A stretch of 56,713 bases of DNA from a virus: IMG/VR virus record IMGVR_UViG_3300037722_000354, positions 1-56,713 of that record; one strand, given 5' to 3'. The position numbers were made by a program, and so were the translations under genes. Under the pieces are notes generated by a model, which worked only from the letters and a program-made list of their open reading frames with translations, ran no database searches and was not told where the DNA came from. This document shows positions 1-56,713 of the stretch, piece after piece (positions within the stretch are counted from its first letter, which is position 1; the number at the start of each line of letters is the position of its first letter).

Positions 1-127
1 GGCTGAGGGTGTGGAAATACGCCCGGACGGTACGATTCTGGTTCGCTTGTCCCCGATCCCCACAGTGCCGGAGGCCGAGGATCAGGCTACAGCCGAGCGG
101 GAGGTCGTACTATGACCGAAATGCCCC
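1..127. repeat. 127-bp terminal direct repeat, copy 1 (identical to 56587-56713); circular-closure overlap
   Basis: Read directly: bases 1-127 equal bases 56587-56713. The repeat runs through the 3' end of ORF 56519-56701 and the integrase start codon. Unique genome length is 56,586 bp. Confidence 0.9.
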
Positions 128-1182
128 GCCCGCGCCCGCCCCATCTTCACAGCGAACGCACGCGCCATGGAAGGCTTGTCTGGTACGTCCGCATAGGGAA
201 AGGGCCGAGAATCAGGATCAGGGCCGAATACGGCTCGCCATCGTTCGATGCTCAGTACAAGGCCGCGATTGACGGTGTGCCACTGTTCACCGGCAAGGCC
301 GCGAACGGCACCCTGGAATGGCTAATCGACCGCTATCGGGAAACGTCCGCATGGCAGGATTTATCGCTCGCCACGCGACGGCAGAGGGATAATATATTTC
401 AGGGGGTTCTGAAGACTGCCGCAAAAGAGGCGATCCAGTTCGTTTCCAAGCAAACGATCACAGCCGCCCGCGAACGGCGGTCTAGCACCCCGGCGCAAGC
501 CCGAAACTTCCTCGATGCTATGCGTGGCCTATTTCGATGGGCAATGGACGCCGATCTCGTCAAGTCAGACCCGACTCTGGGCGTGAAAAACCCTACCAGA
601 AACACGGGGCCGGGCTTCGAGGTTTGGACCGAAGAAGAAGTGGATTCTTATCAAAATCGCTGGCCAATCGGGACAAAAGAGCGCGTCTGGATTGATGTTC
701 TGCTATATTCCGGGCTGCGTCGTGGCGATGCGGTTCGCCTTGGAAAGCAACATGTCCGCGACGGTGCGGCAACTATCGCAACGGAAAAAAGCAAAGGGCA
801 AATCAAGGTGACTATCCCCCTCCTGCCCGTGCTTGCGGAAACCCTCAGGGCTGGCCCGTGCGGCGATCTGGCGTTTATTTGTGGGGACCGCAAACAACCG
901 CTCACGAAGGAATCCTTCGGCAATATGTTCCGCGTTGCGTGCCGTGCTGCGGGTGTAAAAAAGTCGGCACATGGCATTCGCAAAGTCGGGGCAACCCGAG
1001 CTGCGGAGAACGGGGCTACAGTCGCGGAATTGGAGGCGTTGTTTGGTTGGACAGGTGGCGGGATGGCCGCGCTATATACGCGCGCAGCAAATCGCGCCCA
1101 TTTGGCAAAAGGCGCGGTTCACAAGTTAATCAAGCGGGAAGACAATGCGACGCAAGCGGAAGCTGGGAAGACACGTTCATAG
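112..1182 (+). CDS. int: Tyrosine recombinase (phage integrase)
   Basis: 356 aa. The C-terminal catalytic region HGIRKVGATRAAENGAT...LFGWTGGGMAALYTRAA shows the His-x-x-Arg box and terminal Tyr region of tyrosine integrases. ATGA overlap with the upstream small ORF across the circular junction. Confidence 0.9.
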   Translation: MTEMPRPRPPHLHSERTRHGRLVWYVRIGKGPRIRIRAEYGSPSFDAQYKAAIDGVPLFTGKAANGTLEWLIDRYRETSAWQDLSLATRRQRDNIFQGVLKTAAKEAIQFVSKQTITAARERRSSTPAQARNFLDAMRGLFRWAMDADLVKSDPTLGVKNPTRNTGPGFEVWTEEEVDSYQNRWPIGTKERVWIDVLLYSGLRRGDAVRLGKQHVRDGAATIATEKSKGQIKVTIPLLPVLAETLRAGPCGDLAFICGDRKQPLTKESFGNMFRVACRAAGVKKSAHGIRKVGATRAAENGATVAELEALFGWTGGGMAALYTRAANRAHLAKGAVHKLIKREDNATQAEAGKTRS

Positions 1183-1813
1183 CGAAGTGACGCGACACGG
1201 CCAGCGCGTGTTCTATTATCGCGTAGGCGGGGGAGCGCGCATTCGCCTTCCTGATGATTGCAATAGTCAGGACTTTCGTGACGCCGTGCGTCAGGTTCGG
1301 GAAAGCGGCAAAATGAGGGGTGCCACTGCCCTACCTCCAATTGAGGCGATGGGACGAACGAAGCTCGAAACAGCAATCGTTAATATTGTTCGTGGGGCCA
1401 GAAGCCGCGCAAAACTAAAGGCGGTCCCGTTTGATCTTGATATTGAGTGGGCGCTGGACCTCGCCAGGAGTCAGAACTTTTGCTGCGCTCTGACAAGGAT
1501 ACCGTTCTCAGTTGACCGGCCCCGCGCCAACACGCGGATTGGCCCGTTCGCCCCCTCATTCGATAGGATCGAGCCGCACCTTGGCTACACCAAGGAAAAC
1601 GTCCGGCTGGTCGTCTTTGCCCTCAATGTCATGTTCATGGACTGGGGGCAGGAAGTCTTTGAACGCGTCGTGAACCGATACCGGCGCAACAAGGGGGAGA
1701 AGAACCGCGCTCTATTCCCTCACTTGTCGCAGGAAGTGCGGGCCGCACGCCGAGTTTCCAAGTTAAAACAACGGGATAGGACGGTGATGGTGCGGCCGAG
1801 AGAGGTCGCATAA
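1145..1813 (+). CDS. Integrase-N-terminus-like domain fused to a His-Me-finger/endonuclease-VII-like region (possible directionality factor or att-targeted nuclease)
   Basis: 222 aa. Its N-terminus HVHSEVTRHGQRVFYYRVGGGARIRL parallels the integrase HLHSERTRHGRLVWYVRIGKGPRIRI. C-terminal motif CCALTRIPF...PSFDRIEPHLGYTKENVRLVVFALN. Overlaps the int 3' end by 38 nt. Confidence 0.55.
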   Translation: MRRKRKLGRHVHSEVTRHGQRVFYYRVGGGARIRLPDDCNSQDFRDAVRQVRESGKMRGATALPPIEAMGRTKLETAIVNIVRGARSRAKLKAVPFDLDIEWALDLARSQNFCCALTRIPFSVDRPRANTRIGPFAPSFDRIEPHLGYTKENVRLVVFALNVMFMDWGQEVFERVVNRYRRNKGEKNRALFPHLSQEVRAARRVSKLKQRDRTVMVRPREVA

Positions 1814-1954
1814 ATACCAAAAACCCCTATAGAATAGGGCTTAAAACCAAAGGTGCGGGAATTAAGTGCCATCCGCAGCCATTAGGTTATTTTGAGCCCC
1901 GCCCGCACCCCACCCACATCGTCTGCCCGCCCTGTGAGAGAAGGATTATAGACT

Positions 1955-2461
1955 ATGAACGCCAACCGAGCCGATAGCGTCACCAGTACGCCAAGGGGAG
2001 AGCAAGGTGCTCGCGTTATCGTTTGCGGCGGGCGATGGTTTACCGATGTGCCATTACTTTTTGAGACGCTGGACCGTCAACACCAGTTGACGCCAATGGC
2101 TATGCTTGCCGAGGGCGCGTCAGACGACGTGACCGGCCCGTATGTTGGGGCAGATTATTGGGCGCGCATTTGGGCGGTAGCGCGCGGCGTGCCTCGCGTG
2201 AGTTTTCATGCCGATTGGAAAACACAATTTCGGGCGGCTGGCCCTATCCGTAATAAACGAATGTTGGACGATGTGAGGCCGTCACTTGTAGTCGCGTTTG
2301 AGGGCGGGCGCGGCACAGATAGTATGGTTTCATTGGCCGAAAAAACTACGGCTGCTATCTTGCGCGTTTCCGCTCACGATGGGCAATGCGCTGAAGTACG
2401 ACGCGCGGTAAGAGAGCGCGAGGCACACCGCCCAAGTACTGAAGGCGCGAAGCCAGAATAA
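1955..2461 (+). CDS. SLOG-superfamily DUF2493-like protein
   Basis: 168 aa. Motifs VIVCGGRWFTD...AEGASDD...GADYWARIWA...HADWKTQFRAAGPIRNKRML...VVAFEGGRGTDSMV match the DUF2493 pattern (GGR.f.D ... GA ... AdW ... AGp.RN ... GG.GT). Confidence 0.7.
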   Translation: MNANRADSVTSTPRGEQGARVIVCGGRWFTDVPLLFETLDRQHQLTPMAMLAEGASDDVTGPYVGADYWARIWAVARGVPRVSFHADWKTQFRAAGPIRNKRMLDDVRPSLVVAFEGGRGTDSMVSLAEKTTAAILRVSAHDGQCAEVRRAVREREAHRPSTEGAKPE

Positions 2462-2488
2462 ATGGGCTGCTAGTTCAAGGAGATTTAA

Positions 2489-2743
2489 ATGAGCGACGAG
2501 GACAAACTTGAAGTCGAGGCTAGGAGCATCATTGAAATGTTCTTGCTGTCTTCCTTTCTCAATGCAAGGGGCGAGCATCCTGAATGGCTTGCAGCCGACT
2601 CCCACGAACTAATGGCAGTTCTTTGGCAAGGCGGGTTTAAGATAGTCAAACGCGATGACTACGCGGAATGCGCTGAAATGCGAGCGCATATGGCTGAGTG
2701 TCTGGAAGACTACAAAGCCGACGCTGGGCTGCTAGTCCAATGA
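2489..2743 (+). CDS. Hypothetical protein (moron island)
   Basis: 84-aa ORF with GGAG-type RBS (caaggagatttaaATG). Lies where the local GC drop begins. No recognisable motif. Confidence 0.5.
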   Translation: MSDEDKLEVEARSIIEMFLLSSFLNARGEHPEWLAADSHELMAVLWQGGFKIVKRDDYAECAEMRAHMAECLEDYKADAGLLVQ

Positions 2744-2770
2744 TCTTACTCAGTGCATGGAGCAATGAAG

Positions 2771-2953
2771 ATGGCTGTGAAGGATAATACGAAAACAGAA
2801 AAGCATAATGATATTGTTGCCCGCCTTCGTTCACTTTACGCAGAGTGGGGAATTGGCCAACATGGTCCAGAAATTCTTAGAGAAGCGGCAGACGAAATAA
2901 TTGCACTCCGCAGGAGCAATTCTGATGAGACTAGAAGTAATTCGCGAATTTGA
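2771..2953 (+). CDS. Hypothetical protein (moron island)
   Basis: ORF 2753-2953. The ATG at 2771 has the best GGAG spacing, but the start is uncertain. AT-rich relative to the genome. Confidence 0.4.
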   Translation: MAVKDNTKTEKHNDIVARLRSLYAEWGIGQHGPEILREAADEIIALRRSNSDETRSNSRI

Positions 2954-3305
2954 ATCCATTGCTGCCGAGTCATGTATTGCTGAAGAATTTCAGCAAAACG
3001 ATCCGACCCACCGAGCATGTCTATATCTTTTACTCGCCGCATTTATTGATTCAAACGTCAAGCGTCTAAAAATGTTGCCGCAATTCAGTAGACAGGAATT
3101 ATTGCGGTTTAGTGTACTCGCGAGAGAATATGGAATGGTCCGTCGCTTTCCACAAGGACGACGATTGATAGACTTTGAGCGATGGAATGAACCACTGCAA
3201 TTTATGTTAGACGCAATGCTTTTGTCTGAATTTCTTGTAGCGAGAAATATCAACCTCGAACTATCTTGCTGGGAATACGAACTACATAGAGATTATGCGG
3301 ATTAA
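2925..3305 (+). CDS. Hypothetical protein (moron island)
   Basis: ORF 2901-3305. The ATG at 2925 is preceded by AGGAG. 126 aa, AT-rich, no recognisable motif. Confidence 0.5.
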   Translation: MRLEVIREFESIAAESCIAEEFQQNDPTHRACLYLLLAAFIDSNVKRLKMLPQFSRQELLRFSVLAREYGMVRRFPQGRRLIDFERWNEPLQFMLDAMLLSEFLVARNINLELSCWEYELHRDYAD

Positions 3306-3314
3306 TCCTTCAAA

Positions 3315-3330
3315 CCCCCCACCCCCCCCC
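3315..3330. repeat. Homopolymeric C6-A-C9 tract
   Basis: Read directly: ccccccaccccccccc, located 37 nt upstream of the ATG at 3367. Confidence 0.95.
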
Positions 3331-3366
3331 ATAAGGCTTTGCGCTAGGAGAGAAGGAGAAGGAAAG

Positions 3367-3576
3367 ATGATGACCGCCACACAGTTCGTCGTTCAAATGG
3401 CCGTTCATGTCGGTGTTGGAGGCAACATGCAGGCGCGTGACGCGCTGCCGCTTGCGAGCGGGGCATACCGGGAATTTCTTGCCGACGAAAAGATTGAGTT
3501 CGGCGCACACGGCTACGACTGGACGAAAAGCGGAGCCCGAACCCTCGCTGAGGATTATGTCCTCGCCAACTTATAG
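3367..3576 (+). CDS. Hypothetical protein
   Basis: ATGATG start preceded by ggagagaaggagaaggaaag. 69 aa. The longer ORF from 3295 would read through the poly-C tract as poly-Pro. Confidence 0.55.
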   Translation: MMTATQFVVQMAVHVGVGGNMQARDALPLASGAYREFLADEKIEFGAHGYDWTKSGARTLAEDYVLANL

Positions 3577-3577
3577 G

Positions 3578-4078
3578 CTAACCCCTCAATTCCTCAATCT
3601 TCTTCTGCGTCAGGGGCACGATCTCAAACGGTACTTCCGGGCTTTGAATAATCAGCGGGAATACCGTATGCGTCCAACCGCAACTGTACTGAATCGACGA
3701 ACGATAGATCGCGCGCCCCCATGCCGCAGCAGGCGGAATGGTTATCGTCGAACGCCATTCGTCCAAGCCTGTTGTGAAGCTGGTCGGGCCTGAAACGCGA
3801 TCAAGACGAAATACCGTATTGGCTGAATCCACAATCTCTCTTGAGATTGTCGCCGGGCAAACATGGCGGCGCTCGGCGGACCATTTGATTGTGAGAGCGC
3901 CCGCTTCATTGACGCGGTGCGGATCAGCCACACCGCGCAGACTGTCCACGTCGATTGCCGGAACGCGGTCAACGGTAATCAGCGTATAGATCGACAGCAC
4001 GGCCAGCGGGACAAGCACCCACGGTAGCACATGCTCAATGGCGATACGGCGGACGGCGGAACTTGCGAGCGGTTGCAT
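3578..4078 (-). CDS. Membrane-anchored hypothetical protein (last gene of the late/lysis array)
   Basis: 166 aa with an N-terminal hydrophobic helix (VLPWVLVPLAVLSIYTLITV). Tightly packed behind the upstream gene. Confidence 0.55.
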   Translation of the reverse strand: MQPLASSAVRRIAIEHVLPWVLVPLAVLSIYTLITVDRVPAIDVDSLRGVADPHRVNEAGALTIKWSAERRHVCPATISREIVDSANTVFRLDRVSGPTSFTTGLDEWRSTITIPPAAAWGRAIYRSSIQYSCGWTHTVFPLIIQSPEVPFEIVPLTQKKIEELRG

Positions 4079-4080
4079 AA

Positions 4081-4359
4081 CTATGGCCCTCTATGGAATA
4101 TCCAGCCGATCAGCCCCACGAGGTCGTTCCTCAACGCCGCCAATATGCCAATCGTTCCGGCAGCTCCGGCAAACACTTTCCAGACCATTCTTCTGGCTCG
4201 GCCCCATTGTTCCTTGCCCTTAACAAACTCGATAACGGCGTGCAGTTCCTTTCTGCTCACTTTGTATTCGTGCATAATACGGCGTAAAAGCTGCACTTCA
4301 TGGGGCTGAAATTCCCCGGTTGGCAGGGCGTCCGCCTCGTGTCCATTATTGTCCGCCAT
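4081..4359 (-). CDS. Small membrane protein
   Basis: Internal ATG at 4359 preceded by agaaagagg. 92 aa with a C-terminal TM helix (VFAGAAGTIGILAALRNDLVGLIGWIF). Confidence 0.5.
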   Translation of the reverse strand: MADNNGHEADALPTGEFQPHEVQLLRRIMHEYKVSRKELHAVIEFVKGKEQWGRARRMVWKVFAGAAGTIGILAALRNDLVGLIGWIFHRGP

Positions 4360-4447
4360 CGCGAGACCTCTTTCTCGTGTTGGCCGGGCGGCTAATACCG
4401 TCCGGGGGCGGCGGGTGTCGTAGCATCCGCTGCCCTGCTCCTGAAAC

Positions 4448-4972
4448 TCACGCCGCCAACAAACGCTCATGTAAATCAGCGATAGCCAAATGCGGCTCTA
4501 TATCGTTGTCCAACGTCAGATGGCTGTGATTGACAGGAATGTTCTTGACGATGGTGTTCGGACTTTCCGCTTCATACATTCCGCCACCAAGCCCGCCACC
4601 TGGAATATAAATAGCCTTCGCCAGCTTCACATTGGCGGGCACTTTGGTAAGCCGATATTCAGAAAGGTTCGCTGCCGGATTGCTAGCAGGATCGAAGCCG
4701 ATGATCGCTGCTATTTCTCTCCCCGCAAGACGCGCAAGCGTTGGCAGAATTGATCCGCCGAGACTATGGCCGATTGGCACAATGTCCTCAGTCTGTGGCC
4801 GCTTGAGAATGTCCTCAAGCACTTCGCGCCACTCATGATGCGATGCGACCATGACGCGACCGCCCAGCTTACGCAGCCGGTTGGCGAGATCGACCGTGAT
4901 TCCTTCCGACGCACTGGACTCGGGATTGCGGAAGCTGAGCCCGGCAATGATGTAGGTGCTGACAGCACTCAT
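4448..4972 (-). CDS. Small alpha/beta-hydrolase-like protein (esterase/lipase nucleophile elbow)
   Basis: 174 aa with a G-H-S-L-G-G nucleophile-elbow motif (VPIGHSLGGSIL). 4-nt overlap with the upstream lipoprotein gene. Sits inside the lysis cassette. Confidence 0.55.
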   Translation of the reverse strand: MSAVSTYIIAGLSFRNPESSASEGITVDLANRLRKLGGRVMVASHHEWREVLEDILKRPQTEDIVPIGHSLGGSILPTLARLAGREIAAIIGFDPASNPAANLSEYRLTKVPANVKLAKAIYIPGGGLGGGMYEAESPNTIVKNIPVNHSHLTLDNDIEPHLAIADLHERLLAA

Positions 4973-5268
4973 TTACCCCTCCCGATGGCCCGTTGCTCAT
5001 TTACAAGGCCCTTGATCGCGGTCAGGTCCACAGCCGTATGCGAGGGTTTTGCGCAGATAACCTTGGCCTTGTTCTGCACGGTGTTTGCCTTGCTTATGTC
5101 CGCAGACGGGCAAGACTTGATCGCGCAGAAATCCATGTGGCCGTCATAGGCCGCACGGCTTTGGATACAGTAGCTTGGAACGTCTTCCCCAAGCTGCCTA
5201 ACTGGCGGCTGGCCCGCACAGGACGCGACAACAAGCGCAAACGCCAGAATAATCAGCGCACGTTTCAT
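4969..5268 (-). CDS. Lipoprotein (spanin-like candidate)
   Basis: 99 aa. Signal peptide plus lipobox MKRALIILAFALVVAS-C. Confidence 0.6.
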   Translation of the reverse strand: MKRALIILAFALVVASCAGQPPVRQLGEDVPSYCIQSRAAYDGHMDFCAIKSCPSADISKANTVQNKAKVICAKPSHTAVDLTAIKGLVNEQRAIGRGK

Positions 5269-5271
5269 TGG

Positions 5272-5463
5272 TCAGTCCTTTGGATCGAGGCGGTTGTCGA
5301 ATGTCTTGCGCCCGGTTTCAGTCCAGCCCTCGGCGTCTTTCTTTTCCTCAGGACGTGGCGTAGTGAAAAACTTGGCGAGGAAGCCGAGGATCGACTTGAC
5401 CCACGGCTTCTCAAGCAAGGGCTTAAGCTTCTTGTATAGTTTGAGCGCTTCGAGGATGGTCAC
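5272..5463 (-). CDS. Small hypothetical protein of the lysis cassette
   Basis: A GTG at 5463 forms a GTGA overlap with the stop of the holin-like gene. 63 aa with an amphipathic segment PWVKSILGFLAKFF. Start uncertain (the ORF extends to 5502). Confidence 0.4.
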   Translation of the reverse strand: MTILEALKLYKKLKPLLEKPWVKSILGFLAKFFTTPRPEEKKDAEGWTETGRKTFDNRLDPKD

Positions 5464-5642
5464 TTCGCGCTCAACGGAACGGTCGTAACCTTGCGCAGCC
5501 ATGCACCGATGAAGCCGATGGCTACTACGGCGGGACCTGCGTACGTCTCGCCAACAACATCGATGAGGTTCGCGGTTTCAAGCACGCCAAACGCGGCGAG
5601 TATCATATTGAACAGAATCGTTTTGCTTTTGAGCCAGTTCAT
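5460..5642 (-). CDS. Holin-like two-TM protein
   Basis: 60 aa, MNWLKSKTILFNMILAAFGVLETANLIDVVGETYAGPAVVAIGFIGAWLRK, with two hydrophobic helices. GGAGA RBS. Lies two genes downstream of the endolysin gene, separated from it by the lipoprotein gene 5683-5952. Confidence 0.55.
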   Translation of the reverse strand: MNWLKSKTILFNMILAAFGVLETANLIDVVGETYAGPAVVAIGFIGAWLRKVTTVPLSAK

Positions 5643-5682
5643 TGTCGTCTCCATTGAAAAACTCGCTTCCGGCGAGCGCGGT

Positions 5683-5952
5683 TTAATCGCGTGCGACCCT
5701 TGCAGCTTCGATTGCAGCCTTGATCTGGTCGAGCGTTCCGCCTTCGGCGCAAACCTTCTGCACCTTGCCGTGGAACGAAAAGGCATTGGCGACCTGTGCA
5801 TCCGTGCGGCGCGGGGCGACAAGAAGCATGTACGCCGCGTGCAATCTGTCTTCCGAGCGGCAAAGTTGTTCTGCGCTTGAAAATAATTTATCGGTGATGG
5901 CGCAGCCACCGAGTACAAACGCAAGCGCGCCCGCAAGTGCGAGTTTTCGCAT
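5683..5952 (-). CDS. Lipoprotein
   Basis: 89 aa. Signal peptide plus lipobox MRKLALAGALAFVLGG-C. Confidence 0.6.
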   Translation of the reverse strand: MRKLALAGALAFVLGGCAITDKLFSSAEQLCRSEDRLHAAYMLLVAPRRTDAQVANAFSFHGKVQKVCAEGGTLDQIKAAIEAARVARD

Positions 5953-5975
5953 TTCATTCTCCGTTGGTTGTTAAA

Positions 5976-6494
5976 TCAGGCCAGCGCCTTCGCGCTCTTG
6001 CGCACGCCAGCAACACGGTTCGTCCAGCCCTTGCCGAACGAACGCCAATGCCGAAGCGAACGCAGGAACGCCATGCGGCGGTCGAGCATGTAATCGACAA
6101 GTTTCTTTTGATCGGGAAACAGTAACGCGGCCTTGAGCGTGATCGGGCCTAGCTGGCCGTCATCGTCAACACCAAGAGCGCGTTGCAGCCATTTGATCGA
6201 CTGGCGCGGGCCTGAGTTCACAGCCCCATCGAACACGGCATAATCGACGCCGGACGGAAGCTGGTCGCCTTTGATTGCATCCCAATATTGCAGTTTATAG
6301 ATCGTGCGGATTTCATCATCGGAGATATGCTTGACCGATTGCATCTTGAGACCGCGCTTCTGGCGATAGATGTTATAAACGCGCTGGATTACGCCTTTCA
6401 TGGTCGCGCCGCCCGGATCGTCGGGATGATTCGACCAGCCGCCCTCGTGCTTCAAGACAGCCGCAAGCGCGCTCTCGAAATTCTTCGAGGCCAT
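5976..6494 (-). CDS. Endolysin, glycoside hydrolase family 108 (N-acetylmuramidase) with a C-terminal peptidoglycan-binding region
   Basis: 172 aa. N-terminal LKHEGGWSNHPDDPGGATMKGV is the GH108 signature (EGG...DPGG.T..G). C-terminal LQRALGVDDDGQLGPITL resembles a PG-binding repeat. Confidence 0.9.
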   Translation of the reverse strand: MASKNFESALAAVLKHEGGWSNHPDDPGGATMKGVIQRVYNIYRQKRGLKMQSVKHISDDEIRTIYKLQYWDAIKGDQLPSGVDYAVFDGAVNSGPRQSIKWLQRALGVDDDGQLGPITLKAALLFPDQKKLVDYMLDRRMAFLRSLRHWRSFGKGWTNRVAGVRKSAKALA

Positions 6495-6517
6495 ATCTCT
6501 CTCCGATGTCTAGTGAG

Positions 6518-7024
6518 TCAGGAACTGCCTTCAGGCGTCACAAAGCAGAACGGAACAATGGGGGCTTTGTTCGTTCGCTTCGCAGCGCATACATGCGCAA
6601 TACCGCTCGGGCTTGTGACGTTGCGCTTAATGCGGCTTTCGGGGATCGGATCGTATTGGCCGTCGATCAGCGCGAACCATTGCCCGTCACGAAACTTCGC
6701 AAGCGTCGGCCTGCAATCGCCGTTGCAGCACGATATGCTCGGTTCGTATGGGCGCTTGAGCGATAAGCCGTTCTCTCCGGTCTGATACCAATGATGCCAT
6801 TGGGCGTGGCCTATTCCGAAGTCGCCTATCTGGCCTTCCTGCGCACTACCCGACTTCGGGACCATGATCGCGGACAGTATGAATGCGGCCAGCGCAAAGG
6901 ATAAAACGGCTAGCAATAGCAGGCACGCCTTGCCGACGAGCGAGGCGAACGAACGCCGTGGCGTTTTCAGTTCTTTGGCAATGCGCGATCCATAGTTACG
7001 ATAGCGATGCTCGGGATTGTCCAT
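6518..7024 (-). CDS. Membrane-anchored Cys-rich hypothetical protein
   Basis: 168 aa. TM helix CLLLLAVLSFALAAFILSAIMV, then a Cys-rich domain (SCCNGDCRP...HVCAAK...PFCF). Confidence 0.55.
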   Translation of the reverse strand: MDNPEHRYRNYGSRIAKELKTPRRSFASLVGKACLLLLAVLSFALAAFILSAIMVPKSGSAQEGQIGDFGIGHAQWHHWYQTGENGLSLKRPYEPSISCCNGDCRPTLAKFRDGQWFALIDGQYDPIPESRIKRNVTSPSGIAHVCAAKRTNKAPIVPFCFVTPEGSS

Positions 7025-7636
7025 TTAGGACGGCCAAACATAAGCAATCGCGCTGCCGACCGAGCGCGTGTAACGGCACACACCCTTACGCCCGCAATTA
7101 CCTGAGATGAGCGTGACCGTGTTGCCTTCGACACTCTCGACAATCGCCGCGTGTCCGCTTGTCCCGTTCCTACCGCGCGCATAGACAGCGATAGCTCCGG
7201 GCCTTGGCGCGGCGAGCCGCTGCCCGCCATTGACGAACGAACGTGCGAGGTCGGAGCCTGTGCCCTTACGACCGCTGCGAGCCAGCCGGTCGTTTATGAA
7301 TCTGGCGCACCATAGATTGCGCCTTGCAGTCGGATTGCCACGGCCTACATATCGTTTTGCGTCTGCCAGCCAAGGTGCTGCACTCGAATGATATGAAACC
7401 GATGGAGATGGCGTGAACCGCTTGCCCGCAACCTTCGTGCTTCTGGACTTGCGTTTTCTTTTTGATGTTGAGGCGATATAGCCCCCGAAATGCCGGGCCT
7501 GCTTATGGCCTGTCAGTTGATAGGGCTCTACATAGCCCTTGCCGGGAACATAGATTGAATCAGGGCCGCCCTGGGCCAATACGGGAGTTGAGAATAGCAA
7601 ACATAGGGTCGCGAGCGGTGCGAGGATAAATCGCAT
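7025..7636 (-). CDS. Secreted CHAP/NlpC-P60-like cell-wall peptidase
   Basis: 203 aa. Signal peptide MRFILAPLATLCLLFSTPVLAQG. Motifs NLWCARFIN (catalytic-Cys context) and GHAAIVESVEGNTVTLISGN (His context) are typical of CHAP/NlpC-P60 phage peptidases. Confidence 0.6.
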   Translation of the reverse strand: MRFILAPLATLCLLFSTPVLAQGGPDSIYVPGKGYVEPYQLTGHKQARHFGGYIASTSKRKRKSRSTKVAGKRFTPSPSVSYHSSAAPWLADAKRYVGRGNPTARRNLWCARFINDRLARSGRKGTGSDLARSFVNGGQRLAAPRPGAIAVYARGRNGTSGHAAIVESVEGNTVTLISGNCGRKGVCRYTRSVGSAIAYVWPS

Positions 7637-7667
7637 CGTGGGCTCCGTTTTGCTGTTGGTAGGAAAA

Positions 7668-8912
7668 CTATGGAAGCGTCGTGTACCTAAGTTTCAGTCG
7701 CGCATAGATGGCGTCTAGTTCTGCGTCTGACAGGCGGCGCGACCAACCGGCAATACAAGCAACGCGCGATCCAGACGGAAACTTTATGCCAGAGGAATAT
7801 CCTATTGCTGCAATCGAATTGGTATCTAGCGCCGATGGCGAACTGTACGTCGATGTAAACTTCTGTCTTGTTGCATTAACCTGCACTGTCGTTCCGTCTG
7901 TACCAACCGATTCATCATGCGCGCTGGCAAGCATGACAAACTCGTTTTGAGGAACGCTTGTCGTGTTCTGTGCCCGGAACGACAACGCAGAAGCATTAAA
8001 CACATCGACTGTAAGGAGGTTGCCTGTTGGCGTTCCGCCTGTAACCGGAATCCACATGCGGAAACTAACAATCTCCGTAGATGTGCTATAGATGGAGAAA
8101 TTGCTGTTTGGTCTGTAAACAATAGCAATTAGGGAACAAATCCCATTGTCCTTATGCCACGGTATGCCGTATGTATGAGCTGCTGTCGCAAAAAACAGGT
8201 CGCCGCCATCCGAGCTAAAATATTCGTTTGCTGTTAGCTCACCAGCCGTACCGTTGAACGTCGGGTCGTAAGATTCTGCGCTTGAATTTGAGCCGCGATA
8301 GAAGTTGTTTCCATTTCCGCTAAGGTCGAGCCATGTTTGCCCAGAACCGGCATAGGAATCAATTTCAGCCGCATCTACACAAAATTCCAGATTGGCGGTC
8401 GCACTCTCCGCAACAATCATCTCATAGAAATTCTGCTTTGCAGACCCGGACGCCGCAGGGCTTCCATCTCCTGTCGCCGTGACCGCTACGGAATTTCTCG
8501 TTGATGTACCGGACGCCGTAAGCGACCCAACACTATCCAGTTCAGCGCTATAGAACGCCTCTCCCTCAGTGCCGCTTGCCGTAGCGCTTCCAACACCAAT
8601 AATCGATCCATCGAACGAGTTGGACTTCCCGCCATAGGCAACCGGCGACCCGGCCCCAACGATAGATGAATCACCGCTCCTGACTGACATCGCGGACGCG
8701 GCGGGCGATCCCTCCCCGACAAACCCGCCAATGCCGCCGAAATGATAATCCGCCGCTAGCGAGCCTACGCCAGATATGCTTCCCGAGCCCTCCCGGTGCC
8801 TTGGTACGAAGTCGTTCCCAAACGGCTTGCCTGTAACCTCATAGACCTTCATCCGGCCAATGACGTTGTAAACCGCCATCGTGCCGCCAATGGAATAGTG
8901 GTTTTGGGGCAT
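7668..8912 (-). CDS. Tail fibre / receptor-binding protein with a concanavalin-A/LamG-like C-terminal domain
   Basis: 414 aa. N-terminal 9-residue repeats (MAVYNVIG/MKVYEVTG) are shared with ORF 9648-11048, as are the G-x-GS..ASG repeats. The C-terminal TWLDLSGNGNNF... resembles a LamG lectin-fold motif. Confidence 0.65.
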   Translation of the reverse strand: MPQNHYSIGGTMAVYNVIGRMKVYEVTGKPFGNDFVPRHREGSGSISGVGSLAADYHFGGIGGFVGEGSPAASAMSVRSGDSSIVGAGSPVAYGGKSNSFDGSIIGVGSATASGTEGEAFYSAELDSVGSLTASGTSTRNSVAVTATGDGSPAASGSAKQNFYEMIVAESATANLEFCVDAAEIDSYAGSGQTWLDLSGNGNNFYRGSNSSAESYDPTFNGTAGELTANEYFSSDGGDLFFATAAHTYGIPWHKDNGICSLIAIVYRPNSNFSIYSTSTEIVSFRMWIPVTGGTPTGNLLTVDVFNASALSFRAQNTTSVPQNEFVMLASAHDESVGTDGTTVQVNATRQKFTSTYSSPSALDTNSIAAIGYSSGIKFPSGSRVACIAGWSRRLSDAELDAIYARLKLRYTTLP

Positions 8913-8967
8913 TCATAGGGGCTTTCTTGCTGCTTGCATCGGTGCTGCCGGGCGGTAGGATTGGAGA

Positions 8968-9651
8968 ATGATAGCCAACATTCTCCGCAAATTTTCTCAG
9001 CCGCCGCCCGCAATAGACCACCAGGGGCTGACTACCCGGCACGAAACCGGCGACCTATATGAGACGGAATTTGATCGTATCTTTCGCACGGCTTGCGCCC
9101 TCGATCCTTGGGCCGATGAGCGGCTTAGACTGCGCGTGTATTATCATTGCCGGTTCGCGCAAATTGCATTGAACGCGCCCGGCGATTTTCTTTTTGCCGG
9201 TGTTTCGTTTGGCGTTGCGCCGAAAGCCGTAACACTTGCCCTTGGCCCAGCGCTCGACAACCGGACCATTTATCTGGCGGACAAATGGCAGGGCCTTCGT
9301 GAATCTGGATCAAACCGAACGCGCGACGACTACTGCGCAGACGTTTCGCTTGTCAGAAAATTCTTCACAGAACCAAACGTCAAAATCGTCGAAGCCTACG
9401 TGCCTGACGCACTCGGCCAGATTGAAACCAAGCACATCGCATTCGCCGCGTTAAATACAGGTGACGTGGACGCGGATTGTGCGTCCCTGCCTTTACTATG
9501 GCCTCGCCTTTCGACTGGAGGAATGCTGATCTTGAACGGCTACGCGCAGAAACCAGAGAGGCATAAGCAATATCAAAACACGCTCTCCGCGCTTCCCGGC
9601 GCGATTGTCGTTAACCTGATGAACGGCTTCGGGCTTCTGTCTAAAGCCTAG
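8968..9651 (+). CDS. TylF/MycF-type class I SAM-dependent (O-)methyltransferase-like protein
   Basis: 227 aa. GDFLFAGVSFG...IYLADKWQGL...IAFAALNTGDVDAD...LSTGGMLILNGY matches the TylF-family pattern (GV.rG ... l.DsF.Gl ... lD.D.Y ... GG.i..DDY). Opposite strand to both flanking fibre genes. Confidence 0.5.
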   Translation: MIANILRKFSQPPPAIDHQGLTTRHETGDLYETEFDRIFRTACALDPWADERLRLRVYYHCRFAQIALNAPGDFLFAGVSFGVAPKAVTLALGPALDNRTIYLADKWQGLRESGSNRTRDDYCADVSLVRKFFTEPNVKIVEAYVPDALGQIETKHIAFAALNTGDVDADCASLPLLWPRLSTGGMLILNGYAQKPERHKQYQNTLSALPGAIVVNLMNGFGLLSKA

Positions 9652-11048
9652 CGCAGAGCCGCTAGCACCATCACCCTCGGGTTAGCCGCGTTCACATTGT
9701 CTCCCGTAACAGTCAGCCCGGTTTGTACCGAGGCAAATTCATCCGACGCGCCGCTGTGGTGCGAGTTACCCGTTCCTTCCACCGCCGCATCGAAATCTTC
9801 CGTAATGCCGGTCCATGTAAAGCCGGACGATCCACCCGGATAAGCCTGCACATATCCGAATAGTAGCCCGCCCGCTTCCACATCAATCGTTGTCGATGGC
9901 GGGTCTGCCGTCGAGTCCCCCGTATCGGTTGCCGTTGTACTCAACAATCCATAGGCTGAATACCAGCCTATTCCGCAGCGAAGTTGCGCATTGCTGTACG
10001 TTACAACGATATCCCCTGTGGTTCCTGTAGGAACCTCCGCGATATAGAGCGCGCAGGAAACATCTGCCGTATCCGTCCCGTTCAATCCTTGCTGGAAGTG
10101 CAATCGCGTGGCGGTGACGCCCGCGACCGTGACTGACGTAAACGGGTCGGCGGTCGTGTCCGTGTCCGTGCCGCCCGTGCCGACGACAATACACCTATCA
10201 GCCGCCTCGTCTCCGAGCGCAACGCTTGAGAATGTATAGACCGTCGCGTTTGTGCCACTGACAGACGAACCGAGGAAGGTCCGTGTAGCAGCGGCCACGC
10301 CACTCTCAGTCCCCTCCGCTACCGCTACACCAATCCCAACAATCGTACCGGCCTGCAATGCGTTCTTGATTACATTCGACGCAAGCACACCAACGCCGAC
10401 AATCGTTCCGTCATCTGTGGCATTGATCCCGCCCGTCGCGGCAGGATTGCCAATACTATCCAGCGCCGCATTGACGGTTCGGACACTTGCTCCATCTCCA
10501 TGTGCAATCCCCTCGCCAACAATAATTGCATTGGCAACGCCGGTTTTGAACACGTCCGCGACGGTAATTCCAATGCCTTCAATCTGCCCGTCGTCGGTAA
10601 ACGTCTTCGATCCGTCCGGCGTAAAGATTCCAATTCCGGTTATATCGACTTCGCCTGAGCGCGTGCTGGTCCCTTCGGATTGAGGATCGCCAAGGCTATC
10701 TAGTTCCGCAACGCCCGTATGTGCACCTGTTGCGTCCGTCTCAAGCGAGCCTTCGCCAACGATAGACCCGACAATGATCGCCTCGATATTCCCAACGCCG
10801 GAAAGCGAAGCGGTCGCGGAAATATCTCCGGTTACGATTGCAGTCTTAAACCCACTACCGGAAAACAGACCAATGCCGGTAACCTGGAAATTAATAATTT
10901 CCACTTCCAGAAGATCAAGCCCGACATCATAACTCGACCAGACGCCAACAATGCCATAGCGCGCCATTGAGCCAGTGACGGTGTGAACCGCCATCTCGCC
11001 CTCAACGTCATGGACTGCCCCGCGCCCGGAGACGGAATACTGTGCCAT
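9648..11048 (-). CDS. Tail fibre protein (paralogue of 7668-8912 at the N-terminus)
   Basis: 466 aa. Repeated VHDVEG/VHTVTG/RYGIVG nonapeptides, recurring ELDSLG/ALDSIG plus I(V)G-x-G modules, Gly/Thr-rich. Sits in the gp17 position of a T7-type virion module. Confidence 0.65.
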   Translation of the reverse strand: MAQYSVSGRGAVHDVEGEMAVHTVTGSMARYGIVGVWSSYDVGLDLLEVEIINFQVTGIGLFSGSGFKTAIVTGDISATASLSGVGNIEAIIVGSIVGEGSLETDATGAHTGVAELDSLGDPQSEGTSTRSGEVDITGIGIFTPDGSKTFTDDGQIEGIGITVADVFKTGVANAIIVGEGIAHGDGASVRTVNAALDSIGNPAATGGINATDDGTIVGVGVLASNVIKNALQAGTIVGIGVAVAEGTESGVAAATRTFLGSSVSGTNATVYTFSSVALGDEAADRCIVVGTGGTDTDTTADPFTSVTVAGVTATRLHFQQGLNGTDTADVSCALYIAEVPTGTTGDIVVTYSNAQLRCGIGWYSAYGLLSTTATDTGDSTADPPSTTIDVEAGGLLFGYVQAYPGGSSGFTWTGITEDFDAAVEGTGNSHHSGASDEFASVQTGLTVTGDNVNAANPRVMVLAALR

Positions 11049-11062
11049 TCATCGGACGCCAA

Positions 11063-11422
11063 TCAGGCGGTATCGCTGATCTGCAAATACGTCCCGGTCG
11101 AATTGATTGTGTAGGTTCCGTCGCCACCAAACGTCTCGTCCGTCACGTCCATGTAGCCCCAGATTGTGGTTCCGGTCGAAGTCCCGAGAATGCCCACATG
11201 CGAAACCGATGACCCGCCCGGCACGTTGAACGTCACGTTGGACGATAGGAACGCCTGCCCGGATGAAGCCGCGTCCCACGTGGCCGCTACACGGGCATAG
11301 GAGCCGCCCGAGATTTCATTACCGGCAATCGTTGATGGGACGGTCGAGAACAGCGCCATGAATGTTGCGGCAGAACTCATGAAATCGAGCATTCTGTTCT
11401 TGCCAAGATCGAAGAATGGCAT
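11063..11422 (-). CDS. Tail-fibre-associated virion protein
   Basis: 119 aa, MPFFDLGKNRMLD...GGSYARVAATW... This resembles small conserved phage tail-fibre proteins. Located immediately upstream of the fibre genes. Confidence 0.5.
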   Translation of the reverse strand: MPFFDLGKNRMLDFMSSAATFMALFSTVPSTIAGNEISGGSYARVAATWDAASSGQAFLSSNVTFNVPGGSSVSHVGILGTSTGTTIWGYMDVTDETFGGDGTYTINSTGTYLQISDTA

Positions 11423-11439
11423 TTTGTTTTTCCTTGTTG

Positions 11440-11802
11440 TTAGGATGCCGTGGATGCGTACATGGAATCCCGAATACGCGCGGGGCCTTCAAACTGGATG
11501 GAAACACCATCCGAATGGTCGAGACGCAGTTCGTGCCAGAAGCGGCCCGGATAAAGATCGGCCTGTAGCGACGAACCGAAGCTCACCCGGCACTCACCCG
11601 AGGTTGAGCCAGTGACCGTAATTCCGTCCCCGATGATCGCGCTGGCGATGTAGGTTGAGCCGCGCTCGACAGAGACGCCCCAACGGATACTGCCGCTCGA
11701 CAGGCCGGACAGGCTCGCGACTTCGCCATCCGCGCCGGTTAGCTCGGCGTTTATGACCAAGGTCTCGTCAAGGTGAAAATCGATGGACAAGGTTGCGGCC
11801 AT
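11440..11802 (-). CDS. Hypothetical virion protein
   Basis: 120-aa ORF between the internal virion proteins and the fibre genes. Beta-rich composition. Confidence 0.45.
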   Translation of the reverse strand: MAATLSIDFHLDETLVINAELTGADGEVASLSGLSSGSIRWGVSVERGSTYIASAIIGDGITVTGSTSGECRVSFGSSLQADLYPGRFWHELRLDHSDGVSIQFEGPARIRDSMYASTAS

Positions 11803-11834
11803 GTTTGGCTTCTCTTTGTTTTTTCATAGAAAAA

Positions 11835-11852
11835 GGCCCGCTTTCGCGAGCC
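11835..11852 (-). terminator. GNRA-loop hairpin followed by a T-run (minus-strand intrinsic terminator/attenuator candidate)
   Basis: Minus strand reads GGCTCGC-GAAA-GCGGGCC-TTTTTCT (7-bp stem including one G-U pair). Confidence 0.4.
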
Positions 11853-11889
11853 GGAACTTCGTGGCATTCTCCCGAACGGGGAGTCTCTT

Positions 11890-12096
11890 ATGAGAAAGTT
11901 TTTTCGCGTTGTCGGCTATTTATATTTGACGTGTGCCGTCAGTATTATTCTAGGAAGCTACGCTTGGATTTGGTGGCACTACGGGTTGGCTAAACTGATC
12001 GAAATCGCGAGCCCGTTTAACCTAATCAATACCGGCGCTGTTTTGCTGACAATAGCGCCTGGGTTTCTCCTATTGCACTTCACCAAGTCTTCCTAG
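11890..12096 (+). CDS. Small two-TM membrane protein (opposite-strand moron)
   Basis: 68 aa with hydrophobic helices VVGYLYLTCAVSIILGSYAWIWW and LINTGAVLLTIAPGFLLL. AT-rich. Antisense to the late array. Confidence 0.5.
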   Translation: MRKFFRVVGYLYLTCAVSIILGSYAWIWWHYGLAKLIEIASPFNLINTGAVLLTIAPGFLLLHFTKSS

Positions 12097-15000
12097 CGCC
12101 GTGCGTCGATCTCGGAACGCTTGGCTTCCATCGCCGAATTGATGATATCCGGGTTTTGCATCATCATCATTGACCGCGCTGTTTCCCGCGCCCGCTCGAT
12201 TGTCTTGGTGACCAATTCACGCTGGGCAAAATCGGGAAGTGACGCAAACCCCGGCATGGAAACAATCTGGTCAAGTCGCATTTTCGTTGTGGTGCCTGCA
12301 AGCCGCGCGAAGTCGTCGTACTGTTCGTCCGTCAATTCGACGCCACGGATTTTTCGCGGCGTCCGCGCGGGAAATACCCCCAGCCGGAGAAGCGTCTGGT
12401 TGACCGGATCGTTGTTCAATCGGCTTTCATAGATCGGGCTCACAAGATCGGGGCCAAGCCCGCCCCCAAGCTGTATCGGTTGGCCCCAGATGTCACGACG
12501 CGGTAATAGGGTCTGCGACAGGCCGGGAAGCCGCGCCTTGATCCCGTCGATAATGGTACGGGCTTCCCTTAGATACGGGTCTTGCGTCTGCGCGATCTGC
12601 GCGACACCAGTAGGAACAACCGTACCGACAAATCTTTGAATATACCGCTGCCCGTATCGGTCCGGGTCCTGAACGGCGGTAATCAAATTCGACGGGCCAG
12701 AAAGCCACGTTTTGCTTGTCAGATTCTTTGTGACCGAGGCGAATACCAGCTTGCCTACATCATCCGCTTCTTTCTCGGTCGATACTTCGGCAATTTCCGC
12801 CATATCTCCGGCGATGCCCAACAGCATTGCCAGCGGTTCAAGCCGCGAGAAACTGTAATAGTGCTCCCCGATCTTTGCGCTATATGGCTGCCAGCCGGTT
12901 TGAAACATGACGGCGCGCTGCTTTGAATCCGTCGGGCCACCTCCGGTAATGGTCCCCTCAAGCGCCATTGCAACTGCCGCCGTACTGACGGCAGAGCCCA
13001 TAATCATGCGGGCAATCTGTTCGTCCGCAGAAGCCCCGCCCTTGGCGATGTTTTCCCGAACATCGCGCGAGAACAATCCGAATACCGAACGCTCCTGTGC
13101 GAACTTGATGATATTAACCGGCGTCCTGACAAACGGGATAACCAGTTTTACCATCGGGTGAGAATTGGCAAACTGCTGAACCGATCCTCCGATCCGCCCG
13201 AGTTTCGATTGAAACGTCTGGTAGTCCGCGTTTTTCTGCGCGGCAAGAATCATGTCTTCGGTCGGATTTTGCACCAGCTCTGTAACGCGGCGTGCAAACT
13301 TGTCGCCCTTGGCCCCTTCGTCCATTGCCTTGCGATAAGCAAGCGCGTTCAGTTCTTGTCTATGGGCGATACCCCTAAAGATTTGATCTTCCGCCGCAAG
13401 AGCGCGCCCTGGAATACGGATTAATTCACCAGCCTTGCCGGGAATCGCCATAAATCGGCGCTGTTCGATCTTGCTGGCCTTCTCAACCAAATCCTCGTTT
13501 TTCATAACGGCCCAGCCAGCCCGCACGCCGTCTTTCGATCCCTCGATTATTCCGAACAGTCTTGCTCCCGCCTCGCCCAGATAAACGCGCTCTTTGTTGG
13601 CAGAGAAAGTTGTGCGGACTATTCCAGAACCGGCGGCTACAACGGTTTCCGGCACGCGATAGAGCGCAACCAGCGTATTGGAGAGCATGTTCGTTGCGTG
13701 CGTCTTTGGGCCGGACAGAAGCGCGTTGATCCAGACCTCAACCGCCATATCGGCCCATGAAGCCTTCGTGCTGTCGCGGACGTATTTCGACACCTTGGCA
13801 GATGTGTCGAGTTGCATTCCAAGCTGAGCTTCGCGCTGAAGCTGGTAGAGCGTCTTGCCGGTATTTTCCTGTAGGAACGCGCTGAGCGATTTTGCTTCCG
13901 CCATGCCGTCGATTGCACGAAATGCCCTCAACGCCCGTCCGGCTTCCGCCGTGATCCCGGAAACCTGTTCCTGAATCATCAAATGTCTGGCGCGGACCTC
14001 GGCATAAGCAAGAACATCGGCTTCCGCACCGCCTGCGGCCTTCGCCATTGCATCGCGGACACTGACAGCCGATTGAACGAGTAACTTTCGCGCGGCTACG
14101 ACCTGTTCTGCATTGAACGCGTCTCCAATCTTTCTCCGGTCGAGCGTCTTCGCGTCCATGCCAAGCGCGTCTGCCAGATCGGAAACTTCCGAATCCGACA
14201 ACACGCCGCGTCTGGCTGAAATGAATCCTTCGTTTTCCGATGCGGCCTGACGCAGGACCGCGTTCACGTCTTCCGGCGTTCCTAAGTTTTCCAGCCGGAT
14301 ATTTCCGGCCTTGTCGGTTAGCGGGGTTTCTGCTCTTGGGAGGCTTGCATTTGCGTCTCCGCGTAGGCGAGCGCTTTCCGCCTCAACTTCACTTCGGCCC
14401 GCGCCAGCCGTTCCAGGTTGCGGACGTTCTCCTGATCGCTCAACGATAGGTTCGGACGCAGGGCGAGGACTGTCAGCATCCGCACGTCCCGCCGCGCTTC
14501 GTCGAGCTTCTTCTGTAGTTCCGCCAAGTCCGACATTCTCGGTCAGTTTAGCACTTTCCGCGCGGGCCGCGTCAGCCAAAATACCGGCCTCCATCCCCTC
14601 TGCGGAATCGGCTAATTTCCCAAATTTTTCAGCAGCTTTCTTGATTGCCTCGTCAGGAAGGATTCCCGTCCGCTCGGGATTTACGGCCAGAAGCCGGTCA
14701 TAAACCCCCCGAATGTCCTCATTCACGTCCACCTTGAGGCGGGTTACTTCCTGATAGATACGGACCAACCATTGCCGGAATTGCTCGAATACCTTGGCGA
14801 GGGTCGGGTGCGGGGCCACTCCATCCCGCATATAGGCTTCAAATCCACGGGCGAATTGTTCGTGCTGCTTGGTCTTTATGTCTTCGGCTTTTTCTACACC
14901 GAGCCATTTCAGGGTGATATCCGCGTCCTGCTTTAGAATCGCGGGAGCGGCTTCGTCCGCCGCGTCGGCTATCAGGCGGGCTAGATAGTCGTGGCCCTTT

Positions 15001-16043
15001 TCGTGGATAAACGTAGAGGCGTTAGCTTCGCGTAATAGAGTGATCGTGTTCTGGCCGTCTTCGCGTAGGCGGATTCGACCGCGTTTGGTGTCCCCGCCTT
15101 GTGCGAGCGTTAATGCCTTCTGATCTTTCCCCGCAACAATCTCAGGCGCTTCGGCCCGATACATTTCCTCTGAGGTGCCCTTCTTGCCTTCAAAGCGCGC
15201 GGCTCTCGTCTCCCAATATGCGGCGTCGATTGCGGCGGCTGCATCCGCTTCATCTACTGGTCTTCCAGCCGCAACCAGCTTTTCCTTTACGTCGCCAATA
15301 ATAAACGCGCGCTGTTCTTCTATCGGCTTGGCTTGCGGTGCGTCAGGCAATGCAGCCACGGGAGCCTGCGGTTCTTCCGCGCGCATAGCCTGTTCCGGCA
15401 AGGCATCATCAACCTTGGTAGCCGTACCGCGCCAGCCTTCCTCGCCGTGGCCGATAATCTTCAGCCTGCGCGCCGTTTCCAAATCTGCAACGCGCCGTAT
15501 GGCAGGGATACCGCTTGCGGAACCAAAGAACGCTTCAGGCATGGCCGCTATGTCACGGCCAAGGCTTTCGCTGCCGGTAACTGCCGACACGCCTTGCTTG
15601 ACGACTTCCTGCCCCGCTATGAACCCGGCAGCCGTTCCCCTAAGCAATACGTCAAGCGCGCTCGCAGCCGGACGAAGCAGGACTTCGTTCAATGCCTTGC
15701 CGACCGTGCCCCTGCCATTTTCGTAATCGTTGAACACGCCATATTCGCGCAGGGCCTTCGTGGATTCGTCTGACAATCCAATTTCAGCATCGCCAAAACC
15801 CTCGCTGAATTTATCCGCGACTTTCTTGGCCGTTGTTTTCGCCCACACCATATCGGATTCAAACGTGCCTTGCGGCGCGTCCATGCCATCAAGCACCCGC
15901 GCGGGCTTGCCAAAGAACTCGTCGGCGGACGGCAATACTTTCGCGTCTGGCTTCGCGGACGAAAAGAATTCGTCGGCGCTTGGAAGTTCTGCCACTATCG
16001 CGACATGGGCGGCGCTATTGCCGGAGTTGAAGCCCGCACCCAA
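12093..16043 (-). CDS. Giant internal virion (ejection) protein, T7 gp16-position analogue, containing an HExxH motif
   Basis: 1316 aa (T7 gp16 is a similar size). Third of three consecutive genes after the tail tubular genes. HEKGH lies at 14991-15005. Tandem LPSADEFF motif at the N-terminus. Start uncertain: it overlaps the upstream gene by 49 nt. Confidence 0.65.
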   Translation of the reverse strand: MGAGFNSGNSAAHVAIVAELPSADEFFSSAKPDAKVLPSADEFFGKPARVLDGMDAPQGTFESDMVWAKTTAKKVADKFSEGFGDAEIGLSDESTKALREYGVFNDYENGRGTVGKALNEVLLRPAASALDVLLRGTAAGFIAGQEVVKQGVSAVTGSESLGRDIAAMPEAFFGSASGIPAIRRVADLETARRLKIIGHGEEGWRGTATKVDDALPEQAMRAEEPQAPVAALPDAPQAKPIEEQRAFIIGDVKEKLVAAGRPVDEADAAAAIDAAYWETRAARFEGKKGTSEEMYRAEAPEIVAGKDQKALTLAQGGDTKRGRIRLREDGQNTITLLREANASTFIHEKGHDYLARLIADAADEAAPAILKQDADITLKWLGVEKAEDIKTKQHEQFARGFEAYMRDGVAPHPTLAKVFEQFRQWLVRIYQEVTRLKVDVNEDIRGVYDRLLAVNPERTGILPDEAIKKAAEKFGKLADSAEGMEAGILADAARAESAKLTENVGLGGTTEEARRSAAGRADADSPRPASEPIVERSGERPQPGTAGAGRSEVEAESARLRGDANASLPRAETPLTDKAGNIRLENLGTPEDVNAVLRQAASENEGFISARRGVLSDSEVSDLADALGMDAKTLDRRKIGDAFNAEQVVAARKLLVQSAVSVRDAMAKAAGGAEADVLAYAEVRARHLMIQEQVSGITAEAGRALRAFRAIDGMAEAKSLSAFLQENTGKTLYQLQREAQLGMQLDTSAKVSKYVRDSTKASWADMAVEVWINALLSGPKTHATNMLSNTLVALYRVPETVVAAGSGIVRTTFSANKERVYLGEAGARLFGIIEGSKDGVRAGWAVMKNEDLVEKASKIEQRRFMAIPGKAGELIRIPGRALAAEDQIFRGIAHRQELNALAYRKAMDEGAKGDKFARRVTELVQNPTEDMILAAQKNADYQTFQSKLGRIGGSVQQFANSHPMVKLVIPFVRTPVNIIKFAQERSVFGLFSRDVRENIAKGGASADEQIARMIMGSAVSTAAVAMALEGTITGGGPTDSKQRAVMFQTGWQPYSAKIGEHYYSFSRLEPLAMLLGIAGDMAEIAEVSTEKEADDVGKLVFASVTKNLTSKTWLSGPSNLITAVQDPDRYGQRYIQRFVGTVVPTGVAQIAQTQDPYLREARTIIDGIKARLPGLSQTLLPRRDIWGQPIQLGGGLGPDLVSPIYESRLNNDPVNQTLLRLGVFPARTPRKIRGVELTDEQYDDFARLAGTTTKMRLDQIVSMPGFASLPDFAQRELVTKTIERARETARSMMMMQNPDIINSAMEAKRSEIDARR

Positions 16044-18079
16044 CCGCGCTCAACCGCAATGCGTTCGCCTTCCTCGCGCGGCACCTTTCCCGATTGAACG
16101 GCGGCAATAAGCCCCTGTGGCGTACTGGTATCAGCCTCCCCGCCCATTCCACTCAGCATGTCACGCACCATTTCGTTGGTTGATCGCTTGAGCGTCTTGA
16201 TCCCCTTGCCGAGATATTCAGGGCTGTCGGGATCGAGCAATTGCGCGGGGGTTTTCCCCTGCCCGCGTAGCTTGTAATAAGTCGGCAGGGCCTGCGACAT
16301 AAAACGCAGATTGATTTCCTCGCCCTTCGGATCGCGAATGCCGAGCATCGGATTGGTCCCGCTCAATTCCTGATGTGCTGTTTTCAGAAACTGGTTGAGC
16401 ATTTGCTTTTCCGCTTCTTCCTCGGGCGACTTTCCGCTCTGTAATTGTCTGGCCAATTCGTTGTAGCCGGAAACTTTCAGACCGCTACCGACAAGAGGAA
16501 CAAGCTGGTCTAGATTATTGATCTTGTTCGGGTCGCCGTCCGGCAAGTGAACGCGCTGAAACATTTCATAGAACGCGGAGCCGTATGTATTATCGGTACT
16601 GTCCGCACGCGAAACCAGAGATGTCATTCGCTGGATTGCTTCGCGGGTAAGCTTGGGATTCTGCGCGATGGACTGTGCCGTGACCTGCGATTGCTTGGCC
16701 GGGTCCGCGATAGCGCCCATAAGCGCGACTTCCTCGGCGTCGGATGCGTCCTTTTTCTGTCGCTCCTGAATGCGGGCGTTCCGTTCCTCGTCGAGAACCC
16801 TTGCCCGCTCACGACGCTCGAAAGCGTCCCTGTGCGCAACAATCCTGGTCTGCGCGAACGCCTCTATATCGCTATCGACCCCTGCCGATGCACCGGCACC
16901 GTATTCCGCGTTCGCATCGCCGCCGTATTTGGCCATGCGGCGCTCGATATCGGCACTCTCGCGATTGATGAGATTGCCAACCGTGCCAGCCTTGCGAACG
17001 TCAGGGTTTTGGTCCCAAACCGCTCTGGCTTTATTGCCGAATGTCTCGAATACCCAATCCTTCGTTGACATTTCCGGGTCGGCATTGAGCAATGCCGTAG
17101 CGCCGCCGACGCCGTATCGGTGCGCGAGATAAGCGTCCTTTGCGGTCGGCGCGCGTCCGATAGCCTTGCCAAGCGCCGCAACCCTGTCGCCCGTCATCTT
17201 GTCGAAGCCGCGCGCCTGCGCTTCCGTGTCACCGGATTCGGGAATGCCGTACTGTTCACGAGTCGGGCCATCGACCTGAAACAGGCCGCGTATTGTCTTC
17301 GATGCCTTTGCATCGTGCTTGAACGAAGACTCCCGTTCCGCAACGGCCAAGGCATAAGGCGCGTTCGAGACGTTATTGGCGATCTGGCCCTGTATGCCGG
17401 ATTGTGGGACTGACTTCGCCGGACCCTGCCCCTTAATGAAATCCCTTACGTCCGCTTCCGTTCCGCCCGCCTTCAGTATGCCCTCGACACCAGCTTTAGC
17501 CACAACGCCGCTGAATTTCTTGCGTAGCGTCTCCCGCGTGATGTTGTCCGTGGGTACCGTTTCAAGAAGCACCCTGCTGGATTCTGCGGCTTCTTTGTAT
17601 TTCGTCGGGTCCGCCTCCACCAGCAGGGCGAGTTTGTTATGTGCGTCCGTTACGCCCTCAATCGAAAACCGCTCGCGTTCCTTCGTCTCGAACCCGTCCG
17701 CGTTGCGGGAAAGCCGCGTTTCATAATCCAGAAGCTTCCCGTCATATTCACCCTTGAGATGATCTGGAATGCTCTTGAGAAACTTTTTGGCCGAGTCCTG
17801 ATAACCACCGACGACGCTATCCCGTAAACCGGCTGCACCCGGCTGGGCGTTCTTCAGGGTTTCGGAATATGACTGTTCCTGTTCATAGGCGAACTCGGTA
17901 AACTTCCGCTCGGCGTTGAACTTGTCTTCCCTGTCGAACGCAGCACCCAGATTGGCAACACCCTGAGCTGCTACGCCAATGCTTCTTCCGACATTCGAGC
18001 GAAACCCGCCCACCATCGGTCCAGTGGGACGCAACGATGAAGCTTGGCCCAGATCGTCCCTGCTTGGCAGACGCTGCAT
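15995..18079 (-). CDS. Internal virion protein with a soluble lytic transglycosylase (SLT) domain
   Basis: 694 aa. AVAERESSFKHDAKASKTIRGLFQV...AYLAHRYG matches the SLT catalytic E-S ... GL(M/F)Q ... AY motifs. Sits in the gp15 position. Confidence 0.75.
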   Translation of the reverse strand: MQRLPSRDDLGQASSLRPTGPMVGGFRSNVGRSIGVAAQGVANLGAAFDREDKFNAERKFTEFAYEQEQSYSETLKNAQPGAAGLRDSVVGGYQDSAKKFLKSIPDHLKGEYDGKLLDYETRLSRNADGFETKERERFSIEGVTDAHNKLALLVEADPTKYKEAAESSRVLLETVPTDNITRETLRKKFSGVVAKAGVEGILKAGGTEADVRDFIKGQGPAKSVPQSGIQGQIANNVSNAPYALAVAERESSFKHDAKASKTIRGLFQVDGPTREQYGIPESGDTEAQARGFDKMTGDRVAALGKAIGRAPTAKDAYLAHRYGVGGATALLNADPEMSTKDWVFETFGNKARAVWDQNPDVRKAGTVGNLINRESADIERRMAKYGGDANAEYGAGASAGVDSDIEAFAQTRIVAHRDAFERRERARVLDEERNARIQERQKKDASDAEEVALMGAIADPAKQSQVTAQSIAQNPKLTREAIQRMTSLVSRADSTDNTYGSAFYEMFQRVHLPDGDPNKINNLDQLVPLVGSGLKVSGYNELARQLQSGKSPEEEAEKQMLNQFLKTAHQELSGTNPMLGIRDPKGEEINLRFMSQALPTYYKLRGQGKTPAQLLDPDSPEYLGKGIKTLKRSTNEMVRDMLSGMGGEADTSTPQGLIAAVQSGKVPREEGERIAVERGWVRASTPAIAPPMSR

Positions 18080-18708
18080 CAGCCGTACCTCAATGCCGTA
18101 CCGCCACGCCGCCCGTACCTGTCATAATAGGAACCAATACCGGACAGGATCGTGCCGCCCGCACTAATCAAGCTCGATTTAGCAGCGTCACTTCCTTCGG
18201 CACGCGCGAGCGCGGCCTTGCCCTGATAGCCTCTGGCCCGCGTCTCGCCTAAATACGTCTCGACACCGGCCTGATATTCGCCTTCCTCGACAATCCCTCC
18301 CTCCGTCGCAAGTACAGTCGGATCGGTAGCCCCTGCCCCAGAGGCAGCGGATACCGCCTGAGAGCGTGAGAGCAATAGATTCATCTGGCGGCGCTTTTCG
18401 GAAGCCTTCCTTTGCGCGGCGGCTTTTTCCTCGCTTGCTATACGTTCGAACTCTGCCGCTTCCGCCTTCGATGCTTTCTTTGCCTGTTGGCCGGAAATAA
18501 TTTGCCCGCCCGCCGAAACGCCCGTTCCCAATAGATTGAGCGCAGTACCAATACCGGCAGCACCAGCGGCGGTCGCGCCCGCAGCAGAAGCCGCGTTGAA
18601 TCCGGCCGCAGTCCCGCCCCCGACCAGTTCGGCAAGCGCAAACGATGACGCTGTGGGAAGTGCCGCACTGGCAGAAGCGGCGCTAAGAAGTGTTGCGAAT
18701 CCGGCCAT
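18079..18708 (-). CDS. Internal virion protein (gp14-position analogue), Ala/Gly-rich
   Basis: 209 aa. Ala/Gly-rich N-terminal half and a charged coiled middle. Start/stop junction with the downstream gene. Confidence 0.5.
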   Translation of the reverse strand: MAGFATLLSAASASAALPTASSFALAELVGGGTAAGFNAASAAGATAAGAAGIGTALNLLGTGVSAGGQIISGQQAKKASKAEAAEFERIASEEKAAAQRKASEKRRQMNLLLSRSQAVSAASGAGATDPTVLATEGGIVEEGEYQAGVETYLGETRARGYQGKAALARAEGSDAAKSSLISAGGTILSGIGSYYDRYGRRGGTALRYG

Positions 18709-19072
18709 TTGTTTTTCTTATCCAGACTTTGCAGCCGTTCATTTCTTCGTTCGTCTCTTTGAATCCGAGACGTTCTAGCCAAGCACTTGCCTTGTCGAAA
18801 CGCTCGTCGCAGGCGACAAACAATTCCTCAATATCCAATGCGCGAAGATACCTGAGCGCTGTCTGGTGAAACCGGGCCGGAGTCCGCGCTATCGGAGCGG
18901 CGTCGAGAAACGCCCACCAGCGCCCGTCTTCCCATAGACAAACACCGCCCACGCCCACGACAAGCTTACCGATATTTGCCGCCATGCCGCCCCAGCGTTC
19001 CGGGGGAGGTCTGCCGACAAAGCGAACGAAATCAGCCCGTACAGCCGGACGAATCTCGACCTTATTTTTCAT
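18683..19072 (-). CDS. GNAT-fold-like small protein in the T7 gp13 position
   Basis: 129 aa. IRPAVRADF... and ...ASAWLERLGFKET resemble the N- and C-terminal elements of GNAT acetyltransferases, but the central Q/R-x-x-G-x-G/A motif is not evident. Confidence 0.35.
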   Translation of the reverse strand: MKNKVEIRPAVRADFVRFVGRPPPERWGGMAANIGKLVVGVGGVCLWEDGRWWAFLDAAPIARTPARFHQTALRYLRALDIEELFVACDERFDKASAWLERLGFKETNEEMNGCKVWIRKTNGRIRNTS

Positions 19073-21776
19073 TCGTGTCCATCACCGCAACAAATCCGAG
19101 TATATGCGCGGGGTAAGGGCTCATGGCCTTCACGCAAAAGCGCGCGTCCGTGTCCCATGTTCCATCAAATGAGTAAGGCTCAGCCTCGAACGTGTCATAC
19201 AGCTTGTCTTCGGAAATCACCGCGCCCTTATAGACACGGGGAAGGCTGTTCATCACATAGTTTGCCGGAGCGTCTGAATCATCGTCAAAATGCCGACCGT
19301 AGGTAATTCCCTTGTGAACCGTGTCGGCCAAGAGAATTAAAAGATGGCTGATTTTCTTTTTCTGTCCGATTGCGGTTCCCAACTGTGCCCCATAGGCAAG
19401 TTTCGCGGGCTTGAACCTTCCATCATAAGGAAGCCCCACAACAGCGCTCGTTACCGATTCACCGATTGTAATTGAACCGGACGTGACGGTTTTCATATCG
19501 GTCTGATCGTGCAGGGCTTTAGAATTCCCCCAGACGACAACGCTTTCACCTTCAAGATGATCGAGCCCGGTAATCGTGGAAGTGGACGCGCCGGAATAAA
19601 CGTAATGGCTATCCATGTTCTTGTTTAACGAACCGCCGACACACTCACTTTCCAGCGCCATTTTTTCGATATAACAGACATCGGACCCGTTAATGGTCCG
19701 GTTGATTGCAAGATAAACATCGTCTTCTTCCGTTCCCGGCAATACCGTGACTGCCACCGCCAGCCCATCCCCGAAATCAATGTCGATCCATGACACCATT
19801 TCCTCGGTGCGGTCGTAACAGCACATGGCAACCGATCCATCGTCCAGCACGCACCAGATTCGAGTATCGGGCTGGTTCTGGACCGCGATGGAAACAATCC
19901 CCGCATCACACATTTCCGGCTTGAACTTCGTCAAATCATCGGTTGTGTAATCGTTGTTCTCGATCCCAAACACAATTTCCCGAACACGGGTTGTATTGCG
20001 CTGAACATAAATGCCGGTCGTATCGACTTTGACCGCCTGCAAATGCGACGTGCCGCGATTCGATATTTCCCGCACGCCGAAATTCGTCGGCGTCATGGGC
20101 TCGTCGAGAGACGACGCCCGCATGGAAACAACCTGGCTGGCGGTTCCACCAAGCAACCGCTGCATGGAAAGAAGCCAGATAACGCCCTCGATAGGACCAA
20201 GCGCAAGCGAACGGACTATGGGGCCGGAATCGCCCACGGTCGTATCGTCGTAATTGCTGAACTCGTCAGACACGGACCCATAAACAAAGTCCTTGCCGCC
20301 CCACCACAGCCGACCATCGTGCAGCGTGACCGTCTCAGGCCAACCGCGCACATCAGACCATGACCCTTCATCCCACACTTCTGTCGCGCTGGTATCGCCA
20401 AGGTCCGATATAACTTCCGCACTTGCCGAAGTTGACGACGCCACAGCCGTAATACGAACTATGCCGTTTTTTGTCCCTCCATTATATGTCAATGTGATTG
20501 CTGGCGTTCCGGTCGAATAGTGTCCGCTCTTAACACCTGCCCGAACATAGAAAACCTGATTGTCATATCGCGTGCTGGCAACATCCGTTGAGGCGTTTGC
20601 GGTTTCTGCTGGCAGGTTGTCGATCCAGTCATCCTTTACGTCGATGGACCTTTGATAGGTTACCGTTGATCCCGTGCCAGTCAGCCCGGTGATTACAATG
20701 TTAAACCGATTGTCCGGGTCTGCCCCGCTGACCCGAATCGGGTCCGTATATTGATCTGCCCCTGTGACCGTATGCGTTGCGACTTGCTTATTGTGTGCAA
20801 GACGAAACAGCGCGCCAACGTGCCCGGAGCGAAAAAATGGCTTCGACGCAGTGAGCGTAATGTTCCCCGTGCGCGCGTTGGGCGTAAGTTTTATTCCGCT
20901 TGTTGCCGCAACACGGAACGGGCCAGCGTTCGACAGATATTCAACAACCGACCATGAATGAGCTGAGCGGCGCTCAATTCGTCGCTGCCGCGTCAAATCC
21001 TGCGCGCAAAAAACAACGTCGCCGGATTGGTGATAGTGAATATCACCGATTTCATCCGCGCCCCACGGCGTCGGCAATGTCATGACCCCGGACGATTCAA
21101 CCGCAACGCTATCGACAAGAACCTGCCGCTTCAGGCTGGATTGAAACTGAATCCAGAAATTTCCCGTTGGCGTGAACGTAAGCGAATGTGTGCCGGTTTG
21201 CAGTGTAGTTTCGTTAATATATTCATCGCCGCCTTCCGTGGAACCGACCCGGAATACCACTGGTCCACGCTCGATAATGATTCTCAGCGCGTGCTCGTCG
21301 CCCTGATCCCCGGCTACTACGGTCACTTCCTGTTTTCTGACGGCAAATACGAACCCGTTCCCGGTAAGCCCGAGATATCCGCCGGTTACCCATGCCGACG
21401 TTCCGCCCACATCGTCGGCGTCAGTCCAGCTAGCTACATCACTGGTGAATGTCCCATTGGTAATTGCCGTAGAGACAGAACCTCTTGTGACCGGAACATC
21501 GTCCACCAGCACGCGCATCAAGGATGGAGTTAATTCAATAAGCGCCTTCGTCGAAGTATTGAAAACAAACGGAATCAGTTGCGGTTCGGCATTGTCTTGC
21601 GTGCCGGTAATGTATTTTGTTCCTGGCCGGAACGTGCCGTATCCGATTGCGCGAGGAATAATGTTTTTCTGAATTTCCGCAGCCAGACGCAGCTTGGTAA
21701 GATCGATGCGAGCGAGCGCCCTGTCGCTTACCTCCCCGGCGGAAACAGCAAATAAAAGCGCGTTTTGCCTAGCCAA
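19062..21776 (-). CDS. Tail tubular protein B (gp12-like)
   Basis: 904 aa. Follows and overlaps the gp11-like gene. Size and position fit the nozzle protein of T7-type podoviruses. Confidence 0.65.
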   Translation of the reverse strand: MARQNALLFAVSAGEVSDRALARIDLTKLRLAAEIQKNIIPRAIGYGTFRPGTKYITGTQDNAEPQLIPFVFNTSTKALIELTPSLMRVLVDDVPVTRGSVSTAITNGTFTSDVASWTDADDVGGTSAWVTGGYLGLTGNGFVFAVRKQEVTVVAGDQGDEHALRIIIERGPVVFRVGSTEGGDEYINETTLQTGTHSLTFTPTGNFWIQFQSSLKRQVLVDSVAVESSGVMTLPTPWGADEIGDIHYHQSGDVVFCAQDLTRQRRIERRSAHSWSVVEYLSNAGPFRVAATSGIKLTPNARTGNITLTASKPFFRSGHVGALFRLAHNKQVATHTVTGADQYTDPIRVSGADPDNRFNIVITGLTGTGSTVTYQRSIDVKDDWIDNLPAETANASTDVASTRYDNQVFYVRAGVKSGHYSTGTPAITLTYNGGTKNGIVRITAVASSTSASAEVISDLGDTSATEVWDEGSWSDVRGWPETVTLHDGRLWWGGKDFVYGSVSDEFSNYDDTTVGDSGPIVRSLALGPIEGVIWLLSMQRLLGGTASQVVSMRASSLDEPMTPTNFGVREISNRGTSHLQAVKVDTTGIYVQRNTTRVREIVFGIENNDYTTDDLTKFKPEMCDAGIVSIAVQNQPDTRIWCVLDDGSVAMCCYDRTEEMVSWIDIDFGDGLAVAVTVLPGTEEDDVYLAINRTINGSDVCYIEKMALESECVGGSLNKNMDSHYVYSGASTSTITGLDHLEGESVVVWGNSKALHDQTDMKTVTSGSITIGESVTSAVVGLPYDGRFKPAKLAYGAQLGTAIGQKKKISHLLILLADTVHKGITYGRHFDDDSDAPANYVMNSLPRVYKGAVISEDKLYDTFEAEPYSFDGTWDTDARFCVKAMSPYPAHILGFVAVMDTNEK

Positions 21777-22395
21777 TTAACGTGCTCCGGCTTCCACCGT
21801 CACGATTGGAAGTCCCGCGCCTTGCACGAACACACCGGCCTTCCGGGGCCGACTTCACCCCCTCATCCAATGCGTCCTGAGATTTAGCGTCTCTCAGCGC
21901 ATCTTTGGAAAGCTTTTTGAACTCATCGACACGCGCAGCCGCGAGTTTAGGTGCCATGCGGAACGCAAGCTCTGCCTCCACTGCAAACTGAAAACTCGAC
22001 GGCCAGATCGTTTCGTCCGTCCCGATATCCGACGAGACATAAACAATCTGGAACGTTGCGACATCCGTCTGCCAGAACCCGCCCTCGTCCGCATAACGCA
22101 TCGGAGCCGGATGGGTAGATTCCAGATTTTCAGAAAGCAGGAACGTCTTCACCCAATCGGCAGGCTTGGCATATCCATAGGTGAAACCTGTCGCCGCATT
22201 GGCCGTCGTGCCGGTGACCTCCGCGCGCTTGAGTGCGAAGTTCCAATAAGCCCGCTCAAGGACGAATTGAACGGCGCGCTCGTAATTGTCTTCGCAGACA
22301 TAACGCGCTTCCCTTGTTTCCGTCTCGGTTGCAAGCTTCGTCTCACCGAGAAGAAGCAGGCTTCCGTTCCAGACCTGAAGGCGAGTCGTGCCCAT
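21769..22395 (-). CDS. Tail tubular protein A (gp11-like)
   Basis: 208 aa. N-terminal VWNGSLLLLGETKLA...VLERAYWNFA parallels the gp11 pattern (N.iL..iGe ... gW.F). Confidence 0.6.
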   Translation of the reverse strand: MGTTRLQVWNGSLLLLGETKLATETETREARYVCEDNYERAVQFVLERAYWNFALKRAEVTGTTANAATGFTYGYAKPADWVKTFLLSENLESTHPAPMRYADEGGFWQTDVATFQIVYVSSDIGTDETIWPSSFQFAVEAELAFRMAPKLAAARVDEFKKLSKDALRDAKSQDALDEGVKSAPEGRCVRARRGTSNRDGGSRSTLIG

Positions 22396-22398
22396 TTA

Positions 22399-22908
22399 TC
22401 AGGCCGCCCGCTTTTTTGTGTTGCTCGCAATCCAGTCAATGGCGTCCTTCTTTGATGGGAAATCGCCTGCCACTGACCTGTCGCTTGAGCGAAGAACGCG
22501 ATAGCTTCTGGTTCCTACACACCATTGCGGGTCTTCGTATAATTCCTGTTCTGGGACAACGCCGTCCTTCTGCTCCCATTTTTCAATCAATTCCATTCTG
22601 GCACTTCCAGAAGTGCCACCTGCGGCAGGCTTTACAACGTTAACGGCCACTAGCCGCGCAATGACTGGAATTCCATCTGGACGAAAGTGAACAATGTCGC
22701 CGTTTGTGAGAAGATGTGTTACGTGCACCCAATATTCCGGGCGCAGCGCATCTTCGATCTTATGGTCGTTATCTGGAGTCACAGCCCATTCACGCCAACA
22801 GTGCGAGTCCACGTGGGGGCGGAATCTGGACGGATGAATTGTTTTTGGACGCGGGACGGACGCATTGACAATTGCGGGCTTCGTCTCAGCCTTTACAGGC
22901 TCAGCCAT
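22399..22908 (-). CDS. Hypothetical virion-module protein
   Basis: 169-aa ORF between the capsid-associated genes and the tail tubular genes. Confidence 0.5.
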   Translation of the reverse strand: MAEPVKAETKPAIVNASVPRPKTIHPSRFRPHVDSHCWREWAVTPDNDHKIEDALRPEYWVHVTHLLTNGDIVHFRPDGIPVIARLVAVNVVKPAAGGTSGSARMELIEKWEQKDGVVPEQELYEDPQWCVGTRSYRVLRSSDRSVAGDFPSKKDAIDWIASNTKKRAA

Positions 22909-22941
22909 GAAATCACCTATCGTTGTTGAATGGAATTGGGC

Positions 22942-22963
22942 GGGAGGGGCCGAAGCCCCTCCC
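22942..22963 (-). terminator. Perfect 9-bp stem with a UUCG tetraloop downstream of the small capsid-adjacent gene
   Basis: Minus strand reads GGGAGGGGC-TTCG-GCCCCTCCC. The T-tract is weak, so this may be a partial terminator or an mRNA-stabilising hairpin. Confidence 0.5.
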
Positions 22964-22971
22964 GGACGTGA

Positions 22972-23244
22972 TTACGAGGACGTGGTAACGCTCGTGAGCG
23001 TGGCCGCCGAAGAAGCGGTTACAACACTCACAAACATCCACAGACTGCCCGTGAGCGGAGACGTGGTTTCCGCAACGAGCACTGCGTCGTGCGTTTTCAT
23101 GCCGAGCGCGTATCCGTTCGAGATGAAACCAGCCGCCGCAGCTTCGCCAGCAGTGTGTGTCGAGTTGTAGCTCCAGAGCTGCCGACCATCGCCAGCAAGA
23201 CCGCCAACGAGCAGTTCAGGAGGATTCGTGGAAGAATAAGCCAT
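22972..23244 (-). CDS. Small Ser/Thr-rich protein immediately after the capsid gene (decoration-protein candidate)
   Basis: 90 aa. C-terminus LWMFVSVVTASSAATLTSVTTSS. Followed by a strong hairpin. Confidence 0.55.
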   Translation of the reverse strand: MAYSSTNPPELLVGGLAGDGRQLWSYNSTHTAGEAAAAGFISNGYALGMKTHDAVLVAETTSPLTGSLWMFVSVVTASSAATLTSVTTSS

Positions 23245-23257
23245 TGTTCAATCCTCC

Positions 23258-24094
23258 TTATGACAACGCAGACGCCGAACCATCGTGCAACATCTGCACA
23301 ATGCCGGTGTTCTGCAATTTTGCGGTTCCAAAATAGCCGGACGCACGGACGAACCAGTACCCCTGTTCTTCGTCGAAACCAGCACCAATCTTGAGATTGT
23401 TTGTATCAAGAGCATGGCCGATTGCATTACGATGAAACAGGTAGCACTTCTCCGAAGACGTGCCGACACCGGTCAGGTTCGGGTGAACAATCCAGTTCAC
23501 GCCGTACCAACGCAACATGCGACGGGCGGGGCCAGTGAACGGCTGCACCATCACATAGTCACGCGATCCAAACTCAGTGAGTTGCATCATGAAACCGTAG
23601 AAGCTCGGCGTGATAACGCCGAACATATTATCTTCTTCCTGGACGGGCACCTCGGCATTGCCGAGATACGAAAGAGCCGTAGCAACTTTCGCAAGAGTTG
23701 CCGTCCCGGCAGTATCGTTGATCGTCGCAGTATCAAGCTGCGCAATAATGTCGGCGTCTCGTTTACGATTAATGACGCCTACGGTAGTGCGCTGCATGAT
23801 CGCGCGTTGATCGCCCTGACTCGCAAAAATGTTGAAGTCTGTCTTGCGAACCAGATCATGCCATTCCTGAAGGGTGGCACTGGTTTGTGTCAGATCGTCC
23901 GAGCGTGCGGCGATTAGGCCGGATACGCCACGGGTAACGGCAGTAGCGCCGCCAGAACCGGCAACAAGAAAGGTTGCCGTATTCCCGTTCCTGACAAACT
24001 CTTGGGCACAGCACGGCGCAAGATGTGATTGCTGTTCTTCAAACGCTGCAATCGTTTCCTGACGGTACTGCGTAACGAAGGCTGTATCAGCCAT
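23258..24094 (-). CDS. Major capsid protein
   Basis: 278 aa from the internal ATG at 24094 (the ORF extends to 24193). Position after portal and scaffold. N-terminal MADTAFVTQYRQETIAAFEEQQSHL... is typical of podovirus capsid proteins. Confidence 0.75.
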   Translation of the reverse strand: MADTAFVTQYRQETIAAFEEQQSHLAPCCAQEFVRNGNTATFLVAGSGGATAVTRGVSGLIAARSDDLTQTSATLQEWHDLVRKTDFNIFASQGDQRAIMQRTTVGVINRKRDADIIAQLDTATINDTAGTATLAKVATALSYLGNAEVPVQEEDNMFGVITPSFYGFMMQLTEFGSRDYVMVQPFTGPARRMLRWYGVNWIVHPNLTGVGTSSEKCYLFHRNAIGHALDTNNLKIGAGFDEEQGYWFVRASGYFGTAKLQNTGIVQMLHDGSASALS

Positions 24095-24280
24095 GTTAGC
24101 ACCTGATTGTTCATTGTTTTTCTCTGGTGCGTCTGCTTCGGTTTCCCACGGGGCATAAAGAGAGGGTTGGCGGCGAGCCTTGCGGCTGGCCACGCCTCCC
24201 GTTGCCGGGTAGGGCTAGGCTTCTGCGGTTTGTCTTGGTGGCAGCGCCGATTGCTCGGGTTGACTGCCGGTCACGCAATC

Positions 24281-25267
24281 TTACGCAGCGCGCGATTTAT
24301 TGCGGTCGCGTCGTGTAATAAGATCACGGTATTCTTGCTGGATGGACTCCGCTTTCGGTCCTCTCCAATAATCTGATCGCTGATCGCGCATTAGCTTTTC
24401 GATGTCGGTAATACGCGCCTCGCCACCGGCTGCATCGCCGCCGCCACCCAGATCAAGCGATCCGGCTGAATAGGTCCGCGCGGCCTGTGCCGCGAGCCTT
24501 ACGAAAAGTGGATGCGAGCCGAGCTTCGTTCCGTCCGCGAGCATGACGCCAGCTAGCTCCGGCCCCTTCTCGCCCATGACTTCGGCAATGAAGTTATTCC
24601 CGAGCGTGACGTTCTGCGTATATTCGTTACCCGGCCATTCGGTGCGAAGCTCGACAATTCGATCCTGCAATGCTTGATCGGCATGTTCGTGTAAATCCTG
24701 CAATTCCAGTTCGCGATTGGCAAAATACCAATTGGCCAGGTTCTGCGCGACCTTCGGTTCGATTGCATTTTCATGCGCGAATTTCTTGAAGGCGTCGAGT
24801 ACCGGCTTGTCTGCTTCCGAAACCGTGACTTCCTTCGGAGGCTCGACTGGATATTCCTCTGCCTTATCGGGGATACCGATTTCCTTGCGATACGCCGCCA
24901 CTTCGTCTGCGCTGGCTCCCTCCGGCAGACCGCGTTTAAGGAGCCCACTGTTGATTTTCTTTTCAGCTTCTGTGGCCCATTTGAGGACGCCGGAGGGATC
25001 GGTGAAACGCTGTAGCCGTTCAAGAACCTTCGTATCGTCGCCAGCCATCTTCTGCCGCCAGTCTTCCGGCCAAGTCGCCGTGGCTTGCGGCTGCTGTTGA
25101 CCGGAGTCCTCGACCTTCTTGCCGTCGCCCGCGACTATGGTGTCGATCTTGGCTTGCGTGGCCCCCGTTTCTTGCCCTTCGGCCACCCGCCCTTGCGCTT
25201 GACCGGGCTGCTGCTGAGATTGGCCGTCTGTTGCTGTGGCTGTTCCGTTGGCCTGTTCGTCCGCCAT
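24281..25267 (-). CDS. Scaffolding protein
   Basis: 328 aa, acidic and Gln/Ala-rich, predicted helical. Lies between the portal and capsid genes. Confidence 0.65.
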   Translation of the reverse strand: MADEQANGTATATDGQSQQQPGQAQGRVAEGQETGATQAKIDTIVAGDGKKVEDSGQQQPQATATWPEDWRQKMAGDDTKVLERLQRFTDPSGVLKWATEAEKKINSGLLKRGLPEGASADEVAAYRKEIGIPDKAEEYPVEPPKEVTVSEADKPVLDAFKKFAHENAIEPKVAQNLANWYFANRELELQDLHEHADQALQDRIVELRTEWPGNEYTQNVTLGNNFIAEVMGEKGPELAGVMLADGTKLGSHPLFVRLAAQAARTYSAGSLDLGGGGDAAGGEARITDIEKLMRDQRSDYWRGPKAESIQQEYRDLITRRDRNKSRAA

Positions 25268-25572
25268 TTCGGGTTTTCCTTTGGTGTCGTTTCTGGATTC
25301 AACACGCGATCCGCCGGGGCGAATGCGATCTTGCGCAATTGCAGGCCGGGAAATCTCCTGCCTTCGTGAAAGTCCGTGTCCCGCTGCCCGCCCAATTCGT
25401 CGGGGCGATAGGACAGGTCGTCAGCCGAGCAAAACCGCTCGACAATCAATTGAAATGCTTTCTTCTGTTGATCGGGACTTGCTTCGCCACGGGCGATATT
25501 GCGGATTGCGAATATCTCGTGGTTTTCCAGTTCGACCGGCGCGAACGCACGCCCGGTAATATCAATCTTCAT
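25135..25572 (-). CDS. Hypothetical protein between portal and scaffold
   Basis: 145-aa ORF. ATGA overlap with the portal stop. Its basic 3' tail overlaps the scaffold start by 133 nt. Confidence 0.45.
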   Translation of the reverse strand: MKIDITGRAFAPVELENHEIFAIRNIARGEASPDQQKKAFQLIVERFCSADDLSYRPDELGGQRDTDFHEGRRFPGLQLRKIAFAPADRVLNPETTPKENPKWRTNRPTEQPQQQTANLSSSPVKRKGGWPKGKKRGPRKPRSTP

Positions 25573-27227
25573 GCCGCCATCTGCGGATTCATGGCCTCGG
25601 TTACGGACTTGGAAGCCTCGGCAAGCGAACCGATTGATTCACCCGCTGCCTGTCCTTCAGCCAATGCCTGGGTGGCTGATTCCTGGTCTTCCCTCGCCTC
25701 ACGATTTTCCTGCACTTCGCCTTCCGAATGAACCCACTTCGACGGAGAGCCGGAACCCTTGATCGCGTCCGGCAATGCCGCTTCGTTATTGAAATGATCC
25801 GGCGCGCTCTTGTAAATCAGCGATGCCTTGCCGACGATTTCCAGATTGGCCATGTAGGTATGGACCTTGGCGCGCTCGATGGAATCCTGAAGCGGGTTAT
25901 TGAACTGGTAGATGATTTCCTTTCCGCGAAGCGGCTCAGGAATATCATCGACACTACCGAACGCCCCACGACGCATCAGAAAACCGAAACTCTCGTCGAG
26001 TAACCCGCCGTTGTAATCCTGTTCGGATGGCTCGAATAACGGCGTGATCTCCCGGATGAATTGCTCGTACAGGATGGAAGTCTCGTATGCGGTTTTGTCG
26101 CCCTGCTCAGGCAGGCCCAATTTATTCGTGAACCACGCCTTGGCGATCAGGGATTGCGTCCGCATGACCATTTCAAGGCCAAGCCCAACGTCCTTGCCCA
26201 GATCGATTGGCCTGACAGACGCACCAAATCTCTCGTCATAATCCCTATCAACATAGGTTATGCCGCCCGAATATAAATTGATTTCGCTTTTCAGCGCTTC
26301 TTCCGTGGCGATAAGCGGAGGATCAACACGCTTCTCACCCGCCTCGATCAGCACCCGCGCCATCGATTGAATCTGCCTAGCGTCCGGGAGCGACACCATC
26401 GCAGCCGGTGAAAACCCGTAAGGAGACATTCCGAACGTTTCCCACCGGGGGACGACATAGCGGAACGAATCTAGCGGCTCGTGGGCGATGATCTGAGCAT
26501 GGTCCACGTCCACGAATATCGACACAAACGGCAACCGCTTGGAATTCGTCTTCTTGCCGATATAGTCGTAATCCTCGGCTGGCATCACACAGTGAATAAT
26601 CTTGAACTCGCGATCCGGTTCTTTCTCGCAGGCCGTCTTGATGTCCTGATGCAACTTGGCGTCGGTAAAACGCTGCTTCAATTTACGCGCGGTCACCTTC
26701 GCCTTGCGATAGAGCAGATCAACCTTTCCCTCGTAGTTCTCCATCCATGCGCAATCGCGAAAATGAAACACGCTCCACGACATTCCATCTTTCGTGGGAA
26801 GTTCATCCAGCATCAATATGGCATTGCCGAACGTTACATAATCGTGGTCTGCACGCTTCGTTGAGCGGACGAACTTCGCCCTCCGGTCATAGAGCGCGCG
26901 CCTGTGGACTTTCGTGGTGTATTCAAGAAACCTTTGGCTTTCGGTATTGTTGGCGATTTCCTCGTCATCGACCGTATGCAGGAACCATTGCTTGTCCCGT
27001 GGCCGAAGCATGGCCGCCTGTGCATCGCCCAATTCCCGCCTTGCCAGCACGGGAAACGAGTCGAACAGATGCGAGGCGAATTCATCACCAAGCTCAAGCG
27101 GGGTCGTGAAATCCGCGCGTTCTGGGTAGAAGTTCTCGGCCAGTTCCTGGCACAAAGAGTCCAGGTCCGCCTTGGTCGAAAACAGTCTTCCCGAACGTTC
27201 GAGAATTTCCTTGGCGTTATTATCCAA
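25569..27227 (-). CDS. Portal (head-tail connector) protein, T7 gp8-like
   Basis: 552 aa. Position after terL. N-terminal ...LCQELAENFYPERADFT... and the Gln/Ala-rich acidic C-terminus resemble T7-type connectors. Confidence 0.75.
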   Translation of the reverse strand: MDNNAKEILERSGRLFSTKADLDSLCQELAENFYPERADFTTPLELGDEFASHLFDSFPVLARRELGDAQAAMLRPRDKQWFLHTVDDEEIANNTESQRFLEYTTKVHRRALYDRRAKFVRSTKRADHDYVTFGNAILMLDELPTKDGMSWSVFHFRDCAWMENYEGKVDLLYRKAKVTARKLKQRFTDAKLHQDIKTACEKEPDREFKIIHCVMPAEDYDYIGKKTNSKRLPFVSIFVDVDHAQIIAHEPLDSFRYVVPRWETFGMSPYGFSPAAMVSLPDARQIQSMARVLIEAGEKRVDPPLIATEEALKSEINLYSGGITYVDRDYDERFGASVRPIDLGKDVGLGLEMVMRTQSLIAKAWFTNKLGLPEQGDKTAYETSILYEQFIREITPLFEPSEQDYNGGLLDESFGFLMRRGAFGSVDDIPEPLRGKEIIYQFNNPLQDSIERAKVHTYMANLEIVGKASLIYKSAPDHFNNEAALPDAIKGSGSPSKWVHSEGEVQENREAREDQESATQALAEGQAAGESIGSLAEASKSVTEAMNPQMAA

Positions 27228-27230
27228 GGA

Positions 27231-27431
27231 TCAGGTTCCCAACGACGTGCCGGAATACTGCGGCGCTTCGCCGGAGAGGATCGTCGATTGACGGCCTCCC
27301 CTTGCCTGCGACTGAAGCATACGGCGTCGGCGCTTCTCCTGAATCTCGGGGTCTTCCGGGTCGGGCATGGATACGGATTTCTGGGCTTTCGCGATTGCAC
27401 CCCCGCCAAATAGTTTGCTGATGCCGCTCAT
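27231..27431 (-). CDS. Small hypothetical protein between terL and portal
   Basis: 66-aa ORF, tightly packed. Confidence 0.45.
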   Translation of the reverse strand: MSGISKLFGGGAIAKAQKSVSMPDPEDPEIQEKRRRRMLQSQARGGRQSTILSGEAPQYSGTSLGT

Positions 27432-27434
27432 TTA

Positions 27435-29006
27435 TTATCTCCTTCTTCTTTTTTTCGAGCTGGAATAACCTAAATTCGCGAATTGCTGCTTGGGATGCCG
27501 AAACGACGATGACGCCTTGTGCAGATGTCTGGTCAGAACCTCTTGTCCCTCACTGAGGCACATCACCATCGCATCACCCTTGCCGGGCGAGCGACCGATG
27601 CGCTTCCTGATTTCTTCCTTGCTCTCAATCTGAATGCCGCGTGTCGTCAGCTTCCAGTGAGGCGTGGCAAGGTCCGCCCTGATTTCCGCACCGGGTGGCA
27701 ATGCAATGACAGACCCGCCCTCTTGATCCGGGTCCAGTTCCTCGCGCATTCGCCACCAAGCTTCCGCGCGCTTGTTCACAAACGATAGCTTGCCGTCTTT
27801 GGTCTTTGAGATTGATGTTGCCGCGCCATTAAATGCGTGATGATCAATCTCGTTATCCTTCAATCGAAGCGTGACAGCCCCGCCATATCCCCCGCCAACA
27901 TCGACAATCACCGGGGCATTGTGCCTGCGGTATTGAACGATCTTACCCGCCGCCCTTGATCCGTCCGCCGTTTCGTCGCCCTTGGCTGTCTGTGGTTCGG
28001 CAAACCAGCCCTGATGTCGCCAGATTAATTCTTCCGCGTCGTTCCCACCCCCGGCAGGATCGAGCGCCATCGAAGTCATGTTGCACTTCAGGTAGCCGTC
28101 CGATCTCCACCGAGACTGTGCGGCCATAACCCACGCGGTAGGAATGACCTGAAACGGATTATCCCTCAGGCTCGCGTCGAACCGTCCGTCCTTGTAAGCC
28201 GCTCTTAGTTCGGGCGGCAGCGCCGCTAGGACCGAGCCGTAGTTCGTTTCGGCAAGATCGGGGTTGTCGGCAAGCTCTGCCGGTATGAACGTTCTCGACC
28301 GGGCCATGATCTGCTCGTCGTCGATTAAATGCGGACCCGGCCCGTCAACTTCGGTGTCTTCCCCCTTGATTGTCGTGAACCAGCGCAACTCGCCCGGCTT
28401 GGCCGGATTCGGATGATTGGGATCGACCCACGGTGCCCAGTATTTCAGGACCCACAAGCCTTCTGGCGTTGTCGGAGGGTTGCCAGCGGCAACAATTCGG
28501 CACCTTTGCCGTTTATCCGCTGCGCGATTCCAACCAGCAATGAAGCGGTATTGCGTCTCGGTGAAGTCGGAAACCTCGTCGAACGCGATCAGGTCGTGCG
28601 GCGAGCCCTTGAACTTCTGCTTGTCGTCTTCGTGCTGGCAGCCGTTGACATCGATAATCCTGCCATCTATCCGCCAGATGTTATCCTGCCCGTTCCACCC
28701 GTCGCGGCTTCCGAGGATTTCGACGAACCGTTCGACCAGCTTTGTGGCCTCTTTGTTTGTTCGCCTTAGAACCAGCGACTTTTGGTGCTCGGTCAAGGAC
28801 AGGCCCACGATCAGGTCCGTCTTTCCGCCCCCCGCCTGCCCGCCGTAGAACAGTTCGTCCGCCGTTGAGAAGTACGCTTCCGTTTGCGGGCCGGGGTTCG
28901 GCTTCCACTTGTACCGGGCGTTCGCCTTCACCGCCGCCTGGATTGCCGCTTCCTTCTCCTTCACCGGCAGGGCGTTCAACGCCTGTAGAACTTCCTCTAG
29001 CTGCAT
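27435..29006 (-). CDS. terL: Terminase large subunit
   Basis: 523 aa. Walker A FYGGQAGGGKTD and Walker B DLIAFDEVSD, followed by a nuclease-domain-sized C-terminal half. Confidence 0.9.
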   Translation of the reverse strand: MQLEEVLQALNALPVKEKEAAIQAAVKANARYKWKPNPGPQTEAYFSTADELFYGGQAGGGKTDLIVGLSLTEHQKSLVLRRTNKEATKLVERFVEILGSRDGWNGQDNIWRIDGRIIDVNGCQHEDDKQKFKGSPHDLIAFDEVSDFTETQYRFIAGWNRAADKRQRCRIVAAGNPPTTPEGLWVLKYWAPWVDPNHPNPAKPGELRWFTTIKGEDTEVDGPGPHLIDDEQIMARSRTFIPAELADNPDLAETNYGSVLAALPPELRAAYKDGRFDASLRDNPFQVIPTAWVMAAQSRWRSDGYLKCNMTSMALDPAGGGNDAEELIWRHQGWFAEPQTAKGDETADGSRAAGKIVQYRRHNAPVIVDVGGGYGGAVTLRLKDNEIDHHAFNGAATSISKTKDGKLSFVNKRAEAWWRMREELDPDQEGGSVIALPPGAEIRADLATPHWKLTTRGIQIESKEEIRKRIGRSPGKGDAMVMCLSEGQEVLTRHLHKASSSFRHPKQQFANLGYSSSKKRRRR

Positions 29007-29739
29007 TCTGCTCCTGCATTCTTCCCAAGACGCCTACCGCATAAGGATGCTGGACATAGGTGTTGGCGTGATACGTGTTGTCGTCGAACGCACCCTTGAT
29101 GAACATATATTCGTCGCGGTTCGCAGCCTGCCTCGATTCGCATTCCTTCAGCCGCTGGAATAGTTCCACCTTGCGCACGTCGAGCTTGATCCTGTGCGGG
29201 TTATGTTCCGAATACCCGTACATCTGTTGCGGATAGAACAGGTCTGACTCGGGCGGAATGTCGATGAATATGCCGCGCTTCATCGCTTCCCATATGAAAA
29301 ACTGACAGGCGGGCTTTTGTCGTTCGTATTCTTCTGTTGCCGCCATATCGACGCCGCGCCAGCCAAGGACGCCTAAATCTTCTTCCTCAAGGGCAAGTGC
29401 TGCCATGTAGCTGAGCGAGCTTTGCCAGAAGAACGGCCCGTACTTGTCGAGCATCTTTTCAATCGGATAGCGCCGGGAGTTTGGAATCTCCGGGTGCGGC
29501 TCGATCATCCAGACCGGCCCTTTGAACTCGGTCAGGAATTTCCAGTACGGATCGGACTTCTTGAACCACGGGAAGTCTTCCGTGACCCGATGCAGTTCAA
29601 ACCAGACATCAACGCGCTTACCGGCTATTGCGGTAGCGCATCCGGGAGAGCAACCCCAAAGCAACCAGCTTGGGTCATTGTGCGGGGCCAAGCGTATCGA
29701 CGATGGGGCGCTCCCCAGAAGGCAAATGCGTTTCGACAT
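28681..29739 (-). CDS. Candidate Maf/GT42-like (nonulosonate) transferase; the 3' 325 nt overlap terL out of frame
   Basis: N-terminal RICLLGSAPSS...VDVWFELH and central SLSYMAALALEEEDLGVLGWRGVDM echo the GNGPSL and G-x-D motifs of CstII/DUF115 enzymes. The tail after about aa 245 is Arg/Gly/Pro-rich low complexity. Confidence 0.35.
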   Translation of the reverse strand: MSKRICLLGSAPSSIRLAPHNDPSWLLWGCSPGCATAIAGKRVDVWFELHRVTEDFPWFKKSDPYWKFLTEFKGPVWMIEPHPEIPNSRRYPIEKMLDKYGPFFWQSSLSYMAALALEEEDLGVLGWRGVDMAATEEYERQKPACQFFIWEAMKRGIFIDIPPESDLFYPQQMYGYSEHNPHRIKLDVRKVELFQRLKECESRQAANRDEYMFIKGAFDDNTYHANTYVQHPYAVGVLGRMQEQNAARGSSTGVERPAGEGEGSGNPGGGEGERPVQVEAEPRPANGSVLLNGGRTVLRRAGGGRKDGPDRGPVLDRAPKVAGSKANKQRGHKAGRTVRRNPRKPRRVERAG

Positions 29740-29748
29740 CGAGCCTCG

Positions 29749-30186
29749 TTACGATGAGATGACTGCGGCGGACGAGCCGTGATGATTGATAACGAGCCAG
29801 ATCGTGCTGATGTCCTGCAATTCCACACCGGCGCCCGCCGCCGTGAACAGGATGTTGAACATCGACGAGCCAGCCGTGCTCGTGATTGAGCCATTGCCGG
29901 ACGAGATAGTTACGGTCTGTTGGGTTGATGCGCTGTTTGCGACAATGCGAACTCTGCGGCCCGAACCGCTCGGCGTTGGAAGCGTGTAGGTCGCTGCGCT
30001 CGCTGCCGCGATCAGGTTGAGGCCGTAGTCTTTCAACGTGTCGGTCGTGGTCGTGAAAGTCGTATTCTCGCTCCAGCCCGCGATGTTCGTATCGAGCAGA
30101 GCATCGTTGACGGGATCGTGAACCTTGATTGCGCCGGTTGCCGGGTCGTACCCAAACATACGGCCATAGATGGAATGGTAAGCCAT
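29749..30186 (-). CDS. Ser/Thr-rich small protein (virion/decoration candidate)
   Basis: 145 aa with TTFTTTTDT and SASTQQTVTISSGNGSITSTAGSS tracts. The C-terminus IWLVINHHGSSAAVISS resembles that of ORF 22972-23244. Confidence 0.5.
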   Translation of the reverse strand: MAYHSIYGRMFGYDPATGAIKVHDPVNDALLDTNIAGWSENTTFTTTTDTLKDYGLNLIAAASAATYTLPTPSGSGRRVRIVANSASTQQTVTISSGNGSITSTAGSSMFNILFTAAGAGVELQDISTIWLVINHHGSSAAVISS

Positions 30187-30260
30187 TGTTGTTGTTCCCT
30201 GTTTTTGCTTATTGAGTCGTGCTTATTGATGGGCCGGGATGGCCATGCGCGTTTGTCTTA

Positions 30261-30283
30261 CAAAACCGCCCGCGCGGTGCGGC
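30261..30283 (-). terminator. GC-rich hairpin plus T-run directly after the stop of gene 30284-30670
   Basis: Minus strand reads TAA-GCCGCACCGCGCGGGCGG-TTTTG. Confidence 0.4.
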
Positions 30284-30670
30284 TTATAGGAATGTATGGA
30301 TCGGGGCGAGGAACGCCGTAAGCGACGTGGCCGTGGTCTGCGCCACCGCTCCGGTCGAACCGTCCGAAACCGGCTGAATGTACTGAAAGCCCGCGAATAT
30401 ATCCGGGCTGATGTAATGAACTTGGCTTGACGTGGCGGTGACAATGAATTGCGAGTTTGTCGAATTCATCAGGGTGTACATTGCCGATGTGGAATTGCCG
30501 ACCTTGAACGAGAGATACGCGGAATCCCAAACGGACGAGAGTGCAATCCCCGTAAGGGTCAGGCCCTTGGTGTCGAGCACGTCGCCAAGCCCGTCAGCCG
30601 CCGTGGATATTGCAAGCGATACGGACTGCTTCAGGCTTGGAACCTGTTGAGTCGGATAGACAATAGCCAT
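30284..30670 (-). CDS. Small Ser/Thr-rich protein with a strong RBS (abundant structural-protein candidate)
   Basis: 128 aa. RBS ccaaggagaaaaaataATG. Followed by a terminator-like hairpin. Confidence 0.55.
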   Translation of the reverse strand: MAIVYPTQQVPSLKQSVSLAISTAADGLGDVLDTKGLTLTGIALSSVWDSAYLSFKVGNSTSAMYTLMNSTNSQFIVTATSSQVHYISPDIFAGFQYIQPVSDGSTGAVAQTTATSLTAFLAPIHTFL

Positions 30671-30767
30671 TATTTTTTCTCCTTGGGGCCGTCAGTCTTC
30701 ACGACAAACGACCCATGCCCTGCGGCTCCTTTGGAACCGCTCACGACGAATTTCACCACTCGCGCAG

Positions 30768-31913
30768 TTAATTGTGATTCCAGATTGCATCTTTGGTCCA
30801 TTGCCCGTCACCGTTCTTTGCCCACACGCGCGGGTCGCGGAATTGATCCGCTGTTTGTTCAAACTTGGTTCTCGTCATGCCGACATAATCCAGCCAGCGA
30901 ACCAGATCGCTCGGGACTACATGATCGTATTGGCGGATTAACTCGATGCCTTCCGCCCGCGTCATTTCACCGGCACGAATATCCCGGCAAACATGATCGG
31001 TGCAGCGCCCGTAACCGAACTTGATGTATTTCAAATAGTCATGCACGCCATCGTGCATATTGTTCAGGTTGCAGTCCCGCTTGTAGGTACGGTCCATGGG
31101 AGCCGGATTCTGCTCGAATCCGTATTGCTCCTGCATCAATCTCGATTGACGGTTCTGATTCCAGACGAAGTAATTGGAAATGAACACGCCGCGCAGTTCG
31201 ATCCGCTCGATCTCCGCATCGCTCGGGTACTTCGCCCATTGCAAATCCCGTTCGGTCAGCCCTTCCTCGCCAAGGAAGTCAGTCCATTCATAGCCGTGCT
31301 GTAGATGCTCCTTGCGGAAGCGGGACGTGTATTCAACCATGTCCCGGTAGGAGTGCATTCCCCCAAGGTCCATGAAACCATGCTCGCCCCAGATAACGAG
31401 CTGTATCTGGTATTTGACCGCGATCTGCGTCGGGAAGCAGTTAATTCCCATGTGAGCGTGCATGTCGGTATCGCCCATCTTGCGAAGGCCAACACGGTTC
31501 AGCTTTTTCAATACCTCAATTGAGGGCGTGAAATTGATGTAGTCGCAATTGAAACAGTCTTTCATGCGCTGGATATTGCGCTTGCCGACTTCCGTCTCGT
31601 TGTTCTCGTTGTAGCAGACTAGGAGCGGGTTCATGCCGTATTGCTTGACGGTGTGAATCTGCCAGTAGCTGTCCTTGCCGCCCGAAACCGGGATTAAACA
31701 GTCGTAGCCGACCGGCCTGCGGTATTCGTCGCACAGTTCCGCGAACTGCTTCTCGCGTGCAGTCCAGTCTATTCCCTGTTTTTCCTCTGCCGTCCTGCAC
31801 CCGGAACAGACTTGCTCATTGTCGAAATGAACCGGCGCGGCGGCGATCATCGGGTAGCAGCAACGCTGGCAGTACGATTGCCTAGGCGGCGATGTCGTAG
31901 TCGAACCGGACAT
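30768..31913 (-). CDS. N-acetyl-sugar amidotransferase (PseA/WbuX-type PP-loop enzyme)
   Basis: 381 aa. N-terminal Cys pairs CQRCC...CSGC and the PP-loop LIPVSGGKDS, as in the acetamidino-forming LPS/flagellin-glycan amidotransferases. Confidence 0.7.
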   Translation of the reverse strand: MSGSTTTSPPRQSYCQRCCYPMIAAAPVHFDNEQVCSGCRTAEEKQGIDWTAREKQFAELCDEYRRPVGYDCLIPVSGGKDSYWQIHTVKQYGMNPLLVCYNENNETEVGKRNIQRMKDCFNCDYINFTPSIEVLKKLNRVGLRKMGDTDMHAHMGINCFPTQIAVKYQIQLVIWGEHGFMDLGGMHSYRDMVEYTSRFRKEHLQHGYEWTDFLGEEGLTERDLQWAKYPSDAEIERIELRGVFISNYFVWNQNRQSRLMQEQYGFEQNPAPMDRTYKRDCNLNNMHDGVHDYLKYIKFGYGRCTDHVCRDIRAGEMTRAEGIELIRQYDHVVPSDLVRWLDYVGMTRTKFEQTADQFRDPRVWAKNGDGQWTKDAIWNHN

Positions 31914-32583
31914 TAAAACCTTGCCGTCTTAGGTATTGCTTCGCCCGTTTGTACGAGGACTCCACGAAGTGGAAGATGTTACCTGCGGCCACTGCGTGGG
32001 CTCCGGATATGAGGGCGTCTCGGAAATGTGAATAGTCCCCGCAGCCTCCCGCTGCCACCACGGGGATCGTGATTCCGCCCGCAACTCGCTCAATTGCTGC
32101 ACAATCAAAGCCAATTGCCGTTCCATCGCGCTCAATCGCGTGGAGAAAGATTTCTCCCGCGCCCTTGGCTTCCGCTTCTTGCGCTGTTTCTGCATTTCCA
32201 TCATCCACCGAAACCACAACCGCCTGTGAGCCGAACTTGTCCGCTATGCTCTCGATCAGGCCGGGTATCTTCGCACCCCTGCCGATCAATACCTTGTCCG
32301 CACCGTTCCTGATTAATCTTGCCGCATCGTCGAGCGACCGCACATTCCCGCCAACGGTGAGCGGCATGAAAGCCCTGTCTGCAATTGCACGGAGCAATTC
32401 ATCCCCGATGCCGGGGCCGTCCCTCGTTATGTCAATGTAGCAAACCTCGTCTGCCTGCCATTCGTCGTAACGGGCCAACTCGTCGAACGGATTGCCTATG
32501 ACCTTGAACTCACTGCACCGCTCGCTTCTGACGATCCGCCCGTTCATTAGAAAGATGACGGGGATAATTCGCGTCGTCAGCAT
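31882..32583 (-). CDS. HisF-like (imidazole glycerol phosphate synthase cyclase-type, WbuZ-like) protein
   Basis: 233 aa from the ATG at 32583. RIIPVIFLMNGRIV...LTVGGNVRS...PVVAAGGCG is the (beta/alpha)8 HisF pattern. Overlaps both neighbours. Confidence 0.7.
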   Translation of the reverse strand: MLTTRIIPVIFLMNGRIVRSERCSEFKVIGNPFDELARYDEWQADEVCYIDITRDGPGIGDELLRAIADRAFMPLTVGGNVRSLDDAARLIRNGADKVLIGRGAKIPGLIESIADKFGSQAVVVSVDDGNAETAQEAEAKGAGEIFLHAIERDGTAIGFDCAAIERVAGGITIPVVAAGGCGDYSHFRDALISGAHAVAAGNIFHFVESSYKRAKQYLRRQGFNVRFDYDIAA

Positions 32584-33203
32584 TTCTCCACCACAATCAA
32601 CGCCGCCGGGTTCTCCGGGTTCGCATCCAAGCCCCACAATTCGCACTTGGGCTCATATCCCAATTCCAGAATTGCAGCGGGCAACCCCCGCACATAGCCA
32701 AACATATCCATCCTTGCCCGCGCGCTTTCGTGCGCCAGTTCATAGGACGGCTCGACCATCACAAGTGCCTTGCGGGTCACTCGTAATAGCTCCCTCAATA
32801 TCTCCATCTCACGTCCGCCGTTCGGTTCAATCGCGTGATAGGTCGTAACCACGTCGAACGACTCGCTACCCAACGGGATTGCATCCAATGGCGACTGGAT
32901 GAACATTCCAGTCAGGCCGTTGTCCCGCATGTGCTTACGTGCGATGTCGAGCCTCGGAAGCGATATATCAAAACCTAGAACTCGTCTTGGCTTGACCTTC
33001 ATTGCCAGCAGAAGCGGCACAAGCGTTGTCGCCTCGCCCGTTCCTGCGTCCAATAGATTAACCGGCTCATATCGCTCAATGACGCTGGCGAGCTTCTTGC
33101 CTATTTCGGCCTTTTGATCGGCGTAAGTCTGGTTGGCTAATGCTGCGATGTAGGTTCCGGCTTGCAGGTCGTAGGACTGTTCAATCTCGGCGGTGGTTCT
33201 CAA
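32577..33203 (-). CDS. Class I SAM-dependent methyltransferase
   Basis: 208 aa. LLDAGTGEATT (motif I-like) and FDVVTTYHAIEP. The TTG start overlaps the stop of the upstream micro-ORF. Confidence 0.6.
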   Translation of the reverse strand: MRTTAEIEQSYDLQAGTYIAALANQTYADQKAEIGKKLASVIERYEPVNLLDAGTGEATTLVPLLLAMKVKPRRVLGFDISLPRLDIARKHMRDNGLTGMFIQSPLDAIPLGSESFDVVTTYHAIEPNGGREMEILRELLRVTRKALVMVEPSYELAHESARARMDMFGYVRGLPAAILELGYEPKCELWGLDANPENPAALIVVEKC

Positions 33204-33307
33204 GACGTTGCCCGCACCACAACAAAGATTAACGAAGCGATTGAAATGCCGAGGGCGAAAAAAGCGAGCGCAAGCGCCACCATGACGGCCCCGTATGCGT
33301 CGCTCAC
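33200..33307 (-). CDS. Micro-ORF encoding a single-TM peptide (35 aa)
   Basis: A GTG start forms GTGA with the PhyH stop, and its TGA overlaps the TTG start of the methyltransferase. Peptide (M)SDAYGAVMVALALAFFALGISIASLIFVVVRATS. Confidence 0.35.
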   Translation of the reverse strand: MSDAYGAVMVALALAFFALGISIASLIFVVVRATS

Positions 33308-34080
33308 GGCTTCACCACCAGATTAGCCCGCCCGCAATCCCGCCCGACATAAGGCGTCACATCAAACTCCCCGCTCAATGTCAAATCATCCTCCGGCGTC
33401 CACACCCGCGTAACGCACGCGAAGCTATAACCATCCGACGTGTTCGGGTTGGAACGATGAATCAAATTCCTGTCGAAGACAATCAAATCCCCGCGCTTGC
33501 TCTCGCAAACATGCTCAGGGAATTCAGCCACGAAATTCTCAGGCACCTCGAATTGACGGAAAGCGTTCTGTCCCTCTTGATATTCCGCAAACGGCCAGTC
33601 CCGCTTATGGCTCCCGAGCTTCACGCTCATCACCCCGTTGTCCTTGGTCTTGTCGGCAAATACCGGAAACCAGATGTTCAGGAAGCGGCGGCGCTTGGGA
33701 TAGTAATGCGCCTCGCTATGCCATTTATAAAGCAGCCGTGTTGTGTTCGGGCGGTTGATAAGCAAGCCCGGCCCGCTGATTAAGAGATTCCTCGTACTGC
33801 ATTGCAAGAGGCCAGCGCACGTCTCGCGGAATTGCTCACCGAATAACTCCCCAACCCAAGGCGAGAGTGGCAGCATCTTCTGCACCTGATAGAGTGCTTC
33901 CTTGTCCTTGGCTTCCATCGCCTCGCAGATCGCCGGTAGATCGTCCGGCAAATCGCTGTAGTCAGCTATCTTGTGGGCCTGGAGCGAATAAAGCCTTGTG
34001 ATCGATTGCTCGAATTCAGTCAGATCATCCAGATCGAAGAAGCGCTTGATATGGGTAAAGCCCCTGTCGGCAAAACTCAC
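33304..34080 (-). CDS. Phytanoyl-CoA dioxygenase (PhyH)-family Fe(II)/2-oxoglutarate oxygenase
   Basis: 258 aa. WHSEAHYY (H-x-D/E facial-triad context) and a distal NLIHRS His. Size and pattern fit PhyH. Confidence 0.55.
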   Translation of the reverse strand: MSFADRGFTHIKRFFDLDDLTEFEQSITRLYSLQAHKIADYSDLPDDLPAICEAMEAKDKEALYQVQKMLPLSPWVGELFGEQFRETCAGLLQCSTRNLLISGPGLLINRPNTTRLLYKWHSEAHYYPKRRRFLNIWFPVFADKTKDNGVMSVKLGSHKRDWPFAEYQEGQNAFRQFEVPENFVAEFPEHVCESKRGDLIVFDRNLIHRSNPNTSDGYSFACVTRVWTPEDDLTLSGEFDVTPYVGRDCGRANLVVKP

Positions 34081-34709
34081 GTCTTGCCTTTCTCAAATAA
34101 CCAATAATGTAAATTATCCAACCCCGTCTCTCGCTTCCAAATAAATCCATAACTCAAGCATTTCAAATCGGGAAAGCTATCCATCCAGAACGAACCGAAG
34201 TCCCGCTTGAACAGCTTGTCCTCGTTATACCGATAAGGAATGCTCACCGGCGTATCGTTGAAATATTCAATGCAGGCGACCCACCGGGAGGCACACCGAT
34301 GGATCGACCTGCACGAGTCAGCCAATTCATGGGGAGGGACATGAATCAGGACGCCGGAAGTGAAAGCCAGTTCGGCTACATTGTCGGGAAACCCGATATT
34401 CTGTGCCGTCCCGTCGATGACCTGTTCGCACAGCCCGGTTAGTTCAAGGTCTGTCCTTGCCTGTTCGTTCGGTTCGACCGCGTAGAACTTGGGCCTTCCA
34501 TCCAACAGGTAATTGAGCGATTTGATATTGAGGCCGGTATTGGACCCGACTTCCAGAATACTCCCCGGCACCTTGCCAAGCGCAAGCATTATGCGAGCCC
34601 ACAAGAGATTATAGGCTGGCAGGTAGTCCTCATCGTTCCTGATCGAATATGAGTTTCCGAAACTCCCGCGCCAGAATTCCTCTTGCGGTGTAATGCCGTT
34701 TGCCTTCAC
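34077..34709 (-). CDS. Pseudaminic-acid-biosynthesis-associated methylase family protein
   Basis: The GTG at 34709 makes a GTGA overlap (the ORF extends to 34742). QEEFWRGSFGNSYSIRN...ILEVGSNTGLNIKSL matches the family pattern FW.g.FG..Y..RN ... iLE.G.N.G.NL. Confidence 0.65.
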   Translation of the reverse strand: MKANGITPQEEFWRGSFGNSYSIRNDEDYLPAYNLLWARIMLALGKVPGSILEVGSNTGLNIKSLNYLLDGRPKFYAVEPNEQARTDLELTGLCEQVIDGTAQNIGFPDNVAELAFTSGVLIHVPPHELADSCRSIHRCASRWVACIEYFNDTPVSIPYRYNEDKLFKRDFGSFWMDSFPDLKCLSYGFIWKRETGLDNLHYWLFEKGKT

Positions 34710-34960
34710 AGTTTGCGCGCCTTCAGTTCGCCGCCTTCCCATGTGACCGCGTGGGTTTCACCAACCCAACCGCGCGGGAGTATGGCATCATGAAGCGCAA
34801 TCTCAAGCTGGCGAACGCGGTTTTCCCAATGACCCCGCTCATAGTTCAATCGCTGTATGGCGTGTGTAACCATCGGCCTAGTCACTGCTTCGCCACGGCC
34901 AGCCCAATCGTGAAGTTCCTGTAAATGGTCGTCCAGCTCATACTTGAAAACCTCAGGCAT
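34706..34960 (-). CDS. Hypothetical small protein within the sugar cluster
   Basis: 84 aa from the ATG at 34960 (8-nt overlap with the PseI-like stop). No motif recognised. Confidence 0.45.
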   Translation of the reverse strand: MPEVFKYELDDHLQELHDWAGRGEAVTRPMVTHAIQRLNYERGHWENRVRQLEIALHDAILPRGWVGETHAVTWEGGELKARKL

Positions 34961-35699
34961 GAATTGCCTCGACCATCTGCCTGAATTCGTCCGGCTCCAA
35001 TGAGAACGCAGCGTCAGGCCCGCCATTCGAGCGAGATAGCGTTATGTGCTTCTCAATGATCTGGGCGTTGTAGTTCTTGACCGCGCTGACCGCCGCTTCA
35101 ATACCGGGCGTATGATCGGAGAAGCCTATGCGCCTCGACGGCAAGGCCCTATGCAACTCCCTTATTCTGTGAAGCATCGCTTCCTCAATCTTGCACGGGT
35201 AGCGTGAGACACAATGCAAGTATGAAATATCGTTATCCGGTAGCTCTGGTATATCCTTGCCGGGTAGTGAAATTACGATTGGCTTGCCGGTATCTGCCGC
35301 CGACATAATCAGCCGCCCGTCGCCCGCCTCCATCGCACTGATCTTGTACGCAGGGCACCCGAGCGTTTCGAGAAACTCAATATCCTTCACATCGAATACC
35401 GACGAGAAGACCTGAATTCCAATATCCCGCCCGTATTCAAATAGCTTGGGAAACCATTCCCTTGGCGTGTGCGTCTCGCGGTACAGGTCCAGCAGATTGC
35501 GCCCGTCCCACAATCCGCCCGACAGCACCTTATCCTTGCCGCCCCTGCGTTCGGCCAATCGTTCTGGATCGAAACATTGCAGCTTGGCAGCGTCAGCGCC
35601 CGCATCCTTCGCGGCCCGGATCAATGTCAATGCGTTCGTGAACTGCCCGCGATGCTCGCCGCTTAGCTCGGCAATGATAAACGGCTTAGCGAAGCGCAT
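34953..35699 (-). CDS. pseI: Pseudaminic acid synthase-like (NeuB-family nonulosonate synthase) without a SAF domain
   Basis: 248 aa. FIIAELSGEH...AAKLQ...AYKISA...GFSDHT... is the NeuB TIM-barrel pattern. It ends before the usual C-terminal SAF/antifreeze-like domain. Confidence 0.7.
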   Translation of the reverse strand: MRFAKPFIIAELSGEHRGQFTNALTLIRAAKDAGADAAKLQCFDPERLAERRGGKDKVLSGGLWDGRNLLDLYRETHTPREWFPKLFEYGRDIGIQVFSSVFDVKDIEFLETLGCPAYKISAMEAGDGRLIMSAADTGKPIVISLPGKDIPELPDNDISYLHCVSRYPCKIEEAMLHRIRELHRALPSRRIGFSDHTPGIEAAVSAVKNYNAQIIEKHITLSRSNGGPDAAFSLEPDEFRQMVEAIHA

Positions 35700-36093
35700 A
35701 GGTTTCCTGAATCAGCTTGAAGCCCTGATCCTTGAAGAACTCGATGCTCCGGGAATTCCTGGGCGAGACGTTCGCCAGCATCTTGCCCGGCCAGTATTTG
35801 CGCAATTGGGCCAATGCCTCTGCCCCATAGCCCTTGCCCGCGTGCTTCTGGAACAGGAACAGCCCGACCTCTCTCTGCTTGCTCAGATAGATAGAGCCTA
35901 CAATCTCATCATCGTTGTGGATCAGATACCAAGCTTTGTACGGGACGGAATTCACGAACTCGACGTGCTGCTCATAGCTCGGCATGGAGCAATGGCTGAT
36001 GCTTTGGTCCGCCGTGCGTTCGGCCAATAGCTCGTAGAGAATGCGGCAGGTCTGTTCGGTAGGACCGCATTTGTAGATGTTGCGCAGATTCAT
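35686..36093 (-). CDS. pseH: GNAT N-acetyltransferase (PseH-like)
   Basis: 135 aa. ...IVGSIYL...KHAGKGYGAEAL...SIEFFKDQGFKL contains the GNAT Q/R-x-x-G-x-G/A acetyl-CoA motif (HAGKGYG). Sits between the PseF-like and PseI-like genes. Confidence 0.6.
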   Translation of the reverse strand: MNLRNIYKCGPTEQTCRILYELLAERTADQSISHCSMPSYEQHVEFVNSVPYKAWYLIHNDDEIVGSIYLSKQREVGLFLFQKHAGKGYGAEALAQLRKYWPGKMLANVSPRNSRSIEFFKDQGFKLIQETYALR

Positions 36094-36725
36094 GCGGCTT
36101 GGCGGGCCTGCATGAATTCCGCCAATCGCTTAATATCCTCTGCATAGTCAATGGTATATCGGTCGTCGGTCATTTTGCGCAGCGACGACAATTCAGCTGT
36201 CTCGCAGTTGCTCTGCATCCAAGAAGTGACGTGCTCCCGATCATATGGGTCAGTAGCTTCCGTGTTTGCCTGCGCAAGCGCACGCATAGTAAAGGCCTCA
36301 CAATCATAGCCGCGTGGCCACGTCCGCCTCGGATACACGTTGCTCGCGTAGTCCACGCACAACGCAAAACGAAGGGCTATTACGCGGTCACATAGAAAAG
36401 GCTCAATCAATGGGCAGTCGCCAGTAATGCGAACAATAACATCGACGTCACTAAGCCCAAAAGACTCCGCCGCATTATAGAACCGCGTCAGAACGTCATT
36501 CTCATCGCACTGGTCATACCAAGCGCGGAAGTCGCATTCGTCAATGACAGGCTGTAGTGCGTCTGCGTCAGCATATGGTGCCGCTACGCAATAATGGTCC
36601 GCTTTAATCTGTTTCGCCCTCGTCAGCACATGCCATAGCACTGGATGGCCGCATAGCTCAGCCATGACCTTTCCGGGGAAACGCTTGGAGCCAAGTCTTG
36701 CTTGAACTATGACGGCGGTCCTCAT
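36090..36725 (-). CDS. pseF: Cytidylyltransferase (PseF/SpsF-type CMP-nonulosonate synthetase)
   Basis: 211 aa. N-terminal AVIVQARLGSKRFPGKV is the signature of acylneuraminate/SpsF-type cytidylyltransferases. Confidence 0.7.
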   Translation of the reverse strand: MRTAVIVQARLGSKRFPGKVMAELCGHPVLWHVLTRAKQIKADHYCVAAPYADADALQPVIDECDFRAWYDQCDENDVLTRFYNAAESFGLSDVDVIVRITGDCPLIEPFLCDRVIALRFALCVDYASNVYPRRTWPRGYDCEAFTMRALAQANTEATDPYDREHVTSWMQSNCETAELSSLRKMTDDRYTIDYAEDIKRLAEFMQARQAA

Positions 36726-37306
36726 CGGAACAACTCCACCTGACTAAGATCAGGATAGTCACTGTTCGGCAGCGGCTCGTTGTTCTTGGGCAGGATTGCC
36801 AGTCTCGTTAAACCTTCCGCAGCATCCCTCGGCATCATGTACGCATGATAGCCAAGCACGTCGAACGTGGACTCGCCTCGCTCACTGCGTCCGTCAAATC
36901 TAGCCTTGCGTAGCCATTCGTCGGCTTTGGGATCGTCGTGCAGGATCGCCCCGCCCTGTCCAACCGACAGATGTTTGCTCCAGTGAAACGACAGGCACAT
37001 CATCCCACCAAGGTACATGCCGCTCGTTAGCAACCGCGCATAGTCAAAGATCGGATATGGATAGAGCTGATAGCCGCCAACCCATTCGTGGTCCCGAAAC
37101 TTAACCTTCCCGCCCACGTTTAATATGCTCATAGGCACGCCGACATAAGTCCGCTTCGGTATTTCTACCTCGTCAACCTTATGCCATTTGCACGCCAACA
37201 ATAATGCCATCGTGCAGGACGTAGTGGCAACCGCGTAAGGAGCACCGGTATATTCGCACAGCGCCCGCTCGAACATGCGGACCACTTCAAATGGATCGCA
37301 GGACAT
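36722..37306 (-). CDS. pseC: Truncated-size DegT/DnrJ/EryC1-type PLP aminotransferase (PseC-like)
   Basis: 194 aa. AVATTSCTMALLLA...EVEIP and SFHWSKHLSVGQGGAI (PLP-lysine context SF..K....GeGG). About half the normal length of the family. Confidence 0.55.
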   Translation of the reverse strand: MSCDPFEVVRMFERALCEYTGAPYAVATTSCTMALLLACKWHKVDEVEIPKRTYVGVPMSILNVGGKVKFRDHEWVGGYQLYPYPIFDYARLLTSGMYLGGMMCLSFHWSKHLSVGQGGAILHDDPKADEWLRKARFDGRSERGESTFDVLGYHAYMMPRDAAEGLTRLAILPKNNEPLPNSDYPDLSQVELFR

Positions 37307-37418
37307 ATATCAGTTTAATCACTACGACCAATAACAAGACTCCGGCGATTGACCAGCAATAGATCAAATAGGATCGCCACGCGGGATCAGCCCAAATCTC
37401 TTTGATTTCGCGAATCAT
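37287..37418 (-). CDS. Micro-ORF encoding a single-TM peptide (43 aa)
   Basis: The ATG forms ATGA with the PseB-like stop, and the ORF overlaps the PseC-like start by 20 nt. Peptide MIREIKEIWADPAWRSYLIYCWSIAGVLLLVVVIKLIYVLRSI. Confidence 0.4.
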   Translation of the reverse strand: MIREIKEIWADPAWRSYLIYCWSIAGVLLLVVVIKLIYVLRSI

Positions 37419-38254
37419 ATCGTCTCCAATGCGCGGGTTAATTCAGGAACCGCCATCCTACGGGCGGCATCACTCGAATTGCCATCGCACATTGCTTCGT
37501 GCTGTTTCTCATATTTGGGCAGGCCAATAACGTTAATCTGCTTCCCCATCGCCTCTGCAAGATCGGCCAGTCGGTAAGCAGGCAGCGTCGGGATATTCAA
37601 CTCCCCGCCCTTCATTGTCTCAATCGTCTTGATTACCAGATCAATCGCTTCGTCCATCAGCATCCAGAACCTGGTACAGTCAGGATCGGTCACGGGGACC
37701 ACGCCGTTCATCCCGCGCCATCTTGGAATTACCGAGCCCTGCGAGCCAGCGACGTTTCCATATCTCGTGACAGCGAATATCGGCCCGTCCTCGCCCCGCG
37801 TATTGTTGGCGTTCAGGAACAGGCTTTCAGCCAATGCCTTGGTCTGGCCGTAAGGACTCACCGGCTGATATGCCTTGTCGGTGCTTAGTGCGACGACCTT
37901 CTGAACCCCGGCATCCTGGGCGGCTTCAATGACGTTCATGGCTCCGTGAACGTTCGTCTTCACCATTTCTCCGGGATTGTACTGCCCGACCTCGATACGC
38001 TTTAGTGCGGCGGCGTGTACGACCAGATCGACTCCACTAAAAGCACGCCTAAGCCTATCCCTATCGCGCACGCACCCGAGTAAATAACGAACTCGACTAT
38101 CATTGATATCATCGGCCATCTCGGCTTGCTTGTGTTCGTCCCTCGATAGAACAGCTACACGCCTTGGCTTGTGGTCGCGCAATAATCTCTTGACGAATGC
38201 CCTGCCGAAACTGCCCGTGCCACCTGTAATCAGGACCGATTGGCCGTCGATCAA
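37415..38254 (-). CDS. pseB: UDP-GlcNAc 4,6-dehydratase (PseB/FlaA1/CapD-type short-chain dehydratase)
   Basis: 279 aa. VLITGGTGSFG...VHAAALK...STDKA...YGQTK...RYGNVAGSQGSV follows the PseB sequence pattern closely. The TTG start overlaps the terS-like stop (cATTGA). Confidence 0.8.
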   Translation of the reverse strand: MIDGQSVLITGGTGSFGRAFVKRLLRDHKPRRVAVLSRDEHKQAEMADDINDSRVRYLLGCVRDRDRLRRAFSGVDLVVHAAALKRIEVGQYNPGEMVKTNVHGAMNVIEAAQDAGVQKVVALSTDKAYQPVSPYGQTKALAESLFLNANNTRGEDGPIFAVTRYGNVAGSQGSVIPRWRGMNGVVPVTDPDCTRFWMLMDEAIDLVIKTIETMKGGELNIPTLPAYRLADLAEAMGKQINVIGLPKYEKQHEAMCDGNSSDAARRMAVPELTRALETI

Positions 38255-38589
38255 TGTGCAGTCTCTTGCTTCTGCTTAACGGCGCGGGCCAGAAGGAATG
38301 AAACTTCACGCGCGGCTTCGGTGTCGTTTACCGTGCGAATCTCAAGCGGATTGTCGGGGTCACCAGTCAGTTGCATTGCTTGCGCGGGCTTGCCGTCTAA
38401 GCGGTCTGCGATTTCCCGGATTGCCCAGCCTTCACCATTCCCAGCCAGTTCGAGAAGCTTCTTGGCTATTTCGCGCAGCGCTTTATGGTCTGCACCAACA
38501 GCAGCTATTTCCATCCGAAGCGCATCGGCAAACGGCTTCTCTATCTTCCGCCCATCTGGGTTTCCAGATTGGCCAGGCTTCCACGCCAT
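38251..38589 (-). CDS. terS: Terminase small subunit candidate (GQSGNP-motif family)
   Basis: 112 aa from the ATG at 38589, MAWKPGQSGNPDGRK... The N-terminal GQSGNP.GR motif is common in small terminases of alphaproteobacterial phages. First gene of the late array. Confidence 0.5.
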   Translation of the reverse strand: MAWKPGQSGNPDGRKIEKPFADALRMEIAAVGADHKALREIAKKLLELAGNGEGWAIREIADRLDGKPAQAMQLTGDPDNPLEIRTVNDTEAAREVSFLLARAVKQKQETAH

Positions 38590-38859
38590 TGCTAGCAATC
38601 CTAAATTATTGTGTTGTCTAAGCCCTATCGTCTCGATGATGGGGGATGGGGATTGTTGGAACACATTTGATTTCGGAACGAATCCTTCACGCACCCTTCC
38701 GGGGCGGGATAGACCAAATCATAGGCATATTACTTTGCCAACCTCTCAGCGCATATCGCCATGCCTGAGACGCGGGCTCTCAGACATTTAGTCCTTTGTA
38801 CTCAGTGCCTGGCTGCTATCAATTCTTCACCGCTCATTCCGAGCGGAGGAGAAACGAAA

Positions 38860-39144
38860 ATGCAAATCGGATTAGAGGCACAAGTAAGAGCCAACATCAT
38901 CAACCGCGCGGCGAAAGGATGGCAGCTCGCATTTACGGACGGCAACTTATTCGACGAGGGCTGGCTGATTGAAAAGACGGAAGGGCTTTTCGCCGTACCG
39001 CACACAAACAAGGATGCCACAGAATTTGTTGTGACTAGGGCTTGGGACGAAGACCCGTTAGCACTTCTCGCTCTCGACTTTCTGCGGCTGAACAGCCCGT
39101 TCAGATATGTGGAAGCAATTAAGATTGCGCACGACTCTGCGTGA
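38860..39144 (+). CDS. Hypothetical protein (opposite-strand gene in the late-operon leader)
   Basis: 94 aa from the ATG at 38860, preceded by gagcggaggagaaacgaaa. Followed by a perfect hairpin. Confidence 0.5.
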   Translation: MQIGLEAQVRANIINRAAKGWQLAFTDGNLFDEGWLIEKTEGLFAVPHTNKDATEFVVTRAWDEDPLALLALDFLRLNSPFRYVEAIKIAHDSA

Positions 39145-39157
39145 TCTTTGGCGCCCC

Positions 39158-39183
39158 CCCGAGGGGCCATTGAATCCCTCGGG
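39158..39183 (+). terminator. Perfect 8-bp hairpin after the plus-strand gene (weak T-tract)
   Basis: CCCGAGGG-gccattgaat-CCCTCGGG, followed by ccttctgg. Confidence 0.35.
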
Positions 39184-39325
39184 CCTTCTGGCGGCCGCTT
39201 TCACGGGGGCTTCGTGGCGGGCTTCCGATCCCGACCAAATCACTTGCGAGGATGCGCGCGCAGAACTCCCGCACGACGCAGGATTAAACCGGCCATTGCG
39301 GAGATCGGTCAGCATGGCTGACTCG

Positions 39326-39922
39326 CTACGACGCAAGGCCCAACGCTTTCTTTAGTGCCATATTTCGTGCCTCGCCGTCAAGAGCGTCTATACCTCGTAG
39401 GGCGTCATACGGACTGATCCGAACTCCGACAGGGCCGCTGTCCTGTTCGCCCACATTATCCCGCGTCTTTCGGCGGCGTCGGCGCTTCCCGGCGACCTCC
39501 AAAACGTCCTGTGCATAGGCTTCCCGAATCCGCAGATGGTCAATCATGGTGTCAGGCGCTACCGCCGCGACACCCGCCGCATAGACTATCGCCTTCACCC
39601 CCGGACAGGCCAGAATGCGCCGTCGATGCTCCATTAAATCCCACACGAATACAAATACATAGCCTGGAAACAGGGTTTTGTCCCTGCTTAGTATACGCCG
39701 AAAGCGATCCTTGAACTTCACCGTCAGGCTAGGAAGAAACACCCCAAAGCGCCGGGCGGCCAAGTGAGCAGCGGCCACAAATTCATGTGTCGGGTACGTC
39801 TCTACGATATGCCAAAGCGGGTCTGTCTCAGGCACTATCGTTGCCTCGATAACCCCTAGCTTTTGGGCTTCGTCTGCCGCCAAGGCCAGCAACCGCTCAT
39901 GATCGACCGCAAGCATTGCCAT
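39326..39922 (-). CDS. NusG/RfaH-family (NGN domain) transcription antitermination factor
   Basis: 198 aa. WHIVETYPTHEFVAAAHL...VFLPSL...TLFPGYVFVFV...CPGVKAIVY...APDTMIDHLR follows the NGN pattern (W.vv.t...E...flP...lFPGYvFV...gV..iv...v....i..l). Confidence 0.7.
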   Translation of the reverse strand: MAMLAVDHERLLALAADEAQKLGVIEATIVPETDPLWHIVETYPTHEFVAAAHLAARRFGVFLPSLTVKFKDRFRRILSRDKTLFPGYVFVFVWDLMEHRRRILACPGVKAIVYAAGVAAVAPDTMIDHLRIREAYAQDVLEVAGKRRRRRKTRDNVGEQDSGPVGVRISPYDALRGIDALDGEARNMALKKALGLAS

Positions 39923-39977
39923 TCTCTTTCTGCCTCGTATTGAGATTGGAGTTGGGACTATAATCTCAGTGCTTGTT

Positions 39978-40313
39978 TTATCTTTCTTCAGTACGTTGGC
40001 TCCGTGCCGTGAGCCTTTGGCTGTGCTGGTTCCCGCGATATGCCGCCGCTGCTCTTTTACTTTCCTCGTTTCGTTTTTCTACAGTCCAAGCCCCGCTGTC
40101 ATGGCTACCGTCTTTTCTTGCACGGCAATTTATGCAGTCCCGTTCGGGGGCTATTGCGGGGCCTTGACCAATTCGCCTCGACAGCCAAGGCGGGACGTTC
40201 TTGAGTATCGTCGGCCAAGTGCATAGCCACACCTCGATGCGAGTTTCCTCGCCTGTAGTCGCGTCAACGCGACAGGCGTCGTCAGACAAGTTGCGATAAA
40301 CGCATGGGTCCAT
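39978..40313 (-). CDS. Hypothetical protein
   Basis: 111-aa ORF downstream of the primase-helicase, with a GGGAGA-type RBS. Composition is only moderately protein-like. Confidence 0.35.
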   Translation of the reverse strand: MDPCVYRNLSDDACRVDATTGEETRIEVWLCTWPTILKNVPPWLSRRIGQGPAIAPERDCINCRARKDGSHDSGAWTVEKRNEESKRAAAAYRGNQHSQRLTARSQRTEER

Positions 40314-40418
40314 TTTCTTTTCTCCCTCAAACTTGTTCGGTGTTAACGTACTGAAGTCCGGTTGCTCTTGCTGAAGCGGTCAAAGTCCCAAAATCTTTTC
40401 TATCCATTACCAACACCC

Positions 40419-41918
40419 TCAAGGTCTGTGCGGCGGATAATCGAGCGAGATATATCGCCCGGTTTCCAATTTGAAGTTCATTTGCAGTTTGCACGGGTAG
40501 CCAAGTTCCTCGAAACGAGCCTTCTTGTGATACAAACTCGCCTCGGTCTTGCGGTGCGTGCCATCGAATATCTCCGGCCTGTGAACGACAAAGCCCTGAT
40601 CGACCATATTGTCCCAATTCTTCGAGTCGGAAATATCCTCAAGCTCCGGTGGCTTCCCACGCCTGTCGCCGTGCATTTTCGCCGGATGCGCAATAATCTG
40701 GACGTGACAATTCATGTCGTGAGCGAATGCGTGCAGCGTGCGCAGGCACCGGCCTATGTATTCGGTTGCCGTTTCGTTTCCGCTGCGCGCAGCCTCTAAA
40801 CGATTCCAAGGATCAAGCGTGATGATGCGGGCCCCATGCCGAACAACCGCAACCTCGGCCATGTCCAGGAACCATTCCAATGTCGGCCTTTGATCGGGAT
40901 GCACGATGAACAAATATCTATCGTTAATCCATTGATCCGCCTCGCGAATTTCAACTTCGCTCATTGCTATTTCGAGCTTGCCCGAGAACAACGAGCGCAA
41001 TTGTCTTCGCAGGTGGGGCTTTGGCCTCGTCTCGAATGACGCCACGGCTACCGGCACGCAATAGGTTCGCGCCACCTGAAACCAGATTTGATTCCAAAGC
41101 TGCGTCTTGCCGTGGCCGGGGTGCCCGGTCGCAACCGATAGCGTTCTGGGAGCAAGAAAAACCTTGCTTTCCCACTCCGCAAAGCCCGGCCTCCACAAGG
41201 TCAGCGGCGCGGGCTCCGGCAATTCGCCCATGCGGTACAGACCGGCGACTGGCCATTGCAACCCGCCATGCTCGACGAGATCGCGCAATGCTTCCGGCCC
41301 GTCCGATTTCAGATAGTCGCCAGCGTCCTTGCAGCCCTCCGGCCAATCAACAAACCAGAACCTTGCAGCCCCAAGAATACGAACCATATCGGCCCTGAGC
41401 GCATGGCCTGGACCGTCCGCATCCCCGCACCAGATAAATTTCTTAACGCTGCTCAAGCCCGCTTGCAGCGCTTCCTCGACATAGGCGTAACCGCGCTGGT
41501 CCTTAGGGTCGTCAGCCGGTTTATCCTTGGCACCGTTCGGGACCGATAGAATTTCATCGGGAGAAATTCCAGCCTCGACCAATGCACAGGCGTCAAGCTC
41601 GCCCTCGGTGATAAACACCCGCTCCGGCGCGGCTTTCAAAACGCGAACGATATTCCAGAACGTGAGCTTCAAACCCTTGCCCGCGACAAACGATTTATCT
41701 GGCACTGAACGGGCTTTCCAGCCGTGCGGGTAACGGAAAAATATCGCTTCGCTTTTCCGCTGAAGGTCAGGAAAGAACGTTGTACCGGATGCGACGCCGA
41801 GACATTCCAAAGTCTCCCGGCTGAGCTTTCGTTCGTGAGCGAACGCCAGCGCCCCCTCGGTGAGATTCACCACCGGTTCCGCCTTTCCAGTCACAATGCC
41901 AGCAGTGGAATTTAGCAC
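40419..41918 (-). CDS. Primase-helicase (Toprim plus DnaB/gp4-like helicase), lacking an in-frame zinc-binding domain
   Basis: 499 aa. Toprim VFITEGELDACAL and IWCGDADGPG. Walker A ATGHPGHGKTQL, followed by helicase motifs. Confidence 0.8.
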   Translation of the reverse strand: MLNSTAGIVTGKAEPVVNLTEGALAFAHERKLSRETLECLGVASGTTFFPDLQRKSEAIFFRYPHGWKARSVPDKSFVAGKGLKLTFWNIVRVLKAAPERVFITEGELDACALVEAGISPDEILSVPNGAKDKPADDPKDQRGYAYVEEALQAGLSSVKKFIWCGDADGPGHALRADMVRILGAARFWFVDWPEGCKDAGDYLKSDGPEALRDLVEHGGLQWPVAGLYRMGELPEPAPLTLWRPGFAEWESKVFLAPRTLSVATGHPGHGKTQLWNQIWFQVARTYCVPVAVASFETRPKPHLRRQLRSLFSGKLEIAMSEVEIREADQWINDRYLFIVHPDQRPTLEWFLDMAEVAVVRHGARIITLDPWNRLEAARSGNETATEYIGRCLRTLHAFAHDMNCHVQIIAHPAKMHGDRRGKPPELEDISDSKNWDNMVDQGFVVHRPEIFDGTHRKTEASLYHKKARFEELGYPCKLQMNFKLETGRYISLDYPPHRP

Positions 41919-42057
41919 TGTCGCCCTCGATGTTTACCGCTAAGCATTTGTCCCGTTTGTTTCTTCGCAAGTGGCTGCACTGTGGGCAGATTGTTCGCTG
42001 CTCGCCGTTCCCAGCATGGGCCGGAATCCCAAGGGCGCGCAGTGCGGCGATCACCAC
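41767..42057 (-). CDS. Primase zinc-binding domain ORF, out of frame with the Toprim-helicase ORF
   Basis: CPQCSHLRRNKRDKCLAVNIEGDSAKFHCWHCDWKG is a C-x2-C...C-x-H-C primase zinc ribbon. GTGA coupling to the upstream gene. Its 3' 152 nt overlap 40419-41918 in another frame. Confidence 0.55.
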   Translation of the reverse strand: MVIAALRALGIPAHAGNGEQRTICPQCSHLRRNKRDKCLAVNIEGDSAKFHCWHCDWKGGTGGESHRGGAGVRSRTKAQPGDFGMSRRRIRYNVLS

Positions 42058-42701
42058 GCATCCCCCCTGGCCCGTAGATCGTCAGGCGAATCCCGGCCCC
42101 GCACTATTGCGCCGATGTATTCACGGGCATTTTGCTTGGTCGATGCCGTTTCGAGCGCGGCCCGCGCCAACGCGACGTTTTTATTTTTCGCCGCAAGAAG
42201 ATTTTTGATTAGACCGCCGGAATCATTGCCGAGAATTTGTTTTCCTCGGTTGAACAAGGCAACTTCGTCGGATTCTTCCGGTGACGCCGCGTGAGCGGCA
42301 TCTTTATTTTCTTGTAACTGTCTATGTGATTGTGAAGGTGTATGCGTTTGCAATGGCAAGACGGTAGCATTTGCTATAGGTTTGCCATAACGGGCTTCTG
42401 CCCCTGCTATGCCTGCGGCTTTGCGTTTGTTAGTTATTTGTTCTGCTCTCGCTAGTTCTTCGTCGATCCTTTTGTGCCCCCATCCATCAGAGAAAAATGC
42501 TGCGATTGTCGCACAAGATTTAGCCCATTCTTTCTGCGTCATGCGGGCGATGCGGGCCAGCCGAACATCATCAACCGGTAAACTGCCGTTCTGCCAATAG
42601 TGCATAATCAATAGGAGATACGCACCGTGTTCGGTGGCGCTTAAGTGCCCCGTATCAGCGATGTAGTCGGCAACATAGAGCGGCATCCAAGGTCTATTCA
42701 T
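42051..42701 (-). CDS. DUF1376 (YdaU-like) replication-associated protein
   Basis: 216 aa. WMPLYVADYIADTGHLSATEHGAYLLLIMHYW is the DUF1376 signature. Confidence 0.8.
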   Translation of the reverse strand: MNRPWMPLYVADYIADTGHLSATEHGAYLLLIMHYWQNGSLPVDDVRLARIARMTQKEWAKSCATIAAFFSDGWGHKRIDEELARAEQITNKRKAAGIAGAEARYGKPIANATVLPLQTHTPSQSHRQLQENKDAAHAASPEESDEVALFNRGKQILGNDSGGLIKNLLAAKNKNVALARAALETASTKQNAREYIGAIVRGRDSPDDLRARGDAW

Positions 42702-43039
42702 GCCTGCTCCCCGTCATCGAATGTGTTTAGGAAGCCGACTACATCGTCTAAATTATTATCTCGCAGCCACTCGCCAGAAAGGCGACCAAAGTGTTTGAGC
42801 GTCTGTCTTTCGACCTCACAACAATCCTCTGGGGTCCCAGAATATACGGCGCATAGGTATAAACGACGCGAGTTTCCTGCTTGGAGAGTTGTAAGTCTGC
42901 GTGTTGGGTGCCCAGCAACACCAACTTTTATAGGACCGTCAGCGCCCTCTTGTATGAGATAAATATGACGCCGTGCTTGGCCCCAGCCATCATTTTCTTT
43001 TGCCCAGAACTCAGGTTTAATTGTTTTGATTCTTGCCAT
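42698..43039 (-). CDS. T5orf172/MUG113 (GIY-YIG-like) domain protein
   Basis: 113 aa from the ATG at 43039 (MARIKTIKPEFW...). HIYLIQEGADGPIKVGVAGHPTRRLTTLQAGNSRRLYL...GEWL matches the T5orf172 pattern. Confidence 0.6.
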   Translation of the reverse strand: MARIKTIKPEFWAKENDGWGQARRHIYLIQEGADGPIKVGVAGHPTRRLTTLQAGNSRRLYLCAVYSGTPEDCCEVERQTLKHFGRLSGEWLRDNNLDDVVGFLNTFDDGEQA

Positions 43040-43147
43040 TCTTCTCGTCCAATTTCTTCCTGAGTTTGTCGATGACGGATTGAGCCGCCTCGCCAATTGA
43101 AATGGCTGTTTCGTCTTCAAACTTGGCTTTGTTTTTGATTGGAGCGG

Positions 43148-43651
43148 TCATGCAAACCGCCCGATGATAACGGACGTTTTGGGCCGGTTGCCGGTGCGGA
43201 CGATGCGCGTAAAGCACCGCTCATGATGGTCTGGACAGTAAGGTTTGCCGTCCAGAAGATCGGCTTCAGGAAGTCCGCAATAGCCTTCATTGACCGGAAA
43301 CCGGCATGTTTCATTGGTCAGATCGAAAAGCGAAACCCGCGCTATGTCGCTTTCTCTCGGTAGAAGAATTGGCGTGCCGGGAACGGAGACATTGCTGCGC
43401 GTGTATTTTCGTTTGGGCTTGTCGGACTTTTCCGCAATCTTTCTGGCCGCGCCGCCATCTGCACCCTTCGCACGGCCTACATGCCTTAACCGGCCCCTGT
43501 GCCATAGGCTGATGATTGCATTGCGGGTAATTGGGCGGCGAAACTCTCTTGCTGCTTCGGCTGCAATGGCACTGGCCGCCATTCCTTCGTCCGTCATGGA
43601 TTGAAGAAAATTCAATTCGGTCGGCGTGTATGGAAGAACAAAATTGCTCAT
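43148..43651 (-). CDS. gcrA: GcrA-family cell-cycle regulator homologue
   Basis: 167 aa. N-terminal HTH-like ...SAIAAEAAREFRRPITRNAIISLWHRGRL and C-terminal LFDLTNETCRFPV...YCGL...GKPYCPDHHERCF match both GcrA domains. Confidence 0.75.
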   Translation of the reverse strand: MSNFVLPYTPTELNFLQSMTDEGMAASAIAAEAAREFRRPITRNAIISLWHRGRLRHVGRAKGADGGAARKIAEKSDKPKRKYTRSNVSVPGTPILLPRESDIARVSLFDLTNETCRFPVNEGYCGLPEADLLDGKPYCPDHHERCFTRIVRTGNRPKTSVIIGRFA

Positions 43652-43906
43652 TTACGAACTCCGTTTTGGTTCTTCGTACCAGCCGTAAGAATTTTGGCGC
43701 GAGATCGCTTCGGCCATAACCTCTGCGTCACGATGCGCTCGCCAATCAAGATGCTCGGCAGTCTCACGGAATCCAGTCAGCATTCGCCGGTAGCGGATCA
43801 AGCCGTCCATCATGTCGTCGATGGCTTGGACGGCTGCTATCGTTCCGTCCCGCGCGTGAATGTCCGACACAATGGAAATAATCGCCTGTTCGCATACAGT
43901 GCTCAT
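43652..43906 (-). CDS. Hypothetical protein
   Basis: 84-aa ORF, abutting its neighbours. Confidence 0.5.
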   Translation of the reverse strand: MSTVCEQAIISIVSDIHARDGTIAAVQAIDDMMDGLIRYRRMLTGFRETAEHLDWRAHRDAEVMAEAISRQNSYGWYEEPKRSS

Positions 43907-44223
43907 GCGCTCGCCTCCAATTGCGGGGCGAGCTTGTACCAGCCACGATCTATGTCGCTTTTGAAAACAACAAGGCGAAGTCGGTTGCGTTTTGCAATCA
44001 CCATGTTGCGCGTGCAGCCATCGCCAATCCGGTCGGCGGCTTCGCTGGCAGTCATGTAATGAAATTGACGAAGTAACAGGACCCGATCATCCCGCCAAAA
44101 CCCGCGATGTTTGAGCGGCCTTACAAATACGATGCCAGCCTTGGCTTTGTTCTCGCGGTTCCGCTTTCGTTGCGTGTGGCCGATCTGTCGCCTGTGACGA
44201 ACAGATAATGGACCTCTTATCAT
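43903..44223 (-). CDS. GcrA N-terminal-domain-like DNA-binding protein
   Basis: 106 aa from the ATG at 44223 (ATGA overlap). WRDDRVLLLRQFHYMTASEAADRIGDGCTRNMVIAKRNRLRL parallels the GcrA N-domain (W..eRv..L..lw..g.SasqIA..lg..sRNAViGK.hRLgL). Confidence 0.6.
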   Translation of the reverse strand: MIRGPLSVRHRRQIGHTQRKRNRENKAKAGIVFVRPLKHRGFWRDDRVLLLRQFHYMTASEAADRIGDGCTRNMVIAKRNRLRLVVFKSDIDRGWYKLAPQLEASA

Positions 44224-44360
44224 CGCCCCCTCCATGCTTTCGCAATGGCTGGTAGTGAGCCGTCGCCTTCGATCCAATCGGAAATGGCAAACCACGTCGC
44301 CGCGCAACGCATGTGTGCGTTCGCGATCCATTCCGCCCTGTCGGATAGAAACTGCCGCAT
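44220..44360 (-). CDS. Small hypothetical protein (start uncertain)
   Basis: 46 aa from the ATG at 44360. The ORF extends to 44534 but then overlaps the upstream gene. Confidence 0.3.
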   Translation of the reverse strand: MRQFLSDRAEWIANAHMRCAATWFAISDWIEGDGSLPAIAKAWRGR

Positions 44361-44419
44361 GATCGGGCTCTGGCCTGTTAACCCGATGACGTGAAGCGCA
44401 CGCCGCCGCACTATTGGAA

Positions 44420-44839
44420 CTACTCGGTGTCTTCCGCGTCTTCTAAATCCAACTCCATTTGCCGTTTCTGCAACGCCAGAAAATCCTTGCGGGTCTGGGC
44501 GCGCTTCATCCGGCGCTTGAACATGCGCCACCAAGCAGGACGCGCCTCGCCCATGATCGCTTCGAGGAAATGAAAGCCGTCATCGCTCTGCAAAAGTGCA
44601 GCCAGCGCATCGGCGTTCATGTCGAACTTGCGGGCCAGCCAGTATTCGCAAGCTCGTTGCGAAGCACCCGATTTGATTGATAATTCTGTCGCCGTCTTGC
44701 GCGGCCACAAGCTACGCGCCACGCGCATAACCGAATCAATCGTCCGCAACTTATTGCGGTTGTCGTCGCAAGATATTTCGTCCCGCCCATTTGCCATCCC
44801 GGCTGTAGCGTTGGCATGGTTGCGCATGGAAATTGTCAT
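44420..44839 (-). CDS. Hypothetical protein with an HTH-like segment
   Basis: 139 aa. TATELSIKSGASQRACEYWLARK resembles a helix-turn-helix. Confidence 0.55.
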   Translation of the reverse strand: MTISMRNHANATAGMANGRDEISCDDNRNKLRTIDSVMRVARSLWPRKTATELSIKSGASQRACEYWLARKFDMNADALAALLQSDDGFHFLEAIMGEARPAWWRMFKRRMKRAQTRKDFLALQKRQMELDLEDAEDTE

Positions 44840-45684
44840 GCGACACCAAAGGTTTGAAAATGGAATGGATACTGGCGATTATATTCCTCGCATTCGCGGC
44901 TGGTTTTGCGTCCGCGATAGCGGGATTGGAATTGCTCGTGAGAATTGGGCCAGCCGAAGACGCGCCGGAGTGAATTGTCTCGCGGGCGAAAAATCCCGAT
45001 TACCGCCAGCACGCCACGGGAGGGGCCTGGAAACACCGCACTATCGTGCGGGAGCGAACCGGAGCGTGCTTCCCTTTTGCCCCACTGGTTTCCCCTCGCC
45101 CGCGAGACTCCACGCCCGAAGGCGTGAACTGAATTGGTGCCGGGATTTCTGCCCCCGTCCCGGCGCGAGGCCTTGCCGCACGCGGCTTTCGCCAGCGCGA
45201 CCGCAGCCGTTAGCCGAGATAACTCTCGGCGCGATTGAGATTTTCGGTGGCGTGGTTGATAGTTCGGCGCAGTTCGCGCAACTTGGAGAGAATGCTTACG
45301 GGGCCAGCTTCCTTCGCGTTTTCCACCCCTTGTGGTTGCGACCCGCCGAGACGATCCGCGATCCGCTCGGACTGCGCCGAGAGAATCGAAAGAGATTCCG
45401 ACAAACCGGCGATCATGGTTTCCGTAGTTTCGGATTTGGTCGTTGTAGGTTCTCCGTAAGGCACTGCCATCGTCTTCTCCTTGGTTGGTGGGCTTGGCGG
45501 CGTCCCGAGGAATCACACCCCTGCGCAATAGCGGCGAAGCAATCCCCATATTATCGCGCGTGGACTTGCATCGCGGACACCAGTTGGAATAATCGCGGCG
45601 CTCAAACACGCGGGGACGTGCGAGCGCCGCTAGCGCGGACTGAGCGAGGGCAGGACAATCCGCGTGTTGGAATTGGTTTTTCAT
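44836..45684 (-). CDS. Doubtful ORF: only the first 70 or so codons look protein-like (Cys-containing); the rest is probably non-coding read-through
   Basis: ATGA coupling to the LexA-like gene at 45681-45684. There is no stop until 44836. It overlaps gene 45210-45470 and the structured region, and is Arg-rich low complexity after about aa 75. Confidence 0.2.
44977..45164. other. Structured GC-rich intergenic element (nested inverted repeats and tetraloop hairpins)
   Basis: A 13-bp perfect inverted repeat, GTCTCGCGGGCGA (44977-44989) with TCGCCCGCGAGAC (45096-45108), encloses AGCACGC/GCGTGCT and CCGCAC-tatc-GTGCGG. It is followed by CACGCC-cgaa-GGCGTG (45111-45126) and GCCGGGA...TCCCGGC (45139-45164). 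Confidence 0.55.
45210..45470 (-). CDS. Hypothetical protein
   Basis: 86 aa with a strong RBS (ccaaggagaagacgATG) and normal composition. Confidence 0.6.
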   Translation of the reverse strand: MAVPYGEPTTTKSETTETMIAGLSESLSILSAQSERIADRLGGSQPQGVENAKEAGPVSILSKLRELRRTINHATENLNRAESYLG

Positions 45685-46070
45685 GCCACCCTCTCGGAAT
45701 TGTATTTGCGGCAGAACGTAGTCAGCCAATGGTCGGTCACGTAGCGCGCCATTGCCGAGAGAGTTTCGCTGCGCGTCATTCCTGTGCGGGAAGCAATGTT
45801 GTTAACTTTTTCGTTAAGCTCTGCCGCCAGATAAAGCGTGATAATGTTTTCTGGCAGCGTCAAAAGCTCAATCACGCGCGCTCGGTTCGGTATTCGCCGG
45901 ATGTGCCCGCGTTCCTCAAGGGCAAGGACGAGACGGTGCACGCCGGACTTGGAGCGCAAACCAAGCGTCTCCATCATTTCCTGATAGGAAGGCGCGATTT
46001 GTCCGGCAGCTTCGCGGGCCATCAAGTAGCGAAGCAAATCGTTCTGTTTTTTCGTCAGCCCGTAACTCAT
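45681..46070 (-). CDS. LexA-N-terminal-like winged-helix DNA-binding protein (no S24 peptidase domain)
   Basis: 129 aa. [65 protein letters not shown] follows the LexA DNA-binding-domain pattern. Confidence 0.65.
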
Positions 46071-46525
46071 CGCGCCACCTCGGCGCTTTCGATGCGAAAG
46101 GAATGCTGACGTGCTTTACGTGTTTCTACGTAAGCAAAATCACGATGTCGTGCAGCCGGTGACTTGCGGGCGTAACCCCCGCGATCTATCGCCGCGCGAG
46201 TTCGTGGGGCGTACAACCCTAGTGAGGCATCCGCTGAACAAAGGGTTGTACTATGCTGAACACTCCCATTCCGTCGCTGATAGAAATAGCCCAAGCGCCA
46301 GAGGTCTATTGTTCGGAATTGAGTTGGGTGGAACGAACCGGCCCGAACGTCCGCTTTCTCCTGACAATCGATGGATCGACCATCCTGCTTGGAGAGGATG
46401 CCAAGCAAGTCATTCTGAAAGTCGTTATGCCGATAGACGCCGTAGTGCCCGCTATAGAATTGACGGTGCGAAGGCTCGCCCTTCAAGGCGTGCTGCGGTT
46501 TTTGAGGATTGTGAAGTAGATTCAT
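46067..46525 (-). CDS. Hypothetical protein (coding strand ambiguous)
   Basis: 152-aa ORF with ATGA overlaps at both ends and a GGGGAGG RBS. Its composition is His/Arg/Gln-rich, and an 88-aa antisense ORF (46253-46519) looks more protein-like. Confidence 0.4.
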
Positions 46526-46746
46526 TGAGCCGCCTCCCCGAGAAGCTCAACGAGATCGGGGCGAAGCACGCGCGCGGGGATGCCGGTTATCTCGCTGATC
46601 GTAGGAACCAATTCAGCGTCAATCTTGCGGTCGCCCTTTTCCCACCGATGGACGGTCGCCCGCTGCACGCCGAGTTTGTCGGCCAAGGCGGCGCGCGAAA
46701 GCTCATGAGTCTCCCGATAGGATTGAAGGGGATGCTTTGCTTCCAT
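46522..46746 (-). CDS. Cro-like XRE-family HTH regulator (first gene of the lytic array)
   Basis: 74 aa. LSRAALADKLGVQRATVHRWEKGDRKI is a classic XRE helix-turn-helix. The ATG lies about 7 nt after the -10 element, so the mRNA is probably leaderless. Confidence 0.8.
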   Translation of the reverse strand: MEAKHPLQSYRETHELSRAALADKLGVQRATVHRWEKGDRKIDAELVPTISEITGIPARVLRPDLVELLGEAAQ

Positions 46747-46752
46747 GCCCTT

Positions 46753-46782
46753 TCGTTACCAAATCGGTGACATTCCTGTCAA
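46753..46782 (-). promoter_or_regulatory. pR-like promoter with an embedded 17-bp operator (46755-46771)
   Basis: Minus strand reads TTGACA-ggaat-GTCACCGATTTGGTAAC-GA. Identical at 24 of 30 positions to the plus-strand promoter at 47552-47581. Confidence 0.6.
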
Positions 46783-46789
46783 GCGTCTT

Positions 46790-46806
46790 GTAACCGATTT
46801 GGGGAC
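46790..46806. promoter_or_regulatory. Second operator of the divergent region
   Basis: GTAACCGATTTGGGGAC matches the 17-mer GTCACCGATTTGGTAAC at 14 of 17 positions. Confidence 0.5.
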
Positions 46807-46840
46807 ATATTTTGTGAGCGGGTCAGGCTATGTTTCCGGC

Positions 46841-47170
46841 ATGGTTACAAACATTCTTGGCGGTCGAAAAAAGGCGCTCACAAAACTGCACCTGCGCGCT
46901 TGGATAAAGGAGCGCTGCGAAGACAGCGTTGAACGCTTTGCTGATCGGGTCGGGGTGCACCGCAAAACAGCGTATGCTTGGATAAATGGGCGTTTTCCGC
47001 CAGAAAAATACCACGGAGCGATTGTCCAAGCCCTTGACTTGTATAGCTTTATGGAACTTTACCGGCTCCCTTCGCGGCGCAGCATAGATGCGATCACCAA
47101 CGATTTACCGGACGAAATCCACGGGGATATTGTGGAAATTGCTGAGAAGATGAAAAAGCGAGCCTCATAA
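46841..47170 (+). CDS. CI-like HTH repressor candidate (no peptidase domain)
   Basis: 109 aa from the ATG at 46841 (an alternative GTG at 46814 has a GGGGA RBS). VERFADRVGVHRKTAYAWINGRFPP is HTH-like. Divergent from the cro-like gene. Confidence 0.6.
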   Translation: MVTNILGGRKKALTKLHLRAWIKERCEDSVERFADRVGVHRKTAYAWINGRFPPEKYHGAIVQALDLYSFMELYRLPSRRSIDAITNDLPDEIHGDIVEIAEKMKKRAS

Positions 47171-47461
47171 ATGGCCGTAGAGCGCGATTTCCGGGTTTTG
47201 GGTGACGAGCCTAGGTCTGGGCTCCGAAAAGCGCTCAGATGGCTGTTTCTGGCCATTGGCTGGGCCATCCTAGGGGTGCTGGCCCTCGTTTGGTTCGCCA
47301 ACACCGAGCGAAAGGGCTGGAGCGCCCTCGATACCTGGATGCTTGTCGGCTTGGCTTGGGGCTGGATCGGCTATCAGGGCCTCAAGGACCAGATCGAGCA
47401 TAACCGGCGGCAGATCGAGCGCCTTGAGCGCCTGCTTCGCGATATCGATTCCCGCCTATAA
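47171..47461 (+). CDS. Two-TM membrane protein with a C-terminal coiled coil, co-oriented with the repressor gene
   Basis: 96 aa. WLFLAIGWAILGVLALVWF and WMLVGLAWGWIGY helices, then a charged helix QIEHNRRQIERLERLLRDI. Its start abuts the repressor stop. Confidence 0.6.
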   Translation: MAVERDFRVLGDEPRSGLRKALRWLFLAIGWAILGVLALVWFANTERKGWSALDTWMLVGLAWGWIGYQGLKDQIEHNRRQIERLERLLRDIDSRL

Positions 47462-47527
47462 TCACCGAATCCACGTTTCACATTTGACGCCAGCCTAAGC
47501 CATTGCGGTGACACGCATATAAAAATT

Positions 47528-47544
47528 GTCACCATAACGGTTAC
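47528..47544. promoter_or_regulatory. Operator-like dyad upstream of the pL-like promoter
   Basis: GTCACC-ataac-GGTTAC fits GTNACC-N5-GGTNAC. Confidence 0.4.
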
Positions 47545-47551
47545 TTTGGGC

Positions 47552-47581
47552 TTGACTACGTTGTCACCGATTTGGTAACGT
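47552..47581 (+). promoter_or_regulatory. pL-like promoter with an embedded 17-bp operator (47563-47579)
   Basis: TTGACT-acgtt-GTCACCGATTTGGTAAC-GT. The 17-mer is the exact reverse complement of 46755-46771. Confidence 0.6.
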
Positions 47582-47608
47582 CTCTCTCACAGCAAGAGGA
47601 GAGACGAT

Positions 47609-47824
47609 ATGGACCAGATCATCAAGCGGGCGCTCGACGGCGAAGTGGTTTGCAGCATCGGGCAGATCGACAACGAGACACGCCGCACGCTCGACCGGAT
47701 GGTGAAGTTCGGGACGCTGACAAAATGGCGCGGACATTTTGCGCCGGTTGCCGGTGCGCCTCACGGATTTGGCCCTTTGAAAACTTGCTACGGCACGCCC
47801 GAAACTTTCGACGCGGTGGCGTGA
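47609..47824 (+). CDS. Hypothetical early protein
   Basis: 71 aa. RBS aagaggagagacgatATG. First gene after the pL-like promoter. Confidence 0.6.
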   Translation: MDQIIKRALDGEVVCSIGQIDNETRRTLDRMVKFGTLTKWRGHFAPVAGAPHGFGPLKTCYGTPETFDAVA

Positions 47825-48123
47825 TGCGCGTTTGGTGCGGTTGCAAAAACAAATGGCAGGAGCCTTCCATGTGCGGACATTGCGATGAATTCCCAAAGAA
47901 ACTGTCCGAAGTCGGCTTTAGCCGCGCGGCCTCGCGCGAGGCGGAGGCGGCTGATCGCGATTACCTACTCGCCGAAGGCGTTCCCCTCGGTGCAGTCGAA
48001 AACATTACAAGCGCCATTGAATACGACCGTCAATACGGGCGCGAGCGCGTCAGTGACGTTGCGCGGATCGTAGCGATCAGTCTCGCTCGCGGCGGCTTCT
48101 TCTCGAAGGCCAAACAAGCCTGA
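47824..48123 (+). CDS. Hypothetical early protein (Cys-containing)
   Basis: 99 aa from the ATG at 47824 (TGATG junction). CGCKNKWQEPSMCGHC motif. Confidence 0.5.
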   Translation: MRVWCGCKNKWQEPSMCGHCDEFPKKLSEVGFSRAASREAEAADRDYLLAEGVPLGAVENITSAIEYDRQYGRERVSDVARIVAISLARGGFFSKAKQA

Positions 48124-48177
48124 ACAATTCACCGAGTGATCCCTACGGGGCTCTCTCACAGACAATGGAAGGGTGGG

Positions 48178-48396
48178 ATGATGGCGAAGCGCAGACAACG
48201 AATGTCCTTTCGTGATGCAGTTGATCTTGTGCCCGACGATTTACCGGACGGTGCGTTTTGGGCGATGGCTCACGAAATGGCGGGCCTCGAATACGGCGAT
48301 GGCTTTGAAGAATTGTTGCCAGAAGCACAGCCACGTCGCAAGCCCAAGCGTCGGCGCAAAAAGAAAAGCCGCAAAGCAAAGAGGCCAGCCGCCTAA
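48178..48396 (+). CDS. Hypothetical early protein with a poly-basic C-terminus
   Basis: 72 aa from the ATG at 48178. C-terminal PRRKPKRRRKKKSRKAKRPAA. Confidence 0.5.
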   Translation: MMAKRRQRMSFRDAVDLVPDDLPDGAFWAMAHEMAGLEYGDGFEELLPEAQPRRKPKRRRKKKSRKAKRPAA

Positions 48397-48442
48397 TCAC
48401 CCAAGAGCCATACGGGGCGAATGAAATTCGGAGTGAAAAACG

Positions 48443-48730
48443 ATGAAACCAATTTGTGTCCCATGCCAACGGTTCTTTCGATGCAAAAAAACTGGCTTCT
48501 TTTTTATCGAAGGAATGCCAGTTGGCCAATCGCGCGCTGCGCCCGGCACGACTGAGCCCGAAAATTGGAAGCCGTACAAGCTTTGGTCTGGCGACCGTTT
48601 TGAGTGTGAGGGTTGCGGCGCGAACATCGTCGTCGGCGTGGGCCAGTCGGCAATAGCCGAACACTATGAGCCGGACTTTTCGGAATCCGTCGAAGATTAC
48701 GGCGCGAAGCTGCAAGTCAACGACTGCTAG
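48443..48730 (+). CDS. Zinc-ribbon-like hypothetical protein
   Basis: 95 aa. Cys pairs CVPC...C and CEGC. Confidence 0.5.
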   Translation: MKPICVPCQRFFRCKKTGFFFIEGMPVGQSRAAPGTTEPENWKPYKLWSGDRFECEGCGANIVVGVGQSAIAEHYEPDFSESVEDYGAKLQVNDC

Positions 48731-48780
48731 AGCCATACGGGGCGTCTATATCGTGGGGAGAAGATAGTGGAGGGATGGAA

Positions 48781-49188
48781 ATGACTTACTGCGTCACAGA
48801 AACAAAACTTCTCGCCAAGGCAGGCCGCGAGCTTTCCGAAAAGCTACTGCCGGAACCGTTCAAGCTTTGGCACGCCGATCATTCGACCGGCATCCAAATG
48901 ACAATCGTTACGGCGATTGAAGGCAAACCACAGGCTCACGTCTGGCAGGGCTCGATTTGGCATCATAGCCGATACGAGTTCAATGACGAAAAAGATATTC
49001 CGGGCCTTCAACCGGATTTTGAGTTCGCGCGCCCCGTCATTGAAAAATACTTTCGCGATGTAGCTGCGGCGGTCGCGGAGCGCGATGTTGAGCGGCAAGC
49101 TGCGCGTGAGCGCGCTGACGCTGCCGAACAATCAAAACATCAAGAACTGATTGCTGCTGTTCGCGACAAGCTCGCGGAGCAAGCCTAA
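48781..49188 (+). CDS. Hypothetical early protein
   Basis: ORF 48775-49188. The ATG at 48781 has better GGAGGG spacing. Confidence 0.55.
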   Translation: MTYCVTETKLLAKAGRELSEKLLPEPFKLWHADHSTGIQMTIVTAIEGKPQAHVWQGSIWHHSRYEFNDEKDIPGLQPDFEFARPVIEKYFRDVAAAVAERDVERQAARERADAAEQSKHQELIAAVRDKLAEQA

Positions 49189-49212
49189 TCACCAATCGGG
49201 AGGGACGCCCAA

Positions 49213-49389
49213 ATGGAAAAGATCGTGGTCACGCAAACGCAAATGAACTTGCTGCTCACGGCTGTTGAGTACGGGTTTCGCGCGCATGAACACGGCAAGA
49301 ACCTCCAAGCCGCTCTAGCGGGCGTGAACGATCTTTACGAGGTGAAGATGTTTCGACTGGTCCGTGAGCAACCTACTTCTACACCCTGA
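49213..49389 (+). CDS. Hypothetical small protein (58 aa, below the ORF-track cutoff)
   Basis: Read from sequence: GGGAGGG RBS, then ATG at 49213 and TGA at 49387-49389. Fills an otherwise empty gap. Confidence 0.45.
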   Translation: MEKIVVTQTQMNLLLTAVEYGFRAHEHGKNLQAALAGVNDLYEVKMFRLVREQPTSTP

Positions 49390-49401
49390 GAGTGACAGAA
49401 A

Positions 49402-49767
49402 ATGACAAAGAGATTGATAGCGCCGAAACTGACCGAGGGTGAGTGGAAGTGTGACGTGTCCGATCAGGGCAGCGTGGGCGGCAATGCCTATGTCTGCATT
49501 GATGCGCCCGAGGTTCGGCAGACCGTAGCGCGCGTCATTTGCTACGACGAATTACGCAATCTTGAACGCCTCCCCTACGAAGCCAACGCACGCTTCCTCG
49601 CTGGCAGTAAGAAAACGAGTGAGGCGCTAGCCCGCATCATCGAAGCCAATGACGAGTTTCGTAGAGCGCTCCCCGCTGGCTGGGAAGGCGATCCGGTTGA
49701 CGACGCCTGCAAGGAAGCCCGCGCCGCCCTCGTCGCTCAAGGCTATTCGTATTCGGAACAGGAGTGA
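49402..49767 (+). CDS. Hypothetical early protein
   Basis: 121-aa ORF, tightly packed. Confidence 0.55.
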   Translation: MTKRLIAPKLTEGEWKCDVSDQGSVGGNAYVCIDAPEVRQTVARVICYDELRNLERLPYEANARFLAGSKKTSEALARIIEANDEFRRALPAGWEGDPVDDACKEARAALVAQGYSYSEQE

Positions 49768-49770
49768 GTG

Positions 49771-50016
49771 ATGAAATTCAAGCCGGAAGATTACGCAGGG
49801 CTTGCAGCAATCTATAGCGCGAAGGCTGACGAGACGCCACGCTTGGCACGTTCAGTCCAGCACGAACGCGCATTGATCGCGTCCGCCCTCCGTATCGCAA
49901 GCCGAGCGACAGAGGAAGGGATTGTGAACGCAGTGCGGCAGTCCGTCATGCACGATGGCCGCGCGCTCGACGGTCCAATTGCCCGCGCCATCCTCAAGCA
50001 TCTAGGGGAGGAATGA
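49771..50016 (+). CDS. Hypothetical early protein
   Basis: 81 aa (an alternative GTG at 49768 overlaps the upstream stop). Confidence 0.5.
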   Translation: MKFKPEDYAGLAAIYSAKADETPRLARSVQHERALIASALRIASRATEEGIVNAVRQSVMHDGRALDGPIARAILKHLGEE

Positions 50017-50241
50017 ATGCCGGATAGCAAGAAGATTGATGCCGCCAAAGCCACCATGCACGCCGCATTGCTGATCCTTCTAGATGACATGCGCAATGAG
50101 CTTAGCGGCGCGGATGAGGACAGCGGACGCGACACGATGATTTCAGGATGGATCAGAACGATAGAGGGCGCGGTAGCCGTGGCTAACGCGGAACGTGGCG
50201 AACGGTTCAAGCGCAATCTCATCGCAACGCTCGGAGGATGA
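50017..50241 (+). CDS. Hypothetical early protein
   Basis: 74-aa ORF. Its start abuts the upstream stop. Confidence 0.5.
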   Translation: MPDSKKIDAAKATMHAALLILLDDMRNELSGADEDSGRDTMISGWIRTIEGAVAVANAERGERFKRNLIATLGG

Positions 50242-50245
50242 AGCC

Positions 50246-50428
50246 ATGACCCGCAAGATTGAACGAACCTACACGCTCACTGAGCGAGACGTGCGCGAGG
50301 CGATCCTTGCATGGCTGAAATCTAAAGACCTGCCAGCGCCCGACTACGTCGGCAACACCGATACGGTCGAGTGGGCAACCGATAACGGGAATACCGTCTT
50401 GCGATGGTTTGAACAGGACGAGATTTAG
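50246..50428 (+). CDS. Hypothetical early protein
   Basis: 60 aa from the ATG at 50246, preceded by ggaggatgaagcc. Confidence 0.45.
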   Translation: MTRKIERTYTLTERDVREAILAWLKSKDLPAPDYVGNTDTVEWATDNGNTVLRWFEQDEI

Positions 50429-50474
50429 CCATGACCCGCATAGCAACGCTCCCGCTGCCTACTGAGGTGAAGAT

Positions 50475-50807
50475 ATGAATGACAGCAAGATTGATGATGG
50501 CGGGCCTGCGTTTCCGGGCGAGCAAGGCTACACGCCGCAAGGCTGGAACCAGACATTTGAGCAGGGCATGTCGCTCCAAGATTATTACATCGGTCAGGCG
50601 CTAGCTAATCCAACGCTCTGCACAGGCAACGCATTGGAATACGAATTGCGCGCTTGGTTCGGTGATCGCGGCGGCATCACGAAATATCAGATAGCAGCCG
50701 CTCAAGCTCTCGCTTACGCCAATGCCATGATCTCCGCCCGCACGGCCGAGCCAGTCGATGACATGGATCAGGTTCGAGCCGACAGACAGGATTGGTTACA
50801 CCCATGA
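50475..50807 (+). CDS. Hypothetical protein with a DGGPAFP motif
   Basis: 110 aa. DDGGPAFPG...GMSLQDYYIGQAL recurs in uncharacterised phage proteins. Confidence 0.55.
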   Translation: MNDSKIDDGGPAFPGEQGYTPQGWNQTFEQGMSLQDYYIGQALANPTLCTGNALEYELRAWFGDRGGITKYQIAAAQALAYANAMISARTAEPVDDMDQVRADRQDWLHP

Positions 50808-51172
50808 CCGCTCCCGCAAGCCTCCCCCTTCCTACTGAATTACCCGGTCCAGGTCCGTTCCTGCTGCTGTTTAGCTACGGCGAGCCGGTTACGGGATCGT
50901 TTGACAAGATCGTGCGGGATATCCGCTACGGAAACATCGACGCCGATAGCATGGACATAATTTGGGAACTATCCCCGCGAGACGGAACGATGGCTGACGT
51001 AACGCTGACAATCGCACGCGCTGTCCATGTGCTCATTGAAAGCCAAGGCTATCCGGTATCGAAAGAACTGGCTCAATGGATAGACAACCACCTCCTAATT
51101 TCTGTCGAGAATGAGCGCGCATGGCGTGAACTTATTGGAGCGGAGTTACGCGCTCGTGAAGCGATGAAATAA
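50804..51172 (+). CDS. Hypothetical early protein
   Basis: 122 aa from the ATG at 50804 (ATGA overlap). Confidence 0.5.
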   Translation: MTAPASLPLPTELPGPGPFLLLFSYGEPVTGSFDKIVRDIRYGNIDADSMDIIWELSPRDGTMADVTLTIARAVHVLIESQGYPVSKELAQWIDNHLLISVENERAWRELIGAELRAREAMK

Positions 51173-51246
51173 TGGACTTTGTTACGGAGTGTAACCCGAG
51201 AGTTTCATGATTACTCGAACGCCTGAGCAAGTTCTAGGAGAGACAC

Positions 51247-51711
51247 ATGAACAAGAAGCGTCTTTTGAAACTGGCCGATCTACTCGAAGCAGACGCGAAC
51301 AATCCGAACGGGATCAAGTTCGATCTCGCGCTTTGGGGAAAGCTGGAAACCGAGCCGAAGAAAATTCCGAAAACCATTCCGGTGAACTGCGGCACGATTG
51401 GTTGTGCTGTTGGACTCGCTTGTATTTCCGGCAAGTTCAAGAGCGAGGGCCTAACATACGTCACAGGCAATATCGGCGGCGATCTTGGCATGAATAATTT
51501 CGCTCCCGTCTTTGGCAATGAAACCGGCCAAGGTGCTGTTGAGGCTTTCTTTGGCCTGCAATACCTCGACTTCAACTTTCTATTTGTGAGTGAACAGTAC
51601 TCCGCGCGCAAACGTCGCGGGAAAACTGGCGAGCTAGCCGTCGCCAAACGCATCCGTGATTTTGTCGATGGGAAAGCAATGCCAAGCCCGCGACGTGAGC
51701 CAACGTACTGA
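51247..51711 (+). CDS. Hypothetical protein (CGT.GC.VG motif family)
   Basis: 154 aa. NCGTIGCAVGLAC motif. Confidence 0.55.
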   Translation: MNKKRLLKLADLLEADANNPNGIKFDLALWGKLETEPKKIPKTIPVNCGTIGCAVGLACISGKFKSEGLTYVTGNIGGDLGMNNFAPVFGNETGQGAVEAFFGLQYLDFNFLFVSEQYSARKRRGKTGELAVAKRIRDFVDGKAMPSPRREPTY

Positions 51712-51800
51712 AGGCGCGTGAGCGATTCAAAGAGGGAATAGTCCATGACCAACCCCCTAGACCACGATCCCCAGGCACAAAGCCAATGTGGAGGAAAGTG

Positions 51801-52016
51801 ATGCTCGACAAAATGGCCGATCAAATAGAGCGCGAATCCGATCAGGCAATTAACGGCGTTGTGCAGTCTGTCTATGAACTGTCGCGCACAATCAGGAAGC
51901 GATACCACGCCGAGCATATCGGATCGGACATTGAGAAATTAATGGACGCTCACAAGGAACTTGGGCGCGCCATCGAGCGGGTTCATTCCGAAATACACAT
52001 GGAAGCAGCGGAGTAA
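51801..52016 (+). CDS. Hypothetical protein
   Basis: 71 aa from the ATG at 51801, preceded by GGAGGAAA. Confidence 0.5.
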   Translation: MLDKMADQIERESDQAINGVVQSVYELSRTIRKRYHAEHIGSDIEKLMDAHKELGRAIERVHSEIHMEAAE

Positions 52017-52021
52017 CGAGT

Positions 52022-52765
52022 ATGTCCAATTCACTTGCTCACGACCTGACAAACTATCCCGGCGCAATTCAGGCGTCCAAGGATACGTTTAATACCGCCA
52101 ACCAGTTCCTTGCCGCCAATCCCGTCATTGAAGACGAGGACACAGCGCGCGAGGCCGAGAAAATGCGCGTGCGGCTCAAGGGCTCGCTCGATGAAATGGA
52201 ATCGGAACGCGACAAGAAAGTCCGCCCGCTCAACCAGCAAGTCCGCACGATCAACGAAACCTACAAGACGGCGGCTGGCACGGTGCAGCGTATCTATGAC
52301 GAACTGCGCGCCCGCCTGACGGTCTATGCCCGCGCCGAGGAAGCCAAGCGGCTGGCCGAAGCTGCGGAGAAGCGCCGCATTGCCGATGAAGCGGATCGCA
52401 AGGCCCGCGAAGCTGAAATGGCCGAGTTTGAAGCCAAGGACAACGCCGCCAATGGCGAGCTTGATGTGAATGTCGGCCACGCCGTTATGGAAGCGGATCA
52501 GGCGTTCAACGATGCACAGCGGGCGGATCGCGAGGCCGCGAGGGCCGAGCGCAATTCAACCGTGCGCCTTGCTTCCGGCATGGGCCGGGTAACGACGCTG
52601 CGCACCAAGGAAACTCTTTTACTCGTCGATGCCGTGAAAGCCATCACTGTCATTGGCGTAACCGAGAAGACCCGAGAGGCGATCTTATCCGATGCCCGCG
52701 CCTATCGGAAGCTGCACGGCAAATTGCCGGAGGGCGTCACTTCACAAACTGAACGGTCAATCTGA
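52022..52765 (+). CDS. Coiled-coil hypothetical protein
   Basis: 247 aa with a long charged Ala/Glu/Arg-rich helical centre. Upstream of the SSB-like gene. Confidence 0.55.
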   Translation: MSNSLAHDLTNYPGAIQASKDTFNTANQFLAANPVIEDEDTAREAEKMRVRLKGSLDEMESERDKKVRPLNQQVRTINETYKTAAGTVQRIYDELRARLTVYARAEEAKRLAEAAEKRRIADEADRKAREAEMAEFEAKDNAANGELDVNVGHAVMEADQAFNDAQRADREAARAERNSTVRLASGMGRVTTLRTKETLLLVDAVKAITVIGVTEKTREAILSDARAYRKLHGKLPEGVTSQTERSI

Positions 52766-52777
52766 AAGGTAACGCCA

Positions 52778-53434
52778 ATGCCACTGAATCTATCCGTAGG
52801 TGACGGTGAGTTCGTCCCCTTCATCAAATACAACGCCAAAGCTGGACGCTTCTATGTGAAGGGCGCGGACGGCGGGCCGGAAATCGAAGTCGAAAAGCCG
52901 CGTCTCGTTTTCGACATGGCAAACATTCGCACCGGCTGGATTTACTACGCCGAAGGTGCCGGGCCAGAAAAAGTCTGGGACCCGTCACAGACGGAAGCCG
53001 CGCCGCGACCGAACGGCCCGCAGAAATGGAAGCGCGGGTTTGAAGTCATGGTGGTTGGTGCCGACAACATTCCAGGCGTCGGCAAGCTAGGCGCTCGCGA
53101 GTTTTCCAGCACGGCGGGAAACGTCATTACCTCCATTCTGCAAATGCACGCCGAATACGAGGCGGGCATGAAAGCGAACGCTAATAAGGTGCCGTTCTAC
53201 GTCTGCACTGGCGTCCGACCAATCTCAGGCCACTACGGCACGAATTATGAGCCGCTGTTCCGTCTGCATTCGTGGATTGATCGGTCGAAGGTCCCGGCAC
53301 TGGACGAGCCTGCCAGCGATGACCGCGTGCCTGACGTTAGGTTTGAAGACGAAGACCCGGCCCCGCCGCCTCCCACTGGCCGTCGCACGGATATGCACGA
53401 CGAAGACATTCCGTTTGCTCCGGAGTTTCGCTAA
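52778..53434 (+). CDS. Putative single-stranded-DNA-binding protein (acidic D-E-D-I-P-F tail)
   Basis: 218 aa. The C-terminal region PAPPPPTGRRTDMHDEDIPFAPEFR carries the acidic DDIPF-type motif that marks SSB C-termini. The core fold was not recognised by eye. Confidence 0.4.
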   Translation: MPLNLSVGDGEFVPFIKYNAKAGRFYVKGADGGPEIEVEKPRLVFDMANIRTGWIYYAEGAGPEKVWDPSQTEAAPRPNGPQKWKRGFEVMVVGADNIPGVGKLGAREFSSTAGNVITSILQMHAEYEAGMKANANKVPFYVCTGVRPISGHYGTNYEPLFRLHSWIDRSKVPALDEPASDDRVPDVRFEDEDPAPPPPTGRRTDMHDEDIPFAPEFR

Positions 53435-53919
53435 TGAACGCCGCCGCCGTTATCGAAGTGATGTTGCTACGCTGGTCCGACAATCAAAACGGGCGGACGG
53501 TGACATTCCTGTTGCCAGATGACGGCGGCGATCACCCCTTTAAAGGGCTCAAGTGCGGGCCATCGAACGGCGACCGTCTGGCCGTGTCTGTCGCGCGCAT
53601 TGCAGACGATGAAACACAACACGCGGTAGCACAGCCCTCGCCGTCGAGAGACAGTAACAGTACGGCGGCGGGGGCGAAGCAATATAGCTTACCGCAGCGG
53701 GTCGGAATGCGATGTAGCGATCTGCGCTTCCGCAAGTTTCTTGTCGAGCAAGATAACAATGAAGCAAATTATATCGCCTATGACACCGATAGGGCGGCTG
53801 ACTCCGTGCGCGTTCATTGCGGCGTGAAGTCACGATCTGAAATTCAGCCCGGCACCGAAGCCGCCCGCAAGTGGGATGCGCTTGAAGCCAAATTTCTAGC
53901 AGAAGGTAATCAGCCATGA
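53434..53919 (+). CDS. Hypothetical protein
   Basis: 161-aa ORF. TAATG junction with the upstream gene. Confidence 0.55.
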   Translation: MNAAAVIEVMLLRWSDNQNGRTVTFLLPDDGGDHPFKGLKCGPSNGDRLAVSVARIADDETQHAVAQPSPSRDSNSTAAGAKQYSLPQRVGMRCSDLRFRKFLVEQDNNEANYIAYDTDRAADSVRVHCGVKSRSEIQPGTEAARKWDALEAKFLAEGNQP

Positions 53920-54173
53920 AGATGGTCGAGCGCATGGCGCGAGCAATCTTGATTAAAGCGCGGCTTGATGGCCGTCCGATGGATAAGCGCCTGTCAATTG
54001 ATTACGCCCTCGCAGCATTGAATGCTATGCGGGAGCCGACAGAGGAAATGCTTGGTCGTGGCCAGCATTTCTACGACAAGACTGTGTGCGGTCTAATGGA
54101 TACCAACGAACCCATGCTTGCCGCGTGGGACGAAATGATCGCAACCGCCATTAAAGAAGCGGAGGCGAAGTAG
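53916..54173 (+). CDS. Hypothetical protein
   Basis: 85-aa ORF. ATGA overlap. Confidence 0.5.
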   Translation: MKMVERMARAILIKARLDGRPMDKRLSIDYALAALNAMREPTEEMLGRGQHFYDKTVCGLMDTNEPMLAAWDEMIATAIKEAEAK

Positions 54174-54575
54174 ATGGCCCAGCGCATCCTCAGACCGGCA
54201 ACGGCCTTCTCCAATTCCCTATCGGCCAGCACGAAAAAGCGGCCAAGGGAAAAGAGCGAATCTCATTTGAAGTTCATTCGCAGTTTGCCCTGTTTAATCA
54301 CAGGCAAGTACGGCGTCGATCCCGCACATATTCGATTCGGTGATCCGTTCTATGGAAAGCCCGATACCGGATTAGGCCAGAAGCCGCACGACCGTTGGGT
54401 TTTGCCGTTGCATCGTGAAGTTCACATCGAGCAGCACGAAAACAATGAACGCGAATGGTGGAACGAAATAGGGATCGATCCTTTGCAAGTCGCGTCCGCT
54501 CTTTGGGCGAATACCGGAGACGTTGAAGCGGCTGAACTTACATTGAGTGCGTTCAGGACGAAGATAAAACGTTGA
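54174..54575 (+). CDS. HNH-type nuclease-like protein (DUF968/Ref-like pattern)
   Basis: 133 aa. LPCLITGKYGVDPAHIRFGD...GLGQKPHDRWVLPLHREVHIEQH fits the pattern PC...G....aHh.r....G.g.Kp.D...iPLc...H...H. Confidence 0.5.
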   Translation: MAQRILRPATAFSNSLSASTKKRPREKSESHLKFIRSLPCLITGKYGVDPAHIRFGDPFYGKPDTGLGQKPHDRWVLPLHREVHIEQHENNEREWWNEIGIDPLQVASALWANTGDVEAAELTLSAFRTKIKR

Positions 54576-54591
54576 GCGGACAAGTGGAGAG

Positions 54592-54795
54592 ATGGTGATG
54601 GCACGCAAAGGTGAGACGGCATACAGCGAGAAGATCGCAGGCGCTACGGGCAACTACGACTGGCCTGTGGAATTTGATGCAACAGACGGGTTTGTTGGCA
54701 TCAGCCAACATACGCACAAGGGCATAGACCGAGTGCTGCTGTCACCCGCGCAGCTTGATGAGCTTATTGCCTTTGCGAAGCGCAACAAGAAATAA
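54592..54795 (+). CDS. Hypothetical protein
   Basis: 67-aa ORF (alternative ATG at 54598). Confidence 0.45.
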   Translation: MVMARKGETAYSEKIAGATGNYDWPVEFDATDGFVGISQHTHKGIDRVLLSPAQLDELIAFAKRNKK

Positions 54796-54857
54796 GCCCC
54801 CGGCACGGCGGAACCGTACTGAATCACGCCAGCACAAATGATGAGGGAATAGTCCCA

Positions 54858-55859
54858 ATGACTAATGGATTCAAACTAGGCATCGAGGCGGCGGCGAAGG
54901 TGGTTCAGTCGTGCCGGGATAAGCACGCGCCGCAAGATGAATTGCTTGGCTACATCATCGGAGAAATCCGCGCCCTCCCGATCCCCGACACTCCAGCAGG
55001 GGAGGTGGATGTTGAGCGATGCCGCGAACTATTTTCCGATCTTCTTCGCAAGGCACAACATGGTGCGGTCCCGTCAGGCGCTTGCATAGCTGCTGCCGAA
55101 GCAGGAGCATTTCTGCTCGACCGCCTAGACGCCTCCCCCGCACCCGTAACCCCAAAGCGGGTTCTTATTCCGACAAACAGCGAATGGCCGGGCGGCGTTT
55201 CTGACGGTCTAGTTTCTCCGTGCAAGCTGTGCTGCAGGATTCCTGAGTTTGATTATCTGCTCAAGGACGAAGTGTGGGACGATATTGTTTCAGAAAATGA
55301 TCGCCGCGACGTAATCTGCTTACCCTGTCTGGATCGGCTTGCGTTCGCAAAAAGAATTGATTTTGCCGAGTCGCTAAAACAAGTCCAATTCACCGGGCAC
55401 GGACAAACTATTGTACTAACCCCAACGGCATTTTTCGATTATGACGCGCGCCCCCGTCACGCACAACCAGCCGCACCCGTAGGTGATCCTGACGACAAAA
55501 TCAGGATCATGTTTGCCGAGTACGTCGATGCAATTGATCGCGGCGAGGAACAGATCGACAGCCAGAAGCACGCGGACGCTATCGATGCAGTCAGGAAGTT
55601 TCTCGGCAGAGAGCCCAACACAAGCGTCCCGTATCGCTACACGAACGAGTCACGCGAAGCTCATAGATCGCGCGCGCGTGCATGGATGGCTGATCGCGAG
55701 GACGCAGCCGTACCAGTAGCGGGTGACTGGATGAAAGCCGCCGTGAAAGACATTTACGATGTGGCAACGCATTTCGATCTGACGCACGAAAACATCGAAC
55801 GGTGCATCGCGCGTCACGCGCCAGTCTCAGAAGGCGGGAAGGACGAAAGGGGCGAGTGA
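54858..55859 (+). CDS. Hypothetical protein with a Cys-pair motif
   Basis: 333 aa. CKLCC...CLPC suggests a zinc ribbon. No other motif recognised. Confidence 0.55.
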   Translation: MTNGFKLGIEAAAKVVQSCRDKHAPQDELLGYIIGEIRALPIPDTPAGEVDVERCRELFSDLLRKAQHGAVPSGACIAAAEAGAFLLDRLDASPAPVTPKRVLIPTNSEWPGGVSDGLVSPCKLCCRIPEFDYLLKDEVWDDIVSENDRRDVICLPCLDRLAFAKRIDFAESLKQVQFTGHGQTIVLTPTAFFDYDARPRHAQPAAPVGDPDDKIRIMFAEYVDAIDRGEEQIDSQKHADAIDAVRKFLGREPNTSVPYRYTNESREAHRSRARAWMADREDAAVPVAGDWMKAAVKDIYDVATHFDLTHENIERCIARHAPVSEGGKDERGE

Positions 55860-56080
55860 TGGCGAAGTTCCTTCATAATTTTCAGCAGGGTGATCGCGTT
55901 GAACATGACAATCGTGGGCTCGGTATCGTGTCTGCAATTAAAGACGGCTTGGTTCACGTTGTCTATGACAAGCGAAGCGAGCGGACAGAAAAACACTGGG
56001 TCGGCGTCTATGACGACAATTGGTTTCGCAATGTTGGCTTGCTCCGAAAGGTAAAGGCAGGTGGGGAGGGGAAGTCATGA
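55859..56080 (+). CDS. Hypothetical protein
   Basis: 73 aa from the ATG at 55859 (TGATG junction). Confidence 0.5.
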   Translation: MAKFLHNFQQGDRVEHDNRGLGIVSAIKDGLVHVVYDKRSERTEKHWVGVYDDNWFRNVGLLRKVKAGGEGKS

Positions 56081-56220
56081 ACGCCTTGCTGATCCTTTCG
56101 TCATTGGACGAGCCAATCACGAGAGGCGACGTGGGCATGTTCTTTGTGACTGTGTTTGGTTTGTTTGCCCTAGCCATTATTGGCTTTGCCATCGCTATGG
56201 CCGCGCTTGGGAGGTTTTGA
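56077..56220 (+). CDS. Small membrane peptide
   Basis: 47 aa from the ATG at 56077 (ATGA overlap). TM helix MFFVTVFGLFALAIIGFAIAMAAL. Confidence 0.4.
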   Translation: MNALLILSSLDEPITRGDVGMFFVTVFGLFALAIIGFAIAMAALGRF

Positions 56221-56302
56221 TGGAAATATGGGACTATTATCTCATACAATGTGAACCGTGATTCAGTACGTAACCGCAGAACAAGGTGATTGGAGAAGGA
56301 AG

Positions 56303-56515
56303 ATGTGCAGCGATCAAGACAGCGATAACAAAGCAGGCACCGCAAATAGAGAAATTAAAAGGTCCGGTGAAGATGCCGGAAAAGAATTGGCGCGATTGAT
56401 GGAGCGGCAACTTGGGTACGTCGAAGGCCGTATCGATAACATCGCATTGCGATTGTTCATACGCGCATACTGGTCGCGCGTATCGACACTAGCGCACATC
56501 ATCCACGACGAATAA
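56303..56515 (+). CDS. Hypothetical protein
   Basis: 70 aa from the ATG at 56303, preceded by ggagaaggaag. Confidence 0.45.
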   Translation: MCSDQDSDNKAGTANREIKRSGEDAGKELARLMERQLGYVEGRIDNIALRLFIRAYWSRVSTLAHIIHDE

Positions 56516-56518
56516 CCC

Positions 56519-56701
56519 ATGCGCCGCCCCTCCCTACTGACGCAGGCTGAGGTTGCCCGAGCAATACGGGCAGCGAAGCAATGCGGGGCTGAGGGTGTGG
56601 AAATACGCCCGGACGGTACGATTCTGGTTCGCTTGTCCCCGATCCCCACAGTGCCGGAGGCCGAGGATCAGGCTACAGCCGAGCGGGAGGTCGTACTATG
56701 A
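56519..56701 (+). CDS. Small protein translationally coupled to the integrase (excisionase/accessory candidate)
   Basis: 60 aa. LTQAEVARAIRAAKQCGAEGVEIRPDGTILV. Its stop overlaps the int ATG (ATGA). Its 3' part is duplicated at 1-115 because of the closure repeat. Confidence 0.55.
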   Translation: MRRPSLLTQAEVARAIRAAKQCGAEGVEIRPDGTILVRLSPIPTVPEAEDQATAEREVVL

Positions 56702-56713
56702 CCGAAATGCCCC
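56587..56713. repeat. 127-bp terminal direct repeat, copy 2
   Basis: Identical to bases 1-127. Confidence 0.9.

Follow-up and report, generated by a model that had tools for sequence, protein, structure and literature searches.

A putative phage-encoded nonulosonic acid synthesis and transfer module between the terminase genes of an uncultured temperate phage

Overview

In the window (the whole 56,713-nt stretch of DNA analysed), the minus-strand genes terS (38251–38589) and terL (27435–29006) are held apart by 9.2 kb of co-directional genes. We lean towards the view that these genes form a phage module, at the head of the late operon, that makes and transfers a nonulosonic acid, with orf352 decorating a phage protein. 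The window is a complete circular genome of a temperate phage, as indicated by its integrase gene. It also encodes a GcrA-like gene, which points to an alphaproteobacterial host; the phage, a temperate podophage, probably infects such a bacterium.

Terminase genes and the start of the operon

38590–38859, no strand: divergent intergenic region of 270 nt, between minus-strand terS and the plus-strand gene 38860–39144
38251–38589, minus: terS candidate, 112 aa, DUF5681; opens the co-directional block
27435–29006, minus: terL, 523 aa (phrog_979, E=8e-30)
25569–27227, minus: T7-type portal protein (PF12236 Head-tail_con, E=1.4e-55), in the same operon, further downstream
23258–24193, minus: major capsid protein (PF19821 Phage_capsid_2, E=2.9e-21)

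The ORFs described in the earlier note are present on the minus strand at the coordinates it gave, and its claim that terS and terL are split by co-directional cargo is borne out. Sequence comparison makes the terS assignment reasonable. The candidate scores 32.3 bits against DUF5681 (cutoff 27.5), and its final 40 aa share 75% identity with the C-terminus of terS in the close relative L002, which itself matches phrog_606 (E=3.5e-60) and has 57% identity with a terS of the GP3_package family. A C-terminal motif, (E/D)xAR.x.FLL, is common to the candidate and the terS-like genes of relatives. The start at 38589, as proposed previously, is favoured by codon-position GC, which is coding-like for the plus-strand ORF from 38860 and not for a minus-strand ORF at 38802–39170 or a 5' extension of terS (38590–38694). 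By homology, 27435–29006 is a genuine large terminase, with 41–44% identity over 87–92% of its length to terL of Acidovorax phage AP1, Caulobacter phages and Bordetella phage BPP-1.

The late promoter probably lies within 38590–38859, where no sigma-70-like site was found.

Predicted nonulosonate biosynthesis genes

37415–38254, minus: PseB-like UDP-GlcNAc 4,6-dehydratase, 279 aa, C-terminally shortened (Polysacc_synt_2, E=1.3e-74)
36722–37306, minus: mini-DegT, PseC-like aminotransferase, 194 aa against about 380 (PF01041, E=2e-21, in two stretches)
36090–36725, minus: CTP_transf_3 cytidylyltransferase, 211 aa (PF02348, E=2e-22); PseF role assigned by position
35686–36093, minus: small GNAT acetyltransferase, 135 aa (Acetyltransf_3 and Acetyltransf_1); PseH role assigned by position
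34953–35699, minus: PseI-type nonulosonate synthase, 248 aa, TIM barrel only, SAF-less (PF03102, E=4e-58)
34077–34709, minus: pseudaminic-acid-biosynthesis-associated methylase, 210 aa (TIGR03587, 152 bits, cutoff 112)
33304–34080, minus: PhyH-family Fe(II)/2-oxoglutarate dioxygenase (PF05721, E=2.6e-15)
32577–33203, minus: MT2, second class-I SAM methyltransferase, 208 aa (Methyltransf_25 and Methyltransf_11)
31882–32583, minus: WbuZ/HisF-like protein, glycosyl amidation-associated (His_biosynth, E=2.5e-39)
30768–31913, minus: WbuX PP-loop N-acetyl sugar amidotransferase with SGGKDS, 381 aa (TIGR03573, 318.8 bits, cutoff 203.2)

HMM searches of Pfam and NCBIfam confirmed each of these enzymes, all of which had been named beforehand. 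The earlier note had identified two sequence-level findings that would speak against its reading, namely another hexosamine pathway or a missing NeuB fold; what was found is a dehydratase of PseB type together with a NeuB-fold condensing enzyme. The best NCBIfam match of the dehydratase is TIGR03589 PseB at 327 bits (cutoff 408), against 182 for FnlA, its closest solved structure is Helicobacter pylori PseB (2gn4, E=2e-75), and the TGGTGSFG and STDKA..YGQTK motifs are intact. These scores speak against an FnlA/CapD-type hexosamine pathway. The synthase scores 247 bits against TIGR03586 PseI (cutoff 340) and 170 against NeuB; its best PDB match is the pseudaminic acid synthase 8h2c (E=3.5e-46), and both metal-binding His motifs, SDH and EKH, are present.

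The product could nevertheless be another 5,7-diamino nonulosonate, since PseB, PseC, PseI, PseF and WbuZ all fall below their NCBIfam equivalog cutoffs, and a PseH equivalog match in NCBIfam is lacking for the GNAT. The mini-DegT reaches just 46 bits with its best match, TIGR03588 PseC. The CTP_transf_3 enzyme has KdsB-type matches in NCBIfam and just 17.7 bits with TIGR03584 PseF; its best PDB match is the cytidylyltransferase 6oew (E=8.5e-23). The position of the GNAT is kept in all cassettes.

The core enzymes are all shortened. The C-terminal domain and some 55 residues in the middle are missing from the mini-DegT, yet the Asp of DxAR and the Lys of SxHxxK, which are the PLP-binding residues, are invariant in seven phage orthologues of 171–207 aa, and the family comprises 148 clusters (50% identity, E<=1e-30), almost all of about 200–260 aa. 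The nearest PseI homologues form a SAF-less clade of 250–310 aa, SAF-bearing cellular PseI being about 48–50% identical. These observations argue that the short lengths are conserved and do not reflect decay. Purifying selection acts on all cassette genes tested and on orf128, orf145 and orf352 (dN/dS 0.04–0.39), with values of 0.10–0.11 for the PseB-like gene, 0.09–0.14 for MT2 and 0.10–0.13 for WbuX; the comparison of mini-DegT with L014 is saturated.

Among the tailoring enzymes, the methylase start at 34709 is backed by the L014 alignment and by the Logan gene call. A tailoring role is presumed for the PhyH dioxygenase, which is 91% identical to the L002 copy (dN/dS 0.14); PhyH genes also adjoin the cassettes in L015 and L027. 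The WbuZ/HisF-like protein scores 182 bits against TIGR03572 WbuZ (cutoff 300) and 161 against AglZ/HisF2.

A scan covering nearly all called ORFs of at least about 160 aa turned up neither PseG nor HisH/WbuY, and the cassettes examined likewise encode no PseG and no HisH-type glutaminase; the pathway therefore probably depends on a host step. A host supply of PseG is plausible, as alphaproteobacteria commonly pseudaminylate their flagellin.

Gene junctions

37287–37418, minus: hydrophobic 43-aa ORF with a single predicted membrane helix; closes the gap between PseB and DegT and overlaps PseB by ATGA
34706–34960, minus: orf84; fills the PseI/methylase gap; an insertion relative to L014
33200–33307, minus: hydrophobic 35-aa ORF; closes the gap between PhyH and MT2, overlapping each neighbour by 4 nt
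30670–30801, minus: small ORF, 43 aa; overlaps the end of WbuX and stops at the orf128 start (TAATG)

Gene content and the overlap-coupled order from terS to orf128 are observed directly. The earlier claim of near-universal 4-nt overlaps does not hold for the genes as it listed them, which have only four such junctions and four gaps of about 100–210 nt. With the gap-filling small ORFs counted, however, every one of the 15 junctions between terS and orf128 is an overlap, and eight of these are exactly 4 nt long. The TTG start of the PseB-like gene does overlap the terS stop (TTGA). The proposal that the pathway is built into the late/packaging operon gains sequence-level support from the complete lack of intergenic bases from terS through orf128, the divergent gene and 270-nt region upstream, and the finding of no promoter-like or terminator-like excess within the terS–terL block.

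The small ORFs differ in standing. That at 37287–37418 is missing from L014, L015 and L016, and its reality is therefore uncertain. The Logan gene caller predicted orf84 on an identical contig, and its codon-position GC is coding-like; it has no family match in Pfam, NCBIfam or PHROG profile searches, and in L014, which lacks it, PseI abuts the methylase. In L002, 33200–33307 gives way to 546 nt of inserted sequence that contains other small ORFs. The peptide of 30670–30801 is kept in L014 (49 aa, ...VVSGSKG..G.GSF...PKEKK), with indels in multiples of three; this stretch has a stable RNA fold (z = -3.95) and supplies orf128 with a strong ribosome-binding site, AAGGAG.

Putative transferase and acceptor proteins

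30284–30670, minus: orf128, Ser/Thr-rich, low-charge small protein; no profile match; position shared with relatives
29749–30186, minus: orf145, small protein rich in Ser/Thr, its S/T C-terminal tail conserved; directly upstream of the orf352-family gene
28681–29739, minus: orf352, putative nonulosonic-acid transferase; final gene before terL; core aa 1–277 (28909–29739)

These three genes were left uninterpreted in the earlier note. The 3' tail of orf352 overlaps terL by 326 nt; codon GC of the tail is non-coding-like, and the L002 orthologue ends at 276 aa. None of 97 orf352 homologues has a Pfam domain, and no sequence-level link to any glycosyltransferase was found. The AlphaFold model (pLDDT 89.8) has the CstII sialyltransferase 1ro8_B as its top PDB fold match (E=4.4e-4, probability 1.0), although TM-scores against CstII are only 0.39–0.47. 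ST8SiaIII also matches, and BFVD fold matches include MptE-like and DUF115 proteins. The model thus suggests a putative sialyltransferase-like nonulosonic-acid transferase. Homologues of orf352 also occur in phages without nearby sugar genes (L012, L017 and L026).

Genes of the orf145 and orf352 families are adjacent in all 10 loci checked (the window, L002, L014, L010 and L023–L028). Members of the orf145 family contain 24–31% Ser+Thr, with tails reading ..TTST or ..ISS; the AlphaFold model of orf145 has a pLDDT of 40, and its dN/dS against L002 is 0.04. In orf128, Ser+Thr make up 27% and charged residues 7%; L002, L014, L024 and L025 have homologues at the equivalent position, and no match was found in Pfam, PHROG or PDB. 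Together, orf128 and orf145 have 26–27% Ser+Thr and 7–10% charged residues, against 9–12% and 25–29% in the enzymes. We infer that orf145 is a candidate glycan acceptor and orf128 a candidate virion or acceptor protein; the major capsid protein is another possible acceptor.

Proposed pathway

The chemistry is deduced from family assignments. The PseB-like enzyme, mini-PseC and small GNAT would convert host UDP-GlcNAc to a UDP-2,4-diacetamido-6-deoxy-altrose intermediate, from which UDP would presumably be removed by the host (the PseG step). The SAF-less PseI would then join the sugar with PEP, and the CTP_transf_3 enzyme would yield the CMP-activated sugar. WbuX and WbuZ may turn an acetamido into an acetamidino group, and the Pse-associated methylase, MT2 and the PhyH dioxygenase could carry out further tailoring. 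Judging by fold and synteny only, orf352 may move the activated sugar onto Ser/Thr of a phage protein. The adjacent orf145 and orf128 are the best acceptor candidates, with capsid or fibres as alternatives, and the outcome would be virions carrying a pseudaminic-acid derivative.

Recurrence in other phages

At least 10 further genomes of uncultured phages carry a reduced cassette, each time inside or beside head/packaging genes. In five of the 10 loci found without PseI as query, a NeuB gene is located no more than 10 kb away; by contrast, NeuB gave just three weak matches among 50,697 deposited phage records. In L016, a P22-like phage, the same cassette comes after the coat gene, with an MptE-like gene ahead of it, and in L026 a capsid-E-like gene lies two genes upstream of an orf145-like/orf352-like pair. 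The segment from DegT to the methylase is missing from L002, which nevertheless retains PseB, PhyH, MT2, WbuZ, WbuX and the putative transferase. Part of the cassette may be dispensable; alternatively, the retained genes of L002 may act on host-made sugar.

Recurrence of the module in many uncultured phages suggests that these phages coat a protein of their own, most plausibly on the virion, with self-made sugar. The glycosylation proposed in the earlier note is strengthened by this recurrence, by the sialyltransferase-fold gene adjoining terL and by the Ser/Thr-rich partner proteins. The alternative target is the host surface.

Comparison with known systems

No description of such a system was found in the deposited phage genomes and literature searched, in agreement with the previous statement that no precedent has been characterized. 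Acetamidino formation, proposed here for WbuX/WbuZ, is likewise carried out by Campylobacter PseA. In the cultured relative Acidovorax phage AP1, terS abuts terL, whereas here the cassette lies in between; across this phage group, judged by gene order, the terS-to-terL placement is one of several permutations of the module.

Organization of the block between terS and terL

All of the ORFs named in the earlier note are present on the minus strand, and profile HMMs confirmed each of its enzyme assignments. The genes are listed below from terS to terL.

Table. Genes of the block and the flanking terminase genes (coordinates; strand; feature; principal evidence)
38251-38589; minus; terS-like gene
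37415-38254; minus; PseB-like dehydratase; PseB 327 bits, FnlA 182, LegB 62
37287-37418; minus; small hydrophobic ORF, 43 aa; fills a gap
36722-37306; minus; DegT-family protein (mini-DegT), 194 aa only; PF01041, E=2e-21
36090-36725; minus; CTP_transf_3 cytidylyltransferase; PF02348, E=2e-22
35686-36093; minus; GNAT, 135 aa; generic GNAT matches
34953-35699; minus; NeuB-fold synthase; PseI 247 bits, NeuB 170
34706-34960; minus; small ORF, 84 aa; also predicted by a second, independent gene caller in an identical contig from Logan
34077-34709; minus; Pse-associated methylase; TIGR03587, 152 bits against a cutoff of 112.05
33304-34080; minus; PhyH dioxygenase; PF05721, E=2.6e-15
33200-33307; minus; small hydrophobic ORF, 35 aa; fills a gap
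32577-33203; minus; second methyltransferase (MT2); Methyltransf_25 / _11
31882-32583; minus; WbuZ/HisF-like protein; His_biosynth, E=2.5e-39
30768-31913; minus; WbuX PP-loop amidotransferase; TIGR03573, 318.8 bits against a cutoff of 203.2
30670-30801; minus; small ORF, 43 aa; peptide kept in the related phage locus L014, with indels in multiples of three
30284-30670; minus; orf128, Ser/Thr-rich
29749-30186; minus; orf145, Ser/Thr-rich
28681-29739; minus; orf352, candidate transferase
27435-29006; minus; terL

The assignment of 38251-38589 as terS is a reasonable one. The predicted product contains a DUF5681 domain above cutoff and, over its final 40 residues, shares 75% identity with the end of the terS of L002 (IMGVR_UViG_3300037755_000177), a close relative whose terS clearly belongs to phrog_606/GP3_package. 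No PHROG match was found for the window protein itself. Codon-position GC favours a start at 38589. In Acidovorax phage AP1, a cultured relative, terS directly abuts terL, which indicates that the 9.2-kb separation in the window is real and unusual.

The earlier note held that almost every junction in the block was a 4-nt overlap. A first tally gave four such junctions and four gaps of approximately 100-210 nt, but these gaps are occupied by small ORFs and cannot be read as breaks in the operon. With the small ORFs counted, all junctions from terS to orf128 overlap (15 of 15), eight of them by exactly 4 nt. The sole spacers ahead of terL are 97 nt (orf128/orf145) and 9 nt (orf145/orf352). The hydrophobic ORFs at 37287-37418 (43 aa) and 33200-33307 (35 aa) each encode one likely membrane helix and share 4-nt overlaps with the cassette; neither is conserved in L002 or in the related loci L014, L015 and L016. 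Two other candidates were rejected. A longer ORF, orf106 (34706-35026), considered as a frameshifted PseI SAF domain, has no family match and is absent in L014, its coding part being the separate 84-aa ORF; a minus-strand ORF at 38802-39170 is non-coding by codon-position GC.

A plus-strand gene (38860-39144) diverges from terS, leaving a 270-nt intergenic region in which a late promoter would be expected, and consensus scans inside the block revealed no excess of promoter-like or terminator-like sites. Together with the overlaps, this supports the proposal that the block is hard-wired into the late operon. It does not have the form of a lysogenic-conversion moron, as there are no intergenic bases between terS and orf128, promoter-like and terminator-like sites are not in excess, and the integrase is 27 kb away.

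At the other end of the block, the 3' tail of orf352 overlaps terL by 326 nt in another frame (28681-29006). The codon GC of this tail (0.79/0.61/0.43) is of a non-coding type, and the L002 orthologue ends after 276 codons, with an overlap of 98 nt with terL. Loss of a stop codon, with artefactual read-through, probably accounts for the extra 75 residues of orf352, which would then not be a functional extension.

Shortened enzymes of the cassette

By strict equivalog criteria, only the methylase and WbuX pass. The remaining core enzymes fall under the NCBIfam cutoffs because they are shortened relative to their bacterial counterparts (PseB, 279 aa; GNAT, 135 aa; PseI, 248 aa). The best NCBIfam match of the PseB-like dehydratase is TIGR03589, at 327 bits against a cutoff of 407.75, the shortfall being due to some 45 missing C-terminal residues; its closest solved relative is Helicobacter pylori PseB (2gn4, E=2e-75), and the catalytic motifs are intact. 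Similarly, the synthase scores 247 bits with the PseI model TIGR03586 (cutoff 340) because the SAF domain is absent. Its TIM barrel is closest to the pseudaminic acid synthase 8h2c amongst PDB structures (E=3.5e-46), and both His motifs are present. The nearest PseI homologues form a SAF-less clade of 250-310 aa, and cellular alphaproteobacterial PseI proteins that carry the SAF domain are approximately 48-50% identical.

The most reduced enzyme is the mini-DegT, at 194 aa against approximately 380 in PseC. It scores 46 bits with the PseC model TIGR03588 (cutoff 423.5) and is not a full-length PseC, lacking about 55 central residues and the C-terminal domain. In seven phages the protein is 171-207 aa long and 52-61% identical, with the PLP-binding Asp (DxAR) and Lys (SxHxxK) invariant. 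A HMMER search of 1.84 billion representatives placed 148 clusters in the family at E<=1e-30, nearly all of approximately 200-260 aa. Mini-DegT domains also occur inside longer proteins of 344-866 aa (P0224, P0248, P0276, P0305, P0321 and P0346), which are predicted fusions with other enzymes.

Three further assignments are less specific. The GNAT has generic matches only, and the role of PseH is given to it by its conserved position between the cytidylyltransferase and the synthase. The cytidylyltransferase scores 17.7 bits with the PseF model TIGR03584 (cutoff 205.7) and is nearer to KdsB-type models. The WbuZ-like protein has its own model as top match, at 181.7 bits, under the cutoff of 299.7. 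Neither PseG (the UDP-sugar hydrolase, of GT-B fold) nor a glutaminase of the HisH/WbuY type had a candidate among the scanned ORFs of the window or in the cassettes of its relatives. This suggests that the UDP-hydrolysis step, and perhaps the ammonia supply, would come from the host or from an unrecognised protein.

The values of dN/dS against two relatives are 0.04-0.39 for every gene for which they could be computed, and the base composition of the block is that of the rest of the genome. The low dN/dS, the constant length and invariant PLP residues of the mini-DegT, the size of its family (148 clusters) and the existence of a SAF-less PseI clade argue that the short enzymes are not products of decay.

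A candidate transferase and its Ser/Thr-rich partners

The last three genes before terL were left uninterpreted in the earlier note. The core of orf352 (aa 1-277) defines a family of at least 97 proteins, none of which has a Pfam domain. Its AlphaFold model (pLDDT 89.8) has Campylobacter CstII as the top PDB fold match (E=4.4e-4, probability 1.0), and human ST8SiaIII also scores; TM-scores with CstII are 0.39-0.47, at 14-15% sequence identity. Amongst viral models (BFVD), matches were to uncultured-phage proteins, an MptE-like protein and a DUF115 protein. The model thus places orf352 in the Rossmann-like GT-A-variant fold of the sialyltransferase/Maf group; a sialyltransferase/MptE-like fold is common to the Maf-type flagellin nonulosonate transferases. 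No sequence link to MptE, Maf or CstII was found by Pfam, PHROG, NCBIfam, phmmer, PDB profile or hhalign searches, orf352 does not fall within the PF01973 or GT42 profiles, and hhalign of orf352 with the MptE-like protein of L016, a P22-like locus, aligned the G-x-x-P-S loop alone. Given this and the modest TM-scores, we infer, and do not observe, that orf352 is a nonulosonate transferase. That it may transfer a CMP-activated nonulosonate is argued by its synteny with NeuB-containing cassettes.

The two small proteins encoded beside orf352 differ markedly from the enzymes in composition, with 26-27% Ser+Thr and 7-10% charged residues, against 9-12% and 25-29%, respectively. Proteins of the orf145 family end in a Ser/Thr tail (..TTST, ..ISS). 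The orf145 model, built from three sequences, reaches a pLDDT of only 40. Neither the orf128 nor the orf145 family has a PDB, Pfam or PHROG match, and PHROG scans of the terS-like and small proteins of relatives were likewise negative. Upstream of orf128, the stretch 30671-30767 has an unusually stable predicted fold (-39.1 kcal/mol, z = -3.95), with a strong AAGGAG ribosome-binding site at its end; the small peptide kept in L014 is encoded there as well. There is a weak hairpin with a T-run 3' of orf128. These features hint that orf128 may be highly expressed.

Recurrence of the module in related phages

Comparison of related loci indicates that the module is recurrent and widespread in phages. 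L014 has the same layout as the window, with the cassette, orf128, orf145, orf352 and a 74% identical portal in common. It differs in its terL, which belongs to another type (Terminase_6N/6C), and in the 146-aa gene upstream of PseB, which has no relationship to terS of the window (L014 11244-12470); this is consistent with a joint swap of both terminase subunits around the retained cargo. In L002 (terL 89% identical), terS, PseB, PhyH, MT2, WbuZ, WbuX, orf128, orf145, orf352 and terL are kept and a 3.4-kb segment from DegT to the methylase is absent (window 34079-37473, L002 4257-4313). There the PseB stop overlaps the PhyH start by 4 nt, and a 546-nt insert with a ribbon-helix-helix-like small ORF takes the place of the 35-aa ORF of the window.

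Three loci (L023, L024 and L025) carry a cassette of PseB, mini-DegT, cytidylyltransferase, WbuX-like, HisF-like, GNAT and NeuB(+SAF) genes, after which come a terS-like gene, genes for one or two small proteins rich in Ser/Thr (one orf145-like), an orf352-like gene, terL and the portal; L010 has the downstream half of this layout, from the methylase onward. The SAF-less cassette precedes orf145-like and orf352-like genes, (terS), terL and the portal in L027 and L028. In the P22-like L016, which has the P22 portal, scaffold and coat, this same cassette in its reduced form lies directly 3' of the coat gene (5130-13315), preceded by an 85-aa Ser/Thr-rich ORF and an MptE-like gene (PF01973, weak). 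The PseI protein of L016 occurs in 37 sample blocks. In L026, whose portal is Mu-type, an orf145-like/orf352-like pair lies two genes 3' of a capsid-E-like gene, without sugar genes in the vicinity.

Members of the orf145 and orf352 families were adjacent in all 10 loci in which the upstream neighbour was checked. In the T7-type-portal lineage this pair, often with orf128, lies between terS and terL, with the exception of L028, where the terS-like gene comes after it. The cassette is upstream of terS in some members and downstream in others (the window, L002 and probably L014). NeuB was present within 10 kb in five of the 10 loci that had been found without PseI as bait. The reduced lengths and the gene order are kept across phages that are only 35-60% identical.

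Among the 50,697 deposited phage records there is no close homologue of PseB or PseI; they yield three weak NeuB matches only and one remote orf352 homologue, in Microcystis phage Mvi-Yong1342-1 (PP496355.1; L017). The latter gene lies immediately upstream of terS-terL with no sugar genes nearby; it (L017 5905-6708) is annotated as a 'type 11 methyltransferase', which we consider a mis-annotation. A scan of IMG/VR with PseI peptide patterns, which were too specific, returned no relatives.

Several loci carry additional genes. HNH homing-endonuclease genes lie between cassette genes in L028 (7818-8354 and 12528-13085) and in L024 (1035-1541); the L028 terL (15884-18583) is 899 aa long, with a faint LAGLIDADG match. 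Selfish-element traffic inside the module is apparent from these sequences. A SASA-family (sialate O-acetylesterase-like) gene and a GDSL esterase in L027 (2142-3813), and HMGL-like, AMP-binding, cyclase, Antibiotic_NAT and DUF4910 genes in L015 (13408-19947), suggest that the sugar may bear diverse acyl decorations. Within the same terL clade as the window, other cargo precedes terS-terL: L004 (4617-8906) carries, alongside SDR, FAD-oxidoreductase and methyltransferase genes, a truncated orf352-like gene, and L005 (1305-6287) has three methyltransferases, two of them FkbM. Upstream of the terminase genes lies a hotspot for modification enzymes.

Genome and host

Positions 1-127 of the window are repeated at 56587-56713, and this 127-bp terminal direct repeat indicates a complete circular phage genome. 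Features outside the block that bear on lifestyle, host and sugar modification are as follows.

Table. Other features of the genome (coordinates; strand; feature; evidence)
112-1182; plus; tyrosine integrase
8968-9651; plus; TylF-like sugar O-methyltransferase; PF05711, E=5e-7
43148-43651; minus; GcrA-like cell-cycle regulator; PF07750

The integrase shows that the phage is temperate. GcrA is typical of Alphaproteobacteria and their phages; the homologue encoded here is the strongest indication of a host in the window and points, tentatively, to an alphaproteobacterium. The TylF-like gene is on the strand opposite to the cassette, inside the tail-gene block, and is flanked by genes for Ser/Thr-rich fibre-like proteins of 414 and 466 aa. 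A primase-helicase, a NusG-like antiterminator, a T7-type portal, a Phage_capsid_2 major capsid protein and a GH108 endolysin are also encoded; no tRNA genes or Rfam families were found in the window.

The terL is 41-44% identical to those of Acidovorax phage AP1, Caulobacter phages and Bordetella phage BPP-1, and megablast of 17 kb around the block gave no DNA-level match amongst deposited phages. In Logan contig SRR12682375_58398 (52,385 bp), PseI and neighbouring genes are identical to those of the window. A scan of GTDB genomes with terL gave no match, and a scan with the orf352 profile gave four MAG fragments only and no reliable host.

Proposed function and alternatives

The cassette itself is a solid observation, as are its gene content, the coupling by overlaps, the selection, the orf352 fold match and the synteny; its function (the chemistry, a PseG step supplied by the host, the transfer reaction, the acceptor and the timing) we infer, with one pathway step missing. 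When the late promoter fires, the cassette would turn host UDP-GlcNAc into a CMP-activated sugar of the pseudaminic acid type. WbuX and WbuZ would tailor this sugar to an acetamidino form, as PseA does in Campylobacter, and it may be further methylated and hydroxylated. orf352 would then attach it to Ser/Thr residues of a phage protein, of which orf145 and/or orf128, or the capsid, are the most plausible. We judge this mechanism, taken as a whole, to be narrowly probable. More tentatively, and with somewhat less than an even chance of being right, a large and hitherto overlooked set of tailed phages, comprising podophages with a T7-type portal, at least one phage like P22 and one whose portal is Mu-type, may make its own CMP-pseudaminic-acid derivative with a minimal enzyme set peculiar to phages; a dedicated enzyme of sialyltransferase fold would attach it to a dedicated Ser/Thr-rich virion protein.

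Alternatively, the cassette and transferase could modify a host structure (flagellin, pili, LPS or capsule) and not the virion, whether to block superinfection, to keep progeny from adsorbing to debris or for lysogenic conversion. The phage is temperate, with its integrase at 112-1182, and the pseI of ocean viromes has been interpreted as 'motility augmentation' (PMC6359870). Homologues of orf352 in phages without sugar genes could also draw on the host CMP-sugar pool. Known roles of Pse are in bacterial flagellins and surface polysaccharides, and enzymes of the Maf/CstII type act on host substrates. However, the genes are coupled by overlaps to terS/terL and do not form a stand-alone moron near the integrase; elsewhere, the module directly adjoins coat, portal or terminase genes. 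Moreover, a small Ser/Thr-rich protein encoded by the phage always accompanies the candidate transferase, and a host-directed enzyme would have no need of it; no membrane translocation, flippase or polymerase genes were found among the window ORFs scanned. Modification of the host, for any of these purposes, is unlikely. It is less likely again that the same architecture yields a product other than pseudaminic acid, either a different 5,7-diamino nonulosonate (legionaminic acid, acinetaminic acid or a new stereoisomer) or, in part, an acetamidino 6-deoxyhexosamine. The PseB-like protein matches PseB at 327 bits, against 62 for LegB and 182 for FnlA, the synthase matches PseI at 247 against 170 for NeuB, the methylase exceeds the cutoff of its Pse-specific model, and the nearest solved structures are those of H. 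pylori PseB and of a pseudaminic acid synthase. These values have to be set against core enzymes that are all under equivalog cutoffs, a KdsB-like cytidylyltransferase (17.7 bits with PseF), a generic GNAT, the absence of PseG, and the retention of PseB, WbuX and WbuZ without any NeuB in L002; WbuX and WbuZ were defined in O-antigen clusters making acetamidino hexosamines. Assignment of the set to another hexosamine pathway devoid of a NeuB-fold enzyme, which the earlier note took as one outcome fatal to its proposal, is not what was found: the best matches are to PseB and PseI, and a NeuB-fold synthase is present.

Two further explanations concern whether the pathway works at all and what it acts upon. 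The shortened enzymes could be remnants of a captured host island that no longer functions, with PseB, PseC, PseH, PseI and PseF each 10-50% shorter than their bacterial counterparts, PseG missing and five genes lost in L002. Such decay is improbable in view of dN/dS values of 0.04-0.39 for the genes tested, reduced lengths and gene order that are constant across phages of only 35-60% identity, intact catalytic motifs and a base composition like that of the rest of the genome. Very improbable, in our view, is hypermodification of phage DNA with the activated sugar as a defence against restriction: no enzyme that would modify bases, be it a thymidylate-synthase-like hydroxymethylase, a DNA glycosyltransferase or a kinase, turned up in the genome, orf352 has a predicted fold of the sialyltransferase/Maf type, and its conserved partner is a Ser/Thr-rich protein. 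The block does adjoin packaging genes, and phage sugar pathways sometimes serve DNA glycosylation (for example, PMC13326640).

Decoration of a phage protein would have several consequences. Motility, immune recognition and phage adsorption are all under the control of sialic-acid-like sugars at the bacterial surface. If phages both synthesize and display such a sugar, the view of virion surfaces would change with respect to stability and adhesion to mucus or the host glycocalyx, with a bearing on the avoidance of self-adsorption and on how visible therapeutic phages are to the immune system. Virions carrying a nonulosonic acid made by the virus itself would be a first, and orf352 would represent a new nonulosonate transferase family for attaching such sugars to proteins. 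The cassette would also define a minimal sugar aminotransferase of approximately 200 aa and a SAF-less Pse synthase, of use in enzymology and in the chemoenzymatic synthesis of pseudaminic acids, and the module would supply a natural pair of acceptor and transferase for glycoengineering. The idea is directly testable, as the whole module is under 10 kb and can be synthesized.

Comparison with known systems

The earlier note was aware of no characterized phage system of this kind, and the searches agree: full-text literature searches gave no phage nonulosonate cassette with a transferase, and no report of a phage-encoded Pse pathway or transferase. A mention of 'nonulosonic' in one phage paper proved to be an unrelated reference.

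In its chemistry, the block resembles the Pse/flagellin glycosylation islands of Campylobacter, Helicobacter, Aeromonas and Caulobacter (PseB/C/H/G/I/F, the PseA amidotransferase, and Maf or FlmG transferases). The window has the same enzyme families in a similar order, including a Pse-associated methylase and a WbuX/PseA-type amidotransferase; the predicted fold of orf352 is sialyltransferase/MptE-like, as in Maf, and the acceptor residue is again likely to be Ser/Thr. The window cassette differs in being phage-encoded in a late operon without PseG, in having PseC halved to approximately 200 aa and PseI without SAF, and in the shortening of PseB, the GNAT in the PseH role and the cytidylyltransferase in the PseF role. 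Furthermore, sequence searches link orf352 to none of the Maf, FlmG and GT42 enzymes, and the candidate acceptor is a small phage protein and not flagellin. As in Campylobacter jejuni CstII (GT42; 1ro7, 1ro8), the Rossmann-like core of orf352 starts with a G-x-x-P-S loop, but orf352 has an additional long C-terminal helical hairpin, and CstII acts on lipooligosaccharide whereas a protein acceptor is proposed here.

Mycobacteriophages Che8, Corndog and Myrna, the subject of 'Virion glycosylation influences mycobacteriophage immune recognition', reportedly carry, beside structural genes, glycosylation genes that are expressed late and modify capsid or tail proteins. The placement of phage-encoded glycosylation genes is thus similar to that in the window, but the mycobacteriophage glycosyltransferases use host nucleotide sugars, and these phages are not known to have a nonulosonic acid pathway, chemistry based on CMP-sugars or a dedicated small acceptor protein. 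Viruses that encode both sugar-nucleotide biosynthesis and transfer for their own particle are exemplified by the capsid glycans of chlorovirus PBCV-1 and the fibril sugars of mimivirus. These giant viruses resemble the proposed system in synthesizing and transferring their own sugars for particle decoration; they differ in being eukaryotic viruses and not tailed phages, with other sugars and enzymes and with the genes outside a packaging operon.

Prophage serotype conversion by gtrABC and Oac depends on stand-alone cassettes near attachment sites, which are expressed by the lysogen and modify O-antigen at the membrane. Here too, a temperate phage carries glycan-modifying genes; in contrast, the window block is overlap-coupled to the terminase genes and is without membrane machinery. 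Finally, pseI has been reported as an auxiliary metabolic gene in Pacific Ocean viromes and interpreted as augmenting host motility (reviewed in PMC6359870). This is likewise a pseudaminic acid synthase gene in viral sequence, but it was found as a single gene in unassembled data, whereas in the window the gene is accompanied by a cassette, a candidate transferase and its genomic context.

Follow-up and report, generated by a model that had tools for sequence, protein, structure and literature searches.

The open reading frame (ORF) at 28681..29739 on the minus strand of the window, i.e., the whole analyzed stretch of 56,713 nucleotides of viral DNA, is listed with 352 aa starting with MSKRICLLGSAPSS, and probably encodes a minimal CMP-nonulosonate-type transferase with a sialyltransferase fold, the tail of the ORF stemming from one lost stop codon (a reading to which a probability of about 0.55 was assigned). 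The assignment rests on a predicted fold whose best structural neighbours are CMP-sialic-acid transferases, on residues conserved throughout a large phage family, and on a nonulosonate pathway encoded beside the gene.

Protein family and conserved motifs

Residues 1 to ~230 define a phage protein family of more than 1000 clusters (90% identity), for which no match was obtained in Pfam, PHROG or NCBIfam. The window protein itself gave no significant match in Pfam at E<=0.1, PHROGs and NCBIfam, nor in a profile search against PDB sequences. Among cultured phages a single distant homologue was found, which belongs to Microcystis phage Mvi-Yong1342-1 and carries the annotation "type 11 methyltransferase", and a scan of bacterial genome representatives returned only four metagenome-bin contigs.

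The AlphaFold2 core model and the homologue alignments delimit an alpha/beta catalytic-type core at residues 1-179 (29203..29739, minus strand). Its motifs are G9-S-A-P-S13, C30-S-P, W-F-E48-L-H50, S107-S…M112…A116, G129-V-D131-M and E137-Y138…Q141, with invariant columns read from alignments of 95-105 homologues. Among the polar residues, E48, H50, D131 and E137 are invariant in all clades, and Y138 and Q141 are nearly so. The two stretches on which the sequence-only reading had based a Maf/GT42-like assignment, VDVWFELH and SSLSYMAALALEEEDLGVLGWRGVDM, were found in the translation exactly as quoted. The core is followed by a long helical hairpin at residues ~181-249 (28993..29199, minus strand), the conserved C-terminal part of the family, consisting of helices 181-228 and 232-249 (pLDDT >90 in the full-length model). 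The sequence of the hairpin offers only weak coiled-coil-type matches to YbgF and TolA_bind_tri, and the element may possibly serve in oligomerisation or acceptor binding.

Predicted fold and structural neighbours

The AlphaFold2 model of the core reached a pLDDT of 95.1 and a pTM of 0.90. The five best PDB neighbours retrieved by Foldseek were all CMP-sialic-acid transferases (TM 0.51-0.57), namely three entries of CstII and two of ST8SiaIII, by which the GT42 fold similarity proposed for structure comparison was borne out. CstII ranked first with 1ro8 (E 4e-3, prob 1.00, TMq 0.55), the three CstII entries 1ro7, 1ro8 and 2x63 spanning TMq 0.52-0.57, prob 0.98-1.00 and E 4e-3 to 5e-2, and human ST8SiaIII (5bo8/5bo7), within ranks three to five, gave TMq 0.51-0.52 with prob 0.93-0.95. 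The next, unrelated fold after the sialyltransferases dropped to a TM of ~0.33. Further fold neighbours were thiamine pyrophosphokinase 3l8m (TMq 0.42) and SteA 9hmy (TMq 0.50), and the viral ones included proteins named MptE-like and DUF115 (TMq 0.52-0.55). On the predicted model, the core thus appears to adopt the modified GT-A "sialyltransferase" fold. The full-length 250-residue model gave no significant match in Foldseek (best TM 0.27-0.38), an outcome attributed to the dominance of the long hairpin, while the core-only model gave the matches described above. The Foldseek E-values are modest, 4e-3 at best.

Comparison with known transferases

The window protein shares the order of motifs with CstII and the GT42 family (PF06002; 1RO7, 1RO8, 2X63): a G-x-x-P-S loop past strand 1, a Cys30 ending strand 2, an S/T-S…M.A.A helix, and G-(V/I)-D with a Tyr following it at a distance of 7-8 residues. 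Inspection of the invariant residues placed G-x-x-P-S and C30 on CstII G8-N-G-P-S12 and C30, and hhalign placed SS..M.A.A…G-V-D…Y on CstII T131-S132…G152-I-D154…Y162, the only motif that it aligned (CstII 130-164). Of the CMP-binding set of CstII (the N-terminal G-N-G-P-S loop, the T-S-G helix start, the G-I-D-F-Y strand and Tyr162), a part has candidate counterparts at the sequence level in G9-S-A-P-S13, S107-S108, G129-V-D131 and Y138, all of them invariant or nearly so. These echoes exceed chance, as hhalign aligned the same segment independently and Foldseek ranked CstII first. The donor of GT42 enzymes is a nine-carbon sugar activated with CMP, and the window encodes a CMP-nonulosonate pathway next to the gene.

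There are also differences. None of the 105 family members matched PF06002 at E<=10, and hhalign against a 35-sequence GT42 alignment returned a probability of 8.8% with an E of 0.0038 over 34 columns only. CstII His188, the catalytic base that follows the lid region, is invariant within the GT42 alignment; an equivalent was not found in the window protein, the alignment ending at Y138/Y162 and the end of the core (~179) carrying P-P-E-S-D and Y-G-x-S-E with no conserved His, whereas the invariant His of the family is H50 in strand 3. The position of CstII Tyr156 is occupied by Ala, no counterpart of the lid region was found, and the core is ~70 residues shorter. The C-terminus is a helical hairpin where CstII has a membrane-association segment, and CstII acts on lipooligosaccharide glycans and is not known to modify proteins. 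Judged by sequence, the window protein is not a member of GT42 (PF06002), in contrast to the similarity in fold.

GT29 enzymes, represented by ST8SiaIII (5BO6-5BO8), have the modified GT-A nucleotide-sugar fold and the CMP-sugar donor in common with the proposed enzyme, but are eukaryotic Golgi proteins with disulfides and a much larger domain, show 11-12% sequence identity to the window protein, and contain sialylmotifs that were not seen in it.

The likeness to Maf proteins (Maf_flag10/DUF115/MptE-like, PF01973; 5MU5), also part of the sequence-only reading, survived in part. At a relaxed threshold PF01973 is matched by more members than any other Pfam family, yet this amounts to 4 of 105 members with a best E of 0.049, and the window protein gave no match to it and did not reach its curated threshold. 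DUF115 and MptE-like proteins thus appear among the viral fold neighbours and the sub-threshold Pfam signals, while the window protein is not a member of PF01973 at the sequence level. An hhalign comparison of the family with one phage MptE-like protein returned nothing, and a local jackhmmer search yielded only two MptE-like sequences, too few for a profile. Solved Maf structures were absent among the 50 PDB matches listed.

Both systems are tied to pseudaminic/legionaminic acid genes. The targets of Maf are Ser/Thr residues on a partner protein whose gene lies close by, and Maf-2 requires the cis-encoded partner GlfM, which parallels the pair of the window's enzyme and orf145. Maf proteins are much larger and multi-domain, Maf-1 having a C-terminal TPR domain, whereas the conserved protein of ~250 aa has one domain plus the hairpin and lacks the multi-domain flagellin-binding architecture. 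Maf genes lie in flagellar loci (flagellin glycosylation islands), in contrast to the family described here, which occurs in phage virion modules with no flagellin. Maf_flag10/DUF115 has been described as structurally related to Cst-II (10.1101/2020.06.03.131540).

Gene neighbourhood

A pseudaminic-acid-type nonulosonate pathway, identified by Pfam and NCBIfam matches, extends over 30768..38254 on the minus strand and comprises WbuX, WbuZ/HisF-like, two methyltransferases, a PhyH-type dioxygenase, PseI/NeuB, GNAT, a CMP-sugar cytidylyltransferase, a PseC-like protein and PseB. Among 20 further window proteins, none showed a glycosyltransferase domain. An integrase and a GcrA-like gene are also encoded in the window, which leads one to expect a lysogen of Alphaproteobacteria. 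Directly upstream of the enzyme gene lies orf145 (29749..30186, minus strand), encoding a Ser/Thr-rich protein of ~145 aa, and the 9-nt gap past its stop codon contains, by direct reading, the GAGG ribosome-binding site of the enzyme gene (29744..29747, minus strand). In the clade of the window the enzyme gene is always immediately preceded by such a gene. An orf145 equivalent sits directly upstream of the homologue in seven related loci (L001-L004, L006, L019 and L023), and an HMM built from these detected the corresponding gene in the siphovirus-type loci L096 (E 2e-9) and L095 (E 6e-7) and in 13 further loci, so that the partner is retained even in another phage type; cultured phages gave no orf145 homologue. 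The protein is a candidate acceptor or specificity partner of the enzyme.

A DUF5681 protein (PF18932, E 1.5e-7) is encoded at 38251..38694 on the minus strand, which we take to be the small terminase subunit, so that the sugar cluster, orf128, orf145 and the enzyme gene would lie between terS and terL. The order in L023 is analogous, with a gene that is terS-like by sequence reading, an orf145-like gene, the homologue and terL. Two candidate assignments were rejected in this region: the ORF is not the small terminase, since a separate terS-type gene is present, and orf128 showed no similarity to the L004 Gp10-like protein.

Homologues with sugar-gene neighbours, a point on which the sequence-only reading depended, were found in one part of the family. 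In the clade of the window, pseudaminic-acid-type genes are present in 38 of the 42 loci with enough upstream DNA, i.e., in 30 of the 33 related loci that offer 8 kb or more and in 8 of 9 with 5-8 kb. In the distant clades (65-76 kb contigs) none of 80 loci has nonulosonate genes within 10 kb, so the association with sugar genes characterises one clade rather than the family as a whole. Four loci nearer to the window's clade (L008, L019, L023 and L093) also lack nonulosonate genes, so together with the distant loci the linkage could partly reflect inherited gene order in one phage lineage. In siphovirus-type phages the homologue is not located beside terL.

Proposed function and alternatives

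Proceeding from the observed fold, motifs, neighbourhood and family distribution, we infer donor, acceptor and chemistry as follows. The enzyme would combine a modified GT-A fold of the GT42/GT29/DUF115-like kind, forming a nucleotide-sugar-binding-type core of ~180 residues, with the subsequent helical hairpin, and would most likely move a CMP-activated pseudaminic-acid-type sugar supplied by the neighbouring genes onto a phage-encoded protein, for which orf145 or another virion protein would be the best candidate. A broader proposal, put forward tentatively, is that the enzyme and orf145 constitute a portable two-gene cassette, shared across morphotypes, which decorates the phage's own and probably virion-surface protein with a sialic-acid-like sugar; some lineages, including that of the window, would make heavily modified pseudaminic acid, and others would draw a CMP-sugar from the host.

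The same fold might instead support another chemistry, in a DUF115/thiamine-pyrophosphokinase-like enzyme such as a pyrophosphokinase or in a transferase using a host donor (CMP-Kdo), with the sugar linkage reduced to inherited gene order. This is considered doubtful, though it deserves to be taken seriously: 3l8m and SteA 9hmy are fold neighbours as well, "MptE-like" gives the nearest Pfam signal, CMP-Kdo can serve Maf enzymes as a donor (10.1101/2020.06.03.131540), and the 80 distant loci devoid of nonulosonate genes within 10 kb have the same invariant residues. However, by E-value as well as by TM-score sialyltransferases rank above the kinase-type folds, the ORF is the sole candidate transferase for the otherwise orphan CMP-sugar pathway in the window's clade, and across phage types the gene is part of virion modules, where it neighbours Ser/Thr-rich proteins rather than metabolic genes. 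The adjacency to terL invites a further reading, in which the protein has no catalytic activity and acts as an accessory in packaging or assembly, with a Rossmann-like fold and a terminase or head-assembly role. The gene abuts terL in ~80 podovirus-type loci, its frequent 1- or 4-nt overlap suggests translational coupling, and a prophage-like locus retains gene and terL without sugar genes; such a role is nevertheless improbable, as genes of the small-terminase type are present separately (DUF5681 in the window, the terS-like ORF in L023), siphovirus-type phages carry the gene away from terL, and the polar residues invariant in all clades are typical of an active site.

Only a small number of pseudaminic/legionaminic acid transferases have been described, and such enzymes are difficult to identify by sequence. 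With more than 1000 unannotated clusters and a sialyltransferase-like core of ~180 residues, the family would represent a compact candidate for glyco-engineering. The transferase reading would explain the presence of whole nonulosonate pathways in phages, and the pairing with a small Ser/Thr-rich protein offers a testable trio of donor, enzyme and acceptor. If virion proteins are the targets, the activity would be relevant to the surface chemistry of phages, to how they recognise hosts and to their visibility to the immune system. Should the cassette proposal hold, it would make the family a new, minimal group of protein nonulosonate transferases and reveal a phage "sialylation" of phage proteins, which is undescribed as far as the literature found shows; a literature search returned no paper on the enzyme family or on phage-directed nonulosonylation of phage proteins.

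Lost stop codon and overlap with terL

The 3' part of the ORF enters terL (27435..29006, minus strand), which encodes a large terminase of 523 aa (phrog_979 terminase large subunit, E 8e-30) with full-length homology to the TerL of relatives and a Walker A motif GGQAGGGKTD at residues 55-64. The overlap described by the sequence-only reading is real, its size of 325 nt becoming 326 nt when the stop codon is counted, and codon position 1 of the ORF coincides with codon position 3 of terL. Of the explanations offered for it, the lost stop codon was corroborated by comparison of the homologues' stops. In the pairwise DNA alignment, ORF codon 277 (28909..28911, minus strand) is CAA in the window and a TAA stop in relatives. 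Two ~91%-identical relatives, L009 and P0001, encode 276-aa proteins that end in …GERPV followed by TAA. Position 28911, a C, is where the terL codon for Tyr32 has its third base; the codon is TAC in the window and TAT in L009, and the change is synonymous in terL. A single base (TAA to CAA), silent in terL, therefore lets the reading of the ORF continue out of frame. Ribosomes would pass codon 277, cross the first 108 codons of terL and reach a chance stop at 28681. Another of the explanations, an indel or frameshift near 29,000-29,040, was rejected because the DNA is identical to that of L009 there, as it is over the whole of 28912..29006.

The tail consists of two parts. Codons 245-276, encoding NAARGSSTGVERPAGEGEGSGNPGGGEGERPV (28912..29006, minus strand), are common to the ~91%-identical relatives, which stop right after them. 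Codons 278-352 plus the stop (28681..28908, minus strand) form an Arg/Gly-rich read-through extension with a pI of ~12, lying out of frame over the Walker A region of terL and present in none of the relatives examined, including the nearest relatives and 82 related loci. GC contents by codon position are 0.79/0.63/0.39 for ORF codons 245-352, 0.56/0.40/0.69 for codons 1-244, and 0.64/0.40/0.80 for terL in its own frame. By composition, the tail is terL sequence read out of frame, as the sequence-only reading had supposed. Across the genes of the window, ~2% of positions show a run of 108 or more open codons in that relative frame, which is uncommon but not extraordinary. A check for a functional overlapping gene found in the tail neither a coding signature (0.79/0.63/0.39 vs ~0.56/0.40/0.69) nor conservation. 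The last 76 to 108 residues of the ORF are no part of the enzyme.

A functional long overlap, in which the basic Arg/Gly-rich tail is selected, e.g., for DNA or procapsid binding, or is fused to TerL by a programmed frameshift, would be a competitor to the lost stop. C-termini in the family are indeed variable (median length 282 aa, with 16 of 174 members reaching at least 340 aa), strongly basic ones occur naturally in 20 of 174 members, the tail in the window has the pI of ~12 given above, and open frames of its length are found at only ~2% of positions. Even so, such a function is very improbable: the composition is exactly that of terL out of frame, the two nearest relatives stop 76 codons sooner through a single-base difference, the overlap with terL never exceeds 98 nt in related loci, the tails of close relatives are acidic or neutral rather than basic, and neither a slippery site nor a fused homologue was seen. 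The frameshift fusion was rejected for want of any supporting feature, and P0006, the long tail of which seemed to cross a TerL Walker A, was likewise set aside because the gene downstream of it proved to be a small terS-like ORF belonging to another kind of terminase module. There is similarly little reason to expect a sequencing or assembly error at base 28911 and a real protein of 276 aa as in the relatives. CAA and TAA are one base apart, but TAC is an ordinary Tyr codon and indels or frame disturbances are absent; many other silent terL differences from L009 lie nearby, which makes a real polymorphism as likely as a miscall. The overlap illustrates how, in a GC-rich genome, a substitution without effect on the protein of one gene can delete the stop of its neighbour and make the two genes seem to overlap over a long distance.

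As in phage late operons, where short overlaps and translational coupling are usual, most relatives end the gene close to the terL start, usually at -10 to +8 nt (82 related loci, largest overlap 98 nt), and their overlap with terL is most often 1 or 4 nt. The window differs in its 326-nt overlap owing to the absent stop, and this long overlap is ordinary and biologically unimportant. The terL start at 29006 is supported because the TerL of distant relatives aligns from residue 3, at 43-44% identity. Direct reading located an AGGAG ribosome-binding site (29011..29015, minus strand) within the ORF, 4 nt 5' of the terL ATG, from which terL in the window would have to start on its own and not by termination-reinitiation.

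Predicted fold and family of the enzyme

The candidate Maf/GT42-like nonulosonate transferase is encoded on the minus strand at 28681..29739 (352 aa, start MSKRICLLGSAPSS), and direct reading of the sequence placed a GAGG ahead of its ATG, within the 9-nt gap after the upstream gene. Both sequence elements quoted in the sequence-only reading, VDVWFELH and SSLSYMAALALEEEDLGVLGWRGVDM, are present in the 352-aa ORF of the ORF listing. Structure prediction with AlphaFold2 on a 95-sequence alignment gave a model with a pLDDT of 95, in which a Rossmann-like α/β core (residues 1-179) is followed by a long helical hairpin (181-249). Since a PDB structure search with the whole model returned no useful match, the core modelled alone (pLDDT 95.1, pTM 0.90) was used for the PDB ranking. 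The top matches were the GT42 sialyltransferase CstII (1ro8, E 4e-3, probability 1.00, TMq 0.55; 1ro7, E 6.7e-3, probability 0.99, TMq 0.52; 2x63, E 4.7e-2, probability 0.98, TMq 0.57) and the human GT29 enzyme ST8SiaIII (5bo8 and 5bo7, E 3.9e-2 to 4.7e-2, probability 0.93-0.95, TMq 0.51-0.52), with the next unrelated fold at a TMq of ~0.33. In a search of predicted viral structures, family members came first, followed by hits among which are a phage protein labelled 'MptE-like' and a mimivirus protein labelled 'DUF115 domain' (TMq 0.52-0.55). For the Maf_flag10/DUF115 domain, a modified GT-A topology akin to that of Cst-II is reported, as is a critical role of acidic residues and a Ser in Maf (10.1101/2020.06.03.131540).

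At the sequence level, searches of the ORF against Pfam, PHROGs, NCBIfam and PDB sequences gave no match. The conserved part, residues 1 to ~230, was recovered in 97 proteins by single-sequence search and in 1096 clusters by profile search, none of which carries a Pfam domain, and the usual member is 250-290 aa long. Invariant or nearly invariant residues are located in the N-terminal part (G9, A11-P12-S13-S14, P19, C30-S31-P32, W46-F47-E48 and H50), the central part (S107, M112, A114, A116, G129, D131, M132, E137, Y138 and Q141) and the end of the core (P162, E164, S165, Y174, G175 and E178). A Pfam scan of 105 members at a permissive threshold found PF01973 (MptE-like, that is Maf_flag10/DUF115) to be the entry matched by most members, yet it matched only 4 of the 105, with a best E value of 0.049.

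For a profile-profile comparison, the CstII sequence was confirmed against the PDB (E 3e-194) and GT42 homologues were gathered and aligned. The only segment aligned was 'fTSSlawMxAlAIe…IGlwGVDMAAtEE-Y' of the family with CstII 130-164 ITSGVYMCAVAIALGYKEIYLSGIDFYQNGSSYAF, at a probability of 8.8% and E 0.0038. Of the two CstII-like elements noticed from sequence alone, the central one is recovered in this alignment at that low probability, and the N-terminal loop was recognized by inspection of invariant residues, CstII G8-N-G-P-S12 and C30 being the counterparts of family G9-S-A-P-S13 and C30. Equivalents of CstII His188 or Tyr156 were not found in the family. As modelled, the ORF protein shows a fold of the sialyltransferase type with some of the nucleotide-sugar motifs that go with it, so the proposed Maf/GT42 likeness stands for the fold; by sequence comparison the protein belongs to a separate family and is not a member of GT42 or PF01973.

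The family is a new, unannotated and phage-restricted variant of the sialyltransferase/DUF115 fold class. Bacterial or archaeal carriers amounted to 4 metagenome-bin contigs in 185,579 representative genomes, only one cultured phage has a (distant) family member, and no paper was found on this family or on phage-directed nonulosonylation of phage proteins. The window phage itself is far from cultured phages; its portal shares at most 28% identity with Pelagibacter podophage portals. An integrase (112..1182), a DUF1376 protein (42051..42701) and a GcrA-like regulator (43148..43651) suggest a temperate phage of an alphaproteobacterium.

Absent stop codon and overlap with terL

The next gene downstream is terL (27435..29006, minus strand, 523 aa; phrog_979 large terminase, E 8e-30), which overlaps the ORF by 326 nt, with codon position 3 of terL coinciding with codon position 1 of the ORF. 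The terL start is sound, because TerL proteins of distant relatives align with that of the window from residue 3 (43-44% identity) and an AGGAG was read directly 4 nt upstream of the ATG. GC content at codon positions 1/2/3 is 0.56/0.40/0.69 in ORF codons 1-244, the normal coding pattern of this genome, and 0.79/0.63/0.39 in codons 245-352; over the latter region terL in its own frame gives 0.64/0.40/0.80, so the tail has the pattern of terL read one base out of register.

A 276-aa version (91% protein identity), ending in …GEGERPV, is encoded on the 53-kb IMG/VR contig L009, and an independent metagenomic protein (P0001, 92% identical) stops at the same residue. The indel near 29,000-29,040 suggested from the sequence alone was not borne out, as alignment columns 44-169 (window 28912-29037) are identical to L009 without any indel. 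Of the options suggested, the DNA alignment instead agrees with the stop codon being absent: the first base after the identical stretch differs, with GTA-TAA in the relatives and GTA-CAA in the window, and the ORF consequently continues for 76 codons to the next chance stop, gaining an Arg/Gly-rich extension of pI ~12. In terL, the C at 28911 occupies the third position of the Tyr32 codon (TAC versus TAT) and is silent; with low probability, it is a miscalled base. In the genes of the window, 108 or more consecutive open codons in this frame relation are found at ~2% of positions, which is unusual without being remarkable.

Across 82 related loci that share this terL family, the ORF homologue mostly ends -10 to +8 nt from the start of terL. 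It most often overlaps terL by 1 nt or 4 nt, and only 6 loci have an overlap of 20 nt or more (maximum 98 nt, in L009); the terL overlap is ordinary. Natural variation in the length and charge of the C-terminus is seen across the family (median length 282 aa; at least 340 aa in 16 of 174 members), and an extra disordered tail is probably tolerated. Residues past 276 are dispensable, whichever lineage changed the stop, and the tail is very probably a non-functional read-through. Strongly Lys/Arg-rich C-terminal tails after a low-complexity linker were seen in 20 of 174 members (~11%, e.g., P0011, P0081, P0087 and P0090); in relatives close to the window the C-terminus is acidic or neutral, and the window's accidental tail is basic.

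Sugar genes and the orf145 partner

Immediately upstream on the same strand come, in order, orf145 and orf128, followed by genes that Pfam and NCBIfam matched to WbuX and WbuZ/HisF-like (acetamidino formation), two methyltransferases, a PhyH-type dioxygenase, PseI/NeuB, GNAT, a cytidylyltransferase, a short PseC-like protein and PseB; together these form a CMP-pseudaminic-acid-type pathway with extra tailoring enzymes. As another glycosyltransferase domain was absent from 20 further window proteins, the ORF is the only candidate transferase for the product. The PseI/NeuB homologue (34953..35699, 248 aa) aligns to the 327-position PseI model over positions 1-251 only, and we therefore take it to lack the C-terminal SAF domain; the PseC-like protein (36722..37306) has 194 aa versus a ~380-position model. 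Short versions also occur in relatives, such as a 206-aa DegT-type protein in L004. No PseG or HisH/WbuY partner was identified in the window's pathway, which may be split, abbreviated or host-dependent. A TylF-type O-methyltransferase (8968..9651, plus strand, E 5e-7) lies amid a run of long minus-strand genes, and a gene annotated 'sugar O-methyltransferase' is likewise present in Microcystis phage Mvi-Yong1342-1, the sole cultured phage in which the family is represented.

The DUF5681 protein ahead of the sugar cluster (38251..38694, minus strand) is presumably the small terminase. Within the region 29008..38694 (minus strand), this would place the whole block of the ~9-kb sugar cluster, orf128, orf145 and the enzyme between terS and terL, a junction that appears to be used as an insertion site for cargo genes. 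In L023, only an orf145-like gene and the enzyme lie between a terS-like gene and terL.

The Ser/Thr-rich ~145-aa product of orf145 (29749..30186, minus strand) is encoded directly upstream of the enzyme, and the gene is kept with it throughout the window's clade, sugar-less loci included. Among 445 ORFs, an HMM built from the clade sequences selected exactly the enzyme's upstream gene in the siphovirus-type loci L096 (E 2e-9) and L095 (E 6e-7); it was also positive in 13 of the 14 loci closest to these, with no match in the remaining distant loci and no homologue in cultured phages. Given its position upstream of the enzyme in both settings, the pair seems to behave as a two-gene cassette that has passed from one phage type to another. 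Like flagellin for Maf, or the cis-encoded specificity factor GlfM for Maf-2, orf145 could be an acceptor or specificity subunit.

Proposed function and its alternatives

The gene linkage expected of the donor-synthesis plus transferase system envisaged from the sequence alone is common in the clade of the window, for which the 80 best IMG/VR loci and metagenome contigs were used: nonulosonate genes precede the enzyme gene in 30 of the 33 loci whose upstream DNA reaches 8 kb or more, and in 8 of the 9 where it reaches 5-8 kb. The exceptions are the Microcystis phage (L008), L023, L019 and a prophage-like locus in a bacterial assembly (L093). The linkage does not extend to distant members, with none of these genes within 10 kb at 80 sampled loci. 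These members (30-37% identity) reside in siphovirus-type head/neck modules or amid tail-fibre-like genes of ~75-kb phages. They have the same invariant residues as the window's clade and therefore, presumably, the same chemistry. Should the family transfer a nonulosonate-type sugar, their donor must come from genes at another place in the genome or from the host. One possibility is CMP-Kdo, as Maf enzymes accept it (10.1101/2020.06.03.131540).

In the proposed mechanism, a CMP-activated pseudaminic-acid derivative would be bound via the G-x-x-P-S loop, the S107/S108 helix start and D131, and the sugar moved onto Ser/Thr of orf145 or another phage protein, with the helical hairpin serving oligomerisation or acceptor binding. 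A CMP-pseudaminic-acid-type transferase acting on a phage protein is given a probability of roughly 55%, on the basis of the fold, conserved polar residues, CMP-sugar pathway adjacency in one large clade, the conserved partner gene and the location in virion modules. That the same fold uses another donor or chemistry is a rather unlikely alternative; the remaining weight falls on a non-catalytic role or artefacts. With evidence from fold and genomic context only, the family offers both glycobiology and phage biology a good lead that can be put to the test.

In L095, a separate true PF01973 gene (9153..9950) lies 1.2 kb downstream of the distant family member, so that a single virion module encodes two enzymes of this fold class; a close copy of the PF01973 gene occurs in L109. 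In the ~75-kb phages (L118 9818..10696, L120 9827..10909, L145 9836..10693), the enzyme carries a conserved N-terminal extension, …TPNFAD…H(V/I)xxxHEP…GE…, and is flanked by genes for a ~128-aa protein and a ~180-aa Ser/Thr-rich protein amid tail-fibre-like proteins; the orf145 HMM detected no partner in these neighbourhoods.

Mosaicism of terL

TerL residues 36-47 differ wholly between the window (28860..28905, NPGPQTEAYFST) and L009 (10835..10880, KWEEQIDGFLCN), which is otherwise ~89% identical with nearly identical flanks; the window version agrees with the distant-relative consensus. This small patch of mosaicism directly precedes the Walker A motif. Another terminase module, a small terS-like ORF with a Terminase_6N-type terL, is carried by the relatives whose enzymes are nearest in identity (66-84%; L001 1444..3268, L002 6731..8333, L003 7342..7954), the switch point lying just past a start common to both, M(Q/R)LEEVL. 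Despite little similarity elsewhere, both types of terL have the extreme C-terminus in common (window 27435..27500, …ANLGYSSSKKRRRR; L001 3200..3268, …ANVGYAGSKTRRRR), which may reflect docking on the conserved portal.

Follow-up and report, generated by a model that had tools for sequence, protein, structure and literature searches.

The window analysed here, a stretch of 56,713 nt, is in its entirety the genome of a podovirus-like temperate phage. The temperate lifestyle is assigned on account of an integrase gene, and modification of the host surface is therefore possible. The late genes occupy the minus strand and include, in order, those for the large terminase (TerL), a 66-aa protein, the portal, the scaffold, the major capsid protein, p90, p169, tail tubular proteins A and B and the internal virion proteins. 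A large cluster of sugar biosynthesis genes lies on the same strand, and from this cluster through to p352 the genes overlap or follow one another closely (Table 1). A close relative is the IMG/VR genome UViG_3300037755_000177 (53 kb). Megablast of positions 22000-31000 identified no similar isolate phage, tblastn with p128, p145, p90 and two distant p128 relatives gave no match in 50,697 phage records, and two scans of 185,579 species genomes detected no prophage copy.

Table 1. Features of the phage genome considered in the text (positions in the window)
Feature	Positions	Strand	Remarks
Integrase	112-1182		
Hairpin after p90	22941-22964	minus	Perfect 10-bp stem, UUCG loop; -23.8 kcal/mol, z -4.9
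p90	22972-23244	minus	Small, Ser/Thr-rich, directly after the major capsid gene; phrog_18004, E 7e-15
Major capsid protein	23258-24193	minus	Late gene
TerL	27435-29006	minus	Late gene
p352	28681-29739	minus	Enzyme-like, candidate nonulosonic-acid transferase; NeuB association
p352 conserved core	28945-29739	minus	About 265 aa
p145	29749-30186	minus	145 aa, Ser/Thr-rich, low-charge, all-beta; conserved ORF
p128-p145 spacer	30187-30283	minus	100% identical to related UViG
GGCC-N5-GGCC hairpin	30230-30245		Conserved, in spacer; single occurrence in window
Hairpin with U4	about 30262-30282		In spacer; 4-5 bp stem
p128	30284-30670	minus	128 aa, Ser/Thr-rich jelly-roll; large unannotated family in phage structural modules
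p43	30670-30801	minus	Conserved 43-aa micro-ORF; homologues 46-79% identity, in-frame indels
p128 ribosome-binding site	30679-30684	minus	AAGGAG, 8-nt spacer to ATG; inside micro-ORF
Sugar cluster	30768-38254	minus	Pseudaminic-acid-type biosynthesis and tailoring; Pfam, NCBIfam

The products of the sugar cluster include a PseB-like protein (Polysacc_synt_2), a DegT protein, a CMP-transferase (CTP_transf_3), a GNAT protein, a PseI-like NeuB and a Pse-associated methylase, in addition to PhyH, a methyltransferase, WbuZ/HisF and the WbuX amidotransferase. The best NCBIfam match of the NeuB protein is PseI, at a score under the equivalog cut-off, while the scores of the Pse-associated methylase and of WbuX exceed the NCBIfam cut-offs. 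Taken together, the cluster genes are predicted to provide a complete pathway for the supply of CMP-pseudaminic acid, with the proviso that no PseG-like hydrolase was identified in the cluster by Pfam or NCBIfam.

A preliminary description of this DNA had pointed to two small genes between the sugar genes and a candidate transferase, and had proposed that their products, together with a third small protein encoded directly after the capsid gene, are Ser/Thr-rich acceptors of the sugar on the virion surface. Both ORFs, p128 and p145, are indeed found on the minus strand, and every peptide that had been quoted is present. They separate the sugar genes, of which the WbuX amidotransferase gene is the nearest, from p352, and the micro-ORF p43 is located in the same interval. 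The density of Ser and Thr also holds up: p90, p128 and p145 are the top three of the 30 proteins scored, at 25-28% Ser plus Thr against a background of 12.7% (p128, 26.6%, binomial P 2e-5; p145, 25.5%, P 2e-5; p90, 27.8%, P 1e-4). All three proteins contain very few charged residues.

The three proteins are, at the level of sequence, unrelated to one another. A resemblance between the carboxy termini of p145 and p90 had been noted earlier, but BLASTP aligns a different 8-residue segment of the two (E 0.42) and hhalign gives a probability of 0.2%; in shuffle tests the full lengths give p 0.10, and hand-picked tails give p 0.01, a value that is uncorrected for selection. Nor does pairwise or profile alignment of the three connect them, as the BLASTP E values are 0.42 and 1.5 with no hit for the remaining pair, the hhalign probability stays below 1% and shuffle tests range from p 0.10 to 0.82. 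In particular, p128 has no significant match to p145 or to p90 by BLASTP, hhalign or shuffling.

The expression signals of these genes are of uneven quality. The near-consensus ribosome-binding site reported for p128 is present, with its 8-nt spacer, and is identical in all relatives. Strong sites of this kind precede roughly 3-5 of the 52 minus-strand genes, including p128, p66 and p90, the last of which has the consensus AAGGAGG; those of p128 and p90 are the strongest. The p43 micro-ORF that contains the p128 site overlaps the end of the amidotransferase gene, its stop overlaps the p128 start codon, and its counterpart is called as a 49-aa gene in two related contigs (L001 and L007). The GC hairpin and T-run said to follow p128 fared less well: the stem is followed by just four U, its stability is unremarkable against shuffled sequences (z -0.35), and the structure is not conserved. 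A terminator scan found no intrinsic terminator after p128, and both the stem and the U-run are missing in L001 and L007, so that this weak hairpin does not serve as an argument for an abundantly made protein. The same spacer does contain a second, conserved hairpin, GGCC-N5-GGCC. The UUCG hairpin after p90, previously given as 9 bp, is a much stronger structure with a slightly longer stem (Table 1), and no U-run follows it.

The p128 protein belongs to a widespread family that Pfam and PHROG do not recognize. Close homologues are few (56-98% identity), and an exhaustive profile search recovered 887 representative clusters at E<=1e-3. Members are mostly stand-alone proteins of about 120 aa; the domain also forms the carboxy terminus of the fibre-like proteins P0042, P0048 and P0132 and occurs as three tandem copies within P0045, a phrog_437 virion structural protein. 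The AlphaFold2 model of p128 is a confident jelly-roll (pLDDT 89). Its matches in the PDB are weak and generic, comprising YomS, CBM32, discoidin and a cement protein (E 2e-3 to 2e-2, TMq 0.37-0.57); the cement protein, that of KHP40, ranks only 21st among them, with a weak TMq of 0.37. YomS, the best PDB match, is itself uncharacterised in function. No Pfam CBM or discoidin match was obtained for p128 or for 62 family members. Matches in BFVD reach higher TM values, up to 0.81, and are to uncharacterised phage proteins.

The genomic setting of the family is informative. In hundreds of phages it is embedded in modules of head and tail genes, and among 80 IMG/VR loci a portal gene can be recognised in 49, in 37 of which the family member comes after it; elsewhere the family adjoins capsid, tail or fibre genes. 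In the present genome 6 kb separate p128 from the capsid gene; other members of the family are in some cases encoded after capsid or portal genes. None of these 80 loci contains nonulosonic-acid genes and, conversely, the p128 profile failed to detect the family in any of the 80 other NeuB-bearing loci. The family averages 20% Ser plus Thr in the absence of sugar genes, and 17 of the 24 Ser/Thr positions that are conserved in the p128 subfamily of the window's lineage are also Ser or Thr in the wider family. Since these positions are common to relatives without sugar genes, the composition of p128 is not specific to the sugar; and since the family is Ser/Thr-rich everywhere, and otherwise never lies beside sugar genes, the link between p128 and the sugar is weakened. 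We conclude that p128 very probably serves as an accessory protein of the virion and that its composition does not point to the sugar; a role for it as acceptor is weakly supported.

The p145 protein presents a different picture. Its close family is small and restricted to the sugar-cluster lineage, and its AlphaFold2 model is all-beta and of moderate confidence (pLDDT 68). At that confidence, the top Foldseek match is the amino-terminal region of CBA120 TSP4 (E 6e-5, TMq 0.56), and matches to the attachment domains of TSP4 and T4 gp10 span E 2e-4 to 6e-5 and TMq 0.47-0.58. All aligned members of the family end in Ser or Thr, and an amino-terminal SIYGRxxG motif is conserved. An amino-terminal motif common to p145 and the putative fibres p414 and p466 had also been noticed by eye; an HMM of the p145 amino terminus missed both fibres, and the idea was dropped. 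A profile search places p145-family genes directly upstream of p352-like genes in seven other loci (L099, L100, L101, L102, L105, L119 and L124), where NeuB is just 39-49% identical to that of the window. The Ser/Thr-rich proteins of about 110 aa that precede p145-like genes elsewhere were considered as p128 homologues and rejected (hhalign probability <1%); they are positional analogues only. Because p145 is Ser/Thr-rich and is located between the sugar genes and an enzyme that accompanies such genes, it is a credible but unproven site of sugar attachment to the virus particle and the best acceptor candidate of the three. The putative acceptor role of p145 is reasonably supported.

The p90 protein, on the other hand, has no specific tie to the sugar genes. 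Orthologues by both position and sequence are found in two relatives that lack the sugar cluster (L091 and L092), with 15-18% Ser plus Thr. As these orthologues follow the capsid gene in the absence of the cluster, p90 is a core protein of the head module. It is plausibly a decoration protein, and its reading as an acceptor is not specifically supported. The capsid protein itself is uninformative in this respect, since its carboxy terminus is the same, three residues excepted, whether or not the sugar cluster is present. Of the earlier proposal, then, a role in the virion is plausible for each of the three, and the acceptor part of it finds support for p145, little for p128 and nothing specific for p90.

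The gene next to p145 encodes p352, described earlier as a candidate transferase; no resemblance to a known transferase could be detected. The end of the p352 ORF runs over TerL by about 326 nt in a different reading frame, and homologues in three related contigs (L001, L006 and L089) terminate at 263-276 aa. Sequence and profile searches of Pfam (even at E<=5), NCBIfam, PHROGs and the PDB returned no match for p352, and it carries no Maf (PF01973), GT-B or GT42 signature. By eye, a GxxPS-like motif near its amino terminus resembles sialyltransferases. A relationship to Cst-II was tried and rejected, hhalign giving a probability of 0.5% (the Cst-II sequence used had been checked with PDB 2wqq). 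The assignment as a transferase is made from two observations, the association with NeuB clusters and the GxxPS-like motif, and p352 is accordingly called a putative transferase in what follows.

Comparison with independent metagenome contigs indicates how these genes travel together. Both p128 and p145 are conserved coding genes, with homologues of 42-99% identity in the same order. The order amidotransferase, p43, p128, p145, p352, TerL is kept in the window and in L001, L003, L007 and L089, and part of it is seen at the contig ends of L002 and L006. Further relatives (L090-L096), in which TerL is about 77% identical and the capsid protein 55-60% identical, have no sugar cluster, and p128 and p145 are absent from them; in L092 and L094 a gene resembling the terminase small subunit stands in place of p128 and p145.

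The association of p352 with NeuB extends well beyond this lineage. Scanning IMG/VR with a NeuB alignment yielded 80 NeuB-bearing loci, and the 80 p128-family loci without sugar genes were used as a control. The p352 profile detects a homologue in 23 of the 80 NeuB-bearing loci, at E values from 4e-79 to 1e-10, and in none of the 80 controls. The immediate upstream neighbour of the p352-like gene has a Ser plus Thr content of at least 20% in 14 cases out of 18, compared with 8.2% of 268 other genes, an enrichment with a binomial p of about 1e-12 that is uncorrected for the phylogenetic non-independence of the loci. In a second lineage the neighbour is an unrelated protein of 260-280 aa (20-29% Ser plus Thr) that lies between an HK97-type major capsid gene and the p352-like gene. 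The metagenome scans added one locus, L097, an unrelated phage contig with a distant p352-like gene, NeuB and a CMP-synthetase-like gene. L091 has a p352-like gene and no NeuB within 21 kb. The recurrence of a Ser/Thr-rich neighbour upstream of p352-like genes in NeuB phages supports the view that the two may form an acceptor and transferase pair.

These observations suggest a mechanism in which p43, p128, p145 and p352 would constitute a late-expressed accessory cassette joined to the Pse cluster just upstream of TerL, with p145 and p128 as putative cytoplasmic, beta-rich, low-charge proteins of the virion type. The cluster would produce a CMP-activated, tailored Pse; a p352-like enzyme would then move the sugar onto Ser or Thr residues of the protein encoded directly upstream, here p145 and possibly p128 too; and the resulting glycoprotein would enter the particle surface. 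In this scheme the genes with their conservation and composition, the folds and the pairing of genes across lineages are shown by the analysis, and we infer the transferase activity, the O-linkage and the incorporation into virions. The three steps as a whole, from a phage-made CMP-Pse derivative through p352 and the upstream protein to the particle, are a real possibility to which we give somewhat less than an even chance. More tentative is the general form of the proposal, which we regard as possible though doubtful: that the p352-like family, which is widespread and unannotated, is a new type of nonulosonic-acid protein transferase that O-glycosylates dedicated Ser/Thr-rich virion proteins encoded upstream (p145 and perhaps p128 in this genome, a post-capsid protein of the decoration type elsewhere), and that the particles are coated with tailored Pse made by the phage.

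The main rival to the acceptor mechanism is that p128, p145 and p90 serve as fibre, decoration or adaptor proteins of an ordinary kind, with the Ser/Thr richness typical of beta-rich surface proteins, and that the Pse goes instead to other virion proteins or to the LPS, capsule or flagellin of the host, as in lysogenic conversion or superinfection exclusion. Several observations are in its favour. The p128 family, which averages 20% Ser plus Thr, is found in phages that have no sugar genes; the putative fibres p414 and p466 are similarly rich (21-22%); p90 has orthologues in relatives that lack the sugar cluster; other NeuB phages do without p128; and an integrase is present. However, this explanation does not account for the adjacency of p145-like and p352-like genes, which recurs across divergent NeuB phages, or for the Ser/Thr-rich upstream neighbour in an unrelated lineage; moreover, the cluster sits within a late, packaging-proximal operon rather than a separately expressed moron, and inspection of the sequence near the cassette revealed no signal peptides or membrane glycosyltransferase genes. 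On this evidence we consider it rather unlikely.

The gene adjacency on which the acceptor mechanism draws would fit a complex of enzyme and partner equally well. In that case p145 would be a non-substrate partner of the p352-like enzyme, for instance a subunit that confers specificity or targeting, or a chaperone, and would steer the enzyme to another acceptor; both the conserved pairing of the two genes at short gaps and the SIYGRxxG motif, which could be an interaction motif, would find an explanation. This is improbable in our view, because the neighbour in the second lineage is an unrelated, Ser/Thr-rich, post-capsid protein, for which a substrate encoded next door is the better fit, and because the composition of p145 is typical of beta-rich surface proteins. 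It is also conceivable, though quite improbable, that p128 is a glycan-binding module (a lectin, a receptor-binding tip or a capsid adhesin) and not an acceptor. Its jelly-roll, with matches to the CBM32, discoidin/FVIII-C2 and BC2L-C lectin folds, its carboxy-terminal position in the fibre-like proteins and its tandem repetition in P0045 are all consistent with such a function, but the fold matches are weak and generic (TMq <=0.57), they are accompanied by no Pfam CBM or discoidin match, and binding leaves unexplained why, among close relatives, p128 is restricted to carriers of the sugar cluster.

The acceptor mechanism, in which p352 would modify p145, has a close counterpart in the O-pseudaminylation of flagellin (Maf/PseE and FlmG-type systems of Campylobacter, Helicobacter and Caulobacter, among others). 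A CMP-Pse pathway is common to both, and the phage cluster has genes for acetamidino and methyl tailoring (WbuX/WbuZ and the Pse-associated methylase), a candidate transferase beside the pathway and a putative acceptor that is cytoplasmic, Ser/Thr-rich and destined for the surface. The two differ in that the carrier here is a phage, the candidate acceptors are beta proteins of the virion type and not flagellin, and p352 lacks the signatures of Maf, GT-B and GT42.

Phages that glycosylate their own particles offer a second comparison. In the mycobacteriophages Che8, Corndog and Myrna, phage enzymes glycosylate the phage's own structural proteins (Freeman et al. 2023, cited in PMC12363180). There the genes concerned adjoin structural genes, their products can be recognised as glycosyltransferases, and capsid and tail-tube subunits serve as acceptors (PMC12363180). 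The adjacency is of the same type in the present case, where 14 of 18 p352-like genes follow a gene for a Ser/Thr-rich protein and p352 has a putative enzyme role. Unlike in the mycobacteriophages, the sugar would be a nonulosonic acid from a full pathway borne by the phage, the role of acceptor would fall to small accessory proteins dedicated to it, and the enzyme family is unannotated.

At the level of individual proteins, p128 resembles the jelly-roll cement proteins of the KHP40/BPP-1 type, YomS and the CBM32/discoidin domains in its length of about 120 aa, its eight-stranded beta-sandwich and its structural-module context. A further likeness, that of being highly expressed, is predicted for p128. 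It departs from them in the weakness of the fold matches, in its lack of membership in their sequence families and in not lying beside the capsid gene. The p145 model is placed by Foldseek with the attachment domains of branched tailspikes (XD/gp10-like; CBA120 TSP4 and T4 gp10). In contrast to these domains, p145 is a stand-alone protein of 145 aa without sequence similarity to them, the virus is a podovirus, and the model is of moderate confidence.

Until now, glycosylation of virion proteins has been shown mainly in mycobacteriophages, where it is carried out by ordinary glycosyltransferases; flagella and pili are known to carry protein-bound pseudaminic acid. We found no report in the literature of a phage-borne Pse pathway tied to virion proteins. 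If the mechanism proposed here is true, virion proteins built for the purpose would carry a tailored nonulosonic acid of the phage's own making, a new way of shaping the chemistry of the virion surface, and p352 would represent a transferase family that is new and dissimilar to Maf, FlmG and GT42. The rule that a Ser/Thr-rich protein is followed by a p352-like gene in NeuB-bearing phages provides concrete candidate pairs of acceptor and enzyme. The surface chemistry of the virion bears on its stability, adsorption and immunogenicity and on its escape from recognition by host or predator.

The three most Ser/Thr-rich small proteins of the phage, p128, p145 and p90, are conserved in a mosaic pattern between the window and its close relative UViG_3300037755_000177 (positions 22972-23244 and 29749-30670 of the window compared). 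At the nucleotide level, the genes for p128 and p145, their spacers and the p90 gene are 94-100% identical in the two phages, whereas the adjoining genes are far more diverged (amidotransferase 75%, capsid 73% and TerL, the large terminase, 85%). This difference argues that the shared history of the three Ser/Thr-rich genes is more recent than that of the genes surrounding them. No copies of the p128 or p145 genes were found in 185,579 species genomes. The phage itself is marked as temperate by a tyrosine-integrase homologue (see table).

Features of the window and of compared loci
Feature	Locus	Positions	Strand	Remark
Tyrosine-integrase homologue	window	112-1182	+
p414 (Gly/Ser/Thr-rich)	window	7668-8912	-	repetitive N-terminus, similar to that of p466
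p466 (Gly/Ser/Thr-rich)	window	9648-11048	-	repetitive N-terminus, similar to that of p414
UUCG-loop hairpin	window	22941-22964	-	very stable; immediately after p90
p352/TerL overlap	window	28681-29006		~326 nt, different frames
Micro-ORF	window	30670-30801	-	43-49 aa; conserved; contains ...VVSGSKGAAGHGSF..KT..PKEKK
147-aa ORF	window	38251-38694	-	carries KPGQSGNPDGR
~110-aa Ser/Thr-rich family	L101	11503-11859		p128 position
~110-aa Ser/Thr-rich family	L115	12049-12396		p128 position
~110-aa Ser/Thr-rich family	L102	8260-8589		p128 position
~110-aa Ser/Thr-rich family	L119	11700-12026		p128 position
Glyco-type block	L091	707-9385		upstream of TerL

At its 3' end, the WbuX amidotransferase gene overlaps with a conserved micro-ORF. 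The coding sequence of this micro-ORF contains the p128 ribosome-binding site, and its stop codon and the p128 ATG overlap, an arrangement suggestive of translational coupling. The hairpin that follows p90 has no U-run behind it; its role may be in RNA stability or processing at the end of the capsid-p90 transcript, and not that of a classical terminator.

In some other phages that encode NeuB, the nonulosonic-acid synthase, the place of p128 upstream of the p145-like genes is taken by Ser/Thr-rich proteins about 110 residues long (20-25% Ser+Thr), which form a separate family with no detectable homology to p128. Gene order in other lineages runs from a putative small terminase through a small Ser/Thr-rich gene, a p145-like gene and a p352-like gene to TerL. 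In the window, the motif of the 147-aa ORF resembles that of small-terminase-like (DUF5681-type) proteins; if this reading is correct, the whole sugar cluster plus cassette (~10.8 kb) would be flanked by the small terminase gene on one side and the large one on the other. By tblastn, the window had no match to the small-terminase-like proteins of relatives.

A different glyco-type block lies upstream of TerL in L091, a related phage without NeuB. It includes a protein with a p352-like N-domain and, from N-terminal motifs judged by eye, what look like FAD oxidoreductase, glycosyltransferase and P-loop genes, and is directly preceded by Ser/Thr-rich fibre-like genes (417, 363, 81 and 353 aa).

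Also rich in Ser and Thr are p414 and p466, which have almost no database matches and are probably tail fibres or spikes. The p414 C-terminus weakly matches phrog_4390, a family that is also found after a p128-family gene in locus L077.

The ORF of p352, the candidate nonulosonic-acid transferase, runs over the 5' end of TerL. Its homologues in L001, L006 and L089 (the close relative) stop after 263-276 aa, so that a read-through or a frameshift artefact may account for the basic tail at the C-terminus of p352.

Comparison of window positions 34080-37473 with L089 and L004 reveals that UViG_3300037755_000177 lacks the core genes for DegT, CMP-transferase, GNAT, NeuB and the pseudaminic-acid (Pse) methylase. 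It retains those for PseB, PhyH, methyltransferase, HisF, amidotransferase, p128, p145 and p352. UViG_3300037755_000177 may depend on its host for the supply of CMP-Pse.
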